The notes below the pieces were generated by a model that made no database searches, had not been told where the DNA came from, and saw only the letters and a program-made list of their open reading frames with translations. Positions 1 to 64,000 of a stretch of DNA of 64,000 bases are shown here, piece by piece. Every line of letters starts with the position of its first letter. Positions within the stretch are counted from its first letter, which is position 1. The DNA is taken from NCBI GenBank assembly GCA_964187785.1, contig OZ076409.1, positions 36,396,001 through 36,460,000 of the forward strand, read 5' to 3'. The DNA is from Amphiscolops sp. MND2022 (Eukaryota). Made by a program: the position numbers and the translations under genes.

Positions 1-651
1 ATATAAACTTTTAACAAGCCGTGAATGGCCCAAGTCGGTGCCCTGCTCGAGGTTGAAAAAGTGCAATGCTTTTTAAGTATGGAAAGGGTTATTATTGTGA
101 AAATTTTAACAATTTTTCCGAACGCAAAAATAGGACACCCAAAAGGGTACCCATCGGGAGACTCATAAAACTCGAAATCCGCTTTTTCCATATAATGAAA
201 ATTTTTTATTCGGATAGGTTTCTTACTGTCGAAATCTCAAAATTAGACCCTTAAAGTTCGCAAAACGTTCTTTTCAATAGTGAGGGAGTACCTTTTTACC
301 AAAAGAAAATTGTTTCTAAAGAAGGTCGCACGGTTGTCAAAAAAAAACGGTTCCGATCAGAAAATTCTCATCAGTCCCACGGGAGCAAAAAATAATCAAA
401 GAGGTGACTCATAAGAAAAACAGAGTGCCGAAAAAAAGCTACAAAGGAGGAAAAGCGCCAACAGGCTAAAGACGGCTCAAGCCGGCAACCTACTTGAGGC
501 TCACAAAACGCAAATGCTTTCAGATTGGTTCCATATCCGTATTTTAGACCAATCAAATTAGTCGCGTAGTGTCGAAGAAATCAAAACGGGATCCTTTGGG
601 CTCTCTTCAGTTCCACGTGGTTCCAGAAAAAAAAGTTCGCGAGAAAATTAC

Positions 652-2552
652 TGTCGCAGGCTGCCGCCTGTGATGGAAATAATTACACTACATCGGCAGG
701 GGAACAAAACTCGACACCAAGAACACTACCAATATACTGAATACAGGCTATGAACTTTAGAAACTTGTCCTTATTCAACGTTAGTTGTTATTTTACGTAT
801 TCATGCAATAGTTTTGTATTTAGATGAAGTTAATATTAGTCCGTTAAAATTGTACAATTTGGAAATATCCAAATTAGGCTACTTTGTAACAGTGTGCAGT
901 TGAAATGTAAATCGTTGAATCAAAAGCAGTACTAATAGAAGCAACTGTAAAGCGGTATAGGAAACGAGTTCAAGTGACGTTCAGCGATAATCCAAAAACG
1001 TCACTTGAGCTCACCTTTCTAACCAATCACAGCGCTTCAATTCACGAGTGCAATATGACTTTGATTTGGTAGTGGCCGAATATGGCCAATTGACTTAATG
1101 TCCACGGATTGTTTTATGCTTTGGTCAAATGGCCGATTTAGGCCGTCTTAACGTAACGAATGATGCTGAATTATTTGTACTCATAATTAACCATATTAGT
1201 TGGGGACTATTCTAGAAGTGCTTTAATATTAAAATAATACCAACGTACCCTTCAACAAGCCAAATGAACCGAGTGCTGATCAAAGGCCGGATAAGGCCTT
1301 TTACCCTTACTCCCCTCAGTATTGTGCTATTAATCAGGATTTGGCCAATTTCGGCCCTTTTAGGAAAAACCCTGTTTTAGTGATGCAATGATATTTAAAT
1401 AGATTGGGCATGTATTATTTGAACTTGCTTCCCCTACGTTGACTTATAGCCACGTGGTAGCACGTGCTAACACTGCATACCAGTGCTACGAGTCTCGCAT
1501 TCCATCAACAAGCTTAACATTTGTTGACATTGCAATAATAATATGTAGCATAGATATGTTGTTTGAAGTACCGTTAAGTGTATTTACCATTATGTCAATT
1601 GTTTGATGTTACATTTCGGGAGACAAATATGTCAGGAATTCTTCCAATCAGGATTTCACAGAAATATGTGATTGATGCTTTCCGATGATATAGAAAATAT
1701 GTAAACAGAGGTTCTTATGGTGCAGATACCTTTCAAAACCATACCTCTTAAATACCAGAGATATGTAAAAATCAAGTGCATTACATACCTTACAATGTCA
1801 ATCTTGGATGAAAATATGTAAAATATGTGAGTGTTACCCACTCAGGGGTATAAATAGTGTTTAGCCTGAGTAGGACACAAAAATCATATTAAACTACTCT
1901 AGAAAAGATTGATCTCCAAACGGCTTCGCTGTTAGTTCCGTATTGATTAATTTATTATTGATTCGGAACTGTTTCAATGCCCACCACTAGAAAGCAAGAA
2001 AGTCAAGAGGACTTAAGATGTTATCTGATATTGAAAATCTGGATATCATGTTAGTTGAGAACCGTTTTGGTACCAGAGAAAGAGAAGGCAGCTTGAATAG
2101 TAATCTACCTAGAAGATCTAGAAGATTTGCAAGTAATGAGTCTGAAAATGAAGACGGAAACATAGGTAGATCCCAGAGAAATATTGACTCTAGGATGAAT
2201 GCCGAATGTGACCGCAATTCTGTCACAGGTAATTCTAGCGCTGAAATAAACAGGTTGTCCAGCGAATTAAATTCTCGTATTTCGCGTGAAATGGACGAGA
2301 TGATGAATTCTGTGAGTGTCCAAATACAAAGAGCCATAAGCGATGCGATAAGAACTCAAGTGCTTCCTCAAATCCAAAATGTCATTATGGCCGGATCAGG
2401 ACATGGGACCAGAAAAGGATGGGACGTTCCGTCTGAGAGACCGCAACCAAATTCTGAAGTTCAGCGAAATCTTAACGCAAAGAGTAGCTTAAGAAATGAA
2501 CAGGATGAGAATCAATTCAACAATGATTACCCTGTCCTAAATGTTCATGACA
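652..2552 (+). repeat. 5' LTR (1901 bp)
   Basis: Near-identical to 14981-16885 (about 30 differences counted by eye). Starts TGTCGC, ends CATGACA. TATA-like GGGGTATAAATA near 1845-1856; paired CACGTG boxes at 1452-1466. Confidence 0.95.
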
Positions 2553-3679
2553 TGGTGACAGGAGACAACGAATCTCCAAATCAGGTTCCTGAGTTTCTCA
2601 CAGGACGTATTCCATCAAGAAGTCATCTCAACCAGTCCTTCGAGGACGTCAACCTTGACACGACGATCCCAGCGCACGAGAGAATTGCTACAACTGCAGA
2701 TCCTGACCCCATTACAAGACTGGCCGACGTCTTGACCACAATGCAAAGTAGACCAACAGCCCAACAACGCACATTACGCCCAGTCAACTCCAACACAATG
2801 ACTTTCGATGGCAAAAGTGAGAAATTCGAGCTGTTTGAAGATCTTTTCCATACCATGATCAAGATGCAGCCAGAAATGACCGAGCAAAAGAAAACTAACC
2901 ATTTTCATTCACTATTGCGGAAGAATGCTCTCCAGACATTCCGAATTATCAATTCGACAAACCGTCAAACTCTTGAAGACGTACTAGTCATTTTCCGACG
3001 GAAATACGTCAAACATGAGTCTCAGGCGACTGCCAAACATAAATGGCACCGTCTGGTCTTTGATCCCAATACGATGAAATTGCCTGACTTCCTTGAAGAG
3101 TTAAATCAAGGGGCAGAAAAGGCATTCGGAGACCATGCGCAGAAGTTGATTGACAGTTTGCTATACGCAAAACTGCCACCAAAACTAAAAAGGTCAGTCA
3201 ATATGGCCAGGCTAGAAAATGGCTCGTATGATGAGATAGTTGCTCATTTGGAGAGAGAGCTGGAGCTTAACGCCCTTGAGGAGTCAGACGATATACCGAT
3301 GGCAACAATGACCTCCTCAACCACTAAGCCCAAAACGTCTCTGTCCACTGGACAAATGTCAGACATCACTTGCAATTACTGCAAGGAAAAGGGCCACATG
3401 GTCAAGGACTGTGAAAAGCTTAAAAAGAAGAAAGAGAAAGACGCCCAACAAGGCAAGCCAACTCAGAAGAAAACATACCCGGAGTATGGCACCTGTGGCA
3501 AAAAGAATCACCCGGAGGAAAGATCTTGGCAAGGCGCCGGTGCACATCTTAAACCCAAACGCACTAGGCCCGAGGACTCATCTGACAAAAAGCCCAACCC
3601 AAAGGCTCAGAAACCTCAGAACAAGCAAACATCATCAAGCTCTCAATCCTCATCTTCTAACGACCAGTCAAAAAACTAA
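2018..3679 (+). CDS. gag: Gag (553 aa), begins inside the 5' LTR
   Basis: Retrotransposon capsid-like segment (TFDGKSEKFELFEDLF), CCHC knuckle CNYCKEKGHMVKDC, and a second decayed knuckle (YGTCGKKNHPEERS). Ends A-AAA-AAC-TAA. Confidence 0.9.
   Translation: MLSDIENLDIMLVENRFGTREREGSLNSNLPRRSRRFASNESENEDGNIGRSQRNIDSRMNAECDRNSVTGNSSAEINRLSSELNSRISREMDEMMNSVSVQIQRAISDAIRTQVLPQIQNVIMAGSGHGTRKGWDVPSERPQPNSEVQRNLNAKSSLRNEQDENQFNNDYPVLNVHDMVTGDNESPNQVPEFLTGRIPSRSHLNQSFEDVNLDTTIPAHERIATTADPDPITRLADVLTTMQSRPTAQQRTLRPVNSNTMTFDGKSEKFELFEDLFHTMIKMQPEMTEQKKTNHFHSLLRKNALQTFRIINSTNRQTLEDVLVIFRRKYVKHESQATAKHKWHRLVFDPNTMKLPDFLEELNQGAEKAFGDHAQKLIDSLLYAKLPPKLKRSVNMARLENGSYDEIVAHLERELELNALEESDDIPMATMTSSTTKPKTSLSTGQMSDITCNYCKEKGHMVKDCEKLKKKKEKDAQQGKPTQKKTYPEYGTCGKKNHPEERSWQGAGAHLKPKRTRPEDSSDKKPNPKAQKPQNKQTSSSSQSSSSNDQSKN
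2553..2564 (+). promoter_or_regulatory. Primer-binding site (tRNA-Leu-like)
   Basis: TGGTGACAGGAG directly after the LTR end; 11/12 match to the complement of a typical tRNA-Leu 3' end (TGGTGTCAGGAG). Lies inside the gag reading frame. Confidence 0.65.
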
Positions 3680-6600
3680 CTTCGCCACGACTCCAGTACA
3701 ACGAACTAATATCTGTCCGACAATACATCAGATCGGACCCTCCAACGCAAACCTTTCATCAATACAATCAGCAATTGATGGGCTATCCTCTATTGTCTGG
3801 CAGCAGCAGATGGAAAAAGCCACCATCATCACCTACAATAACACCCATTTGTTCCAGAAACCAATTCCTGCTTGGGACCCTGACTATACAACCACCTTCA
3901 ATACCCGGTTCAGGCCCATTCCCCTGATCGATGACTACAATCTAACATACATCGATCCAGACTATGGCAGAGATCCCTATTGGGACACCGAGCTATACAA
4001 CCAAGATCAACTGCAATTTCAATATGTCCTAGACGATATTGACCACTATAACAGAACAGTCCACGAGAACCCTCCAATTACCCATAACAAGAAAACACGA
4101 GCACTAATCGAAATCTGGCAAATGAATGATGGTACAAACCATCCAGTGTTCCCAAACCCATTGGGGACCGAGAACCCTGAAAACAGTGGTGAATCCACGC
4201 CACAATCATTATTAGATGAAAAACAATTCCAAAATGTACTCATCGCCAGAGATGGTGAACCAGACTGTATACCCCTGTCAACCAACATCAACCTCAAATG
4301 CAAGAAACGCATGCTTTATTTCCCAATGGATTTTGGGGAACTGACCATTGATGGATTAATAGACACTGGGGCACTGTCCAGTGCAATACCTGAAATGGAC
4401 ATCCGGAAAATCCGCCTCCTATCTCCACAATCTGTTATCCGAGAAGGTCCGCCTCCGAACTTCCAAATCATGGTCGCTAATGGGCAACTGGAAACTCCTA
4501 AGAGTACCATAGAGCTCAAATTCGAAGTTGGTGACACTGAGTTCCATGAAATCTTTATAGTAATGGAACATTTGACAGGACCAATCATTGGACTAATGTT
4601 CCTTCAGAGAAATCATACAGTCTTGGACATGAGACAAGGAATCCTGAATTTCCCGTTCTTTTCAATGCAGCTTAAAACAGCTGATCACAAATATTCCACC
4701 GTTCTAGAACCAATTCTCAACCCCTCTGAGATAACCATTCCGCCCAACGATAGAGTCCTAATTAGGACCAACTCCTTACTGTACCCTGAGAATGCGGTTA
4801 CTGGAATTTTTCAACCGAGCGACCTTCTACATGAAGAAGGCGACATCACATTTTGCCCAGCATTGGTCACTCTGAATGATGGCAATACAATGATACCAGT
4901 GAACAACTTCACAGACCATCCTTACAAACTCAAAAAGGGACTTCATATTGCCAATTTCTCAGTCATGACGCCAGAACAGATGAAATATGTCAAACCGGTA
5001 GATCCGGCATCCACCTGGCATGTTTTACAAAATGACCAAGAGCAGGCAGCCCACTATGTCAGCAGTCTCATCAAGACAAACAGAAACCCTCAAAATTCTG
5101 AAAATTACTGGTTCCCAACTCCAAAAAATCCTGGAAACCCCGAGGAACACACTCCAATACAGAAACGAATTCTACGAGAATTACAGGCCTTACAGGACCT
5201 GGAGACGCTCGACCCCACAAAAGATGAAGAATCGCGTGCAAAATTCCTAGAAAACTTTGATTGGAAAGACTCCACACTTACTCCTGAAGAGAAGGAGAAA
5301 GTCGAGGAACTACTTGTGGAATTCCATGATATATATGCACGACACAGATTTGACATAGGCATGAATGAGGAATTCAAGGTGAAATTGACACCTAAGGACG
5401 ATTCCCCAGCCTATAGCCAAAGCCTACCAGCCCCCATCAACCTGAAGGAGGACATCCTAGTCGAATTGGCCATGTTACACAAATATGGCATAATCACTAC
5501 CCTACCATTCTCGAAATATGCGAGTCCAATATTCGCACAAAAGAAACCGAATGGAAAACTCAGACTCTTGGTTGACTTGAGAAAAATCAACAACCTCATG
5601 TCCGATGATTATATAAACAATAATCACCCTGTCAGTACCTTGGTTGATGCCGCCCAACACTTGGCGGGCAAGAAACTGTTCTGTAAATTAGACTGTTCGC
5701 AGGCATACCACTGCCTGCCGATGGCTGACCAACGATCGATCGAAATGTTGGCTTTCAACTTTGCCAGTCGCACGTTTGCATACAGACGTTTGGCACAAGG
5801 TCTCAGCCGGGCACTGTCCGCATTCTCAAATTTCATGAGGGAATACCTCGACAAAGTCATTAAAGCGGATCAGTGTGCCCAATATGTCGACGATATCGGC
5901 ATCGCGGCCAATGATGCTGATCACCTCATAGCAAACCTGAGAGCTACGTTCAAATGCATTCAGGAAGCAGGCCTTAAGTTAACAATGCACAAATGTCACT
6001 TCGGTGCAAAAGAAATTGATTTTCTCGGACGGACTATTACCCCACAAGGCGTCAAGCCCCGGAAACAAAATGTACAAAACTTTCTGGAGAAAACCAAATT
6101 CCCGAAGTCGAAAAAGGCTTTACAGCGTTATTTGGGATTCTTGAACTACTACAGAAATTATGTCCCAAATCTTTCAGAACGCCTTGCTCCATTCTACAAG
6201 ATGCTGAAAAGTGACGGAAAGGTCCTGGTATCGAAAGAATTGGTCCAACAATTCGAGGAAATTAACAAAGCACTTGACAAATGTTGCGATTTGGCCCTAC
6301 AACAGCCCATTCCAAACAAGCAAATTGCACTAATGACTGACGCAAGCTTTGGAGCAGCCGGATATGCAGTCCTAATTGAAGACGACCCAAATCAGAAATT
6401 CACGTCACTCAGAAGGTCCTATGCACCTGTAGCATACGGATCCAATCTTCACCCCAGCACAGATCAAGATGTCAATTTATGCCCAGGAAATCCTTGCAAT
6501 TTATTTTGCATTCAAAGAATTTGGCCATATCGTCTGGGGTGCGCCCAAACCAGTCATTATCCTAACCGACAACAAAGCTGTAACACGATTTTTCCAAACA

Positions 6601-8879
6601 AAAATAATACCCCCAGCACTCTAGAATGCGTGTGATTTTGTGATCCAATTCAATTTTGTCATAGCGCATATCCTGGGGGCACAAAATACAGCTGCCGACT
6701 ATTTGTCCCGATTGGAAGCAGATCCGAAGGACAAATTAGTGATGAAAATTCGCGAAGATGTACAAACACTACCGATCGAAATCAATGTCCAATCTGCAAG
6801 GGTGTCACAAGAAGAACAAATCTTCTACACCACGACGACGATGAGACAGAAGAACAGTATTGGGCAAGAAAGGAAGCAATCAGGAAAAATCCAGCAACTG
6901 ATGAGCCCACTGTTACCATACAAACTCTGTCAACAAATCTGGTCAAGCAACACCCCGATATACAAGTCCGATTGAGGAAGACGAATCAGATCATTATCGA
7001 ACAATCCAAAGATGCGGTACTACAGCAATTGAAGGCAAAACTGCTTCATGAAGAGTATTCAGAAAATCTGCTGCAACAGGATGCCCGATACAGGCATTAT
7101 GCAAACAATCTGGAACGAATTGTACTGAAGGACGAAATCCTGACAAGGCAATATTTTGATGAAACAGGGAACGTTAAATAACATCAATTTCTGCTCCCAC
7201 AGCACTTACTCCAGGAAATGCTTCAGTCTCTTCAAGGGACGGCCAATAAACATCCTGGCATCTCAAAAATGCTGCAGGAAATCCGACAATGGTATTACTA
7301 CCCTAGCATGGCCAAACACGTCAAAAAATGGGTAGAGGGGTGTGAGGAATGCGCAAGAGACAAGCGAGCCCCCAACGCAACAATTACGCCTGAATTACTC
7401 AACTTGTCCGAATGGGACCTCGGACCTGAGGACGCCATGCAGATCGACCTATTGCCGAATCTTCCCCCAAGTGGTGGGTATGAAAACGTTTTAACAGCAA
7501 TCGATGTATTCTCCAGATATCTGTTCGCCTATCCCCTTACGGACGCATCAGCGATCAATGTAGCAAAAGCAATCTTTGACATCATGACCAAGCATGCATA
7601 TCTACCAACGACTCTCATTACTGACAAAGGTACTGCATTTACTTCTGCAATTATTGCGGAGATTACGCAAATTTTGGGCATAACACTCAAATGTGCAACA
7701 ACAAAACACCCGCAGACGATTGGGAAATTGGAACGAACTCATGCCTCAATGAAAACAAACCTCAAAATGGCATGTGGGGAATATCGCCGACAATGGCACA
7801 AATACTTGCCATTAGCAGTACTGAACCATAATACTAGTTATCACGCCAGCATCGGTTGTGAGCCGACGAGAGTATTCCATGGAAGAATTCCATTTAATAT
7901 CCTGGATCACAAGCTTGGAAACAATCCAAACGAGCAAATCAATCCCACAACCGAATTTGCTGAAGAAATCCAAAATTGGACAAAAATCTTGATTGTCAAA
8001 ACAAAGCAAAACATTATGCAGTCATATATCAAGTACGAAGAATATTATGACCGCAAGGCAAAAGCCGCTCCACTAAAAGAGAATGATTACTGCTTTGTAT
8101 TACAGCCGAAAGCGGATCACCAAGGATCAAAAATTCCATTCCGTGATTATAGGTGGGTCGGACCATTTATAGTCCAAAAAGTTTTACCTAACGAGAATTA
8201 TATTGTACGGCGAATGAATACAAACAAGACTCAAATTTTGCATCGGATTCGCCTTAAAAGGTTTGTCCCCAATCAACCGCTTGAGGACAATTTCCGAGAA
8301 CAGCGGTTACAACCTGACGAGGAAAATATTATTCCACAAGATGATATATACGTCATAACGTGGGAAACCGACTTTGGAGAGCAGCTAGTCACGAGAGGCA
8401 ACGAACCTACTACGACTAGCTTGCCGAACGGCGAACAGCCGAATGCGGCAGAACCGAGGCACAGTGACGTAGACGAGAACGAAAAAGATTACATCATCAC
8501 GAACGACGAAACAAACTACGCTGGAAATACGGCGTACGGCCGGAATGAAAGGTTAAATGATGACGTCACAAAAAGGAATGACGCTAGTGAAGCGACTAGC
8601 AATGAAGAACCTGATTGGCCGAATCCGGCCGTTTACCCAGGAAATCCAGAAAAATCCCCGCCGAATGCGGACAAAAGACTGAAAAATGATAAAAAGTTGC
8701 CTGAAAGAAACTTGACGAATGAAAACGATGCACGAAATTCTCCAAAAAAGGGGGATGATATTATCGTGCCCGAAATATCTGAAAACGATGCTAGAAATGA
8801 AAGTCTGAGCCCTAGAGGAGGGAAATATAATCTCAGACCTAATCCTAACCCAAACTACTCAGAAGACTTCAGATACTAG
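3670..8879 (+). pseudogene. pol: Gypsy pol (protease, RT, RNase H, integrase), disrupted
   Basis: LIDTGA protease (~4362), YVDD RT (5883), LMTDAS RNase H, H..CEEC zinc motif and QID/TDKG/LERTH integrase core. Lesions: frameshift ~6443, TAG 6622, frameshift ~6830, TAA 7179. Confidence 0.95.
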
Positions 8880-9117
8880 GAAAGACTGAATTCAGTTCAG
8901 GAGATGAGTCCTGAATTGGATTTTCCTTTTTTTATCTTTTCTTTCTAGTCCCATGAAGGTCAGTAGTTTTTGAATAAATAATGGGACTTAAAGGCGATCC
9001 CTTACAAAGAAGACAAATATGGGATCAGGGAATCAGAGAAACAAATGAGAACAAATAAAACAACAAAAGAAATGAACAAAAATTACAGTTTGAAAGTACA
9101 TAAATACATATGTACAT

Positions 9118-12100
9118 TTAATCTTTAGAAGTGCCAACAGGAGATTCTTCTACCACAGAGGAAGCCCTAGACCTCGAACTACTCTTTCCCATTCGTCTCC
9201 GTTTACGGTCACTAGGAGGCACGACTGCGGGCATTTCCCCGACACTGTAGGACCCTGTATCATCAAGGCTCCCAGTCCCTTCGCCCACCGCGGAGAAGGC
9301 AGAACGGTATAAAGCAACCAGGGTCTTGTAGATCTTGTTCCTAGCAAATTCGTCGACAAAGGTCCAAGGATCATATGAAGCAGATGAGGCAGACTGACTG
9401 AAAGAAGTAGAAAGGAGAGAGAAATTGGCCAAACTGGAATCGCTAGTACAGAAGGCAATGGAATCTGGAACCCCAGACAGATAACTCTGAGCAGGCAAAA
9501 CCACGTCCACGAGCTGGCTTTGGCAATTTGAAGTACTAATAGATCCAATACTCACAGTAGGGTAATGAGGGCTCTCGGAGGTGATGCACAAACAACTCAG
9601 TTTGAAAAAGTACATTAGATGGCTATGCTCTTGCATGAAGTCAAGGTTAACAAGGAAGTCGATGAGGTCTGGGGACCCTTGACTGACATCCAATGAAGGC
9701 AAAGAAGAAGCTTTAAGTTGGTCCAATAGCTCCACATACTCGTCTCGGCAGGCCGATTCATTCGCAGAACTGACCCAAGACCTTAACTGAAAGGTCCGGT
9801 ATAACAGGTCGAAGTGACGAAGAGCCACCTCGGTGGGCCTTTTCACCATTACGCATGGATCGAAAGCGGCAAGACCCCTGATAAGATTGGAACACAGGCC
9901 AGCTTGGCGAAGGATACCCCCAATCAGGAATTGAAGATAATTCTGGCAATCTTGAACAAAGTCATTCTTGACGGACACAGCAGTCTTCTGGATAGTGCTT
10001 TTGTCAGCCTTCTTCTCAGTAAGCACGCCCTCGGATCTCTGTTTACTGGCCTTGGTGACCTTGTTTTTCATATTCAGTCTTGTGAGGAATTCGTCAACTG
10101 GTAAAATTGTCCCTTCGCTGGTTTGGAAATTCAAAAGTAGAAACCATGAATTTTCAAGTGGGATGGTGTCCGAAGTGTAACAACGAAAGCAGAGTTTGTA
10201 GATATAGCGGGCGACCTCCCCGCAAAGATAGAAGGATGAATCTCTCCTCTTCTGCAAATTAGTGGTGAAGCTAGAGTTGTCTAAACATAGGACACTAACG
10301 CATATCAGTTCAAAAGGAATAACCCTGGCTTATCCTAATATACTAACAATCACTGATGAGGTGATAGAAGAATTCGAGCTTCACGGGGAAGAATTCATCA
10401 CAGATGAGCAAACCACTCAAAACTCTGAACCTGGAACAAATAGGAGTATTGACGGACCTATGATATTCTCCCCTTTGACAAAAGGAACTGGACCAAGATG
10501 GGATTACTTACTCTTGTCCTGACTCCCTGGCCCTGCTGTTTGGCAGAGTGCAAAGTGAGGAAGGAAACCACAAACTTCCACTCGTCCATAAGTTCCTGGC
10601 ACAAGACAGGCAGTGTGGAGAGCTCCAGATCACTCTTAGAAATCGCCTAAAAGAAACACGAAACGATCAAACGACAAGGCTTGAAAACTCTGACTGATAT
10701 AAACTTGTTCTGACGCCAAGACAATAGAAATCACTTACTTTAGCTAGAACGGGGCTGCGCTGTACCCAGTCCTCATTTGCTGATCCGCCCAAGGAAATGA
10801 CCAGGACACGGAGTACCGAAAAGAAGTCTATGTGCCCAAAAACACTGTAGCTGCTTTTGTGCATTAGTTTCGACAAATTGAGCCGAGAGAACCTGAAGCA
10901 ACTCTGGACAGCTCGCACGGAAGTAGGGACCTCGTCAATGGTCCGGATTAGCTCAGACGGGCATCCGGAACAAGCCACTATATCTGCTTTTGTAGATATG
11001 GACAATAACAGGCGTGCCAAGGAGCCTAGTTCTCCAGTGAGGTTAGTCGTGGGTAGACCACTACGGCAAACGATGACTTTGCATAGGTACTGGCCTTTCC
11101 AGAACCTCGCCGACATGAAACGGTTGGGTCCCTGGTCCTCGAATTCCAAAGCAAAGCACTGCAGGGTAGAGATCTGATCAGCAATGTCGCTCATGGCACA
11201 GTTGAAGAGATGTTGGAATATGACCTAGAAAAAAAACCAAGAGTACAACCACTTAGGGAAGGGAGATAAACTCGAGGAAGAGGAAAGCAAAAGATACTTA
11301 CAGTCATTCTATCTTCTCCCCAGTCAAAGTCACAGAGAGAAGCTTGGTGGTCAGTGAATGAGCTGATTTTGGCCCACATGCTTCGGAGGATTGCAATGTC
11401 TCCATGGCTCTGGATGAAATCTGCCACCATGCTTAGCTGGGTTCGCGCGCGAGACTCGGGGGATATTAAAGGGGTAGTCCTGCCCCGCACGAAATCCTCG
11501 TAAAAGGGGAAACGTTCCCCAATATCAACCAACTCCACGTTCATAAATTTGGGGAGTTCCTTAGCTAGCTCCATCTTGCTCAAAATCTTTCCGTTCCTGC
11601 CTCGGACGCGGTGTTGGGTTTTGAGTGTGACGGAATCGGTACTTTTCAAATGTTCGTACCGCCATCTCTGGTCTCGTCTAAGATGCCTTTCAGTCCGATG
11701 GTGCCTGAGAATTTCCATTGTCCCTTCACTCCGAATGGAAAAGTTTTTCTTGCAGATATGACACCAGACCATATATGGGTTGTGGATTGGATCTGCCGGA
11801 CCTGAAATGAAAGACCGAGTCCACCCTATTTTAGCGAAGAACTCCTCTCGCATTGGGACCCCGCGTTGAGACTGTCTCTTAGCCTTTGGTGTCTTCTTGG
11901 GCTGAGTTTTACTTTTGGCCTTTAGTGTCTGTTCCTTCACCTCGGACAAGGTAATATCCTGGCTGCTCCGATCAGTTTCTTGGCTGCCCTGTTGCAAGAC
12001 GTCAGGCTGTGCCGTGGTCGAAATGATCTGGATTGGGGCCTTGAAGGTGGCAGAAATTAGGGCCATTTCACCAGCGCTATCACTCTTTCCAAACGAGGAG

Positions 12101-13008
12101 GAATCGCCTAAGCCTCCATAGTCAGTGATGGCCTGGTCTTCTGAGTCGATGAAGGGCGAGTCGCCTGTTTCAGCGTCACTTGAGTCACTGTCTACACACC
12201 TAAAGGGAGTCTGCGCTCGTGACTTAAAATGACTGGTTCGCGAAGGAGCAATTGTTGGCCTACCTCGAACAGCGTCCAAAATCATCCGTTCCATTGTGCT
12301 ATGGGACATTCGGAGTGTTTCATCGGTCAAGACACGCAATAGATGGTACACTTGGGACTCCGTGAAGGTGACTGCTGTTTGTCCTGGTGGGATCCGGAAG
12401 GCGTTTGTCTCATCGAAATAAGTTTTCAAAATAGCCCGTGCTCGACCAGAAAGTTCAGAAGGCTGTGAATCAGTACCCCGAGAAGTGGATGCAACCTTTC
12501 CAGGCTGTTGTTGCTGGCTGAGGATGGTTATGTCAGGATGGTCACTAGTTTCAGCCCCGGATTCGGATATCCCGGGGATACCTCCGTATAGGGAAGGGCA
12601 ACCGCCACTGCTTGTCTCCTCGGTTGTCTTCTCTCCCTCACTGAAATCAGCCAGGAATCGCACCTTGGGCTCATGCGTGGGCAACATGGGAGCCTCATAT
12701 ACGGAAGACTCGCAATCTTCATCATCAACCAACTCTCCAATCTTTGAAGCGGCAGCCTCAACTTGTACAGCAGGAAGAAGCTCAGATAGCTGGGATTCGG
12801 GATTATTGACAACCATTAACCCTGATTCCAAAGCATTTAGGCTAGTTTGTGACGCACCTGCTGCATCAATCAGTATTGGGGTGCTGGACCGGACTGGGAC
12901 TAGAGACAGGGGAGTTTGGTCTCCAGTGGGAGTTTCAGTACTGGTCGTGGTCATGGTATGATCCACAGAAGTTGGCTGTTCTTGTGACTGAGGTCTTTCA
13001 GCCTCCAT
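9118..13008 (-). CDS. Antisense five-exon cargo gene, ~1,190 aa BED-finger / hAT-transposase-like protein (one 1-nt lesion)
   Basis: Exons 13008-11302, 11224-10739, 10646-10512, 10430-10348, 10280-9118. Introns of 77, 92, 81 and 67 nt with GTAAGT (x3) or GTTAGT donors and pyrimidine-rich YAG acceptors. Splicing joins three computed ORFs in frame, except one extra base near exon 4. Zinc finger WCHIC...RHHRTERH. Confidence 0.8.
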
Positions 13009-14310
13009 TTCGCGTACTTGGCCTCTGCATATATGTTCACATCCTCACTTTCAACGCTTGGAGGGGAAGTCTCAGATCTGATGACACTTGTTGTATTTGG
13101 AACAACACCTCCTTCAGGAACTGTCTGGAGTAATCCGGAGGGGTTTGATGTAGTCCCAACTTCCAAAGTCTGATTATCAAAATAGAAAGAGATAAAATTG
13201 AGCGGTATGCTTCCTTAGAAAGAATCCATTTTACCGCGTTAAAAATCTTCCGGAAGTGATTCGAAAATTGAATGAAGCGTGTTTTCACGTGTTTAATTGT
13301 TGGAAACAGGAAGCGTTATGTGAACGATGTTTGGCCCTGATCAAGCTAAACTTGTTCAAAAGAAAAATGAGGAAGTCAGACCAACCTGGATTACAAGACA
13401 TGTTTTGTGGTGATGTCCGTACGGCAACAGTCCAACGTGGGATGATAGAAGCGTAAGAAGTTGGTCAAACTCGGCTTGAAGATGGAGACCTGGGATACTC
13501 CGACGAAGTGGGAGAACAAGGATGAGAAAGGAGCCGGATAGGGACGAGTAGTAGTCAATTAGATGTGAAGGATGAAACAAATAAACAACGAATTGGAATG
13601 GAATTGAAATAGGGTAAAGCAATTGGAAAATTGGAGTTCGTGGCAGAAGAAATTACCAGACTAATATTATTTGATTATTTACATATTTAAAATTGTGCAT
13701 GGAATCTGCCAGTGAAATGTACAACGACCTCTTCATTATTTACAGTTTACTTACTCAGTGGCCATTTACTGCCGGTTACCCTGTTTTGTTTCACCGTTTT
13801 GTTCAGTTGCCGTGGTTACCTTCAATAGGAATTTTCGCCATTTTGGAATTATTTAGATTTTTATTTGTCGCCATTTTATTATTCTTTTTTCAAATTATCG
13901 AAGCTTGGCTCTGATTGGTTGAAGCCATTACGAGAAATTTTGGTGACGCGTGCCGTTAATTGCTTACAAGCGACCCGTTAATTACCCACTTGAGACTGGT
14001 GTAGTTGATATTAATAATTCAAGCGTCATTCACACCTCTCATAGTGACGATGCTGATGAGGGGTAAACACTGAAATATCAAAGGGTGCCGACTAGTCATG
14101 AAATTCCATTCAGGAAAGTTTACGACGGATCAGGACGACCAACCGAAGTTTTAACCGTCACATTGGAAACTTCGGGGAAACACCTTACTCGGCTAAATTC
14201 TTGGATCTGATAAATTCATTCTACCCTAAACTTCATCACGATCCAGTTGCATCTACAAGCTTCAAAATAGCGAAAAAAGCCATCATGAGGGAATACAATC
14301 TCGCAAGAAG

Positions 14311-15069
14311 TTGTTTGACTTAGAAGAATTCGACTCGGATGGCTCTGAGAAATCTGTAATCTACATATCAAGCAGCGAGAGCGAAGCGTCGGACTGGGAG
14401 ACGGATTGTTCCACCGACACGGAGCAGCTGATAGCGCGGATAGAGAGAGAAGTAACATCTAGCCCTATGCTCATTGGGGGCAGGGTAATGACATCGGAGA
14501 AACCAGAAGAAGATGTGTCAGTGGCTGGACCAAGTACTTCTGGTGCAAATGCTGAAAAGTCGCCAAAAATGGACCATAAGTACTTTGACCTAGAAAGGTG
14601 CTATGCTCCCCCTAAGAGGATGGAAAAGTCACGCATCGAACTATGCAATACAATCTTGCCAGCCCTAGAGTCCCCGATGTCGCCACCAGACTATGAAAGG
14701 GGACCGAGTCAAGATACCCCTCTAGTCCAGCCATCAATGAACGGGTTCTATGCGTCCTACCACATCCAAAACACCAGGCCCTATGACAATCTGAGCAGTC
14801 AGAGATACACTGGGTGCATGGTGTGTGGGAAAACAGTGGACTTGATTAAAGACGAGAAGATCAATTGGTATATGGAGAGATCAACGCCGCGCGGAGAACC
14901 CGAATTTGTCATCAAACTGAGACGAGAAGCCTACATAAACGGACTGAATGCAGGTAGTCTACTTTTCATTGCTCCCGCAGTGTCGCAGGCTGCCGCCTGT
15001 GACGGAAATAATTACACTACATCGGCAGGGGAACAAAACTCGACACCAAGAACACTACTAATGTACTGA
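14311..15069 (+). CDS. Orphan cargo ORF (252 aa) ending inside the 3' LTR
   Basis: Long open frame with an acidic/Ser-rich N-terminus and a CMVC motif. The last 89 nt are LTR sequence. Start uncertain (TTG; out-of-frame ATG at 14285). Confidence 0.6.
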   Translation: MFDLEEFDSDGSEKSVIYISSSESEASDWETDCSTDTEQLIARIEREVTSSPMLIGGRVMTSEKPEEDVSVAGPSTSGANAEKSPKMDHKYFDLERCYAPPKRMEKSRIELCNTILPALESPMSPPDYERGPSQDTPLVQPSMNGFYASYHIQNTRPYDNLSSQRYTGCMVCGKTVDLIKDEKINWYMERSTPRGEPEFVIKLRREAYINGLNAGSLLFIAPAVSQAAACDGNNYTTSAGEQNSTPRTLLMY

Positions 15070-16885
15070 ATACAGGCTATGAACTTTAGAAACTTGTCCT
15101 TATTCAACGTTAGTTGTTATTTTACGTATTCATGTAATAGTTTTGTATTTAGATGAAGTTAAAATTAGTCCGTTAAAATTGTACAATTTGGAAATATCCA
15201 AATTAGGCTACTTTGTAACAGTGTGCAGTTGAAATGTAAATCGTTGAATCAAAAGCAGTACTAATAGAAGCAACTGTAAAGCGGTATAGGAAACGAGTTC
15301 AAGTGACGTTCAGCGATAATCCAAAAACGTCACTTGAGCTCACCTTTCTAACCAATCACAGCGCTTCAATTCACGAGTGCAATATGACTTTGATTTGGTA
15401 GTGGCCGAATATGGCCAATTGACTTAATGTCCACGGATTGTTTTATGCTTTGGTCAAATGGCCGATTTAGGCAGTCTTAACGTAACGAATGATGCTGAAT
15501 TATTTGTACTCATAATTAACCATATTAGTTGGGGACTATTCTAGAAGTGCTTTAATATTAAAATAATACCAACGTACCCTTCAACAAACCAAATGAACCG
15601 AGCGCTGATCAAAGGCCGGATAAGGCCTTTTACCCTTACTCCCCTCAGTATTGTGCTATTAATCAGGATTTGGCCAATTTCGGCCCTTTTAGGAAAAACC
15701 CTGTTTTAGTGATGCAATGATGTTTAAATAGATTGGGCATGTATTATTTGAATTTGCTTCCCCCTACGTTGACCTATAGCCACGTGGTAGCACGTGCTAA
15801 CACTGCATACCAGTGCTACGAGTCTCGCATTCCATCAACAAGCTTAACATTTGTTGACATTGCAATAATAATATGTAGCATAGATATGTTGTTTGAAGTA
15901 CCGTTAAGTGTATTTACCATTATGTCAATTGTTTGATGTTACATTTCGGGAGACAAATATGTCAGGAATTCTCCCAATCAGGATTTCACAGAAATATGTG
16001 ATTGATGCTTTCCGTTGATATAGAAAATATGTAAACAGAGGTTCTTATGGTGCAGATACCTTTCAAAACCATACCTGTTGAATACCAGAGATATGTAAAA
16101 ATCAAGTGCATTACATAGCTTACAATGTCAATCTTGGATGAAAATATGTAAAATATGTGAGTGTCACCCACTCAGGGGTATAAATACCGGTGTTTAGCCT
16201 GAGTAGGACACAAAAATCATATTAAACTACTCTAGAAAAGATTGATCTCCAAACGGCTTCGCTGTTATTTCCGTATTGATTAATTTATTATTGATTCGGA
16301 ACTGTTTCAATGCCCACCACTAGAAAGCAAGAAAGTCAAGAGGACTTAAAATGTTATCTGATATTGAAAATCTGGATATCATGTTAGGTGAGAACCATTT
16401 TGGTACCAGAGAAAGAGAAGGCAGCTTGAATAGTAATCCACCTTGAAGATCTAGAAGATTTGCAAGTAATGAGTCTGAAAATGAAGACGGAAACATAGGT
16501 AGATCCCAGAGAAATATTGACTCTAGGATGAATGCCGAATGTGACCGCAATTCTGTCACAGGTAATTCTAGCGCTGAAATAAACAGGTTGTCCAGCGATT
16601 TAAATTCTCGTATTTCGCGTGAAATGGACGAGATGATGAATTCTGTGAGTGTCCAAATACAAAGAGCCATAAGCGATGCGATAAGTACTCAAGTGCTTCC
16701 TCAAATCCAAAATGTCATTAAGGCCGGATCAGGACATGGGACCAGAAAAGGATGGGACGTTCCGTCTGAGAGACCGGAACCAAATTCTGAAGTTCAGCGA
16801 AATCTTAACGCAAAGAGTAGCTTAAGAAATGAACAGGATGAGAATCAATTGAACAATGATTACCCTGACCTAAATGTTCATGACA
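14981..16885 (+). repeat. 3' LTR (1905 bp), contains a dead copy of the gag 5' end
   Basis: Matches 652-2552. The gag-like frame from 16351 is interrupted by TGA at 16444. Followed by the ATTAC TSD. Confidence 0.95.
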
Positions 16886-18797
16886 ATTACTAAACTTTTA
16901 TCTCGTAGTTTTAAAGAAGTTCAAAAATACTTAGGACCCTTAGAATGTGGGTTAGACTTCTTACTTGACGTAAGGCTTTGTACTAAGAAGCTGAACAAAA
17001 AGTAACTAGTCTTTTTAGAAGTTTGCTTTTTTCAGTAAGGGCCGACTAAACCCACGTGGAGGAAAATGACCTCCTGCATAGTGCCGAATTTTATCGCATT
17101 TCAGAAGAAAACACACCTTCTAAAACATTTCCTCTTCAACAACTGCATAATGAAATTTTCAGTTGGGTTGCACTTTTTTCAAACATCTCCTCAGCCACAA
17201 TAAAGAGCTTCAGAGGACTCCTAGCTGCCATACGAATCACATTAAAATAGAAATTTGATTATTATGTTGAATCAACATGTGGAAACTAAAAATTCAGAAT
17301 AAATTTTTTCAGGCTCTTTGATTTCTTGGATGTAATCAACAAAAAGGACGTTCTGCAGTCAAATGGCCACGATAATTTAGTTTACTCTCAGTGAGTAACT
17401 GGTCAAATCCTGTTTACCGAGATTTAGCCGGAGAAAAATGGGTCAGGTAATTGCTGTTAAATTTGTTTAAAATGTATCGGATACTTGGTATTTACTAATA
17501 ATTGTTTAAACCCGATTTTTTCCAGAACCTTATAACTTCGTGAAAGTGACTCGCCAAACAAGCAATTAAACGAGTAAGTCAAGAAACAAATCTAGATAAT
17601 AAGTCTCTCCTCTGCAGAAGAGTCGTTTCCTTTTTGGGAATTGCTCCTCCTTTCAATCAATTTTAAAAACGGGGCGGAAATTCTGCCATTCATACAGGAA
17701 GTTCGATTTTTTTGCGAAATAGCAGCATGTCTGCGAAGTTGATTATACAGGGATGATCAACTCCGCTGGAAAGTGTTGGGCGAGAGAAGAAAGAGCAGAG
17801 CTAAGACCATGTGCTACTAGGCAGAGTGTTATTCTGCACAGTCGGGGTTACTTTCAGAGATTATAAGGAGTTAGAACAGAGTAAAATAAAAAAAAGAGGT
17901 GAAGCCATTAATTCTTGGAGACAACATAAAATTTGGGTGCATCGCCCGGAAATTGTCGACATTTGCCTTCTTTTGCTCTCTCTTTATTAGCGGGGAATCA
18001 ATTTACAATCACCCGCACATGGCTCTGAATTTTGCAAGGGTTTTTTGATCTAGTACTCTTTTAATCGCATTAAATCGAAATTATTGCAGTTTTCTCCCGG
18101 ATCTCGTTTCCCCTCTTTTCCCGGCTGTGAGCGGAAACGAACGAAATGCTGTTTAACTTTCACACATCACTGCCCAAAATGTAACGCGATCGGTAACTTT
18201 TATTGTATTTGTCAGACAGTCATCAAACAGTGGAAACCAGTTAACGTCTCCAGAGATTCGTGGGCGTGGTTGAAGACATCTTCAACGGACGGGTACAGAC
18301 CTGAATTGGGTAGATTATCCTGACCATCTAGCTCCTTATCTTTACAGCACATACGTCCGAGGATAGCCACCATTACGCTTCCTTATCTCAAATTTCACCC
18401 ATTGGGAGTCTTATACGCAGGTTAATTATACCTCGCAGAAACTGGCTAAAGGAGATACGCCTAAAATAGTACAATTCCTTGTACTAGTCAAAATCCACAT
18501 CGTTTTAAAATTCCAGCAAACATCTCTACTTGACTAAAATTTTTTGGACACTGATAATATTCGGCTGAAGAAATGTCGGATTGGTTGATCGACTGACCGA
18601 AAAGATACTGGATTAGCCGAGGTGCACATTGCAGATTACATTGCAGATTTAATTTGCACACACAACAATAGACCAAAGCAATTTGACTCTAATTATATGA
18701 CCGTCGTAAATCAATGACAAAAGACAGAGACTGAGTTTACTAGCACGAAAACAGCAGCAGACTATTGGAGCAAAAGAGAATATCTTGAGGGGCGAGG

Positions 18798-19129
18798 ATG
18801 AGGGGAAACTCTATGGATGCCTCAGGGGGCGGTCGCGGTGATTCATTGGTGCAGTACCCTAACTCAATTCCCACTACAGGCAGCAATATCAGCAATATTT
18901 TCCTGAACGGATCTGATGGCGTCTTTATCGAGGGATTCATGGGTGTCAGCAACGACAGTCAGGGGTATGTAGAAATATTTCTGAATTTTATGAGATGAAA
19001 ATGATGAATATAAAAAAGTGGTGATTTTATAAGGTATAAAAATGCACTCTGCTATCGTTAGAGAATACTTCAAAATGGGATGAGTTTCGATGGGGCAAAG
19101 CCTTTCGAAAAGCAACACGGTTCCAAAAA

Positions 19130-19162
<33 letters not shown>

Positions 19163-22100
19163 TTCAATAAATCAGAGGGCATAAATTACAGACAATATTT
19201 TAAATTAAACATAGAGAATTTACAATGCAGGCCCTGAAAAGGACCCCTAAATGCACTTGGCTTTTCAAGAGGGATCTTTATTAATGGACTTTATTATACA
19301 TTTGTTTTTTTTGTGTGTATGGTGGTAGAGATTTCACATGTAGTACTCAGTTTTTATTTACTTGTAAATGAGATTGATCAGTTCTTTCTAGCCGGAAATG
19401 TCAATTTTTGAATGTTCACGATCGGTTCAACTAACAATGTCAAATGGCCAAAAGTTGTAAAACAAGCGGGGAACGGCCCAAGTCGGCGCCACATCTAAGG
19501 CTCAAAAATAGCAAAAGGAGTTCAAAGTGTCAAGTATTTTCTTTTACAGTACCCGAAAAACCCAAAAATTGGACCGAATTGGCGCGCTAAAAGGAACCAT
19601 TTGGGATTTTTCAACATTTCTGTCGCAAAACATCAACAAAATTGAAGGTGGACCCTTTAGTGAAAAAAATCCGAAAAAAATCCCACAATGCCAAAAAACT
19701 GGAAGTGTGGACCCTTTGGAATTTTTTAACGTCCATTCTATCGCAAAACATCAAAAAATTGAAAGGGGGACCTTTTGGTTAAAAAAATTCGAAAAAAGTC
19801 CCACAATGCCGGAAAAAACTGGAAACCCTTTAAATCCCGCCCGGTATTGTATGTTACGCAAATAAAAAAGAAAAAACCATTTTGGTTCAGTTCGCTAGGC
19901 CAAATGGTTCAATTTGACACCATAAAATTTCGTAGAACTTTCAAGAACTATTTTGGTCTGTTCGTGTAGATTGAAGCGTCGACTTCATGAAGCGTCGACT
20001 AAAAACGTATCACGAACTCTGATTTTAAAAAAGGTGTATTGATTGGTTTTATTTCCAAATATATATCGTCTTTCACGTATGCTAAACTGTACCCTGTGGT
20101 TGTGCAGCAGCTACATGCAGACTGATTCGACGTCCATCTTCTACTTCTACATGTTCATAGCAGTGTTGGGTGTCTCCTTGAATGGCACGGTGGCGGGGGT
20201 GATATTGTACAACAAGAGGATGCGCATAGTGCCCAACATGTTCATCCTCAACCTGACCATCTCTGACCTCTTGTTCTGTCTGGGAATGCCGCTCATTGTT
20301 CACTCCACCACAGTGCACAAGTGGACGCTCGGAGTATTCCTCTGCAAAATCGCAAACGGTGAGTCACTTCATTCGTTAAGTAAACAAAATAATCCAAACC
20401 TGGCACACGATTTGCTGAAATTTACAAGCTTGGTGCTACATAAGTCCAGAAAAAATAACAGTAATCTTGAATAACACCGTTAGAAAAGCATCGACTTTTA
20501 AAAAATTTGGAGAATTCAGCCTAGAATTTCCCATCACAGTATTATAAAATATGTGTTATAATACTCACACTAAAAAACCTCATTTTAGCTTCGTTACAGT
20601 TTTATATTCATGGAAGACTAAAATATCTATTTCCAGATCTGAAGTAAAGAAGCTTCCATCCGTTTTACTATACGGAACAAAATTACCATCACACTTCCAT
20701 GCGATGACAAACATGGGACCATGGCATCCATGGCATCCATGGCAATTGTATACGTTTCTGTACACGTTGGAAGTTGTATGAAGCTTTACCGTTTCTATGG
20801 AATCATATTGTTTCGATTATAATTAACTGATTAGGAACCGTATGTTTCTATGCATAACGTCTATGGATTTATGGATTTACGGCAATCAATGCAAGATTGT
20901 AATTACAATGTACTCAAAGGCGCATTTCTGATGTGAATAATATCGTAAACTTGGTGCTTCTGTTCCTCTTTAGGTTTGAAAGCTCCACAGCAAAGCAACC
21001 TGTTCAATTTGGGCATCCCAATTTCTTAATATTTCGCCTGAAAAGAACACAAGTGTTGTACTTGAAAATTTGAAGCTGCGTTCTAAAGCGTTTTAAAGGT
21101 CCAATCTTTGAGAGTACTAAAATTTGTGTTTTGATTGGTTCACTCAGACGAAAATTTGTGAAAATAGTTTCTAGAGTTTGAATCTCATGAGTTACCCCGA
21201 TCCTAGGCACCATGGTTCCATTGGAAGATTTCACACCATTTCCAAACATGGAATTGTTGGAACAATATGGTTCCATGCATGAAATTGCATGGATTTTAGA
21301 CATGATTAATAAATTCATTTTGATGAATTAATCGATAAATTATTTCGTTCTATGAATTATTACAATATAACTATATACAACATTACTACGACATTCCCCA
21401 ACTAAACAGCTTGCATCCACCAAGGACACAATGTTTACACTACGTAAGCTTCGATTACTCAGAAACATTTCTAATTAACCCGGAGCAAATTTCTATAAAG
21501 CAAACGGTGATAGGGTGTACGTATAGCCGCCCGATAATAAGGCAGAAACAATTTATAGCAGAAACGAATTAAATTCTCGTTTGTGATTAGTCGCTCCATT
21601 CGACAGTGAGCTTTATGAACTTTCGACAATGATCAAACTATTACGTAACTTTGCAACCGACCGTAGTAAATGTAAAACAATGCATGCAAACTTTTCTACA
21701 ATAGTGTAAGAAAAAAACTGAACCTTTATTTGTAAAAATGAATTGGACAAACAAAACTAGCTATGATTTCCGCTATCATCCAAGATATTTGAACATCAAA
21801 TAAACAAACATTCTGAAGTTTTCGTGGGCAATTGAAATGTAGTTTGTTGTTTGCAAATATCGTTTGAAATTGTTGATTGGAATTGTTGTTTGCAAATAAG
21901 GAAGAACTTCCTAATTTCATTTTTCGTTGATTGCTTCCGAATTGGCATATGGGACATCATTTTAGAAAATTTTGTAACATTTGGCACCGTAATTTGTATC
22001 TTTCGTTTATTTGGTATATTTGGCAGGTACTTCTTCATTTCCTGAAGACATTCAACTGTTTTACATTACAATTGGCATTATATAGCTTTTGATGAGTGGT

Positions 22101-25100
22101 TTCAACTATTTCATATCATTTACTATCTTAATAGGTGAGATACGGCTCTATTCTTCGCAAAGATTGAGGATTATGTTTTCGGCCTCATATTTTCTACCAA
22201 TTTTCTATCGAGAATCTGCTAATTAGGGCGACTGTATTTATAGTTTTAAACATTCAATTGGTCTTTCCAGTCCAATAAATATATCAGTGAAATAGAAAAT
22301 GAACAAAATCCCCATGTACAATGCTAGCTTTGTTTACATGCAGTCCAAACATCAAATTGCAGTAACATTCTGTTCGTCACTTTGAAACAAAATAGGCGCG
22401 ACGGCATGTCGCGTTTGACTTCGAGCAGAAACGTTCGATGCTAGAATAACAAAAACTTTGATGGTGAAAAACTAGCCTACATTTTGCCGTATTTCTGCGA
22501 ACGAATAGTTTCTGTAGCTATTTTCAGTTACTATCTGTTGTCCTCGAAATATCAGCTTCAAATTGGGAAAAACTCGGATAACTTTTTCCAACTTTTTCAT
22601 GGTCTCCGGATTTAGTCTTGGTTCTGGGATATAGGAGCTTGAGTATAAAAGAACTATGAAAAAACGAAAAAAAATCAAGTATTTTGGCAGGAAAGCGAAG
22701 GCGTCATACTTCATGACGGAAACTTCCATGGTACAAAAACTAGTTTTCCGTGGCGTACCTTGTGAAGGAGAATGATTCCGATCTAGTTTCAGTTTTGAGA
22801 AATATGAGCTACAAGTTGGAAAAAATTCACACTGTTCTTTCATCCCTTTTTTGCTCATAAAAACTGATGAAAATTTTTTTATGTCATTTCCGGCGAAAAT
22901 TTAGCCTACGGAACCATTGTACAATTTACGAAACCATGGACTCCGTATTTGGTTTCGGTTCTGAGATTTAGCAGAGAAGTATAAAAGAACAGAAAAACGA
23001 AGGCATCATACTTGATGCCGGAAACTTTGATGGTACAAAAACTAGCCTACATCCTTGCCTCACTTCGTGAGGGAGACAGGTTTTCGTATCTGTTTTCAGT
23101 TTTGAGAAAAATAAGCTTCAAATTGGAAAAAATACAGACCGTTTTTTCATCGTTTTTTCCCAAAGATAATGAAAAATTTTTGACGTCATTTTCAGGCTAA
23201 CATAGCTAACGTAGCCTACGAAATGGTTGCAAATTTCACGAAACATTGGATTGTGTTCGTTTTCAGTTCTGAATTCACAGGGGATCAAAGAAGGAAGACT
23301 TCGAAACTTTCAGAAATTTGCAAAAAAAGTGAAGTCGATTTTCTTTCAATTTTTTGCCGGCAAAAATGTAGCCAAGAATTTGCACAACTTTTAGCGAAAA
23401 CATGGTATCTATGTCTATTCTCGGTTTTGAGAAATTTGCCTCACAAGTATGAAAAAAGCACATTTTTGCAAAGCTCGAAGCCCCAATAACTCATTAGCGA
23501 CGGCTACATAGATGTCAACTGAATGATTAAAATAGAATCTCGCAACTTGAACAGTGACGAACCTACAAAAAAGGTCTCCTAGAAGTTATAAACACAATTT
23601 TAGAAACATTTTGATGAAGTGGTTCTAAAAACTTGATCACGATCAAAGTGAAAAAATATATACTTGAACAACGGCTCCGCTGTATTGAGAACAAACGACC
23701 CATTTATAATATGTGGATACTGAAGATTTTGAAATTGAACTGTACGAACCCAAATTGATCATAGTCATGCTTTGTCTCGGAAAAAATATATATTTCAAAA
23801 AGAATAAAACTCATCATAGTCAACAATGGGTGTAGTTTTCGACTGTGTTTTTCGGACACTCGCTACTATGACCACTGCAACTAAATAATTTGCTTCTAGA
23901 ACATTTGATACTATTGGCCTATTGCTACTAAGCAAATTGCCACTAATTTGGCGCAACTACGTAGTAACCAATAAAATCATTCAGTGAATCATGAACACAA
24001 TCAAGTTTGCTTGAATTTGCCATATTTTTTCTGAAAATTACAGGTTGAATAGGTCCTAACATGCTACAGAAGGATACAACGATGGATTTTTCTCTGTTTT
24101 AAGACTCAGCATGAAAGAAGTTGACTAGTCGTGACATAGTTAACAGCAGGCTAGAATTAGTAACAAACTACCTAGAATCAAATGTCGTAGTAACAAACAT
24201 CCTGTAAGTGTTTTCAGAACTACTATCTAAAACTTGCATGACGCAAATATGATTACAATGACTTACGATACACCATCAAAAAAGTATAATATTATACTAG
24301 TATTCGGAAACATCAAGATATTTTCAAATTCTGGAATAAGTCATATCATTTTATGGAATCCAATATAAAGTACCCTATGGTTCTATATGGAATCGCATGG
24401 AATTCCAGAATTCCAAGTCGCGTTAGCTGCCGGCATCCATGAGAATAATCCGGCGCAAATTTATTAATCTATGATGGCTGAATTTTGGGGCTTAGCTGCA
24501 GCTTTTATTGTTTTAGGTCTATTCAGGCTTACCATTGTGGTTCTCCTTGGTTTAATTAAACAAAACGAAAAGTATCACTGTACCATTCTTTCTAAGGCTG
24601 ATATGATAAATTTGATGTTTCTTACCCCGAAAACATATTTCCTTCAAATTTAATGACGAGTCCCAAAAATAGCAAAGATTTCAGGTCTGAAAAACGTTAT
24701 TCAATTCAAGACATGACATTTTAAGACGTGAGATTGCTGAACTTTGACGTCATTATCAGTGATATTTCGGTTGTGCTAACAGGTATCGATGCACTGAACC
24801 AGTTCACGGGTATCTTCACCATAGTGATGATGTCGATTGAGAGATACATGGCCATTGTACATTGCATGCGTGCAGTCAACTTCAGGATGCGCACCATGAA
24901 GGGTTGTCTGACCAACATAGCCCTTGTCTGGCTCATCGCTACCGTGATCACCCAGCCAGCGTGGTTCACTGCCGACGTCGAGACCATTAATGGCAAGACC
25001 ATGTGTCACCTCGCTATGGGCGAATTTGGGTGAGCTGCAGTTTCGAAAGCACTTTAATAGTCATAATAAATCTTTTGAAACCCCTAGAAAAGGAAGTAAA

Positions 25101-27458
25101 CAGCCTTATATTCTGTCAAAGCTCACGATCGAATAAACAAACAGACTACGATTAGTTCTGAAAGTAGTTATAAAGTCAGTTGAGTGAAATTTGGATAATA
25201 TTGCTTTGAATTAAAAACACAGACGATGTAATTTAATCTTGAGCAACGAACAGTTAATTTAAACCCAAACTGTGAAATAACGGAAGTTACTGAAGTATTC
25301 ATGTGAAAATGTTTTTTCGATTTTTTTTTCATGGAATTTTTGAGCACTATCGCATCAGCAGAACCCATCTGTACTATCGCTTCAGCAAAAGTTCTTACTT
25401 TATTTTTTCTTTAAATGACTTCAGATCTGGGGATTATCCTATGCCAGATTTAACACTAGTCCTGATATTTTGAAATAAAGAAAAATTTGGTATAGTTTTT
25501 ATCAATATTTAGGAAGATCTTGTTAGGTTCTCGATAAAAGTTCAAATTTGCATGTATGTTGTCGGTTCCAGGTTCCTGTGGGGAGTGGGATCGTTTGGGT
25601 TGGGGTACGTACTGCCACTGATAACGATCAGCGTATGCTACGCCCTCATCTTCTGGGACCTGAACAAGACTGCAGCTAATGCTGGCAACTCTAATGTTGA
25701 TCGCACCACTACCAAGCTCGTCAAGATTGTCCTCGCCATCATCGTTGCATTCGTGATCAGGCATGAACTATCCAGCATTTTGAAAAAACAAGCCGGGAAC
25801 GGCCCAAGTCGGCGCCATATCTAAGGCTCAAAAAGAGCAAAAGGACTTCAAAATGACCAAGTATTGGTGAATTAGGGACCCTTTTATGAAAAAAAATTGA
25901 AAAAAGTCTCACAATGCCGAAAAAACTGAAAGGGAGGACATTTTGGGATTTTTCATCCATTCTGTCGGAAAATGTCAAAAAATTGAAGGGGGACCCTTTG
26001 GTGAATTTTTTTTTCGAAAAAAAGTCTCACAGAGCCGAAAATACTGTAAGGGCCCCGTTGGCCCCGTTGAGTTTCTTAGATGATGTAAAAATACTACTTG
26101 GTAAGCTAAGTAAGAATTGTAAGAAATGGTAAGATTGTAAGAATTGTAAGAAAAGTGGACCATTCTGAGAGAGATTGTCAGCTGAAAAAAAACTACCCAC
26201 TGTAATAGTCGGGCTTATTTCCTTAAGGGAAAAGGCGCCGTCTAAAAAACATGGAAAAGATCAACAGAATCACCGGCAAATTTCAGCAAGTTTGTACAAT
26301 TCAAAATAGCAATTCAAAGTGAAGTATCAACTATAAAAACAAGTTTTATATAGCTCACTATTCTCTAAATTCCAACTGCTAACACGCCGGAACAACCCAA
26401 GCTTACACTTCACCTATAAAATCTACTGAATATGCTCTGGGTTTGTTTTTTTTAAGAAAAAATGAAGGGTTCAACAGCGCGAAAAATAATAGTGGGGCGC
26501 CAAAAAATTACACTTTACGCTCAGAAAGGCCTTCATTCAAGTGAAAAATTTGGAACAGGAACCTTTGGTCTCAATTAGTTTTTCAAATCACGTACAATTG
26601 TGAAGTATTCAAAAGAAGGATCCAGAAATATTTGAATAAAATTTTTTAAGGTCTTGCAAGAAAAATGCATTTTCTTTATACTTGAAAAAATCTGACACTA
26701 TCCATCCTTTTGTTGAACTCCTTGCAATACTGCAGTACATGTACTGCATTTTTGTCGAAAATCTTGCGAGAATCTTTCAACAACTTTATTTCCTTGCAAA
26801 ATCTTAGAAGGAGAATGTTTCGGATCCATAGAATATTTTCGAAGGATCATATTTTGTTGTCAGAGTTTTGCACGGATTACATTTTCTTGCAAAATTTTTC
26901 AAGGAATTCATCAAAGGTGAAGACTTTTTTTATTTAGTCCAGACTAAAAGACACATTGAGAAAAATCCATTCAGTTTTACAAATGCTATGTCTGGGCTAC
27001 TAATGCTGCTTCACACAATCGTGACCGTGATTGTAATATATCTAAAAAAACACTAACTGTTGTAAAAAGCGATGCAATCAAAATACACTCTATCATGCCT
27101 GTCTGTAACCAGCTGGACTCCGTTCTACTTCACTGTGTTTTTCATCGACGGACTCCAAATTTCCAAGAAGTTGAAGCAGCGCATCTTCGAGTTCAGCGTG
27201 GGCGCAATCTACATTCACCCATGCATAAACCCCCTGATTTTCATGTGCAGCTCGGAACAGTTCCAGAAACATGCTTGCACTCTTTTTAGAAAATTCAACT
27301 TCAGAAACCGTGGCGGGGAGTCCCTGAACGCCAATGGACTGGCTACATGTACTGACTTCATGACAATGGATTCGAAGCGCCGCCCAGCGGAAGAAAAGTT
27401 AGAGGCACCGCCAAACAATCCTCTGAAGAAGTCAAACAGCGCCCAGTCTGAATGTTGA
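18798..27458 (+). CDS. Class A GPCR, peptide-receptor-like (somatostatin/allatostatin/opioid-type), 5 exons
   Basis: Exons 18798-18964, ~20108-20358, 24783-25029, 25572-25760, 27113-27458 with compatible phases. Motifs: NMFILNLTISDLL, WTLGVFLCK, SIERY, YVLPL, SWTP, INPLIF. N-glycosylation sites in the N-terminus. Confidence 0.9.
19133..19160 (+). repeat. (AAT)n microsatellite
   Basis: About nine TAA units in GPCR intron 1. Confidence 0.9.
19461..20005 (+). mobile_element. Non-autonomous repeat with subterminal inverted repeats (Helentron/DINE-like)
   Basis: 5' AACAAGCGGGGAACGGCCCAAGTCGGCGCC, 3' GCGTCGACTAAAAA; homologous to 25787-26249. Confidence 0.6.
25787..26249 (+). mobile_element. Non-autonomous repeat with subterminal inverted repeats (Helentron/DINE-like)
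   Basis: AGTCGGCGCC (25807) inverted to GGCGCCGTCT (26234), plus a 3' hairpin-forming end. A-rich boundaries; no clear TSD. Confidence 0.6.
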
Positions 27459-29030
27459 ACTGTGGATGTTAAAGAACCAGACTTTGAATGTTTAATTTTA
27501 AATCCTAATTATTACCACTGCCCAAATCCAAACTTTGAGGGTTTCGCTCTGAAACTTTCGGTCACCGTGAGTCCCAGTGGTTCAGAAAACTTCAATATTT
27601 TAAATTAGTTCTCAAATGAGAACCTGGAGTGTTCGTTGTAGTTTACAGCATTACTAGTTCTCCCTCCTAGTCGGGATAGATCGAAAAGACTTTTAGAAAT
27701 GATAAGATTTTCGAATATCCAAAAATCATTTGCTATTTTTTGCGGAATTGTTTGAACGGTCTGGGGTCATTTTCAAAAACACAGTTATATCATCACGAAA
27801 AATTCATCATTGAAAAATTTCGGTTGCGAAGGAAATCAAATTGGATCAATTTTCCGACTATGTCATGTTTCGAGATACCAACCCTTTATTTGTGTAAATT
27901 TGTTGCAATGTAAATTTCTGTCGTCACTTATTAAAATATCATTTATGAGTCGTAAATGTCCTCACTTTCCCTTGCATATAATCCACCTCAACTGCTATAT
28001 TCTGAAGTTTTTGTGCATTCAATGTCACAATAGTTCTTTATTGCGACCTCTCAACTATAATTAATGCATGCTCTTATTCATTCTGTTTGGCATTTATGTC
28101 ATAAATTATCCATTGTTGAAAAAGCAGAAAAGCCATTCATTCGCTTTTGCTTCAGCTTGCCTCCAATTGCTAATAGTTTCGTTGTTTTAACAGCCCCGCC
28201 GGTCACTTTCGGGAAGAGTAGCTACTAACGTGATAGTTCGGGAAAATATTTGGCTCTGCGAGAAAAAACTAAAACCTGAAAATGAAGTTGGTGCTTTGAA
28301 TTGAATATGTTGGCTCCGCTCACTTTTTGTGAAGAACATTTTTGTCAATTGAATGTTGCAATGAAATCCTTTATTTCCTCAATTATATCATTCATGAATT
28401 TGATGTTAGCTGTCTTGTGGTGAAATTACACTCAATGTTTAATTTATTGTTGGCTTAATTTTTTAAAAGTTCTGGGGAATAGCAAAGACTAAAAGAATCA
28501 AAATTAATGAAATGAAAACATAAGAAATACAAACGTTGGAGGGGTTTATACAGAAAATTACTATGGAAGTAGTATCTACGCTATAAGTTCTCGTCATCTT
28601 TAAACTTCATGACTTCTTAAAAAATTGCACAAATGGCAACTTGCTCGAGTAAATACCCCACGGAAACCTCATCGATCGTTTTGCCATAAGGCACCAACAG
28701 TATCATGACAGAATTCAGTACGATATAAGATATGCTCACAAATCATAATAATCCCAACTTTTTATTTTCCGCCCATATTTGATATGGGAAAGGAAAATAT
28801 TTAAATCAGCCGCGTTTTTTACCCCAAAATTTGCCATATTCCAAATTTCTGAAAAAATTGAAGGGCGTCACCCAAACAATTCAACCAACACAAATTCATT
28901 TTCATGCTATGTGTATTTGAAAAGATTTTTGGGTATGACTTTCTTGGGCATGACCAAAATGACCCAAAAAATGCAAAATTTTCTAATTTTTAAGAATGTT
29001 AATGCAAGTTTTGTCAAATTTCGACATACT

Positions 29031-30822
29031 TGGTGACTAAAAATGTTAAAAACGTCCAAAAAAGAAAGAATTTATTGTCCAAGAGATTTTTTCGAGGAAA
29101 CAAATGCAGTTTTTCATTGAATATTGCCTCAAATTGAGACTGAAATTGACAAAATTTTTTTAAAAAACTGCGACAAGTTTTTTGCAACTTTTGACCCACT
29201 TTCGATAGTTTTCGAAGCTTAGATACGTAGATCGTTTGCATAGGTACAAACAATAAACAAGAAAAAAATCGTTTTCCAGTAGACTTTTGAGAATAGATGA
29301 ATGCATTTGTTGCAAACAAATGCCTCGTAACGACGCCGAAAAATCCAAAAACATTCAGTTTTATGTCGATTTCTATACAATTTGTGTACAATTTCACAGG
29401 TTAGAGGGTTCGAAACAATCAAAGATGAACGATCTAGCTTTACAGTACGCCTTTTTGAATAAAAACTTGCAGTGTTTTGCTTCGACAACATTTCAGGAAG
29501 GCACCAATGAGACGAAAAATTGCGGAAGTTCAGTTCTTTGAACGTTTTGTGGTTAGATAATTGGAACCGCTCAAAAGGGACTTAAATTGTTATCCAATAC
29601 GTTTTTTTGAAGAGATATCCGCATGCTTATGTCAGAAAAAAACTCGAAAACTTCAACTTTGTCTGTTCCTTGTGCTTTTTGTACATATCTGAATAATTTT
29701 TCGTTAGTTAGAGTGTTTGATAGGCTCCCAGCGGGTTATCGAGCCAAACAGTACGCCTTTCAGGAGAAATTTTGCAAGTTTTGGGTAGAAAAAAACAGAT
29801 TGACAAAAACAGTTTAAAATCGTAAACTATTTGAACACTCGAAACGTTTGGACGTTTTTTAAAAACAAATTCTGTCAAATTTTCTAGAAATTCTGTCTGT
29901 TGAAAATACGAGAACAATCAACAACAAAAGATGGTGACTAAAAATGTTAACGTCCAAAAAGGAAAGAATTTATTGTCCAAGAGATTTTTTCGAGGAAACA
30001 AATGCAGTTTTTCATTGAATATTGCCTCAAATTGAGACTGAAATTGACAAAATTTTTTAAAAAACTGCGACAAGTTTTTTGCAACTTTTGACCCACTTTC
30101 GATAGTTTTCGAAGCTTAGATACGTAGATCGTTTGCATAGGTACAAACAATAAACAAGAAAAAAATCGTTTTCCAGTAGACTTTTGAGAATAGATGAAGG
30201 CATTTGTTGCAAACAAATGCCTCGTAACGACGCCGAAAAATCCAAAAACATTCAGTTTTATGTCGATTTCTATACAATTTGTGTACAATTTCACAGGTTA
30301 GAGGGTTCGAAACAATCAAAGATGAACGATCTAGCTTTACAGTACGCCTTTTTGAATAAAAACTTGCAGTGTTTTGCTTCGACAACATTTCAGGAAGGCA
30401 CCAATGAGACGAAAAATTGCGGAAGTTCAGTTTTTTGAACGTTTTGTGGTTAGAATATTGGAACCGCTCAAAAGGGACTTAAATTGTTATCCAATACGTT
30501 TTTTTGAAGAGATATCCGCATGCTTATGTCAGAAAAAAACTCGAAAACTTCAACTTTGTCTGTTCCTTGTGCTTTTTGTACATATCTGAATAATTTTTCG
30601 TTAGTTAGAGTGTTTGATAGGCTCCCAGCGGGTTATCGAGCCAAACAGTACGCCTTTCAGGAGAAATTTTGCAAGTTTTGGGTAGAAAAAAACAGATTGA
30701 CAAAAACAGTTTAAAATCGTAAACTATTTGAACACTCGAAACGTTTGGACGTTTTTTTAAAACAAATTCTGTCAAATGTTCTAGAAATTCTGTCTGTTGA
30801 AAATACGAGAACAATCAACAAC
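29031..30822 (+). repeat. Tandem duplication of a ~0.9-kb non-coding unit
   Basis: 29031-29931 and 29932-30822 are near identical; the spurious ORFs are duplicated with a ~897-nt offset. Confidence 0.92.
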
Positions 30823-33800
30823 GAAAACGTGATACTAAGTAGACTCTTTGTACAAATGCGGTTTCTTGTAAAAACAGGTGAATCAAAGCGACCCCAAAAC
30901 AGTCAAAATTTTCCAATTTTGGACAGTTCCGGTGATTTTCATTTCAAATTAGGAAACTTCGGCGAGTTAAAAGCTTGAGAAAAACAAAACGATATGTCTA
31001 GTTCGCATCACGCTTTTTAAAGAGAATCTTCATGATAGAAAAACTAAAAATTACCACAGAAAGTTCAGATGGATCCAGCTTACTTTTTGAAAGCTCAACA
31101 GCGACTGAGCTCGGTATCCAGTAGTAGTTTTTGTAGGTTGAATCACAATTTCCTTATAGAATTTTCCTCAAAAACACCGCAAAGTCAAAAAAGGTCGAAA
31201 AACTGTTTTTTGACAAAATAGCCACTTTGCCTTCACTTCACAATATTGTTTTGTAGATTAGAACTTCCATTGACGTGAACACTGAAACAATAGGCTATTC
31301 AAACCGCCCTTTGGGAAAAAATGGAGGTTTATATTTCGAAACTTCTCATTCATCGACCACAATTTTCCATTTCTGTACTATTCCTGAAATTTTCTCGAAA
31401 GAAAGTACATAGAATCAGAATTGAACCTTGAAGCTACCAGTGCTGGTCTGTAAAGGCATTTGCACACTGCAAATGAATTTCAGAAACACTTAGAAAAAAA
31501 ACTTCCTCAAAAACATAGGTTTTTTGGCGTGTTTCCTAAATTTTTTGTTTTCATCAAGAACCAAACGAAATAGCTACCAACGCAGTACGCAAAAAGAATG
31601 GAAGTTTTCCAGGTAGCAACAATACTTGTTGTTACTTGTGGCCTGCATTATTGGAGCCTAACGAAAGTTATTTAGGATGAACGAATCTAACAGTTTCGTG
31701 TCTTTGGTCTACCTGCGGGTATAGACCTACTGGTTGGTCTAAAACGATAAGGCAATCAATTTTACGCGAATGATTTTTAAAACTAGGAACAAAATTGGGT
31801 ATTCATCTTCTGGAATCAGTCTGCCGGAGATCGGCTAACTGGTCAACCATCTCTGGTGAACCTTTGATTTGACAAACGCACAATTCTGCCTCTCTACTTA
31901 CATCAACTTGTATCAACGTACTTTTCAACATCAACGTCCATTATTTCAAAATGACTGTCTTTCATTTTCAAAACAAATTTCTTTGCGCAAAGATTGACAA
32001 CGGGAGCCAAGCATAGAAAAACATACCAACCTAGCTCCTTTGGAACACCTTGAACATCCGCACCACAGTAAACAATGCATATGGTGATATCAGATGGCAT
32101 AAGATCGAATATGGCTATATACCGCGTGATTATTCGAGCTACTTCTTCTGTTCCGCAAAATCCAAAAAAATTAACTATGCCAAGTGAGACTGTCTGTTTA
32201 GAAACATACATATAGATTCCCGGGAAAATTATTTCCGTCGGAACTGGTGCTTTCGTCAGATGAGATTTTCAGTAAATCAGATCTCTTTCGGTTTGCGTCG
32301 ATATGCTTAATCAATGTGACCATCTTTTGATTTTCAGTTCCAATTTTTTATTCTACTGTGTTGGCGGTAACCTTGTCTTATTTTAACGTCTCATACATAC
32401 TCTGCAGCCTTTCCGATTTTACAATTTGATTTACAGTGAGTCTTTCGTTGAAAACTAACTTAGCCTTTTAAAGTAAACCCTGATCAGACTTTGCAATTTT
32501 CCTTAAAATTATTTCGCATTGATTTTCAGCTCGAAATTCCTGTTTCCCACACATCAACCTGCTGAACACTGGCGATATTCCGTTTTTCTTCCATATATAA
32601 ACGTAATCAGATACCCTCTCTCGCTAGCCTTCTTAGTAACCCGATACTCTATATGATCTTCGCTAATTGTGACAAGCTCAGTGCTGGAACTTTCATTTTC
32701 ATCAGTCATTCTGAATTTTTATATGTGGCAGCTACTCTGAAAATATAATTCTGGTGTTGTGTGAACTGTCACAAGTGGTGGGGCAAAACCGTTTAACGGT
32801 GAAATGAAGTTAATAAAAATCGCACTACCAACTTTCAGTGGTAATTACAGTAAGCGGATTCCATTTTTTGACTTATTTCACAATACCGTTGACCAAAATC
32901 AATCCCTCAGCAGTATTCAAAAACTACATTACCTCAAAACATCATTGAAAAGTGAACCTGCTCGTCTACTCTCGCAATTACCAGCAATGAGTGCTAATTA
33001 TGCAGTTGCCATCCAGTTGTTAAAAGAGAGATATAATAAACGAATGATAACACATACTCACCGGGATGCTCTTCAAACTCAAACCACTGAGCCGTGAATC
33101 ATCTGATCAAGAACGCAAGTTTGTTAGCGTATGAGTAGATAACACAATGGCACTCGAAGCAAAGGGTATGGACAATCAAGCGTCAGATTTCATGAAGGTA
33201 TTCTTCATCGCAATGAAATTAGATAGCGAGACAAGACGGCAATGGTAATTGCATACCACTGGCGATGGTGTTCAGACAATGGCATCCATGCGACAGTTCT
33301 TAGAGGAACCTACCCGAGCAGTAGACTTTTCTGCAATGTCTAGAAACAGCAGCGGAAGGAAACGTCAAGTGACAAAGAAGCTCGACTCTGTCATACAGGA
33401 GCAGAGTCGACTACGAAGTGTCCGAACCGCAGCTCATGCAATGTATCGTATCACTGTGACCAATTCAAGGCTCTCAGTTTTGATGAAAAAGTTGAATGTG
33501 TCAAGACCAACCACAGTAAACAATGCATATGTTGATATCAGATGGCATAAGATCGAATATGGCTTTATAACGCGTGATTAATCGAGCTATTTCTTCTGTT
33601 CCGCAAAATCCAAAAAAAATTAACTCTGCCAAGTGAGACTGTCTGTTTAGAAACATACAAATAGATTCCCAAAAAATTGTTTCCGTCGGAACTGGTGTTT
33701 TCATCAGATCAGATTTTCAGTAAATCAGATCTCTTTCGGTTTGCGTCGATATGCTTAATCTTGTGACCATCTCTTGATTTTCAGTTTCAATTTTTTAATC

Positions 33801-36800
33801 TACTGTGTTGGCGGTAACCTTTGCATATTTTAACGTCTCATACATACCCTGCAGCCTTTCCGATTTTACAATTTGATTTACAGTGAGTCCTTCCTTGAAA
33901 ACTAACTTAGCCCTTTAAAGTAAACCCTGATCAGACTTTGCAACTTTCCTAAAAGTTATTTCGCATTGATTTTCAGCTCAAAATACTTGTTTCCCACTTA
34001 TCGACTTGCTGTACACTGGCGATATTCCGTTTTTCTTCCATTGACAAACGTAATCAGATACCCTCTCTCGCTAGCCTTCTTAGTAACCCGATACTCTATA
34101 TGATCTTCACTAATTGTGCGAGCTTAGTGCTGGAACTTTCATTTTCATCAGCCATTATGAATTTTTATACGTGGCAGCAATTCTGAAAATATAATTCTGG
34201 TGTTGTGTGAACGTGTCACATGTGGTGGGGCAAAAACGTAAAGATGTAGATATAAAAATTTTTGAAAAAAATCTCGATTCTCAACTAGAATTGCTCCGAA
34301 TCTCGACTAATTCTCGGAAACTCTGATGACCGGATCATACTAGCACAACCCAAAATGCCAAATGCCCATCAGAAAGTCTACCAATCTTGTCAAAGACATG
34401 CCTGTTTTCACAACTTTGTAAGACGAGAGAAGAAAGTTTGAATGATATTCCAGACACCTACGATCAGATGTTGAGATGTGATTGCCTTTGCAACACTGAA
34501 CCTAAATTCAGTAGACATGGGAAGGTGTGCAAACCCAATCCAGTTCAACCCGGTTCAAGAACTTTGCAGCAAAAAGATTGGCCCTTCCTTTAGGGCAGAG
34601 GTCGGCTCGTCTCCTATTAAATCTATCATCGTATGCTATAATCTTATGTTTATGTTAATTTGCATGATCAGTGCCCTCAATGTTATGGACTTCAATTGAA
34701 TCTTTGATGCAATGATTTCCTCTTGTCTAGAGATACGACACTCAGCTGCTCCAATCAAAAAATGGTGAGATTTCTTAAATTCTGTTCAAATGAACATCAT
34801 GCAATTAATCTAAAGTTAACCAAAAGTTTATTTCGTCATTCATTCATTTATTCACTCATGATTCGTTATCTGTACACATTTGTTAGCTCTTTCATAGTTT
34901 TTGTGAATTTTTCTATGTTCATTCTTGTGCGGCAAAACGAGTTTGTTCATACAATTGAATTCAAAACTCTAATCAAAGCTCTCCCAACATTACAAAGCAA
35001 TACCTACAATATTTTTTGGTGCCTCGACCCGGGACTCATTTACAAGCAGAAATGACGGAATCCCTCCGACAATCACGATCAGGTCACATCAGTCCAATCA
35101 CCTGTACAGAGAATTCAATGATAGACATTTAATTGAAGTCTCCAAGTCACATTACAACAGTGGAAAAAGCAAGGTTGGAGTTTCCTTTCGACAAGTGTAA
35201 CAACCATCAAGTAAAAACTGAGGGTTTCAACGAACAAATAACCGAGTCATTCAATCAGAAGGGAGATGGTCACGGCATAGATGAAGAAATTTCTCAAGCA
35301 GAACTGCGAATCCATGATACAGACCTCAAGGTCTGTAGTCTTATCAAAGTCATTCGAGACGGTCTCGACAAAATCAGAGAAGCCTCTGAGAGACTCAGAA
35401 GATAGATGTAACAAATGCTCCGTTTCAAGAGCGCACTAGTAGTGAAATGAAGTTAATAAAAATCGCACTACCAACTTTCAGTGGTAATTACAGTAAGCGG
35501 ATTCCATTTTTTGACTTATTTCACAATACCGTTGACCAAAATCAATCCCTCAGCAGTATTCAAAAACTACATTACCTCAAAACATCATTGAAAAGTGAAC
35601 CTGCTCGTCTACTCTCGCAATTACCAGCAATGAGTGCTAATTATGCAGTTGCCATCCAGTTGTTAAAAGAGAGATATAATAAACGAATGATAACACATAC
35701 TCACCGGGATGCTCTTCAAACTCAAACCACTGAGCCGTGAATCATCTGATCAAGAACGCAAGTTTGTTAGCGTATGAGTAGATAACACAATGGCACTCGA
35801 AGCAAAGGGTATGGACAATCAAGCGTCAAATTCCATGAAGGTATACTTCATCGCAATGAAATTAGATAGCGAGACAAGACGGAAATGGTAATTGCATACC
35901 ACTGGCGATGGTGTTCAGACAATGGCATCCATGCGACAGTTCTTAGAGGAACCTACCCGAGCAGTAGTTTTTTCTGCAATGTCTGGAAACAGCAGTGGAA
36001 GGAAACGTCAAGTGACAAAGAAGCTCGACTCTGTCATACAGGAGCAGAGTCGACTACGAAGTGTCCGAACCGCAGCTCATGCAATGTATCGTATCACTGT
36101 GACCAATTCAAGGCTCTCAGTTTTGATGAAAAAGTTGAATGTGTCAAGACCAACCACAGTAAACAATGCATATGTTGATATCAGATGGCATAAGATCGAA
36201 TATGGCTTTATAACGCGTGATTAATCGAGCTATTTCTTCTGTTCCGCAAAATCCAAAAAAATTAACTCTGCCAAGTGAGACTGTCTGTTTAGAAACATAC
36301 AAATAGATTCCCAAAAAATTGTTTCCGTCGGAACTGGTGTTTTCGTCAGATCAGATTTTCAGTAAATCAGATCTCTTTCGGTTTGCGTCGATATGCTTAA
36401 TCTTGTGACCATCTCTTGATTTTCAGTTTCAATTTTTTAATCTACTGTGTTGGCGGTAACCTTTGCATATTTTAACGTCTCATACATACCCTGCAGCCTT
36501 TCCGATTTTACAATTTGATTTACAGTGAGTCTTTCGTTGAAAACTAACTTAGCCTTTTAAAGTAAACCCTGATCAGACTTTGCAATTTTCCTTAAAATTA
36601 TTTCGCATTGATTTTCAGCTCGAAATTCCTGTTTCCCACACATCAACCTGCTGAACACTGGCGATATTCCGTTTTTCTTCCATATATAAACGTAATCAGA
36701 TACCCTCTCTCGCTAGCCTTCTTAGTAACCCGATACTCTATATGATCTTCGCTAATTGTGACAAGCTCAGTGCTGGAACTTTCATTTTCATCAGTCATTC

Positions 36801-37663
36801 TGAATTTTTATATGTGGCAGCTACTCTGAAAATATAATTCTGGTGTTGTGTGAACTGTCACAAGTGGTGGGGCAAAACCGTTAAGATGTAGATATAAAAC
36901 TTATTGAAAAAAATCTCGATTCTCAACCAGAATTGCTCTCGATTCTCGACTATTTCTCGGAAACTCTGATGACCGGACCATTCTTGCTAGCACAGCCCAA
37001 AATGCCAAGTGCCCATCAGAAAGTCTACCAATCTTGTCAAAGACTTGCCTGTCTTCAGAACCTTGTAAGACAAAAGAAGAAAGTTTGAACGTTATTCCAG
37101 ACACCTCCGATCAGATGTTGAGATGTGATCGCCTTTGCAACACTGAACCTAAATTCAGTAGATATGGAGAGGTGTGCAAATCCAATCCAGCTCAGCCCGG
37201 TTCAAGGACTTTGCAGCAAAAAGATTGGCTCTTCCTTTAGGGGAGATGTCGCCTCGTCTCCTATATAATCTAACATCGTATGTTATAATCTTATGTTTAT
37301 GTTAATTTGCATGATCAGTGCCCTCAATGTTATGGACTTCAATTGAATCTTTGATGCAATGATTTCCTCTTGTCTAGAGATACGACACTCAGCTGTTCCA
37401 ATCAAAAAATGGTGAGATTTCTTAAATTCTGTTCAAATGAACATCATGCAATTAATCTAAAGTTAACCAAAAGTTCATTTCGTCATTCATTCGTTTATTC
37501 ACTCATGATTCGTTATCTGTACACATTTGTTAGCTCTTTCATAGTTTTTGTGAATTTCTCTATGTTCATTTTTGTGCGGCAAAACGAGTTTGTTCATACA
37601 ATTGAATTCAAAACTCTAATCAAAGCTCTTCCAACATTAGAAAGCAGTACTTACAATATTTTT

Positions 37664-37681
37664 TGGTGCCGCGACCCGGGA
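37664..37681 (+). promoter_or_regulatory. BEL/Pao primer-binding site (tRNA-Phe-like); second copy at ~35017
   Basis: TGGTGCCGCGACCCGGGA resembles the complement of the tRNA-Phe 3' end (TGGTGCCGAAACCCGGGA). Confidence 0.6.
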
Positions 37682-37699
37682 CTCATTTACAAGCAGAAA

Positions 37700-40600
37700 T
37701 GACGGAATTCCTCCGACAATCACGATCAAGTCACATCAGTCGAATCACCTGTACAAAGAATTCAATGAAAGACATTTAATTGAAGTCTCCAAGTTCCATT
37801 ACAACAGTCGAAAAAGCAAGGTTTGCTTTCGACAAGTGTAACAACCAGCAAGTAAAGACTGAGGGTTTCAACGAACAAATAATCGAGTCATTCAATCAGA
37901 AGGGAGGTGGTGACAGCATAGGTGAAGAAATTTCTGAAGCAGAACTGCGAATCCATGATACAGACCTCAAGGTCTGTAGTCTCATCAAAGTCATTCGAGA
38001 CGGTCTGGACAAAATCAGAGAAGCTTCTGAGAGACTCAGAAGATAGATGTAACAAATGCTCCGTAACAAATGCTCAGAAGAGCGCACTAGTAGTGAAATG
38101 AAGTTATTAAAAATCACACTACCAATTATCAGTGGTATTTACAGTGAGCGGATTCCATTTTCTGACTTATTTCACAATACAGTTGACCAAAATCAATCCC
38201 TCAGCAGTATTCAAAAACTACATTACCTCAAAACATCATTGAAAAGTGAACCTGCTCGTCTACTCTCGCAATTACCAGCAATGAGTGCTATTTATGCAGT
38301 TGCCATCCAGTTGTTAAATGAGAGATATAATAAACGAATGATAACACATACTCACCGGGATGCTCTTCAAATTCAAACCACTGAGCCGTGAATCATCTGA
38401 TCAAGAACGCAAGTTAGTTAGCGTATGAGTAGATAACACAATGGCACTCGAAGCAAAGAGTATGGACAATCAAGCGTCAGATTTCATGAAGGTATTCTTC
38501 ATCGCAATGAAATTAGATAGCGAGACAAGACGGCAATGGTAATTGCATACCACTGGCGATGGTGTTCAGACAATGGCATCCATGCGACAATTCTTAGAGG
38601 AACCTACCCGAGCAGTAGACTTTTCTGCAATGTCTAGAAACAGCAGCGGAAGGAAACGTCAAGTGACAAAGAAGCTCGACTCTGTCATACAGGAGCAGAG
38701 TCGACTACGAAGTGTCCGAACCGCAGCTCATGCATTGTATCGTATCACTGTGACCAATTCAAGGCTCTCTGAAAGAGTTGAATGTGTCAAAACCAACAAA
38801 TTATGCTTCAACTGCTTGAAGTCTTGGTAAGCATTGAAGGAGTGTAAGTCCAATTCAGGTTGCCAGAACTGCAAGAATTAACATAATACGATGCTACACC
38901 GACAGGAGAATACAGTACAAGTGGGTTTAGCAGCACTATTGTGTTTGGGTCACAAGGAAGCCACTTTGTGTTGCTCCACTTTACTTCCCACAGCACTAGT
39001 CAAAGTCAAAACTCTCTCAAGGGGTCTGATCCCAGTTTGAGCGCTTCTGGAAGGTTCACAAGTCACCTGCATTACCGAAAAGTGTGGAAATTAGCTAGGT
39101 CTGCAATCTGGACAGGCTGGCATTCAAATTTCTGGAATTGGAGGCAATCCTTCAGCCAATTCAGGTTCAGTTGTGCAACTTGAACTTGTTCCAGCCTATC
39201 ATAGCCAAATCCATACTATAGCTGTAGTACGTACTGGAACACGTAACAAAACCTCTACAAAATTTCACGGTCAACAGTGAGAAACTCAATTCACTGAAAG
39301 ATATACAATGGACAGCTCCAACTTCACGACGCCTTGAGATATTGTCGTGATTCTCGGAGACGATGTGTTTGAAGAAATTGTGGGCACTGAAAAGGAGGTT
39401 ATCACCAACGAACTATTCTCCAGAAGCACATTTTTTGGTTGGGTTGTTTCCGGAAAGATGTCTAGCAAGCTTATTGCATCGTTTCCTCAAGTACATCATA
39501 TAACATTGGATGATCAATGGAAACGATTTCGGGAATTAGAAGAACTTCCATCGGTCAAACACTGAGCACCCGAAGAAAAAACATATTTATGGATTTTTGA
39601 AGAAACAACAGAGCTTGCAAATCAACGTTTCGTTGTGATACAACCCTTCAAGGAATCAATTGAATTGGGTGATAGTTTGAATCAAGTAACAAAACGATTC
39701 CATTATCTGGAAAAACGACTTGATTCAAAACCAAATTCGAAGACAGGATATCCAAATTTCATTCAGGAAATTTTGGATCGAGATCACATGGAAGACGTAT
39801 CCGCGGCAGATGTCTATTGTCAACCAAACAAGTGCTTTTATGTACCACATCAAGGTGTCTTCAAAAAAGATACAACCACCACGAAGCTACGAGTTGTGTT
39901 TGATGCATCAGCAAAAACAACCAATGGCGTGTCAATCAATGATGCAATCATGGTTGGTCCTGTTGTTCAAGATGATATATTCTCCATCATCAATCAATTT
40001 CGCTTCCACCAGATAGCTCTCTGTAGAGACATCGAAAAATGTATCGTCAAATAGGACTTCGACAAGAGGTCTGAGACTTCCAGAGACTTCTTCGGCGGGA
40101 CACAGCTTCTTCTCCGATAAAGCACCTACGAATGACTCGCGTCATCTATGGATTGTCTTGTTCTACTTACGTGGCGACCAGATGCCTCATTGAGGTTGCG
40201 AACAGGAAAAAGAAGTCTCATTTCGCCAAAGCAATCAAACACTCATTCTATGATGAATATTTCCTTGGTTGACCCAACGCGCTAGAAGAAGCAGTTCAAC
40301 GCGTCAATGATCTCAGTCAAGAACTCCTCATTTACTGGTTCTCTCTCAGAAAGTGCCCCCCAAATGATCAAAATCTTATTAAGTCAAAGTCAAACGAGCT
40401 TCGAGCCGAGAACGATAACCTGAAGCTTTTCGCAGATGACTACAAATTCAAAGCTCTCGGAATATCGTGGAAGCCTAACCAAGATAATTTCAAATTCAAG
40501 TGTTAATTGGATCCAGTCAAAAAGCTTACGAAACGCAGTCTATTGTCGGAAACCTCCAAGCTCGTTGATCCTCTCGGATGGCATGCACCGCTCATCTATC

Positions 40601-42290
40601 AATTCAAAATACTGATGCACCAAACGTGGGTTCGTGGATTCTCCTGGAATGATGTGGTGCCAGAGGATATCTCTGCAACTTGGAACGATCTACAATGAAG
40701 CCTTTCTGTGATACACGATATTCAGATACCTCGAGCCATCATCAACAACACAATTGCTGAGATGGAAATTCATCTTCTCTCTGATGCATCAGAGAAAACT
40801 TATGCAGCGGTTGTCTATAATCGAGCTAAAGATAATCTTGGCAATGTCTTTACGTCATTTTTATAGTCGAAGACTCGGGTTGCGCCAGTGAAAACGGTTT
40901 CGCTACCTCGTCTGGATTTCTGTGGCGCAGAACTTGCTTCGAAACTTGCGTCAACTTTCATGGAACTTTTTGAAAATTTCAAACTTAATGTCGCTCTATT
41001 CGCTTGGACAGCTTCCACAATTGTTTTACATTGGTTGTCTCAACTTCCGAGAACGTGGAGATTAATTGTAGCTAATAGAGGATCAAGTATCGAAAGTGTA
41101 TCTTCCACGATCGGATTGGCGACATGTTATCTCACTCGAAAATCCAGCAGACTTGGCATCTCGCAGTTGCAGTGCTACTCAGCTACTTCACTCACATCTC
41201 TGGTGGTCTGGCATCAACTTGGCTATCAGCTCTTGTACCTCGGTAAGTAATCCACCAGAAAAGAGAAGTAATGTTCAGCTATTGCATGCCACTCCACTTT
41301 CACGAACTTCACAGCTAATCGACATCAAAAAGCACAGCTGCTTTCAAAAAGTCCTGCGCATTCTTGCATTCGTTCATCGCTTCTTCCGAAAAATCACCAA
41401 AAGGGACACAATGCTACATCCTCTTCTTCCAAATAATTTATCAGAAGCAAAGTTCCTACACTTCAGACATGATCAACAAGAACAATTCAAGGATGATCTC
41501 ATCGCACTCCAACGTGACACCTTGCCTCCAAGCAAAAGCAGGATTTTAAACTTGACACCGTTAACGGACTAAACTGCCAAGTAATTCGTGTTGGTGTAAG
41601 ACCTGGGCAAACTTGATGACGACAAGAAATTTTCAGTACTAATTTCCAAACAGTCAAAGTTGGTCACTCTCATCATACAGCTTTTTCGTGAACCTGCGAT
41701 TCATGGTGGGGGAGAATTGACCCTAAATTTGATTCGCTAGGAATATTGGATCATAAATTGAAAAACGCTCGTTAACCGTTCATCAAAAAATATGTCACTT
41801 GTTTCCGTTTTAATACCACGCCTCTAGCCTAAGTCATAGCAGATCTTCAAATTGAACAAGTGACACCAGCTCGCCCCTTCGCCCTTTTTCAATTTGTGGA
41901 ATCGACTTCGCAGGCCTTTTCACAATCAAGAAAAAGTCGCAGAACACAGAAATTATATACAATGCAATTTTTGTGTGCATTAGTAAAAAGGCTCTTCGTA
42001 TGGAACTAGTGTCGACTCTTACCCAAGAAGCTTCTATCGTTGCATTGACACCTCATTTAGAGGCGTGGAATGCCACAGAAGGTCTTCAGCGTCAACGGAA
42101 GCAATTTCTTGGGTGCAAGAAAAGACCTCATCAAACAGAAGTTTCTACATGAAAAGTCAGACAAAGAAAACTAGCGCATCCATTTTGTCAATCAACGAAT
42201 CTGTGACTGGCCTATGATCCCTCCTAGAGCTTCACACTTCGGTGGGCTTTGGGAAGCGGTGGAGAAAGGTGTGAAACGACATATGAGCAG
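37700..42290 (+). pseudogene. BEL/Pao gag-pol, many stops and frameshifts
   Basis: LPxFSG gag, LCFNCL knuckle, KLRVVFDASAK RT, SDAS / SKTRVAP / SLPRL RNase H region, WRHV...NPADLASR, integrase CGIDFAG and PPRASHFGGLWEA. Confidence 0.9.
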
Positions 42291-42383
42291 GAATGATAAA
42301 AAAACTCGATATTTTTAAAAGAATTAATAATATCAAATTCTAAAATTTTTGAGCCAAATAACTTTGATTTCATGGATGTTCTT

Positions 42384-42583
42384 NNNNNNNNNNNNNNNNN
42401 NNNNNNNNNNNNNNNNNNNNNNNNNNNNNNNNNNNNNNNNNNNNNNNNNNNNNNNNNNNNNNNNNNNNNNNNNNNNNNNNNNNNNNNNNNNNNNNNNNNN
42501 NNNNNNNNNNNNNNNNNNNNNNNNNNNNNNNNNNNNNNNNNNNNNNNNNNNNNNNNNNNNNNNNNNNNNNNNNNNNNNNNNNN
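42384..42583. other. Assembly gap (200 N)
   Basis: Run of N. Confidence 1.
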
Positions 42584-44095
42584 GAAGATTTCCCGGTTCC
42601 CATATTTTGCAACTGAATAAAAAGTGAAATGCAGTTTCTTCGGTTCTTTTACATGAGCATAGAGGACTGGCTGTTAGGCTTCTTTTGTTGGCGAAATTTT
42701 TCAGTGAGGGGTTGATGTCCAGGAGTACTTCTATGACATGCCTCATGAGCTCTTTGGTTGTGGATATCTTGGTCAAAACGGGGTCGTTTTCTACTCGAGG
42801 GACAAGATGTTTGAGATTTGTTTCGAAGTCCGGATATTGCCATCTAGAATTCCATTGCCTAAGAATGTGATTTCTACTCGTTTCTTCATCGTAGCTTAGC
42901 TTGTCGCGTAGGTTTAATGTTTTTCTGCCGTAAAATTGTCTCAACGTCTTTCAATGGCCCATAGGAAACGCTAAGTCTGATTCATTTTCTATTATTCGAT
43001 TTGTCATATGATCATTACTTTTTAGCACTTTAGTTAAGAATTTCGATGGTATGTTTTGGCACAGTATGTCTGTGGGTGGAAAACCCAAAAGAACTTCAGC
43101 TGTTGCCGAGTTTGCATTGTATCTGGTTTCCATTATGCTGCGGGTAATCGTATCTTGAAATTTAGTTAATTTAGTGATGTTTTGACTCGCCATACAGGTG
43201 TGCTGTATAGTAAGGCCGGTAGGATCAATGTTTTGTACGCAACTGTAAGGGTGTGTCTCGATAGACCCCATTTGCCTGTGCAATGATATCTCAGTTCTCT
43301 TCACCTTTTCAGGCAACGTGCTGTTGTTGAATCTGTGTGTTGTTTAAATGAACATTCGTTGTCTACGATCAAGCCGAAAATTTTCGTTTGGTGTTTGACT
43401 TCACATTTCTCTGTTCCCAGATGAAACTTGTGGTCCCAGATATCCAGTGGGTGAATGGGCATTATCTCGGTTTTCAATCCGTTTATTTGAATTCGCCATG
43501 TGTTGCACCATGTTTTCACCGAATTCAGGTTTTTCTGACTTTTTTCGCAGAGGGAGGCTTGTGTTTCTGCAGACATAAGAATCTGAGAATCGTCCGCATA
43601 TTTGAATTTAGTCCCATCAGTATTCTTCAACATTTCTGCGATGAAAATATGAAAAGCAATGGTGAGAGTACGCTTTCTTGCGGAACTCCCTGTTTTGGCT
43701 TATTGGGCGAGCTTAACACTCCATCCAGTTTTGTTCGTATCAGTCGGCATTTGAGAAAATTCCGAAGGAGGTCAAAGAGTGATCCTCGTATTCCTGCTGT
43801 CCATAGCTTCAGCAGCAGGCATTGTGCCACACGCTATCGAAAGCTTTCTGTAAGTTCAGATTTATTAGAGCTGCACGTAATTTGCTCTTCTTGAGGAGGT
43901 CGCATTCGAGTTTCAGTCTGAAGAGTGATCTGACGGTGTTCTTCTTTGGGAGAAATCCTTCTTGGTCAAAATCAATAAGTTTTTCAGGGAGCATGTAGCG
44001 CATTAGACGTCGGTTGAGTATTCTTTCGAAGACTTTTCCTATATGGCTGCTGATTGAAATTGGCCTGTAGACAGATGGGTTGCTGACTTGATTGA
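42584..44095 (-). mobile_element. Degenerate non-LTR (LINE) reverse transcriptase fragment
   Basis: YRPISISSHIGKVFERI, KAFDSVWH, GVPQESVLSPLLF, KYADDS and C-terminal CSC...ETAFHFLFSC; broken by frameshifts. Confidence 0.9.
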
Positions 44096-44116
44096 TGACG
44101 AAGATCCATGGTATCT

Positions 44117-44447
44117 GGGTGGCTGTAAATAGGTCGAAAGGACAGAAGTCGAACCTTTCTATCGAATTGCAGGGATCGAATGGAATGCAGTCGAATTTTA
44201 TCGTATTTGTTGTATGGCTCGGTCGCTTCGCTCCCTTCGCCAAGTAGCAACATTGAGGCATGGCCATATGGCACGTCGCTTCGCTTCGCTCCTGCATTCA
44301 GGGCACTAGGGGTATGTGAACATATCTGACTACGTTTTAAAAATATTCGATCCGAGTTGTTTCGATCCCCTTCAAAAATTTGGTACGTCGACCTGAGGAC
44401 TAACTCTGATTTTCGATCCCGTTCCTTCGACCTACTTCCGCCCACCC
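44117..44447. mobile_element. MITE 1 (imperfect ~24-bp TIRs)
   Basis: GGGTGGCTGTAAATAGGTCGAA ... TTCGACCTACTTCCGCCCACCC, flanked by ATGGTATCT / ATGATATC(T). Confidence 0.65.
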
Positions 44448-44455
44448 ATGATATC

Positions 44456-45012
44456 GGTAAATGGTCACTTGGCTTAATGCCATTTGGCTTAAAGTCATTT
44501 GGCTTAATACAATTGGTCACTTGGCTTAATTTTTTTAAGCTAAGTGTCTCGGGTATTGGACACTTGGCTTAAAGTCATTTGACTTAAAACCACTTAGTTG
44601 AAAACACGTGGCAGATTTTGTCGAACTTATCTTTATAACGTATTCAGCGTATTATTATAACATGTCATATCAAGTACCCCTCAGATATGTCCCCATTTCC
44701 TCTAGTGCCCTGCGGCCCCTTGGGGCCGCTTATATTCCCATCTTGCTAAGCGAGGTCGAACAGGAGCAAAGACCTAGCGGGAACGAAGATCGCGAAGCGA
44801 TCGTAGTGGGAGCTGGTCTTTGCGACGGTGAGGGCGAGCGTGCATAAACCGCATATGCCCCACATTACGATTTTTCCGGGAGTTGACATATTTATTCCTT
44901 GAGTTGGAATGGAGTTGGCTTAATTTTGTGGTCACTTGGCTTAAAATTTTTAAGCCAAATGACTCGACGAAAATATTAAGCCAAATGGTATTAAGCCAAG
45001 TGACTGGTAACC
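44456..45012. mobile_element. MITE 2 (TIRs built from TTGGCTTAA subrepeats)
   Basis: GGTAAATGGTCACTTGGCTTAA ... TTAAGCCAAGTGACTGGTAACC; exact 8-bp TSD ATGATATC (44448-44455, 45013-45020). Confidence 0.8.
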
Positions 45013-45147
45013 ATGATATCTGATAGAGGTCAAAAAAAGTTTTTAACCGAGAGTGATTTGAACAAAATCAGAAAGGCAATTTCATTACCTTGCCTGAACA
45101 ACTTTGATTAAAATGAAATGAGGGTTCTGATTTTGTGTTGCCTGGTT

Positions 45148-45572
45148 TGGGGAATTCCGAAGTAGCAAACAGCCGAAGTACCAAACAGCAGAAAATGAAA
45201 AATTGGTCTCAAACAGCAGAATATTTCTTTATGTTGCAATCTGATTGGCTGAAATTTGAAATCGAATTGAATTCACTAAGCTGAAAACGCGTGTCAGATT
45301 TTGTCGGAATTATTATTATAACGTAGTCAGCTATGTTCACATACCCCTAGTGCCCTGAATGCAGGAGTGAAGCGGAGCGATGTGCCATATGACCATGCCT
45401 CAATGTTGCTAACTGGCGAAGAGAGCGAAGCGACCGAGCCATACAACAAATATGCAAACCTTTTCAAATAAATCAAAATCCAACATATTGGCTGTAACAG
45501 CACTAAAAGCTAGTATTTTGAATTCGGCTGTATGGGACCAAATTTTCATTTTCTGCTGTATGAATAGGCACC
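45148..45572. mobile_element. MITE 3
   Basis: Inverted ACAGCAGAAAATGAAAAATTGGTC / GACCAAATTTTCATTTTCTGCTGT; GCCTGGTT duplicated at 45140 and 45573. Confidence 0.65.
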
Positions 45573-46870
45573 GCCTGGTTAACTTTAAATGATAAAGCGT
45601 TCTGATATCATTTCTCGGAGCCACAAAAGTTTGTTGGGAGCGGGAGGAACAAGTTCCTGCAATTTGATGTTGCACAGTCTTGGTTGCAATGTTTTTTGAA
45701 TGTCCATTATGAGCATCCACTATATTGTAACTGTTCTTAATTTGTTCTGTTTCATACCTGCCCGCAAAGGGGCTTCATTTTAGAATTTATATATAATAAT
45801 AATCTTGATTGTGCTCGTTGACGAGAATGGAATTTGTAATTCCTATTGAAAATTAAACTTTTACCAATAAACTTCTATTAAAGGTTCTTCTATGTTTGTT
45901 GAAAAAAATACCACAACAAAGATGCGCTCAAACCAGACAGATTCTGTTTTATATTTCTTTTAGGGTGGTGATTGATGATCCACACAAAATTTCAGTTCAC
46001 ACTATTTTTCTTACGTAGAAGTTGTTCAAGGAAGAAACAGTTTTAGTTTTTGAGTCACAAAACAGTGAATTCGAGCATAATCACAGTCAGAATGTGTGGA
46101 AAATGTTTTGTTCAAATAAGACTATTTCAATTGGAGTTAACTTGCTGAGATCGAACATCCCTGTCGAAACTACTCTCTGCTCCTTATATACCTTTATGCT
46201 TCTTTAGATACGCTAAATGAATAAGTTCTTCTATCATGGCTTCCGTTTGTATTGTGTTTAATTAATTCCGTATAGTTTTGGTACTTTCCTAATAGACCGG
46301 ACAATTATTTGCTAGCCGGACGCGCTATAAAACCAATCCTAATAGACCGGACGCTCCTAAGCTAAGTTTTTATTTACATAGATGTTTAAGTGTGCTAAGT
46401 AGGTTGTTAAGCCTGAAAACTGTCAGCGTATTATAACATGTCATATCAAGTACCCCCTCGGATATGTCCCCATTTCCTCTAGTGCCCTGCGGCCCCTTGG
46501 GGCCGCTTATATTCCCATCTTGCTAAGCGATGAATGTCCTTCTTTTTCTGTCTGCCCTTGAATGTCTGCTCCTTGAATGTCTATCTTTTTCTGACTGCCC
46601 ATGCTTCAACTCGGGCTAATTCTATTTCGTAAAGACCCTTTTAAAATGGTTCCAGTTCGCACGGTCCTTATATGAAGTAAGTCTAAATTTAAGTGATAAA
46701 TCTTGCTAAGCGAGGTCGAACAGGAGCAAAGACCTAGCGGGAACGGAGATCGTGAAGCGATCGTAGTGAGAGCTGGTCTTTGCGACGGTGAGGGCGAGCG
46801 TGCATATGCCCAACATTATGATATTTCCCCACTTTAATAATATTTTATTACATGTATCTAATTGGTATGT

Positions 46871-47932
46871 CAGAACTCACACGATAAATGCCACTCAAAC
46901 GATATCACTTTGATTTAACGAAAACGGAATTCCGCGACGGTTTGGCCCTGCGCTATGGGTGGGAACCACTGAAAACACCGGCATTGTGTCCCTGTGGAGA
47001 GCTTTTCAGTCTCTCGCATTCCCTCCAATGCAACAAAGGAGGGTACACCCAGATGCGACACAACGAAATTCGCGACACGTTCGCCTCCGTCATGAAAGAA
47101 GTCTGCTATGATGTTGAAATTGAGCCAAAACTTCAGCCTTTGGAAGGTGAGTCCTTCGTTCATAAAACAACAACAACTGAAGATGAGGCGAGATTAGACA
47201 TTAAAGCAAACGGACTTTGGGATTCTCGTTTCTGTAGAACTTTTTTCGACGTCAAGATCTTTAACCCGCTCGCTAGAACATGTCCCAAAAATGTCAACGA
47301 AGCGTATAAATTCCATGAATCTCAAAAGAAACTCAAATACGAGTCCAGAATCATAAATGTGGAAAAAAGCACCTTTAACCCCCTAATTTTTGCATGTACA
47401 GGTGGCGCTGAACCATCAGCCACAAAAGTAATTACCCGACTAGCTGCGAAAATCAACGAAAAAGGATCAGAAAGCTACGCCGACGCGATTAGCTACATTA
47501 GAACCAAGATAAGTTTTGCCCTTCTACGTAGTTTCGTCCTCTGTCTCAGAGGCTGCAGAGCGACACGCCGCCAACAAGCTATCGTAGAGTCATCCATCAG
47601 TGCTATAGTTCACGAGGGAGGGCTGTCATAAATTTGACAATCCCTCGGGTGCTTATCATGAAACCAAATAATTTCCGACGATCAATAAAATTTGAGATAC
47701 ACTGTCCTAATTTATAAATTACCCTCCACTTACCGATGTTTTCCAAATTTATTTTATGGGACCGCTATTGACACTGTAAGGAGGCTCTGCAGCTTGCAGC
47801 GTATTGACACCCAAACTCTTTTCACTGACATGCCTTCCATGTACTAAGGGCAAAAAAATTCTATATCTCTTTACACCATATCACGGTTTCAGTACGCGCG
47901 GTCCCTATTAATTAGATAGTGAGAGGAAAAAA
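46871..47932 (+). mobile_element. 5'-truncated CRE-type non-LTR retrotransposon
   Basis: 11-bp TSD AATTGGTATGT (46860-46870, 47933-47943), short A tail, and only the C-terminal coding region retained. Confidence 0.85.
46888..47631 (+). CDS. Zinc knuckle plus restriction-like (REL, PD-D/ExK) endonuclease domain of a CRE-type element
   Basis: CPCG...HSLQC, RHNEIRD, VEIEP, RLDI, FFDV, KKLKY, FNPLIF..TGG motifs. Confidence 0.85.
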   Translation: MPLKRYHFDLTKTEFRDGLALRYGWEPLKTPALCPCGELFSLSHSLQCNKGGYTQMRHNEIRDTFASVMKEVCYDVEIEPKLQPLEGESFVHKTTTTEDEARLDIKANGLWDSRFCRTFFDVKIFNPLARTCPKNVNEAYKFHESQKKLKYESRIINVEKSTFNPLIFACTGGAEPSATKVITRLAAKINEKGSESYADAISYIRTKISFALLRSFVLCLRGCRATRRQQAIVESSISAIVHEGGLS

Positions 47933-48155
47933 AATTGGTATGTTGTAAATTGAGTCAATACAATGTTGACAATCTGTCTGTTGACAAATGAGTCTTTAAG
48001 TCAATAAACTGACTGTCCGGTCTCTATATAGTGCGTCCGGTCTCTATATAGTGCGTCCGGTCTATTAGGAAGGTTTTTTCAATTGTCCGGTCTATTAGGA
48101 AAGTACCGTAGTCGTAACTAATTATTTTTCAGACATCAGCTAACTTAGCTTTTGT

Positions 48156-50093
48156 ATGATCTCATCGTGTATGAGTTATGGTCTGAAATTTCGAAGAATT
48201 TTTGTCAGATCAATGGCCCTGGCCGAGCTATCTTTTGAGAACTTAGCCCTGAAGAAGCTACCAGTTGATCGCTCTAAGGTATCAGGAAGTCGGAGGGTTG
48301 AAGGAGCTTGTTTCTCAATAGTTGACCCGACTCCTGTTGATGAACCAGAACTTGTGGCTGCTTCCAGCGAAGCTCTTGCGCTTTTGGATATTGATGTGAC
48401 CAAGACTGAGTCGAAAGACCTAGCGTTGTACTTCTCTGGTAACAAAATTTTTCCAACTTCCACTACAGCTGCTCATTGCTATTGCGGACATCAGTTTGGC
48501 TATTTCTCTGGACAACTTGGCGATGGAACAGTCATCTATCTGGGTGACAAAATTAACAATCAGAATGAGCGCATCGAAGTTCAACTGAAAGGCGCCGGTA
48601 AAACACCATACTCGAGAGGAAGTGATGGTCGAAAGGTACTAAGATCTAGTATTCGAGAGTTTTTGGCAAGTGAAGCGATGCATCATCTGGGCGTCCCCAC
48701 AACTCGTGCTGGAACTTGTGTAACGTCTTCCAGTACTGTTGTCAGAGATATATTCTATGACGGACACCCAATTCATGAAAAGTGTTCAATAGTTTCTCGG
48801 ATCGCCCCCACTTTTTTACGCTTCGGGTCTTTCGAGATCTTCAAAGACACTGACCCGGAAACAGGACGCGATGGACCAAGTTCTGAAGATGAGCATCTAC
48901 CTATGCTTAAAACTATGATCCAATACACAGCGGAAAATTTTTATCCAGTGATATGGTGTGAAAACCGAGACAATTTTGAAGGTATGGTACAGAAGATGTA
49001 TCTTGAAATTGTCGATAAAACAGCTTTCCTTGTGGCGAAGTGGCAATGTGTTGGTTTTTGTCACGGTGTTCTCAATACCGACAACATGAGCATTCTGGGT
49101 TTAACAATTGACTACGGTCCATATGGATTTTTGGATCGATACGACCCTAAACATTGTTGCAATGGATCCGACGATGGTGCTAGATATTCGTATGAAAAGC
49201 AACCGGAGATTTGCAAATGGAATTGCAAAAAACTGTTAGAAATGTTCGAAAAAGTTGCTTCTGCTGAACATTTATACAAATCTTTTATCCAGTTCGATGA
49301 TTTCTACGAGAAATACTACATGGAAAATATGTACAAGAAATTCGGAGTGAAGCCGAAAAGTGTTGACGATGATAAAAATTTTTTCAAATTATTCTTTGAT
49401 GCTATGAAGAAAACTGGTGCTGACTTTACAAATTCGTTCAGGGTACTTTCCAAACTTAATTTCTCCGATGCTTCATTAGCTGATGTAAAAAGTAGTCTTC
49501 TCAGTTATTGCACAAATGCCGACGAGCTGCGCAAGCAATACCAACCTAATGTTTCTGCCCATGAGCTTCAAATGGTCAGAAGTCTAGCTGAAACTAATCC
49601 TCAACTCCTCAGTCTTTTCGGTGGAAAGCGTCTCCTTGGTGAGCTTCGCAAGATGGAAATTTATGAAGACTACAAGGACTTGACTGATGAGTCGAAACGT
49701 AAAACTGACGACGAAGTTTGGCAGAAGTGGTTATCCGATGTTTACCTGAAGCGGTTGAGAGACGACTATCCCGGGGGTCATGACTGTGAAGAATGGACTA
49801 ATCGGTTAGAGACAATGAATAAAAACAATCCCAAGTTCATTCTTCGGAATTATTTACTTCAGAGGGCCATTGAAAAAGCTGAGCGCGGAAATTATTCTGA
49901 AGTTCAACGGTTGTTGGATCTCAGCAAAACTCCATTTGACGAAGAGGCCATGCTTGAGTCTGTTGTCAAGGAAGAATGTTCCACCGAGGCTGCTGGAAGC
50001 ACCAAGGACGAGCTTGAAAACAATATTTTGTCCAAGTACTTCAAAAAGCCTTCAGTCAAAGACCTAAGTATTAGAGTTACATGATCATCATAA
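48156..50093 (+). CDS. SELENOO: Selenoprotein O (protein adenylyltransferase), intronless CDS with Sec at TGA 50082-50084
   Basis: YCGHQFGYFSGQLGDG, QLKGAGKTPYSR..DGR, REFLASEAM, GFCHGVLNTDNMS, IDYGP, NPKFILRNY. Ends GTT ACA TGA TCA TCA TAA (V-T-U-S-S-stop). Confidence 0.96.
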
Positions 50094-50174
50094 GCAGCTT
50101 CCATTATGACACGCAGACTATTTCTCTGCTGTTTAAGTGTTAGCTGCGCTTGACCAGTGATTCTCAATCAGACA

Positions 50175-50238
50175 GTCGTTGGCTAATGATGAGATAATTT
50201 CAACCGGATTCGGAGTTTTATCTCGGAGATGCAACGAC
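50175..50238 (+). promoter_or_regulatory. SECIS element (form 2)
   Basis: Helix I GTCGTTG/CAACGAC, ATGA...GA core (50186 / 50226), helix II GAGATAA/TTATCTC, apical AA 12 nt after ATGA, CCG-GATT-CGG ministem. Confidence 0.88.
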
Positions 50239-50390
50239 AACCCATTATTTTTGATTAAATTTATAGTTTAGTGTTTGATAATAAAGATAAATTTATTGTT
50301 TGTAACTTAGACGGTTTTCTTGATGAAATATTGCTTCAACTTCTCAAACCGTGGTTATATTGTCGGTATAGAGTCGTTTGCTTTTCAGAC

Positions 50391-53300
50391 ATGCAGTTGA
50401 CCATCAAAACGCTGTCTCAAGAGACTTTCAAAGTTGACTTGGATCCCTCGTCAACGGTAAGTATTCTTTACAGTATGAATCTTTTGTTGCCTGGATACTG
50501 GTTAGCCCGGTTGTAGTAAACTTATCAGGACCGACACATAAACATTTATATTATTCATGTGAGCTGTTTTGTGCATTCCTAATAGCAAAGCTTCTTATTT
50601 GTGTTCGAGAGATTTCACATGATTATGTCGAAGCACATAATTGGATTTATAAGAATGACTGGTTTCTCTAAGAGCCTGTGGCAACATGTCAGTTGATAAT
50701 AGGATGAAAACAATTACAAAGTTTTATTTTGTTTGTCTGTTTGAAGGTTTTGAATTTGAAAGAAAAGTTGAAAGAGATGAAGAATTACGATATCGGCTGT
50801 CAGAAACTGATGTTTGCGGGCAAGATTCTGAAGGATGAGCATACCTTGGAGTCCTACAACGTGACAGAGGCTGGCTTCATAGTGGTGATGGTGTCCGCTC
50901 CCAAGCCAGCTCCTTCTGCCCCGCCATCAGAGACAACGTCAGCTTCCGCTACTCCCGCTGAGGCGAAACAGGAGCAACCCCCCGTCAAACCGCCGTGAGT
51001 ACATGTCTTCTGATGTCGACTTGAATTCTTGGTCAATTATATAAACATGATGTATGCTCATATCACATACACTTCGGTGTGAAAAATCGGCGTAATTTTA
51101 AAAATCCAATTCAATGTTCAGTTCTAGTGTTCCCACGTAAAGAGGATCCGAGAATTCATAGAGCAAAGTGAACTATTATTCTTTGAAAACTAGTTTCTGG
51201 CAAGTTCTTTTAACGCTTTACGGAGTAATCAATCTCTTGCTGTTCATTTCACGACCGCTTTTACAGGTCTTGGAATTCGATATCGTTAATATCGCAACTC
51301 TGAACTAGTAATCGGTGTGTTTAGTGCGACAACAGCGACCGCTGACAGTTCTGTGGAGTTGCCCTCCGGGACCCCGACGTCAACAGAAAGTGTGGGCTCA
51401 GAATCTCAGTCCACTCCTCAATCGCAGTCGGGGGGCAGTGCTTTATTCACTGAATCCACCTTTTTGAGCGGACAGGAGCTGGAAGAAACGATCGAAAACA
51501 TCAAAACAATGGGCTTCTCCGAAGACATGATCCGAAAAGCTTTGCAACTCAGTTACTTCAATCCAGACAGGGCTGTTGAAATGCTTGTCACTGTTAGTGA
51601 AAGTAAAGTCAAATATCATAATTGTGCCTTCTACATCGAAATTCATATTAATGAATATAAAAAGGGTGTTTTGAGCAGTAGAAATTCTTCATGACCCGCT
51701 TAGTGCTAGTCATGGGGGAAGGTTTCATTTTCATCCAGCCATGTTTTGACCTTGTACCATTTGAAAAGATTTTGTTGTTAAAGCCATTGTTTTAAGCCAT
51801 ATTCATTTGGTAGATGTATTCCAGACAAATCATCATTTTCAACGTACTGACCTATGAACTATAAATGTTTATCAAGTTTCGAATGATTTGGTCTTGTGTT
51901 GTTAGAATGATCCCGCGCTCAGTCAGCAAATGCCCTCCCCGGCTGCTCAAGAGAGACCGCGTGAACCGACTCCTGGGGTTGGACTTGCTGGAGGCGCCAC
52001 TGACAGAGAAACGCCACCGACAAGGCCAAACACCACCGGATTGCCTTCCAACACTCTGGAGTATCTCAGTAGGACGCAACAATTCCAACAGATCAGGACC
52101 CTCATCCAGTCCAACCCTGCATTTTTAGAACCCCTCCTGGTCGAATTACAAAACACTAATCCTGAACTTTTTGAGGTAATTTTTTCAGGAACCTCTGCTG
52201 AAGCTTATTCTATTTATCATAAGCGAATTTCATGACTGAAATCTATCGCAAACCACATTTCTATACTATTGGAGAATTTTGAATCCTTTTGATTTGTCTC
52301 CTTCTTTAAATAGCCATTCCGAACCATCACTCGAAGTTTAACGTCCGGGTCTTTTGGATTTCATCTAGTTCTGGTAGTTGAGATTTGTTTTAGCAAATAA
52401 ACGAGAATAGAGAAGAGTTTTTCCGACTGATGACGGCTGGCGAGAGTGAGCAGAACGCGGAGCACGCAGGGGGTGGTGGCGGTGCCGGTGAGAGTGACAT
52501 CTCTTCGGGACTGGAGGGGTTGGACCCTGCTGCTGGCGTCACTGGGGGTCAGCCGGGAGAGGGAGCCAGACCACCGCGTGTGTTGACCGTCACCTTGACC
52601 CCCGAAGAGCAAGCAAAGATAGATACTGTGAGGGCACCCTTTGAACTGCTTTTTTGCTTTTATGTGATGGAGTTTCATTAATGACAAGACACCCGCTAAG
52701 CACCGGGATATTTTCCGCTAAAGAAACGTATCAGCCCGGGTTCGAACCCGCGACCTCATGTGGAGATTTGGTAACGGAAATTGGTCAAGTAACTAAATAG
52801 TCGAGTAAATATATAAATTAGTCAAGTGATGGAGCGTGGAGATTTGGCAGAATTTGGAAAAAACGCATCACAGATCATGATTTTCTTCCCCCATTATATG
52901 TGGGCGGAAAATAACATCATGATTTTCCTCCCCCATTATATGTGGGCGGAAAATAAAAAGTTCCTTGAATATGTAGAGGTGTCCAATCTGTAACTTTTGC
53001 AGCTGAATCTATTCATGCCGTCGTTACTTACCATCAGGGAATATTTTGCTATTGATTTGTACAAAATTTGAAAAGCCTCGAGAAATTTCGTTAAATGACA
53101 TTTATAGGGTCTTTGTGAATATTGAAATTTATTGTTTTATGCCAGGGAAAGACTGTCTTGTAACATCAGTGCTCTGGTTGTTTTAGATAATAAACTGGAG
53201 CGGCGTTTCTCGACAACAAGCAGTGGAAGTTTTCCTTTTATGTGACAGAAATGCAGAACTGGCTATAAATTACATAATGGACAACCAAAACGATCTATAA
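50391..53300 (+). CDS. RAD23: UV excision repair protein RAD23 homolog, 6 exons
   Basis: Exons 50391-50456, 50747-50994, 51325-51592, 51906-52175, 52394-52627, 53187-53300. UbL (MQLTIKTL...QKLMFAGKILKD), UBA1 (MGFS...NPDRAVE), XPC-binding (QFQQIRTLIQSNP), UBA2 (CDRNAELAINY). Confidence 0.95.
52875..52957 (+). repeat. Two tandem ~41-bp units, related to 28757-28800 (inverted)
   Basis: TCATGATTTTC(T/C)TCCCCCATTATATGTGGGCGGAAAATAA twice; the reverse complement resembles TTATTTTCCGCCCATAT...GGGAAAGGAAAAT at ~28760. Confidence 0.7.
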
Positions 53301-55314
53301 CATTTTGAGTTGAGAGCATTTGCTGATTCTGATCTTATCCTAATTTAATTGTACGGAAGTTAAGCAAAACAACGAATATGATTGTCTTACTACTGATTTG
53401 TCTTATTTCTTGTAGGGTAAAATAGTTCTATGCAATGATGTACTACTGATGATGATGTGTTGCTTATGATGCAAGCACCACCAATGGCATTTGTAATGTT
53501 TTTGAGGTGATCTCCCTTCATCTCGCTGCATCCCTTGTCTTCTAATTTCCCACTGAGGGTAGAACCCAACTTGAGAAGAGTCGTCTTCGTGGGTGGCTCC
53601 CATCGTTAGAGCCACGCCTCCACTTTTATCGTCTTCTTTCTGCCCTGCCGGTGGTCCTCAATAGTCTGCAAAACATCCTGTGAATATATTCATTCAATTG
53701 ATAACCTTTATTGTCACTGTTTTTGAATTGCAATTTTTATTGTAACAATCCAGTTGTCATCATTCCTTGCAACAGATTAATTTTATTCTTTTTTCCGTAA
53801 CACAGCCCCTACTTAATTCATTGTCTCGGTAATAAAAGTGGTCGTAAAGTGGCTTAGCATCGAGTCTGGCATAGAGAAAAGGTACTTGCAATCGAACGTT
53901 CCATTCATTACAATGCATAATACAACTTCGGAATAGCAACGGCCAATTCTTGGGTGTCTCGTCAAAGATTGCCATCTCTCATATTAACATTGAATTTGCT
54001 ATATACAGTGCTGTGGTTTAGAAATCATCCCCTGGCCAATTTTAGGCTCGAATAGGTTGCAAATTTTGAAAAACATCAAGGTTTTATACTCAATAACTTT
54101 ATCTTTTTGATTCGAAAATGATCAGCCGTTTTAGAGATATCAGGCTCACAGGGCTAAAAAACTTCAATTTGTATTTAAGATTGGAGCTTAGGTTTTTGCT
54201 ATAACTTCGATTGTTATTCCATTTGAAATGTTTTCGGAACGGATTTTAGACTATCTACAGAACCCATAGAATCTTAAATTTGAGACACATTTTTAGAGCA
54301 CTTTCTCTGAATGGGGAAACTATATGGCAGGTTCTTTTTGCACCTGAAGTTTTATTTAATGCACCAATCCCAATTAAGCAAACAATTTTAACTGGCGGAT
54401 AACGACGTCTTTCACTTAGGGGGACACTTTCTCGATCACACCATCGTATGTATATTCCTGAATACCCCCAGAATTTGAAATATTTTTAGTTTATTGAAAA
54501 CGAACTCAAAATTCAAAAAAATTGAACAAGATAGTCTTCTTGATTGAGAAAATCTATTGTTTTTTCTTTAAGCAATTCGAAGTGACCTAAATAATTATGC
54601 AAGACCTTCCGTTTCGTTGATTTTACTATTTTAACAACGTATTAATCTTGTTGAGACTTATCGAACCTAGCATAGATGAAAGAAGCTTCGAACCTGTTGT
54701 AAGTTGTTGTACTTGTCAAAGTTTTGTGCTGAAGGTGTTGGTTAAGCATTAAACTAGACAGCCGTAGATTGTGAGCACTGATAAAAAACTAAACATTTTT
54801 TTTGGTTGCGACCAGAAACTGAAATCTGCATCGATCGCGATGCGCTGTAATTGATTGTGAAACCATAGACAAGGAATATACCGGGCTTATTCGTTCAACT
54901 AGAAAAGTCTGATTTATCTAAGTGTGTCTAAGATATTTCGTTCGGTTAATATAGTGGCTTTAAACAGTTCATCTCGCTTATAATAACATATCCGAGAGAG
55001 TTCATCAATCTTGTTGGTGTAATTCGGACATAGCCTCCGCCCAACGCCAGTTGAAATTTTCACTTAACATCCTGGAAATGAGGCTCTAACCGAAGAAGTA
55101 GCCACAAAACATTTGCTTGAAAAATTTAACTATTGACATTTAGCGAAAAGTTTCAACCCAATTGGAATCCTTCGAACTAATAAAAATTTGGTTGGCTCAA
55201 AGTTTATTTTTTGGTGTATGTGAGAGGCTCATCAGTCGCGAACTTTTCCCCATGGAATTGTTTTTTGGTTATTCTTGTTTTTTGTTTGTTGAAACATGGT
55301 GTAATGTAATAGTG

Positions 55315-57606
55315 GGCGTAGCGACAACTCATATCAAATCGATGAGGCGACAACTCATATCAATTGTAAAAAGCGACAACTCATATCAATATTTAAATTT
55401 AAACACAAACAATATCTAATCAAGTAATTGATTTGAACAAAGGCAGTTCAAAATTCTAAATTGTTCGCTAGACCTAGTAATGAGAGAATGCGGTTGTTCT
55501 GATAATTGCTCAATTTGGTTTTGAGCCGTTCGTGTTGGATTTAACATACTTTGCGTCTTGTATACGAGCAATTTTCACTCATGTCCAATTTTGTTCCTTC
55601 CTTAAAAACATCAAATTGGCCCAATATAGGATGAGGAAACCCCATACCACGTTGGGACGGTCTGTGCCAACCTTTCACGGAGTTATTCGTCTTGAGATCC
55701 AATCAAGGCTTTCTCAAGACTGGTTCCTTAACGGTAAATGAAACAGTGACTTCGTTCATCGTTCCACCCGCCCAGATGCTCCCAGCGAGGTGTTTTCGTA
55801 ATACTCCGGGGACGGCATCAAATGGGTATCAGGGGGTAACGTTTCTAGAACTTTACAAAAAGCTAGATGGACATCCTCGGATGGGATTAAAGCGAGAGCC
55901 ACCAAACATATCCTTGTACAGGCCGGCAAGTCTAGGAGCCTGAATATTGCCTGTGCAATATGGAAGAAGCATCCTTCAACTTTTGTTGTGGGGAAATTTT
56001 TCGGAAGGAACTGATCGCAGACCGCTCGAAATCTTATCAGTCTTCTCGAGGATAATTTAGGATTGAGTTTTTTGAGTGTTGTGAACGCCTTTTTTATTTC
56101 TGCGTAGCAGGAATATCATTGAAACCTCAAGATGTCTACGTTTCTCTTCAGTAAAATTCTTCGAATGATATTGAATAGTTCAGATATTTCGTTCGGCAGT
56201 GACTATAAGCGTGAGAATTGAATTCTCAAGCTGCCGACGACAATTCAATTCTCGTGCGAGTGGTAATCATGCATTCGTACGCTGACGTCATTGAGATGAA
56301 GCGAGCGAATGTTCCTAATTATGCTTTCGTACACCGAGCTATTGAGATGAAGCGAATCAGTGTTAATTATTCCTTCACCGAGAGCTTTGCCTGCATTCAA
56401 ATGCGAATCCGAAACTTCGTATACGCTTAGCAGTGATATTTGCTTTAGTCCGAGACTTGAAGGCGCTATGAACTTGTGGCTCTGTGGCGAAAATTAACAT
56501 CCGATCTTCATCAGGGTCAGTCATCAGCGTGAAATTGGTCACCTTTCTATGTAACATGTAGTTCTACCAGAATTGCAACTTTTATGTTACTAGTGTTTAC
56601 GTTTTCTCCATTGCGTTGTCGTTCAATAACTAACCAATGAATCTGTATGAAGGCAAAGCTACTGCGCATTCGGTGTCATTTGTTGATGTTGCTGCTTGTA
56701 TGATTGCACGTGGGGGCTCAACTTATTTGTTCTCGATCCTTGAATTCTTGTTTGACTTATAAAATGAAGATGAAAATGCATGCTCAGACTAAAAACGCAC
56801 GACGAATTGTTTTCTATTTTCCCCGTCAGAAACCTTCAGAAAGTGTTATTTGAAATATCAATTGAACCCGAAAACTTTTAATTTCTCATGGAAATCCATC
56901 AAAAGCCTAACTAACAAAAGCACGTGGTATTTTTCTGTTCTCAGTTTTTTCAAGTAATTTTGAGAATTTAAAAGGCACGTTCAAAATTACTTTTGTTTTT
57001 TTTGGTACCATGGCATGAGTGTGACTTGTTCAACAATGACGTCATCGCAAGGTGAGTCTGTCAATGCAACTCTTTTGCATCCTGCCACATCACAGCGCCA
57101 AGAAGTCTCTCCGGTTTTGTTGACTCTGTATTAGTTGTAGTAAAATCCGTCGTGTTCCAGTTTCTTAACCCCGCGTTGAAACAAAAAATTCCGGGGCATT
57201 TTCAATTAAGAATGGAAATTTGATACAAGAGTTCGAAACTATCACTTTTTGGAATGTTAAAACCGGAATGGCTTCAGAAAAATGGCACAGAGAATGTATG
57301 TATATACACCCTACCAATTTTCTACCTGTTCGCGCAATTACCACTTCCGGACTTTGATACAAATTAGATAATTCAACGTTCATTTGGTGTAATACTAATA
57401 ATAGCCACTAATGTGTAATCAAAGTAACTGAGACGCTCTTTGAGCGAAGAGTTAATTGATTGCAAATTAGCATCAGTTACCACTTGATATGAGTTTTCGA
57501 TTTCAATATATATGAGTTGTCGCTTGATATGAGCGGACGCTTTTTCAAACTGATATGAGTTGTCGCTTGGTATGAGTTGTCGCTTGATATGAGTTGTCGC
57601 CGTTTG
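55315..57606 (-). mobile_element. Degenerate Mutator (MULE) DNA transposon
   Basis: 9-bp TSD GTAATAGTG (55306-55314, 57607-57615). GCGACAACTCATATCAA subrepeats inverted at the two ends. Minus-strand remnants DRMLIFATE and RTNNSVKGWH (catalytic E lost). Confidence 0.85.
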
Positions 57607-58194
57607 GTAATAGTGTTATTCCGAAGACAACTTATGAAATGTCTCCCATGATTCCTGTAGTATTCCCCTACAAACGAAAGTCTCTTTAGTCTTGTGTTAA
57701 CGAAACAAACATTTAAACTTCTGCAATTTCAGCCTTGAAATTTTCAAAAACATAATTTTTTGAACTATATGAAAATCTGAGAAGCATCTTTTTACATTAT
57801 TTTTTTTGGATTCGTGAATTTATATATCTGAAGGGTATCGGAGCAGCCTATTTCCAAGCAAGATAATCGAAACCAGACAAGATCTCCGATTTTGGAGAAG
57901 GGATAAACGCGGATTTTAAAATTATACAAAACGGCTGATTTTCAAATGGGAACAAAATTGGCCGGTTGTTTCTCTCTACACATGAAGTACGCGCATCGGT
58001 CAAAGCTAAATGACACGATGGAAATTGTGATTGCGAAATTACAACAGCAATATGTTGAAAGAAAAAAGAAAGCCACATTAGGTTTTGTTATATCGAAGAT
58101 TTTAACGCCAGATGCTGTGTTTGCTTTTTTTCGTCTCTAAAGCGTAATGGGTTAATTGTTTCAAAATGCATCAATTAAGTTGAGAAAATTGCTC

Positions 58195-58315
58195 TTTTTA
58201 GTCGGCGCTTTGCTAGAGAAAAGAGTCGTTTATAGTCATGGCTTATCGTCAGTGTTTTTAGTCGGCGCATTTTAGTAGAAAGTGTGCCCGACTCTTACAG
58301 TGGGTAGTTTTTTTA
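58195..58315 (-). repeat. Two terminal fragments of the Helentron/DINE-like repeat
   Basis: TTTTAGTCGGCGC twice; 58257-58315 is the reverse complement of the 26186-26248 end. Confidence 0.65.
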
Positions 58316-58910
58316 CTCGCGTAAGGTCCACTTTTTTGTTCATTTGTCATCATAAAAGCTGCGGTCAATCCCATAATAATGCCTTTTCTGTGGCTTGAAA
58401 AAACTTGTCATCAATTCGTTCAAAATTAGATGGGATGAAAATCACTTGTTTGAAACACTAATACTCGGTGGAAAAGTAACTTTATAAACGGCTTGACGTT
58501 ACATCATGTGACGTTATAACCGGTTTACGCTGTATTGCGTAGAAAATTAGTTACGCCATGGAATTCGAATTTTTCTCGCTAGAATTTTCTTTTTGCACAC
58601 ACCTCTGCTTTTGTCTGTTATATATAGTGTCTAAGTTTGCAATTGGCTATAAATTATAGAAAAGCGTCAAATTATGTGAAATAATTGACATGAATTTGAA
58701 GTAAAATAAAATATTTGATTTGCACCATTCCATGAAATAGAATTTCATCAAACTTTGGCGATACTTCGCCATCTATGAATAAAACATTTTCAGGCAAATA
58801 TTTTCAATCATTTGAACCAGCATTTCATGCTTTCTGCTCAATCAAAATCTAAAAGTCAGCATGGCATCATTTCTGGTGGCAATTCAATACTCAAAGTTTT
58901 CATGTAATTT

Positions 58911-61900
58911 TCAGCTGCTAGATTCACATCTTTCCTTCGTTCCTGATCCCTTCTCTGACTCCTTCGGTGTTTCCTCATCTCTGTTGTTGTTGGGAGTCCC
59001 AAAGTGCCCGGAAAGTGCTTTTTTCTGTCTACTCAACGAGCTGATGGCTTTAGCATGACTTATCCTTGTTTTGCATGCTTTCTCCACCGACTGCGCCACT
59101 TTACCGGCACCCAAATTGCAACTCAACACAAAGCACTTGTATGCTATCTGTTCCTCTGGATTTGCGCAAATGAAAGCAAACTTTTTGATGTCTTTACCGA
59201 TTGCATAAAAAGATAGGTATCGCAATTTGCATTCAGCTATTATCTTGCTTTTATCTTCTTTGGATTGCAGTGTTATACTCGCGGGAGTCACTATCAAAGA
59301 GACAGCCTCTTGCACCGTCTGTAGTTCGGCTATAGCTTTGTTGGTGATATCTAACCCCTCTGGGCGCGAAACTGAAATGAAGCCGTGGTACTCGACATCA
59401 TGTGTTTCTTTCACCAAAGCGTTTTTACGGTTCCCTATGTTGAACGTGCTCCTCGCTCTCAGATCTCTCAAAGGCGTCGATTCTGTGTTGAACTCTTGGA
59501 GGCTGTGACTGGCTGTCCGCTGTGGAGGACTAATCATCGAAACTTCCGACTCGGTACGCGTCGCTGTCGTCTTGCTTTCGTCACTGTTCTCCAAATTTGG
59601 CGATGATTCGGCGGTCAAAGAAACTGCTATCTCAGCATCTGAAACAAATGGATGATTCTCCTTCCTCAAAATGATCAAGAAATGTTTTTGGAAAATTCTC
59701 AAATTAACTTTGCATGTTATTAAAGTGCAAATTTTGTCCTAACATGTTTGGTTTGCTTGAGATTCATATCCTTCGAGTTGTTCATCAACTCTTATTCAAC
59801 AGTCTGATCGGAAGATCCTTGCTGAGCGGACATTAGCCCTTGAGGGTCTTTTGTTTTTTTTTGGCACAGAATTATCATCCAGTAAAATGTCAATAATAAT
59901 GAGTACTGAAAGAGGCCCTACTTTATTGTTTCTCTCGTTTTCACATGACCTACAAAACCTTGACACAAAAGTGTCCCCTTTTTAACATTTTCAGTCAGGA
60001 AAAAGTTCTTTCAAGTCCAAAGGTTTTTTTGTCTTTGTAAGATTTTTCAGAATTATAAAATCCCTTTTAGCATATATAAAAGACCTCGCGCTTCTTGGAC
60101 CTCGAGTGAGGTGCCGACTTGAGACGTTCCCGTCTTATTAAACTATAAACAAACCCAAAACAAAAGCTCATTCTAGGGTTCAATATATGCGCGCTGAGAT
60201 AATATGAATGATTACTTGAGCTTTTGGAGCTTGCTGTTGACTGCACAGATCGTCTGGTGAAGGTGGTAGACATGGCTTTGGTCTTAGTTGTGGCCCTGGA
60301 CGAAACAGGAGAGTTGCTGGAACTCGTTCTGATTGCTCTTCTGGTATTCATACACGCCTTGTGCAAAGCTTCAGCCACAAGTTTGGCGTCTCCGTCGCAC
60401 TTGAAGAAGGATATTTTGTAAACAGCATTGTGATGTCCTGCCCATGTTGTATCAAATCAAGGTTTCCTCTCATTAGTCGTTCAGCTATTTCGTTTTTAAT
60501 TTTTTCAGCTCCTTCAGGCAAAAAATGCAAATAGTTTTATGGAAGCTGTCAATAACGATCTTGGTGTTTTTATTGTTATTAGTCGGTGCCTTATGAACAG
60601 ACTATTATTACGACCACCTATTATAATGGCTTTTCTTTGGTGTTTTTTTTTCAATCCGGTCGAAGTCACCATTAAAAATCTACAAAATGCCAAAGTGATT
60701 GAAAACCATTGAAATTTCATCAAAAGAAATAGTCCATGTCTTTAACACAAACGTTTTCTGCAAAGGAAACACTGCCTGTCGGGTGAGTGACACCCTCGCT
60801 CTCTGCCTCCTGAGGGGGTGCCTCACTGCCATGGGTGACAATGGCCAGCAACTTGTTTTTGCTTCCCCCCACACTCCATATTGGTAAAGTGTCCAGAGGG
60901 TGAGCAAACGTCGTTTCCTTGGTGATGACATTAGTCACCACAAAGGATTCACCTGAAAATCAATTTGTCGCAATCAGCTGTATTGTTCTCTAGGCCTTAC
61001 GCCATGTCGACAAAAAAATTTTCGGAGCATCAAGACGCTTGCATCCCGAAGCCGAAAAAAATGAATCAACCGAATGTGAATTGATGGACTGTAAACGGTT
61101 TATTATCAGACGAAATTACAACAGGTTCTTTGAAGTCTACTCAAGATAGTTTTTCAGGCAATATAACTCAATGAAGATCTTTGCAGTTTTTTTCAAATTG
61201 TTCGCATAATGTAATATAAATATTAGTATGTTTAGCATACACAAAAATAGTGTAAAGTTGATGATATAAAAAGTAGCATATAAAAGGGACGAAAATATCG
61301 ACAATAAACTACTAAAAGTGACATTTCACATTTTTTGCTATATTGAGAATTATCTATTTCCTTCATAAACGTCTCATAGAAAATCCTTGACGAATGCAGA
61401 TTATCCATGGCAAATACCTTATTGACTAATTTCTTGTTTTGTTAGTTCTCTATTAGCACTCCCTAAAACGTAAAGTGAAGCCATATTCTCAAAAATAAGC
61501 CTGCTAAGATGTCGATAATTTAGTTGTGCTTTTCGGGTCTGAAATTCTTTGAAAGAAATTTTTTAAACTCAAGACCGGAGAAGTTTTTGCGAGGCAAGAA
61601 AATTTTTTAATAAGCGCTTATCTTTTCGGAAGTTCAGAATTATGTGCTCTTTGTTCTGAGCAGTACTCGTTAAATAAGGAAACTTGGAAGTAGTTGAGTT
61701 AATTTTTCCTGGGAAAACGGAAAACTGTGGAAATTTTAGCTTGTAATGGGGTGTAAATTTCTTGATGAAAGTCATCGAGTGTAGCTTTTTGATGTTTCAT
61801 TATCATGAAATTCCTCGCTCAACTTAATACCTAAAGCTTACTTCAAGTTACTTAATTCATGAGCACTTTATCAAACGTGAAGTCATTGTTTCCCCTTCGA

Positions 61901-63930
61901 GAATCAAATGATTTTTTGGGGAATTATATTTCTGAGAGAAAGCGAAACCAGTTAGAAACAGGCACCCAGCTCAATGATCAAAAAATGCCTAGTAATTCAA
62001 TTTTCGAAGACCTGTTTTCTTCAGAAAAAAAAGGCTCACGTTATTTTAAAAATGCAAAGAGTACTTTATTGACTTTTTTGCTTCAATATTGATGCAAAAT
62101 ATCAAAGGACTGTATTTCTGTAAATTAAAGTTGTTCCTCGGTAGAGGCCGATATACAATCGGATCTCTTTGTTAATAGCCTAGTATACTGAAGTAACCTG
62201 ATTTGATAGCCTGTGGATCCTTTGCGAATGTTGAAGGAAAGATTATGCAAAAGCACTGCCTCATAGAACGAAGTCCATGATTTGCTCAAAAACTTACACT
62301 GTATGCGGCGATCGAAAGAGTAAGTTAATCTGAACCAGAGTTTTCTGAGCAACTGTAACAACTTTTGTTCTTTCAGATAGTTGTGCAGACTTCGGAGTTT
62401 GTAAATTCTGTTTGTGACATTACAATGGCTCCCTTGTGATTGGTTTCATTTCACAAATTCCATTGCCATGTGTGTAATATTTTCAGTTAGTGTAAAGTAA
62501 CCTTCGATAGAGATGAAGACATTTTGGGAAGTGTGCAAGTCCTTTGGCTTCTCGTACTTCTTCATTAGTGACTTGATGATGGAGTTTCGTTTGGGATCCT
62601 TCATCACTGAATTAGGCAGACTCTCACATGCTAAGTACCTGCCACCGAAGTTCTCATGCACCGCGTCGTTGTAGAGTTTGTCAACCATGTAGCATTCTTT
62701 GAAGGCACTTTGGGTGCAAGAGGCCGCAAGCATCTGACACAGTCAGGCATTATCAAAGGTTTTGTCCCTTGTCCTTTTCAAAGTTTTATTTTTTTCAAAG
62801 GTCAATTTGTATCTTCGAGAATACTTGTCCCTAGAATTCTTTTTATAGATGTTTTTTCTCAACTAGTCTTCTGTTTAAACGCTTTTATTAAATGATTATT
62901 TGCAGTTTTTCTCTGGAATTGTCGTTTTTGTTTCTTCGGTTTTTGAAATGAAAAATCAAAATTAGTAAGTTTCGAGCCTATTAAGCCGTACTCCGGTAGA
63001 ACCTCATATAATTCAGCTTTGAAAACAGTACGCAATCAGTTTCGTATGAATCTGGTTCGTATTTTGGAGAAGCATTGATTGTGTTGCTATATTGCGGGGT
63101 ATTGGACATGACCAAGTCTGTATCAAGTTGATATTGCCTGAGTGGGTTTGTTGCACTTGGTGCAGAAAGTGTCCTCGTCCGTGCTCTTGCCCATGTCGGC
63201 CACTGAGTGGAACACCTTGGTGCTCTCGGCCGAGCAGTTGCAAACCATCTTCCTCCTGAACTTCATGATGCGTGCATGGAACTTGCACATTCCGACAGGA
63301 CTGCCTGCCCCCGCCCCCTTGTCTGGTGACTCAGTGTCTAACAGCATAAAAGGATGTATCATGTTTGCCAAAATTACTCTTTTAAATACTCTCTGAAATT
63401 AATTTGTCAACTTCATCTCCACAATATATCATTTAAATGCACAAAAATTACTCTTCTAAACACTCACTGTCTCAATTTGCTATCATTTTTTGTTCAGTGT
63501 TTGCGGTCCTCTGCAATTCATTTTTGTGAAGCTCATTCAAATTTTTTGAATGTAACTTAGAATTGGGTCGCCATATTTTGAAGTCAATTTGGAATGTGTA
63601 CAGAACATTACGATACGGTTTTTAATCGATGACGTTTTTATACTTTTGATGTTCCATTATTGTATCTAATATAATGAAAGTTATAATGTAATCCATCAAT
63701 TTAGGCTTGATGAATTGCAAAAATGACGTACTTCTTGAGAGCTTTTGCTTTGCGGAAGATATGGTTTTCATGATGCGCGAGCCTTTGTGGGGGGACGCTT
63801 CTTTCTCGAGAGTGCTGGCCTTGTCAGGAGAGTTGGTCGTCATCTTAACTGGGGCTGAGGTCTTGCGCGCTGCTAGTCTTCTCGAGTTTGACAAAGCTCG
63901 TACCAAAAGAGAGTGTTTCCTCACTCGAGT
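58911..63930 (-). CDS. APBB: Fe65/APBB-like adaptor with two PTB domains (5' end possibly outside the window)
   Basis: Exons ~63930-63732, 63337-63138, 62733-62502, 60952-~60825, 60437-60216, 59638-58911 with compatible phases. PTB1: HPLDTLPIWSVG, FFKCDGDAKLVAEAL. PTB2: ECKLRYLSFYAIGKD..KFAFI, KVAQSVEKAC. Confidence 0.82.
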
Positions 63931-64000
63931 CTGAACACAATTGAACAAGACATCCGCCAATTTTAAATGAAAGTTAGTTACTACTGGTCTTAATATAAAG

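Follow-up and report, generated by a model that had tools for sequence, protein, structure and literature searches.

The gag frame within the LTR

How much of a Gag protein can an LTR (long terminal repeat) encode? The usual view is that LTRs do not code for protein, and gag is truncated by annotation tools where the PBS (primer-binding site) begins. The question is raised by a 16.2-kb element spanning positions 652–16885 of the window (the whole stretch of DNA analysed, 64,000 nucleotides of contig OZ076409.1 from Amphiscolops sp. MND2022), in which a sequence-only reading had placed the end of the 5′ LTR at 2552 and a gag frame open from 2018, 178 codons inside it. Direct terminal repeats with TG..CA ends and a 5-bp target duplication identify the element as an LTR retrotransposon, with 29 substitutions plus two small indels separating its 5′ and 3′ LTRs over about 1,900 nt. 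The layout is as follows.

647..651, + strand: left target-site duplication ATTAC, repeated at 16886–16890
652..2552, + strand: 5′ LTR, 1,901 nt, TG..CA
2018..2551, + strand: 178 gag codons within the 5′ LTR (family residues 18–195)
2018..3679, + strand: gag ORF, 553 aa, with DUF1759 and zf-CCHC matches, both below the Pfam cut-off
2553..2570, + strand: candidate PBS, TGG directly 3′ of the 5′ LTR, read M-V-T-G-D
3486..6635, + strand: pol piece with protease, RT and part of RNase H (Pfam), broken in this copy
7218..8879, + strand: integrase ORF (H2C2, rve, p58_C; Pfam), 3′ of RT/RH
9118..13008, − strand: three antisense ORFs of 317, 175 and 605 aa without a Pfam match
14981..16885, + strand: 3′ LTR, TG..CA
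16351..16885, + strand: 3′ LTR copy of the gag 5′ end, in-frame stop at 16444–16446
16886..16890, + strand: right target-site duplication ATTAC, matching 647–651

The termini, the ATTAC duplication and the ORF confirmed both the LTR end and the 178 codons inside it. The gag ORF (2018–3679) stays open across the LTR/PBS junction, where it is read D-M-V-T-G, so that the PBS is coding sequence, as had been proposed; the ATG at 2552–2554, gag codon 179, combines the final base of the LTR with the first two bases (TG) of the PBS. The PBS was tentatively assigned from the TGG at 2553 and from a junction motif conserved among relatives, and no tRNA gene to pair with it was found within the window. 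None of 20,000 base shuffles of 2018–2551 was free of stops over 177 codons in any forward frame.

The expected second 5′ end of gag was found in the 3′ LTR, with an in-frame stop at its codon 32 (16444–16446). Over the coding stretch the 5′ and 3′ LTRs differ at ten sites, each of them a missense change or a stop. The insertion is thus decaying; its pol is also fragmented, and the window element is a decayed copy. No other copy of the family was found within the window outside the element.

The LTR end in other copies

The LTR end can be checked independently, as the frame of a 3′ or solo LTR is predicted to resemble the family as far as the last LTR codon and to continue into host DNA. Because the LTR ends in A, the residue after the last LTR codon must have an A-first codon in such ORFs. 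Among the 44 listed cluster members, 19 were shorter than 300 aa, one of which (a pol-side fragment) was dropped. In all of the remaining 18 the likeness stops at the last LTR codon, followed by unrelated flank, and all 18 continue with I, K, M, N, R, S or T (A-first codon; background 0.40), compared with 7/17 having an A-first residue at the next position. A short-protein search with the distant family P0155 (34% identical to P0040) gave 7,568 matches, 120 of them listed, which were sorted initially into 82 flank-type proteins, 32 internal junctions and 6 unclear cases. After a stricter cut, in which 39 of the 120 were dropped (internal junctions, junction repeats and unclear ends), an A-first residue followed residue ~129 in 81/81 proteins (background 0.42) and was present at the next position in 34/81. 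In Gags that are 32–58% identical, 115–195 residues precede the motif [H/D/N/Y]-M-V-T-G, the LTR end being inferred there from the motif only. Judged from the 18/18 and 81/81 flank ends together with this motif, the LTR-coded gag layout is clade-wide and conserved across families to 34% identity. About one third of the gag frame lies in the LTR, family-wide.

The sequence-only reading had also held that every solo LTR carries a promoter plus an ORF able to fuse to host sequence. The frame does open to the flank in the short cluster members and runs through into it, but the 3′ LTR copy in the window stops early, as described above, and the flank tails are short (median 19 residues in 18 cases). 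Host-fusion products are a possibility, with short open tails as the only sign of them.

In-frame repeats (9–17 residues) of the LTR-end/PBS junction were seen in 11 of the 120 listed P0155-family proteins, including P0318, P0342, P0360, P0361, P0383, P0399, P0415 and P0420, several of which then run into host flank. These sequences suggest that LTR ends have shifted downstream through the uptake of PBS-containing units.

The family start of Gag

A search with gag residues 1–185 gave 281 homologues, 120 of which were listed, and the counts given here refer to those listed. The commonest Gag length was 570 aa (34/120). The basic motif encoded at ATG 1977 formed the start in 71 proteins, whereas 23 started at the 2018-equivalent; the junction methionine was residue 196 in 74 and residue 179 in 19, and the exact M-V-T-G was absent from 12. 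In the 80 proteins with an upstream start, the residue matching ATG 2018 was M in 55, I in 19, V in 5 and R in 1. As it is not always methionine, 2018 cannot be the family start.

1977..1979, + strand: ATG equivalent to the family Gag start, out of frame with 2018 here, with a 25-aa frame

With the family start at the 1977-equivalent, the family overlap is 195 codons (585 nt). The deep overlap claimed earlier stood, whereas its size, counted from 2018, had to be revised. ATG 1977 has a pyrimidine at −3, and ATG 2552 has purines at −3 and +4. In the window copy ATG 1977 is out of frame with 2018 in both LTRs. The frameshift between the two positions, being present in both, was thus already there when the copy arose, and such a copy would have been either complemented in trans or begun at 2018.

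Probable coding constraint on the LTR-coded head

We assessed constraint on the protein level, where searches detect only open frames. Among the near-full-length copies, 72 of 77 were kept and 5 were dropped by frame or identity filters. The 72 fall into subfamily A (44 copies) and subfamily B (28 copies), which are 57% identical over the head, and residues 18–195 were gap-free in 71 of them. The A–B identity was 0.89 for residues 1–30, 0.375 for 31–87, 0.80 for 88–141 and 0.46 for 142–192, and reached 0.97 in the capsid-like core. A single pair, P0040 and P0104, showed the same blocks, with 3/30, 38/57, 9/54 and 26/51 differences respectively (chi-square p 2e-9). Changes in the two conserved blocks were conservative (mean BLOSUM62 +0.79 and +0.35, compared with −0.08 and −0.18 expected for single-base changes), and both linkers were without a conservative bias (−0.65 and −0.64). 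The 76 replacements in this pair occurred without a stop (p ~0.026 at a 4.7% nonsense share).

2018..2056, + strand: conserved hydrophobic/acidic block (family residues 18–30)
2228..2389, + strand: conserved block of ~54 residues, likely helical as judged from sequence only (family residues 88–141)

A profile of 100 heads matched the heads of P0124, P0132 and P0126 (E 3.5e-26, 1e-15 and 4e-5 respectively; best reversed decoy 0.023), and the P0155 head scored no better than decoys in this search. Its composition suggests that the head opens with a basic tip and a short hydrophobic block, and that a polar linker separates these from a longer block, behind which lies a second linker. A simple heptad count gave no clean coiled-coil register in residues 88–141. 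The head had no usable match in the ESM Atlas, and the gag profile matched only zinc knuckles among PDB sequences. Scans for related DNA yielded 19 loci in metagenomes, all zinc-knuckle-level matches, nothing in viruses and one match of 28% in genomes.

Taken together, with two conserved blocks and a gap-free alignment in 71/72 copies, the head looks constrained as a protein, and the LTR-internal gag stretch is probably coding. The ten LTR differences of the window copy, all missense or stop, are the pattern of unconstrained decay and count against constraint. A start at 2552 with 2018–2551 unconstrained, the outcome against which the sequence-only reading had set its claim, is not what this protein-level evidence points to.

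Head–body linkage and strand transfer

During reverse transcription, minus strong-stop DNA copies R-U5 and is then transferred, as outlined in an excerpt of PMC7175516. After a jump to another RNA, both LTRs would carry the R-U5 of the first RNA, and U3 and the interior would come from the second. Reassortment of heads and bodies at the PBS is therefore predicted if the head lies in R-U5. In subfamily A, the r2 of site pairs was 0.10–0.16 across the junction compared with 0.24–0.25 inside the head. The correlation of distance matrices was 0.76 between the halves of the head and 0.50 between two body segments, and fell to 0.04–0.07 between the head and residues 196–331. Random 10-site sets from the 44 copies gave 0.56 for head–head, 0.12 for head–body and 0.71 for body–body, and the 33 search representatives alone gave 0.47, 0.14 and 0.59 respectively. 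Sliding linkage in subfamily A was lowest at residues 190–216. Starred sister pairs of the head tree (P0071+P0074 and P0040+P0051) did not stay together in the body tree, which was built by a quick method and is poorly supported.

In subfamily B there was only a weak drop (0.44 compared with 0.60). Head exchange between subfamilies A and B was not found, with one doubtful case in 72, and the A/B signature continued across the junction in all of the 72 copies but this one. The A/B recombinants P0010, P0046, P0063, P0074 and P0115 switch between Gag residues 246 and 498.

Thus within subfamily A head and body are nearly unlinked and the break falls at the junction, a pattern to be expected if the head is R-U5 and is swapped at minus-strand transfer. 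We take these as signs that replication reshuffles the LTR-coded Gag head. The break also lends indirect support to the long coding R/U5 proposed earlier.

Transcription signals and a proposed mechanism

Signals in the LTR that bear on the extent of R-U5 are the following.

1849..1854, + strand: TATAAA, the sole one in the LTR, with the transcription start predicted ~30 nt downstream
1888..1893, + strand: ATTAAA, candidate poly(A) signal that would give a short R and a U5 of ~640 nt
2245..2250, + strand: AATAAA in the coding block, alternative candidate poly(A) signal that would give a long R

A start near 1880, as predicted, would give an R-U5 of ~670 nt and a leader of ~95 nt. Within 1880–2551 there are 21 ATGs upstream of the junction ATG, so that scanning to the latter is unlikely, though its context is better. 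Predicted RNA folds of the 5′ end, the PBS region and the 3′ LTR edge were no stabler than shuffles (z −0.91, −0.74 and −0.40 respectively).

In the mechanism that we propose, the TATA at 1849 would set the RNA start, giving an R-U5 that is mostly coding, and ribosomes would start at the first ATG (the 1977-equivalent). The Gag made in this way would begin with a basic tip and a short hydrophobic block; a flexible linker would lead to the likely helical block of ~54 residues, and a second linker from there to the capsid core. The whole head would be carried on minus strong-stop DNA, so that a jump to the other RNA would unite a head and a body from different genomes, with the joint exactly at the PBS. 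The second gag start would be absent from genomic RNA, or only partly in it, as this RNA would terminate within R of the 3′ LTR. Overall, we hold with good confidence that the gag frame opens deep in the LTR and crosses the PBS, and that its LTR-coded front third is likely to be translated, with the RNA start predicted at ~1880, and likely to be swapped between co-packaged genomes at the first strand transfer.

The left edge of the 3′ LTR

An additional reading frame overlaps the other edge of the LTR.

14281..15069, + strand: extra sense frame, 256–262 aa in the family, reaching 89 nt into the 3′ LTR
652..740, + strand: left edge of the 5′ LTR, where the final ~29 codons of the 3′ extra ORF recur

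This ORF had 203 homologues, 120 of them listed and mostly 256–262 aa long; the LTR-edge motif was kept in 101 of the 120, 84 of which had an identical tail length. The ORF was assigned to no known family and gave only sub-0.9 leads in the ESM Atlas. No polypurine tract was found before the 3′ LTR, the nearest run of at least 11 purines lying at 14442, more than 500 nt upstream, and the bases preceding 14981 are pyrimidine-rich and coding. An excerpt of PMC6317226 describes extra ORFs in plants and gives a polypurine tract for ‘most’ elements. The 3′ LTR edge (14950–14980) resembles a splice acceptor.

Alternative explanations

Could the overlap be an artefact of where the LTR or the protein is taken to begin and end? 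The missing polypurine tract before 14981 might suggest that the LTR boundary is misplaced, or that the repeat is a local duplication or artefact. This is practically negligible given the TG..CA ends, the 5-bp duplication and the TGG directly after the 5′ LTR, and the end point shared by the 18/18 and 81/81 other copies refutes a misplaced boundary. With the boundary in place, the Gag start might nevertheless lie at the junction ATG (2552) or beyond it, in which case the frame before it would be a relic of coding sequence that was absorbed by the LTR and kept by RNA or DNA signals only. That ATG is invariant with its favourable purines at −3 and +4, some database gene calls start there, the capsid-like match begins only at residue ~263, and the junction repeats in 11/120 listed distant-family proteins show that LTR ends are movable. 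However, an ATG arises at this position as a by-product of joining CA to TGG, 21 ATGs lie upstream of it, and the LTR has no second TATAAA. A relic would also hardly be gap-free and conserved at the amino-acid level between subfamilies only 57% identical there, or retain head homology across families that are 37–58% identical. We consider a start at 2552 very improbable, and favour translation of the head from the upstream start.

The reassortment itself could have arisen otherwise, by DNA-level gene conversion between LTRs or as assembly chimeras, and would then be uninformative on reverse transcription and the U5 boundary. LTR copies are present in thousands (7,568 short homologues in one family), conversion tracts cannot extend past the LTR end, and the sequences are assembly products. 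Crossovers within the repeat should fall anywhere, whereas the halves of the head stay linked (0.76) and the linkage minimum sits at the junction; we therefore regard this explanation as rather unlikely, and prefer exchange at the first strand transfer. A spliced form joining the LTR-coded head to the downstream ORF seems improbable, as the 3′ ORF has its own Met-started form of 256–262 aa in most listed homologues, and splicing leaves the open frame through the PBS into the capsid core unexplained. Such a product would in any case be compatible with the mechanism proposed above rather than its exclusive alternative.

Relation to known elements

The pol order PR-RT-RH-IN is that of Ty3/gypsy (Metaviridae), with RT and integrase above the Pfam cut-off and the protease and RNase H matches below it. 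The best solved RT matches were foamy virus RT and then Ty3 (E 5e-24), together with a caulimovirus-type polyprotein. The relatives' Gags gave weak Retrotrans_gag or Ty3_capsid matches, below the cut-off, as were the DUF1759 (residues 263–334) and zf-CCHC (E 0.003) matches of the window gag. DUF1759 is linked to BEL elements. BEL/Pao elements have three Gag zinc knuckles and a BEL-type RT; two zinc knuckles were seen in our Gag alignment. Ty1/copia membership was ruled out, because integrase follows RT/RH. From its sequence the element appears to work like Ty3/gypsy, and we file it as gypsy-like, without a named clade.

The overlap of GAG with the LTR in Ty1 (Ty1/copia, Pseudoviridae) is about 40 nt, compared with 585 nt in the family, about fifteen times larger. 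As here, the Ty1 frame begins within the LTR and takes in the PBS: excerpts place the Ty1 PBS within the GAG ORF (PMC4974528) and the GAG start 53 nt into the RNA, after a 5′ UTR of 53 nt (PMC3592414). The present case is thus a Ty1-like overlap on a larger scale in a gypsy-like element, a PBS within GAG being already known from Ty1. Ty3 shares the PR-RT-RH-IN order, the p58_C-type integrase tail and probably a CCHC Gag, and its PBS adjoins the 5′ UTR and is not in GAG (excerpt of PMC4974528). Unlike Ty3, the element has one third of gag LTR-coded, a second ORF over the other LTR edge and no polypurine tract that we could find. For Cer1 of Caenorhabditis elegans (gypsy), an excerpt of PMC10309623 describes an N-terminal half of CERV common to Gag and a 5′ UTR that runs beyond the LTR; as positions 957 and 1175 are still 5′ UTR, past the 492-bp LTR, gag would start outside the LTR. 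Cer1, set beside the element by description and not by homology, thus differs in that gag is not begun in the LTR.

HIV nef and MMTV sag are retroviral ORFs in U3. Like the 3′ extra ORF here, these and the pol of fish V-clade1 enter an LTR; they are not gag starts in R-U5, whereas the window element overlaps both LTR edges. The overlap of V-clade1 pol is described in an excerpt of PMC11117352. Excerpts of PMC3601003, PMC3286476, PMC2238898, PMC7175516 and PMC13205880, and of PMC6451197 and PMC9911081 on LTR-rich animal genomes, contain no long gag/LTR overlap. No report of an overlap this large was found by phrase match, a search confined to open-access text.

With a third of Gag encoded by the LTR, the evolution of the protein is coupled to the way in which reverse transcription proceeds. 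The frequency of intermolecular first transfer is usually studied only in marked viruses, and head–body linkage is a read-out of it in a natural population. Very many LTR copies also carry, at their downstream end, a frame that is open and has its own start, a testable source of new host exons. On a wider scale, we tentatively propose, at somewhat short of an even chance, that in a large gypsy-like clade U5 encodes the whole N-terminal Gag domain, which travels on minus strong-stop DNA, and that heads and bodies are in this way reshuffled at the PBS by replication itself; that both LTR edges are coding; that plus-strand priming needs no classical polypurine tract; and that thousands of 3′ and solo LTRs are promoter-plus-ORF units open to host DNA.

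Other features of the window

Directly 5′ of the gag stop lies A AAA AAC (3670–3679), which we take to be a candidate −1 frameshift heptamer. The antisense ORFs between integrase and the 3′ LTR are located at 9118–10071, 10667–11194 and 11191–13008 (− strand), and a CxxC...H...H stretch in the 605-aa ORF presumably resembles a BED finger (candidate). Outside the element, a tandem repeat of ~2.64 kb is present in three copies with 91–100% identity at 32062–38392. Two ORF fragments, at 46888–47631 (+ strand) and 42951–44297 (− strand), were judged from their translations to be non-LTR retrotransposon-like. A 642-aa ORF without introns lies at 48156–50084 (+ strand) and, from its motifs, presumably resembles selenoprotein O.

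Follow-up and report, generated by a model that had tools for sequence, protein, structure and literature searches.

A spliced antisense gene carried by a Ty3/gypsy retrotransposon family of Amphiscolops sp., and its probable derivation from a hAT transposase

What might a protein with the outline of a DNA transposase be doing inside a retrotransposon? The question is raised by a 64,000-nt stretch of the Amphiscolops sp. MND2022 assembly (the window; all coordinates are window positions), in which a preliminary description had seen a catalytically dead hAT transposase co-opted by a retrotransposon. The carrier is a Ty3/gypsy LTR retrotransposon. Its 5′ LTR (652–2552, +) and 3′ LTR (14981–16885, +), both with TG…CA ends, have 30 mismatches over 1902 aligned bases, and the element is bordered by 5-bp target-site duplications, ATTAC (647–651 and 16886–16890, +), a length within the 4–6 bp expected of such elements. 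A Pfam scan of the window finds gag, protease, RT, RNase H, and integrase in gypsy order: the gag frame, with a CCHC knuckle (1991–3679, +), starts inside the 5′ LTR and continues past a PBS-like TGG at 2553, and the other four belong to pol (3312–8879, +). Between pol and the 3′ LTR lie a large gene on the minus strand, here called the cargo gene, and a second accessory gene, ORF-X (14305–15069, +), which is in sense orientation, extends into the 3′ LTR, and has a conserved H and CxxC. The copy in the window is defective, with pol interrupted and the cargo gene broken.

The cargo gene, previously placed at 9400–11780, is longer than this: it has five exons on the minus strand, from 13229 to 9118, with about 1,200 codons and four introns. 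Exon 1 (11302–13229, −; broken twice in this copy) encodes an acidic N-terminus, S/T/E/P-rich as had been described (39% over the 370 codons before the finger region), then a BED-like CxxC…HxxxxH finger (11766–11683). Exon 2 (10739–11224, −) encodes a putative RNase H-like core, including putative strands 1 (11161–11135, −) and 4 (10981–10958, −), the CxxH-equivalent position (10909–10889, −), and an invariant Trp (at about 10768, −). Exons 3 (10512–10646, −) and 4 (10348–10430, −; frameshifted here) are followed by exon 5 (9118–10280, −), whose all-helical region includes a hATC-like helix (9666–9586, −) and the region where a catalytic Glu would be expected (9585–9559, −), with a basic RKRRR motif near the C-terminus (9207–9193, −). 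The peptides first used to argue for a hAT are all present on the minus strand: WCHIC (11766–11752) and RHHRTERH (11706–11683) in the finger; QCFALEFED (11161–11135), ARFW (11110–11099), and IVACSGCP (10981–10958) in exon 2; and FVQDCQNYL (9960–9934), LIRGLAAFDP (9885–9856), LIDFL (9666–9652), and HLMYFFKLSCLC (9621–9586) in exon 5. The lesions in this copy are an early in-frame stop, one frameshift at about 13020, and another within exon 4.

Among mapped copies, exon 2 is preceded by AG in 39 of 39 and followed by GT in 38. By established LTR biology, the introns would survive reverse transcription because the gene lies opposite to the element's RNA strand. Intron 4 is precisely missing in 4 of 14 loci examined (L121, L122, L125, and L128), one of which also lacks intron 2; in an antisense gene, such losses suggest recombination with cDNA of the gene's own mRNA. 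In two foreign proteins (P0008 and P0081) the sequence runs straight through the position of intron 4. No intron-3-less copy matched the one degenerate pattern used, a weak test. No full-length spliced cargo protein was found in the protein collections searched, which gave eight proteins reading through or stopping at introns and, in another search, last-exon fragments only.

The cargo gene is a stable, selected, spliced accessory gene of this gypsy LTR retrotransposon family. The genome has at least 133 copies of the last exon, at 63–100% identity; this lower bound counts the matches scored out of 7451 first-look candidates, which are not themselves copies. Divergent queries reached further subfamilies. 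In all 40 loci picked by the gene itself and chosen across its divergence (20 of the 133, plus 20 from distant-query matches), the integrase adjoins it in opposite orientation, and ORF-X is present in 39. Conversely, both the cargo gene and ORF-X were found in 20/20 integrase-picked elements, a sample from 150 listed matches that are all ≥94% identical to the window's integrase and represent one clade only. Position and orientation are thus the same in 60/60 loci, across ~30–100% identity. Median dN/dS in exons 1C, 2, and 5 is 0.03–0.15, indicating purifying selection, for those unsaturated pairs that have dS > 0.15; unsaturated pairs make up only 32/136, 24/91, and 12/66 of the sets, and the six closest pairs have medians of 0.29 and 0.55. 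A protein library contains 560 relatives at E ≤ 0.001, and the ten looked up had ENA as their source. Of three compared with this genome, one is 100% identical to it while the other two reach only 42% and 29–31% at best, so the family probably occurs in other organisms as well; searches of JGI metagenomes and IMG/VR found no relatives.

Where did the gene come from? It is probably of hAT ancestry, although no single test is significant. The predicted order of its parts is hAT-like (BED-like finger, RNase H-like strands, long helical insertion, hATC-like C-terminus), and the motif spacing is close to that of a hAT reference set. In an ESM search, 24 of 30 hits were Dimer_Tnp_hAT clusters and one more was FAM200/GTF2IRD2-like, with scores of 0.92–0.93. 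The exon-5 model is helical and confident (pLDDT 81), and its residues 1–298 align weakly with Hermes (8edg_A, 367–609) over 180 residues, compared with 44–91 for the other 49 rows listed. For exon 2 the predicted order (helix-strand-strand-strand-helix-strand-helix-strand) fits an RNase H-like one, but in a model with a pLDDT of 43.6. An HHpred- or Foldseek-type comparison had been proposed as a check; with hhalign, applied to single exons and to exon blocks joined end to end, the top local matches of exons 2 and 5 do fall, in the right order, on the segments where a hAT would have them, but the matches to 11 host hATs and 74 P52rIPK-type hATs (E 0.04–0.55) do no better than reversed or block-shuffled controls. 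By ESM, the nearest hAT subgroup is the Buster type.

The profile z for an RNase H-like fold of exon 2 (2.3) equals that of the negative control, and Foldseek aligns the exon-2 model with Hermes at an E of 2.1, Hermes being outside the VIA top 50. Foldseek (PDB/BFVD) and VIA searches with the exon-2 and exon-5 models gave no clear match, and Hermes was absent from the listed rows of one of them. Pfam scans of the exons and alignments gave no hAT (PF05699), BED, or TRP28 match above cut-off; zf-BED matched 1 of 22 sequences (E 0.51), though the CxxC…HxxxxH pattern is nearly invariant. PDB sequence searches with A1, A2, A3, and A6 returned nothing significant, but have little power here, since a true hAT (P0207) likewise found no PDB relative. 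An ESM atlas search with exon 2 produced no lead. The distance between the cargo protein and hATs is much greater than that among the hAT subgroups.

The catalytic positions were aligned by eye, guided partly by established hAT motifs and partly by the hAT reference set. In this register the first-Asp column of exon 2 contains E in 10 copies, A in 14, and V in 3; the second is Gly in 27/27; the Glu column is acidic in none of 56 and falls in a proline-containing loop, not a helix, in the exon-5 model; and SxxR (S 24/27, R 27/27) takes the place of CxxH. Strand 4 has an Asp in none of 40 copies. Four acidic residues of exon 2 (E27, E65, D97, and D133) are invariant (each 27/27), E27 being close to the first catalytic position. 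Strand 1 can be aligned in more than one register: hhalign matches E27 to the glutamate of the hAT DE motif, and weak integrase superpositions begin at model residue 20 and integrase residue 57. Because of this ambiguity and the invariance of E27, one metal ligand may remain. The suggestion that the catalytic Asp positions are substituted agrees with the columns as aligned, but depends on a by-eye register in which E27 is a nearby invariant acid. If the hAT origin is right, the protein is very probably catalytically dead, a reading that follows only under this register.

Other accounts of the gene's nature can be set against this. A reduced or rewired active site might have been kept, the protein serving the element as a nuclease or end-processing factor. 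The four invariant acids and the uncertain register of strand 1 speak for this, but a strand 4 without Asp, a proline-rich and nowhere acidic Glu column, and the missing CxxH make it improbable: the Kat1 transposase requires both DDE and CxxH, the latter for hairpin formation (PMC4763223). Somewhat more weight, though still little, goes to a non-hAT origin, in which the hAT motifs would be look-alikes in an accessory DNA-binding protein derived from some other DDE lineage with an insertion domain, or from a zinc-finger gene of the host; against it, three methods (ESM, the Hermes alignment, and hhalign) converge on hATs and on the segments expected, in the right order, and the spacing agrees. 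As for an ordinary hAT nested in one retrotransposon copy, true hATs are numerous in the genome (150 scored PF05699 matches), but the fixed position and orientation at 60/60 loci, the co-divergence with integrase described below, and the lack of a PF05699 match and of TIRs led us to reject it, as having hardly any probability. As previously reported, TIRs were not found around the gene: there are no inverted 13-mers (≤1 mismatch) between 8880–9117 and 13231–14980, where 10 shuffles gave 0–1. With no TIRs found and, in the by-eye register, neither DDE nor CxxH, the cargo gene is not a member of the hAT element family. Of the original picture of a class II enzyme taken up by a class I element, an accessory gene of the LTR element and the absence of nesting hold, while hAT ancestry is probable but below significance.

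Sequences that such a protein might bind are found next to its own gene. A non-coding cassette (13230–13400) lies upstream of the cargo start codon in 34/40 loci, in both of the clades described below; here it includes the word CAGGTTGGT (13380–13388), a TGATCA palindrome (about 13337–13345), and a CTTCCGGAAG palindrome (13247–13256). TGATCA is present in 33/34 cassettes and TTCCGGAA in 29/34. These palindromes are candidate sites for the cargo protein, or promoter sites for host factors; in Hermes, the site bound by the BED domain is a quasi-palindrome (PMC10368747). In the same region (13380–13400, −), a conserved ATG is followed five codons later by a donor-like CAG/GTTGGT in both clades, suggesting a short upstream exon or uORF, and clade B has an acceptor-like site just past the main ATG codon and in the same frame.

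The cargo gene, integrase, and ORF-X co-diverge into two clades, A and B. Between them the finger is the best conserved part (62%, vs. 29–38% for exons 5 and 2), and its zinc ligands are nearly invariant (C 33/33, C 32/33, H 33/34, H 35/35). Within clade B the cargo gene follows integrase (rho 0.65). In clade A it is unlinked from both integrase (rho 0.11) and ORF-X (rho 0.09), and diversifies to ~70% identity while integrase stays at 91%. One copy has 95–98% nucleotide identity in the cargo gene but carries a different LTR; another has 96–98% in ORF-X and LTR but only 66–70% in the cargo gene. Because of this reassortment and the unlinking from ORF-X in clade A, a family-specific LTR target is unlikely; strict cognate LTR binding was rejected, and the LTR as first proposed is weakened as a target. 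From these patterns, the target should be family-wide or in the host. ORF-X, for its part, has invariant H178, C196, and C199, a Ser/Pro-rich N-terminus, and no Pfam match; it crosses the LTR boundary, and may be an LTR-specific regulator, since it follows LTR type better than the cargo gene does.

What role would fit these properties? On the hAT reading, the gene has lost its own ends and, if the alignment is right, apparently its DDE and CxxH residues, while purifying selection has retained the zinc finger and helical scaffold. The conserved finger, acidic S/T/E/P-rich N-terminus, and basic C-terminal motif together give it the build of a transcription factor that arose from a transposase. 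DREF is a transposase-derived host DNA-binding factor, and the cargo protein would most likely act as DREF and the ZBED proteins do, as a nuclear, probably dimeric, DNA-binding factor. Its finger might recognize a family-wide site, for example the palindromes that precede its own start codon, and its disordered N-terminus might recruit activators or counter silencing, so that the element and the divergent ORF-X would be kept transcribable. An activator or anti-silencing role of this kind seems to us to have an even chance of being correct. A targeting or tethering factor, comparable to accessory targeting proteins in other transposons, with its finger on host DNA or chromatin, contacting integrase and steering insertions, is distinctly less probable. 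Retention of the gene in 20/20 integrase-picked elements, the deep co-divergence with integrase (rho 0.65 within clade B), and its independence of LTR and ORF-X type would fit, as would the handling of target DNA by transposase scaffolds; but the unlinking from integrase in clade A (~70 vs. 91% identity) does not, and a separate mRNA would be needed.

Among the closest known parallels are the antisense ORFs (aORF-3R) of plant Ty3/gypsy elements, including Retand TRP28 (PF04195), maize Grande gene23, and RIRE2 (PMC11963269; PMC7264820). In Retand an antisense ORF between pol and the 3′ LTR is typical, with TRP28 in 97% of clusters; the available portion of this text does not contain the word "intron" (PMC11963269). 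The accessible part of a review gives aORF origin as unknown, without similarity to other TEs, and judges derivation from other TEs unsupported (PMC7264820). Like aORF-3R, the cargo gene is antisense, lies between pol and the 3′ LTR in nearly all copies, and is conserved; those ORFs too are proposed to encode nuclear DNA-binding regulators, Grande's with its own promoter. It differs in its animal host, its ~1,200 codons and four introns, the second, sense accessory ORF, the lack of a TRP28 match in Pfam scans, and its probable DNA-transposase ancestry. With hAT transposases (Hermes, P52rIPK/ZMYM1-type, and Buster/FAM200/GTF2IRD2-type) it shares a predicted domain order, and the weak match to Hermes 367–609 and the ESM neighbors link it to them, but it has no conserved DDE, CxxH, or TIRs, and it adds a long disordered N-terminus and an extra C-terminal segment. 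VANC proteins are anti-silencing proteins of VANDAL elements that co-evolve with family-specific targets, whereas the cargo gene reassorts with LTR types. PMD domains, common to plant gypsy and MULE elements, are not transposases, and MULE capture from host genes has been proposed (PMC5418596); like VANC they are TE-borne accessory proteins tied to silencing control, and they span classes I and II. ZBED proteins are host-domesticated hAT factors that kept DNA binding and usually lost catalysis (PMC10368747, accessible part); the cargo gene is probably likewise transposase-derived, but its keeper is a mobile element, with which it is amplified. By these analogies its mode of action probably resembles that of an aORF-3R, and that of a domesticated hAT factor.

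In the literature covered (few subscription journals, no Repbase), no LTR element was found described with a gene derived from a hAT. The portions available of PMC6431247 and PMC13547354 describe large elements and accessory proteins but no such gene, and that of PMC9911081 reports LTR abundance without the word "antisense." One kind of mobile element may have tamed the enzyme of another as a DNA-binding helper. We lean slightly toward the full scenario: an LTR retrotransposon lineage domesticated a hAT transposase as an intron-containing antisense gene, whose copies diverged to ~30% identity and reached other assemblies and which, stripped of catalysis, came to serve the element itself as a sequence-specific factor against silencing or for targeting, beside a second accessory gene, aiding very high copy number. 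Plants already provide examples of antisense accessory ORFs in LTR retrotransposons. The cargo family adds an animal counterpart: its candidate origin is traceable, its introns record the gene's history, and it offers many young copies and named candidate binding sites. Should the hAT origin prove true, one class of transposon would have domesticated the enzyme of another, and the reason why retrotransposons retain antisense genes would be open to direct tests.

Several smaller observations concern the carrier and its surroundings. About 187 codons of gag lie inside the 5′ LTR (1991–2552, +), and other copies show homologous coding in their 3′ LTRs. Immediately 5′ of the 3′ LTR (14955–14980) there is no purine-rich tract; the sequence is pyrimidine-rich and codes for ORF-X. 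A segment between protease and RT (~4720–4990, +) has no Pfam match; by eye it resembles the dUTPase-like domain of some gypsy elements. Many integrase matches in this genome lie within open frames of ~1,735 codons, indicating recent activity of the family. True hAT elements are also numerous in the genome, and several have open frames of 600–700 codons. Elsewhere in the window are tandem duplications (32000–38400 and 29050–30350, with units of ~2.64 and 0.9 kb), and two host genes identified by Pfam: a SelO adenylyltransferase in one long frame (48144–50084, +) and a PTB/PID-domain exon (58911–59738, −).

Follow-up and report, generated by a model that had tools for sequence, protein, structure and literature searches.

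The lentiviral nef ORF runs into U3, and its product has an N-terminal Met-Gly that is myristoylated. Foamy viruses likewise have a non-env gene, encoding Tas/Bel1, beside the 3' LTR; in the portions of the reports available, Tas acts on an internal promoter as well as on the LTR (PMC517496, PMC4929722). For LTR retrotransposons of animals, few non-envelope accessory proteins have a known function. CERV, from Cer1 of C. elegans, is a novel non-env regulatory protein which the available part of its description (PMC10309623) presents as phospho-regulated, nuclear, produced from a spliced mRNA, and an export factor for Cer1 RNA. Plants and rotifers already provide examples of extra ORFs located downstream of pol and before the 3' LTR: in the accessible sections of those accounts, plant Retand/Grande elements and bdelloid elements with ORF3s have a long pol-to-3' LTR region carrying conserved additional ORFs, some antisense, which encode TRP28, env-like, GDSL or DEDDy proteins and none of which is described there as crossing the LTR edge.

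The locus considered here, part of a 64,000-nt stretch of DNA analysed as a whole ("the window"), resembles each of these systems in some respects and differs in others. As in nef, the ORF enters U3 and the attachment site is coding; unlike Nef, the family lacks a Met-Gly start and homology to it (by Pfam and PDB sequence search), and no polypurine tract lies inside the ORF. It shares with Tas/Bel1 its place beside the 3' LTR and has a candidate internal promoter upstream, whereas Pfam gave no sequence similarity and the host is an env-less Ty3/gypsy element. The likeness to CERV, drawn from the partial description only, is that of a novel non-env protein in an animal LTR retrotransposon; the spliced mRNA and the RNA export function are points of difference. 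The long interval with extra ORFs, one of them antisense, recalls the plant and bdelloid elements, whose protein types have no Pfam match here. Finally, a hydrophobic core followed by Ser and acidic residues, in an acidic disordered region, is also a feature of HCMV IE2 and of the phospho-SIM proteins PML, Daxx and PIAS, as far as the sources at hand describe them; these proteins are unrelated to the family, the resemblance is one of motif alone, and SUMO binding here is a prediction. In the literature outside subscription journals, Repbase-type libraries and supplements, no description of this accessory family was found.

Host element and reading frame

The ORF is carried by a 16.2-kb Ty3/gypsy retrotransposon with TG..CA LTR ends, a target-site duplication, a primer-binding site (presumably of tRNA-Leu type) and pol domains in the expected order (Table 1). 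Its LTRs are 98.3% identical, with 29 mismatches and 4 gap positions. A segment at about 4560-4800, between protease and RT, looks to us like a degenerate dUTPase-type fold, for which Pfam gave no match. Because some 180 codons of gag fall within the LTR (1991-2552), the 3' LTR likewise contains part of gag (16320-16893), interrupted in this copy by an internal stop.

Table 1. Coordinates of the retrotransposon and its features within the window
Feature	Position	Strand	Remarks
TSD ATTAC, left	647..651		same 5-mer as 16886-16890
5' LTR	652..2552	+	TGTC...GACA ends; TATAAA 1849, AATAAA 2245
Terminal hairpin, 5' LTR copy	653..674	+	z -3.5
gag frame with CCHC knuckle, starting within 5' LTR	1991..3679	+	zf-CCHC E 0.003, below cutoff
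PBS TGGTGACAGGAG	2553..2564	+
pol, PR-RT-RH-IN (Ty3/gypsy), split over several frames	3312..8879	+
First cargo: antisense gene, three open frames	9118..13044	-
Candidate internal promoter motifs TGATTGG and CCACTTGA	13912..13993	+	same order in L001 and L002
Family-type start codon, here opening a 12-codon frame	14285..14323	+
Accessory gene body	14305..15069	+	92% identity to P0002 residues 8-261
SIM-like VIYI, then SSSESE	14356..14385	+
Candidate zinc ligands: Cys 14644, SPxSP, His 14761, CxxC 14815-14826	14644..14826	+
Helical hairpin, pLDDT 86-94; helix 2, with RR plus A-x3-G-x3-G, forms the interface of the dimer model	14836..14958	+
Pyrimidine-rich stretch at expected place of polypurine tract	14951..14980	+
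3' LTR	14981..16885	+
9-bp hairpin, first bases of U3, read as SQAAACD	14982..15003	+
TSD ATTAC, right	16886..16890

The interval between pol and the 3' LTR contains the studied ORF and an antisense gene, the two being divergent and separated by a 1.2-kb spacer. The antisense gene has GT..AG intron-like gaps (e.g., near 11300-11225) and a finger-like CxxC...H...H motif, which we take to resemble BED fingers. It had no family match in Pfam and a best E of 0.4 in PDB, and none of 325 candidates, which were longer proteins only and thus a weak search, proved to be a relative.

The studied frame runs open across 14230-15069, a stop-to-stop length of 279 codons. The original prediction had given a product of 252 aa, a length that needs revision: position 14311 is a TTG, and the first in-frame ATG, at 14467, would leave 200 aa. 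Intact relatives are about 261 aa long and start at the counterpart of ATG 14285, which here lies in another frame and reads MREYNLARSCLT up to a stop. Since this family-type ATG is out of frame with the ORF body, the frame is broken, at about 14306-14311 and directly before the start proposed earlier, and the copy is decayed. Other points of the earlier description agree with what was found: the N-terminus is acidic, His and the CMVC residues are present, and a TM segment is absent (hydropathy over 19 residues reaches 1.35 at most). The 3' LTR begins at 14981 and the ORF, having read across this position, ends at 15069, 89 nt inside U3, and therefore the terminal TGTC is coding; the gag frame also covers the end of the 5' LTR, so that both internal LTR junctions are overlapped by ORFs. 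Missing from that description were the frame break, the junction hairpin as the strongest conservation, and the absence of a polypurine tract. About 29 codons at the end of the ORF lie within U3. Comparison of the two LTRs over the 89-nt overlap shows 3 differences, and for two of these the family-type residue is found in the 5' LTR and not in the 3' LTR; this fits drift after insertion.

Gene family and selection

Relatives of the ORF are numerous. The first protein search returned 199 clusters among 712 candidates at E ≤ 0.01; 120 clusters among the matches listed comprise 1,756 member sequences, all of them unnamed ENA proteins. Lengths in the family are about 256-285 aa, with a mode of 256-262 aa among the matches listed, and the closest relative (P0002) is 92% identical over 14305-15066. 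Among 50%-identity representatives there were 240 matches at E ≤ 0.001, and a profile search found 330 among 6,207 candidates; full-length members of 260-285 aa extend to 27-35% identity, several in clusters of 16 to 128 members. Motif counts given below are for 152 of 190 proteins of 245-300 aa, 38 having been left out (the window's own, and those without the CxxC or SQ motif), and for 22 distant representatives below 60% identity. DNA of relatives came from two metagenome contigs of 1.3 kb each, L001 and L002 (2 of 197 stretches in an alignment scan). A single-protein scan of JGI metagenomes confirmed 0 of 43 stretches, GTDB genomes gave 0 of 33, and viral contigs had no match to the junction pattern. 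With contigs of this length, the link of the accessory ORF with gag and pol is seen in the studied window only.

Pairwise comparison of the window, L001 and L002 over a 58-codon core gave identities at codon positions 1/2/3 of 29/39/18, 29/37/11 and 34/42/19. Because second positions are kept while third positions are near random, this codon comparison shows selection on the core at the protein level, with silent sites saturated. Between 58 and 88% identity, mismatches are also more conservative than neutral ones (mean BLOSUM -0.12 to +0.38 vs -0.43 to -0.63); at 27-35% identity no such excess over neutral is seen (0.20-0.30 vs 0.21-0.25). Many subfamilies thus keep the ORF with a coding substitution pattern, the reverse of the lack of conservation that the original prediction had named as counting against it. 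Its proposal of a selected accessory gene in a nef- or bel-like position stands on this conservation; kinship with Nef does not, the likeness being one of position alone. The ORF is almost certainly an accessory gene of long standing in a single Ty3/gypsy lineage, represented here by a decayed copy.

The LTR junction

Conservation is most striking where the gene crosses into the LTR. In 196 proteins bearing the motif SQAAACDG, the preceding residue is Val in 179, Leu in 16 and Met in 1. All three can be encoded as N-T-G, as would be expected if the first TG of the LTR is fixed in that codon; the missing Ile is supportive and not unique, since 1 of 5 other Val-rich columns likewise has none. 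The sequence TGTCGCAGGCTGCCGCC is common to the DNA of L001 and L002 at the junction, and the junction DNAs are alike nearly letter for letter, silent sites included (6, 7 and 5 of 8 third positions). Throughout the family, the codon in which the LTR begins seems to be the same one, a register that is well supported.

The U3 terminus forms a 9-bp hairpin starting at LTR base 2 (z -3.65 on 30 nt). Its stem pairs are kept in 27 of 27 cells across three sequences; there are two changes only, both from G-C to G-U, and none is two-sided. Conservation of this terminal hairpin is well supported. The most invariant peptide, SQAAACDG, is therefore largely the reading of a sense-strand element at the LTR end with a presumptive cis role. 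Downstream of the hairpin, one pair (9/9/1 of 16) seems to return to a coding pattern, and the other two do not clearly do so.

No polypurine tract was found at the 3' LTR of the studied copy, where no purine run of 7 or more occurs after about 14880. At the same place L001 has a run of 7 purines and L002 one of 5, each behind a T-rich stretch and ahead of the hairpin (the whole region being 1170-1210 in L001, 1165-1215 in L002 and 14951-15003 in the window). Loss or reduction of the polypurine tract, together with a hairpin at the LTR start, may indicate an unusual start of plus-strand synthesis.

Protein anatomy, candidate functions and the rest of the window

AlphaFold2 predicts a mostly disordered chain (mean pLDDT 55.6 and 63.0) with one confident helical hairpin (pLDDT 83-94). 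Median net charge over the first 60 residues is -13. An SPxSP motif is present in 21 of the 22 distant representatives, Cys in 148 and His in 150 of the 152 full-length proteins (a set for which CxxC was itself a filter), and the CxxC Cys pair is invariant in the 79 rows of A6. These conserved residues are candidate zinc ligands, and the protein would probably bind zinc. Searches for known relatives were negative: Pfam gave nothing significant for the window ORF, 16 A3 members or 10 further proteins (best E 0.004, for 1 of the 16), the A3 profile had no match by sequence in PDB, and Foldseek, with low-confidence models, had none at E ≤ 0.001 in either PDB or BFVD. VIA wide reached Z 4.7 at best, with generic helical hairpins, and the best ESM Atlas scores (0.88 and 0.85), with a minority PiggyBac label, are a lead only, no match standing. 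Other motif candidates were set aside: a cyclin-docking RxLF at the N-terminus, found in 96 of the 152 proteins but in 3 of the 22 representatives and hence not family-wide; a classical NLS, with K[KR]x[KR] seen in 2 of those 22; and a SUMOylation site and dileucine patterns, not conserved across the family.

A homodimer model, built without an alignment, scored 0.66, the best of 3 controls scoring 0.13; contact agreement between runs was at least 51% and pLDDT at least 48. In calibration on microbial structures, 21 of 30 solved pairs passed the mark used for dimers, as did 0 of 23 single chains; for eukaryotes the figures were 17 of 29 for pairs and 0 of 30 for single chains, with a pass for only 1 of 7 pairs that lacked an older solved relative. 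The partner's fold is uncertain (pLDDT about 49). The modelled interface is the second helix, in which conservation over 79 aligned rows extends to 76 for A125, 73 for G129 and 75 for G133. As a prediction, this supports self-association of the protein.

In the acidic N-terminal arm, a SIM pattern (a hydrophobic core, then Ser or acidic residues) occurs in 135 of the 152 full-length proteins, in 15 of the 22 representatives below 60% identity (shuffled control: mean 1.3, maximum 5), and in both L001 and L002. The motif, a loose one of four residues, matches a SIM description in the available part of PMC12751080. The motif is lost in one deep, fully supported clade, where 9 of 10 rows show a pattern in reverse orientation; the reverse pattern was formulated once the sequences had been inspected, and it represents a single evolutionary event. 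Upstream of the gene, TGATTGG (13912-13918, a reverse CCAAT box) and CCACTTGA (13986-13993) keep their order 250-455 nt before the ATG in three DNAs. The upstream regions share 9 7-mers, many of them AT-rich, against a shuffled mean of 3.0 (2 of 200), while the 8-mer CCACTTGA alone is not significant (59 of 200 shuffles). These are modest hints, from three sequences, of an internal promoter between the two divergent genes.

The reading we favor, with a probability of roughly 40%, is that the gene encodes a dimeric, probably zinc-binding nuclear regulator whose acidic arms would bind SUMO, thereby countering silencing or activating the LTR. Intact copies would use an internal promoter, lying between the accessory and antisense genes, to make a short transcript that runs to the poly(A) site of the LTR. 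The encoded protein would dimerise through its C-terminal helix, probably bind zinc, and display acidic arms with a phospho-SIM-type motif; by binding SUMOylated chromatin factors these could compete with SUMO-dependent silencing or recruit activators, and the element would stay transcribed, by a logic like that of CMV IE2 or foamy-virus Tas. There is precedent for both ends of this scheme in the sections of two sources available: phosphorylation of the IE2 SIM by CK2 raises transactivation (10.1101/655282), and piRNA silencing involves SUMO/SIM-dependent recruitment of SetDB1/Wde (10.1101/533091). The acidic disordered arm, the SIM pattern and the candidate internal promoter together fit a nuclear regulator of the Tas/IE2 kind better than Nef. 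Counting against a nuclear SUMO-binding regulator are the absence of a conserved NLS, the looseness of the motif, and the fact that no DNA-binding fold was recognised.

Another possibility, an unlikely one, is an RNA factor of the Rev/CERV kind, with the basic helix of the dimer binding the U3 hairpin in genomic RNA for export or packaging. An RR or RK pair does precede A-[FYL] in 22 of 22 representatives, and tolerance of G-C to G-U changes in the hairpin fits pairing in the sense strand; CERV itself, as far as its available description goes (PMC10309623), is a precedent. The C-terminal domain, however, is net acidic (median -2), the basic residues sit within the modelled dimer interface, and the SIM pattern is left unexplained. 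Less likely again is a role at the cDNA ends, in which the hairpin, substituting for a full polypurine tract, would mark the plus-strand start or the U3 end and the protein would aid priming or integration. The want of a purine tract here, the runs of 5-7 purines in L001 and L002, and a hairpin beginning at LTR base 2 with conserved silent sites are all as this would have it; but the hairpin could work for the element without the protein, for which no fold of a nuclease, a primase or a nucleic-acid binder was recognised, and the acidic arm and SIM pattern point to chromatin.

The location across the 3' LTR edge, the acidic cluster and a proline-rich stretch would also suit a cytoplasmic or membrane adaptor modulating host trafficking or immunity, as Nef does, yet this is very improbable in a family with a Met-Gly start in 0 of 152 proteins, dileucine motifs in 5 of 22 representatives and no Pfam similarity. 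Slimmer still are the prospects of an envelope substitute, i.e., a fusogen like sORF2 or the FAST proteins serving cell-to-cell spread. An uncharged stretch of 24 residues with A-x3-G-x3-G near the C-terminus invites the comparison, as does the sORF2 precedent in the accessible part of 10.1101/2025.03.14.642691; among relatives, however, E, K, R and D are common in that stretch, and hydropathy has a median of 1.31, with 1 of 152 full-length relatives just above the value of 1.6 for a TM segment. A chance open frame, maintained by DNA-level constraints only, is almost certainly wrong: its most invariant motif is indeed nucleotide-constrained and the studied copy is broken, but third positions of the core are saturated while second positions are conserved, and multi-member full-length clusters exist at 25-35% identity, where neutral drift would be expected to leave 9-12 stops per frame (the databases contain called ORFs only, which inflates the apparent openness of frames). 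Functions outside all of these readings are somewhat unlikely.

A more specific form of the nuclear regulator reading is doubtful: that this animal Ty3/gypsy lineage has long encoded a counter-silencing protein of its own, which would bind SUMO and act in dimeric form as a SIM decoy against the SUMO-SetDB1 arm of transposon silencing, with its gene locked onto a terminal U3 hairpin that replaces the polypurine tract, and that this helps it to very high copy number. If true, a SUMO decoy encoded by a retrotransposon would bear on how elements persist under piRNA/SetDB1 silencing. The family is in any case an old and large one, unnamed and under selection. A separate question comes with a high-copy lineage in which the terminal hairpin is conserved and the polypurine tract is vanishing: how is the plus strand primed?

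The remainder of the window appears, from translations, to hold animal-type genes. A rhodopsin-type receptor gene in exon-like pieces is recognisable in translation at 20043-27458 (+). At 32000-41600, three tandem gag-like fragments with a spacing of about 2.64 kb are each followed by pol pieces of Bel/Pao appearance, also judged from translations. At 48144-50084 (+) there is an intronless frame of 646 codons, which we take to resemble selenoprotein O; its stop comes directly after ...SIRVT, and a Cys/Sec tail might come next.
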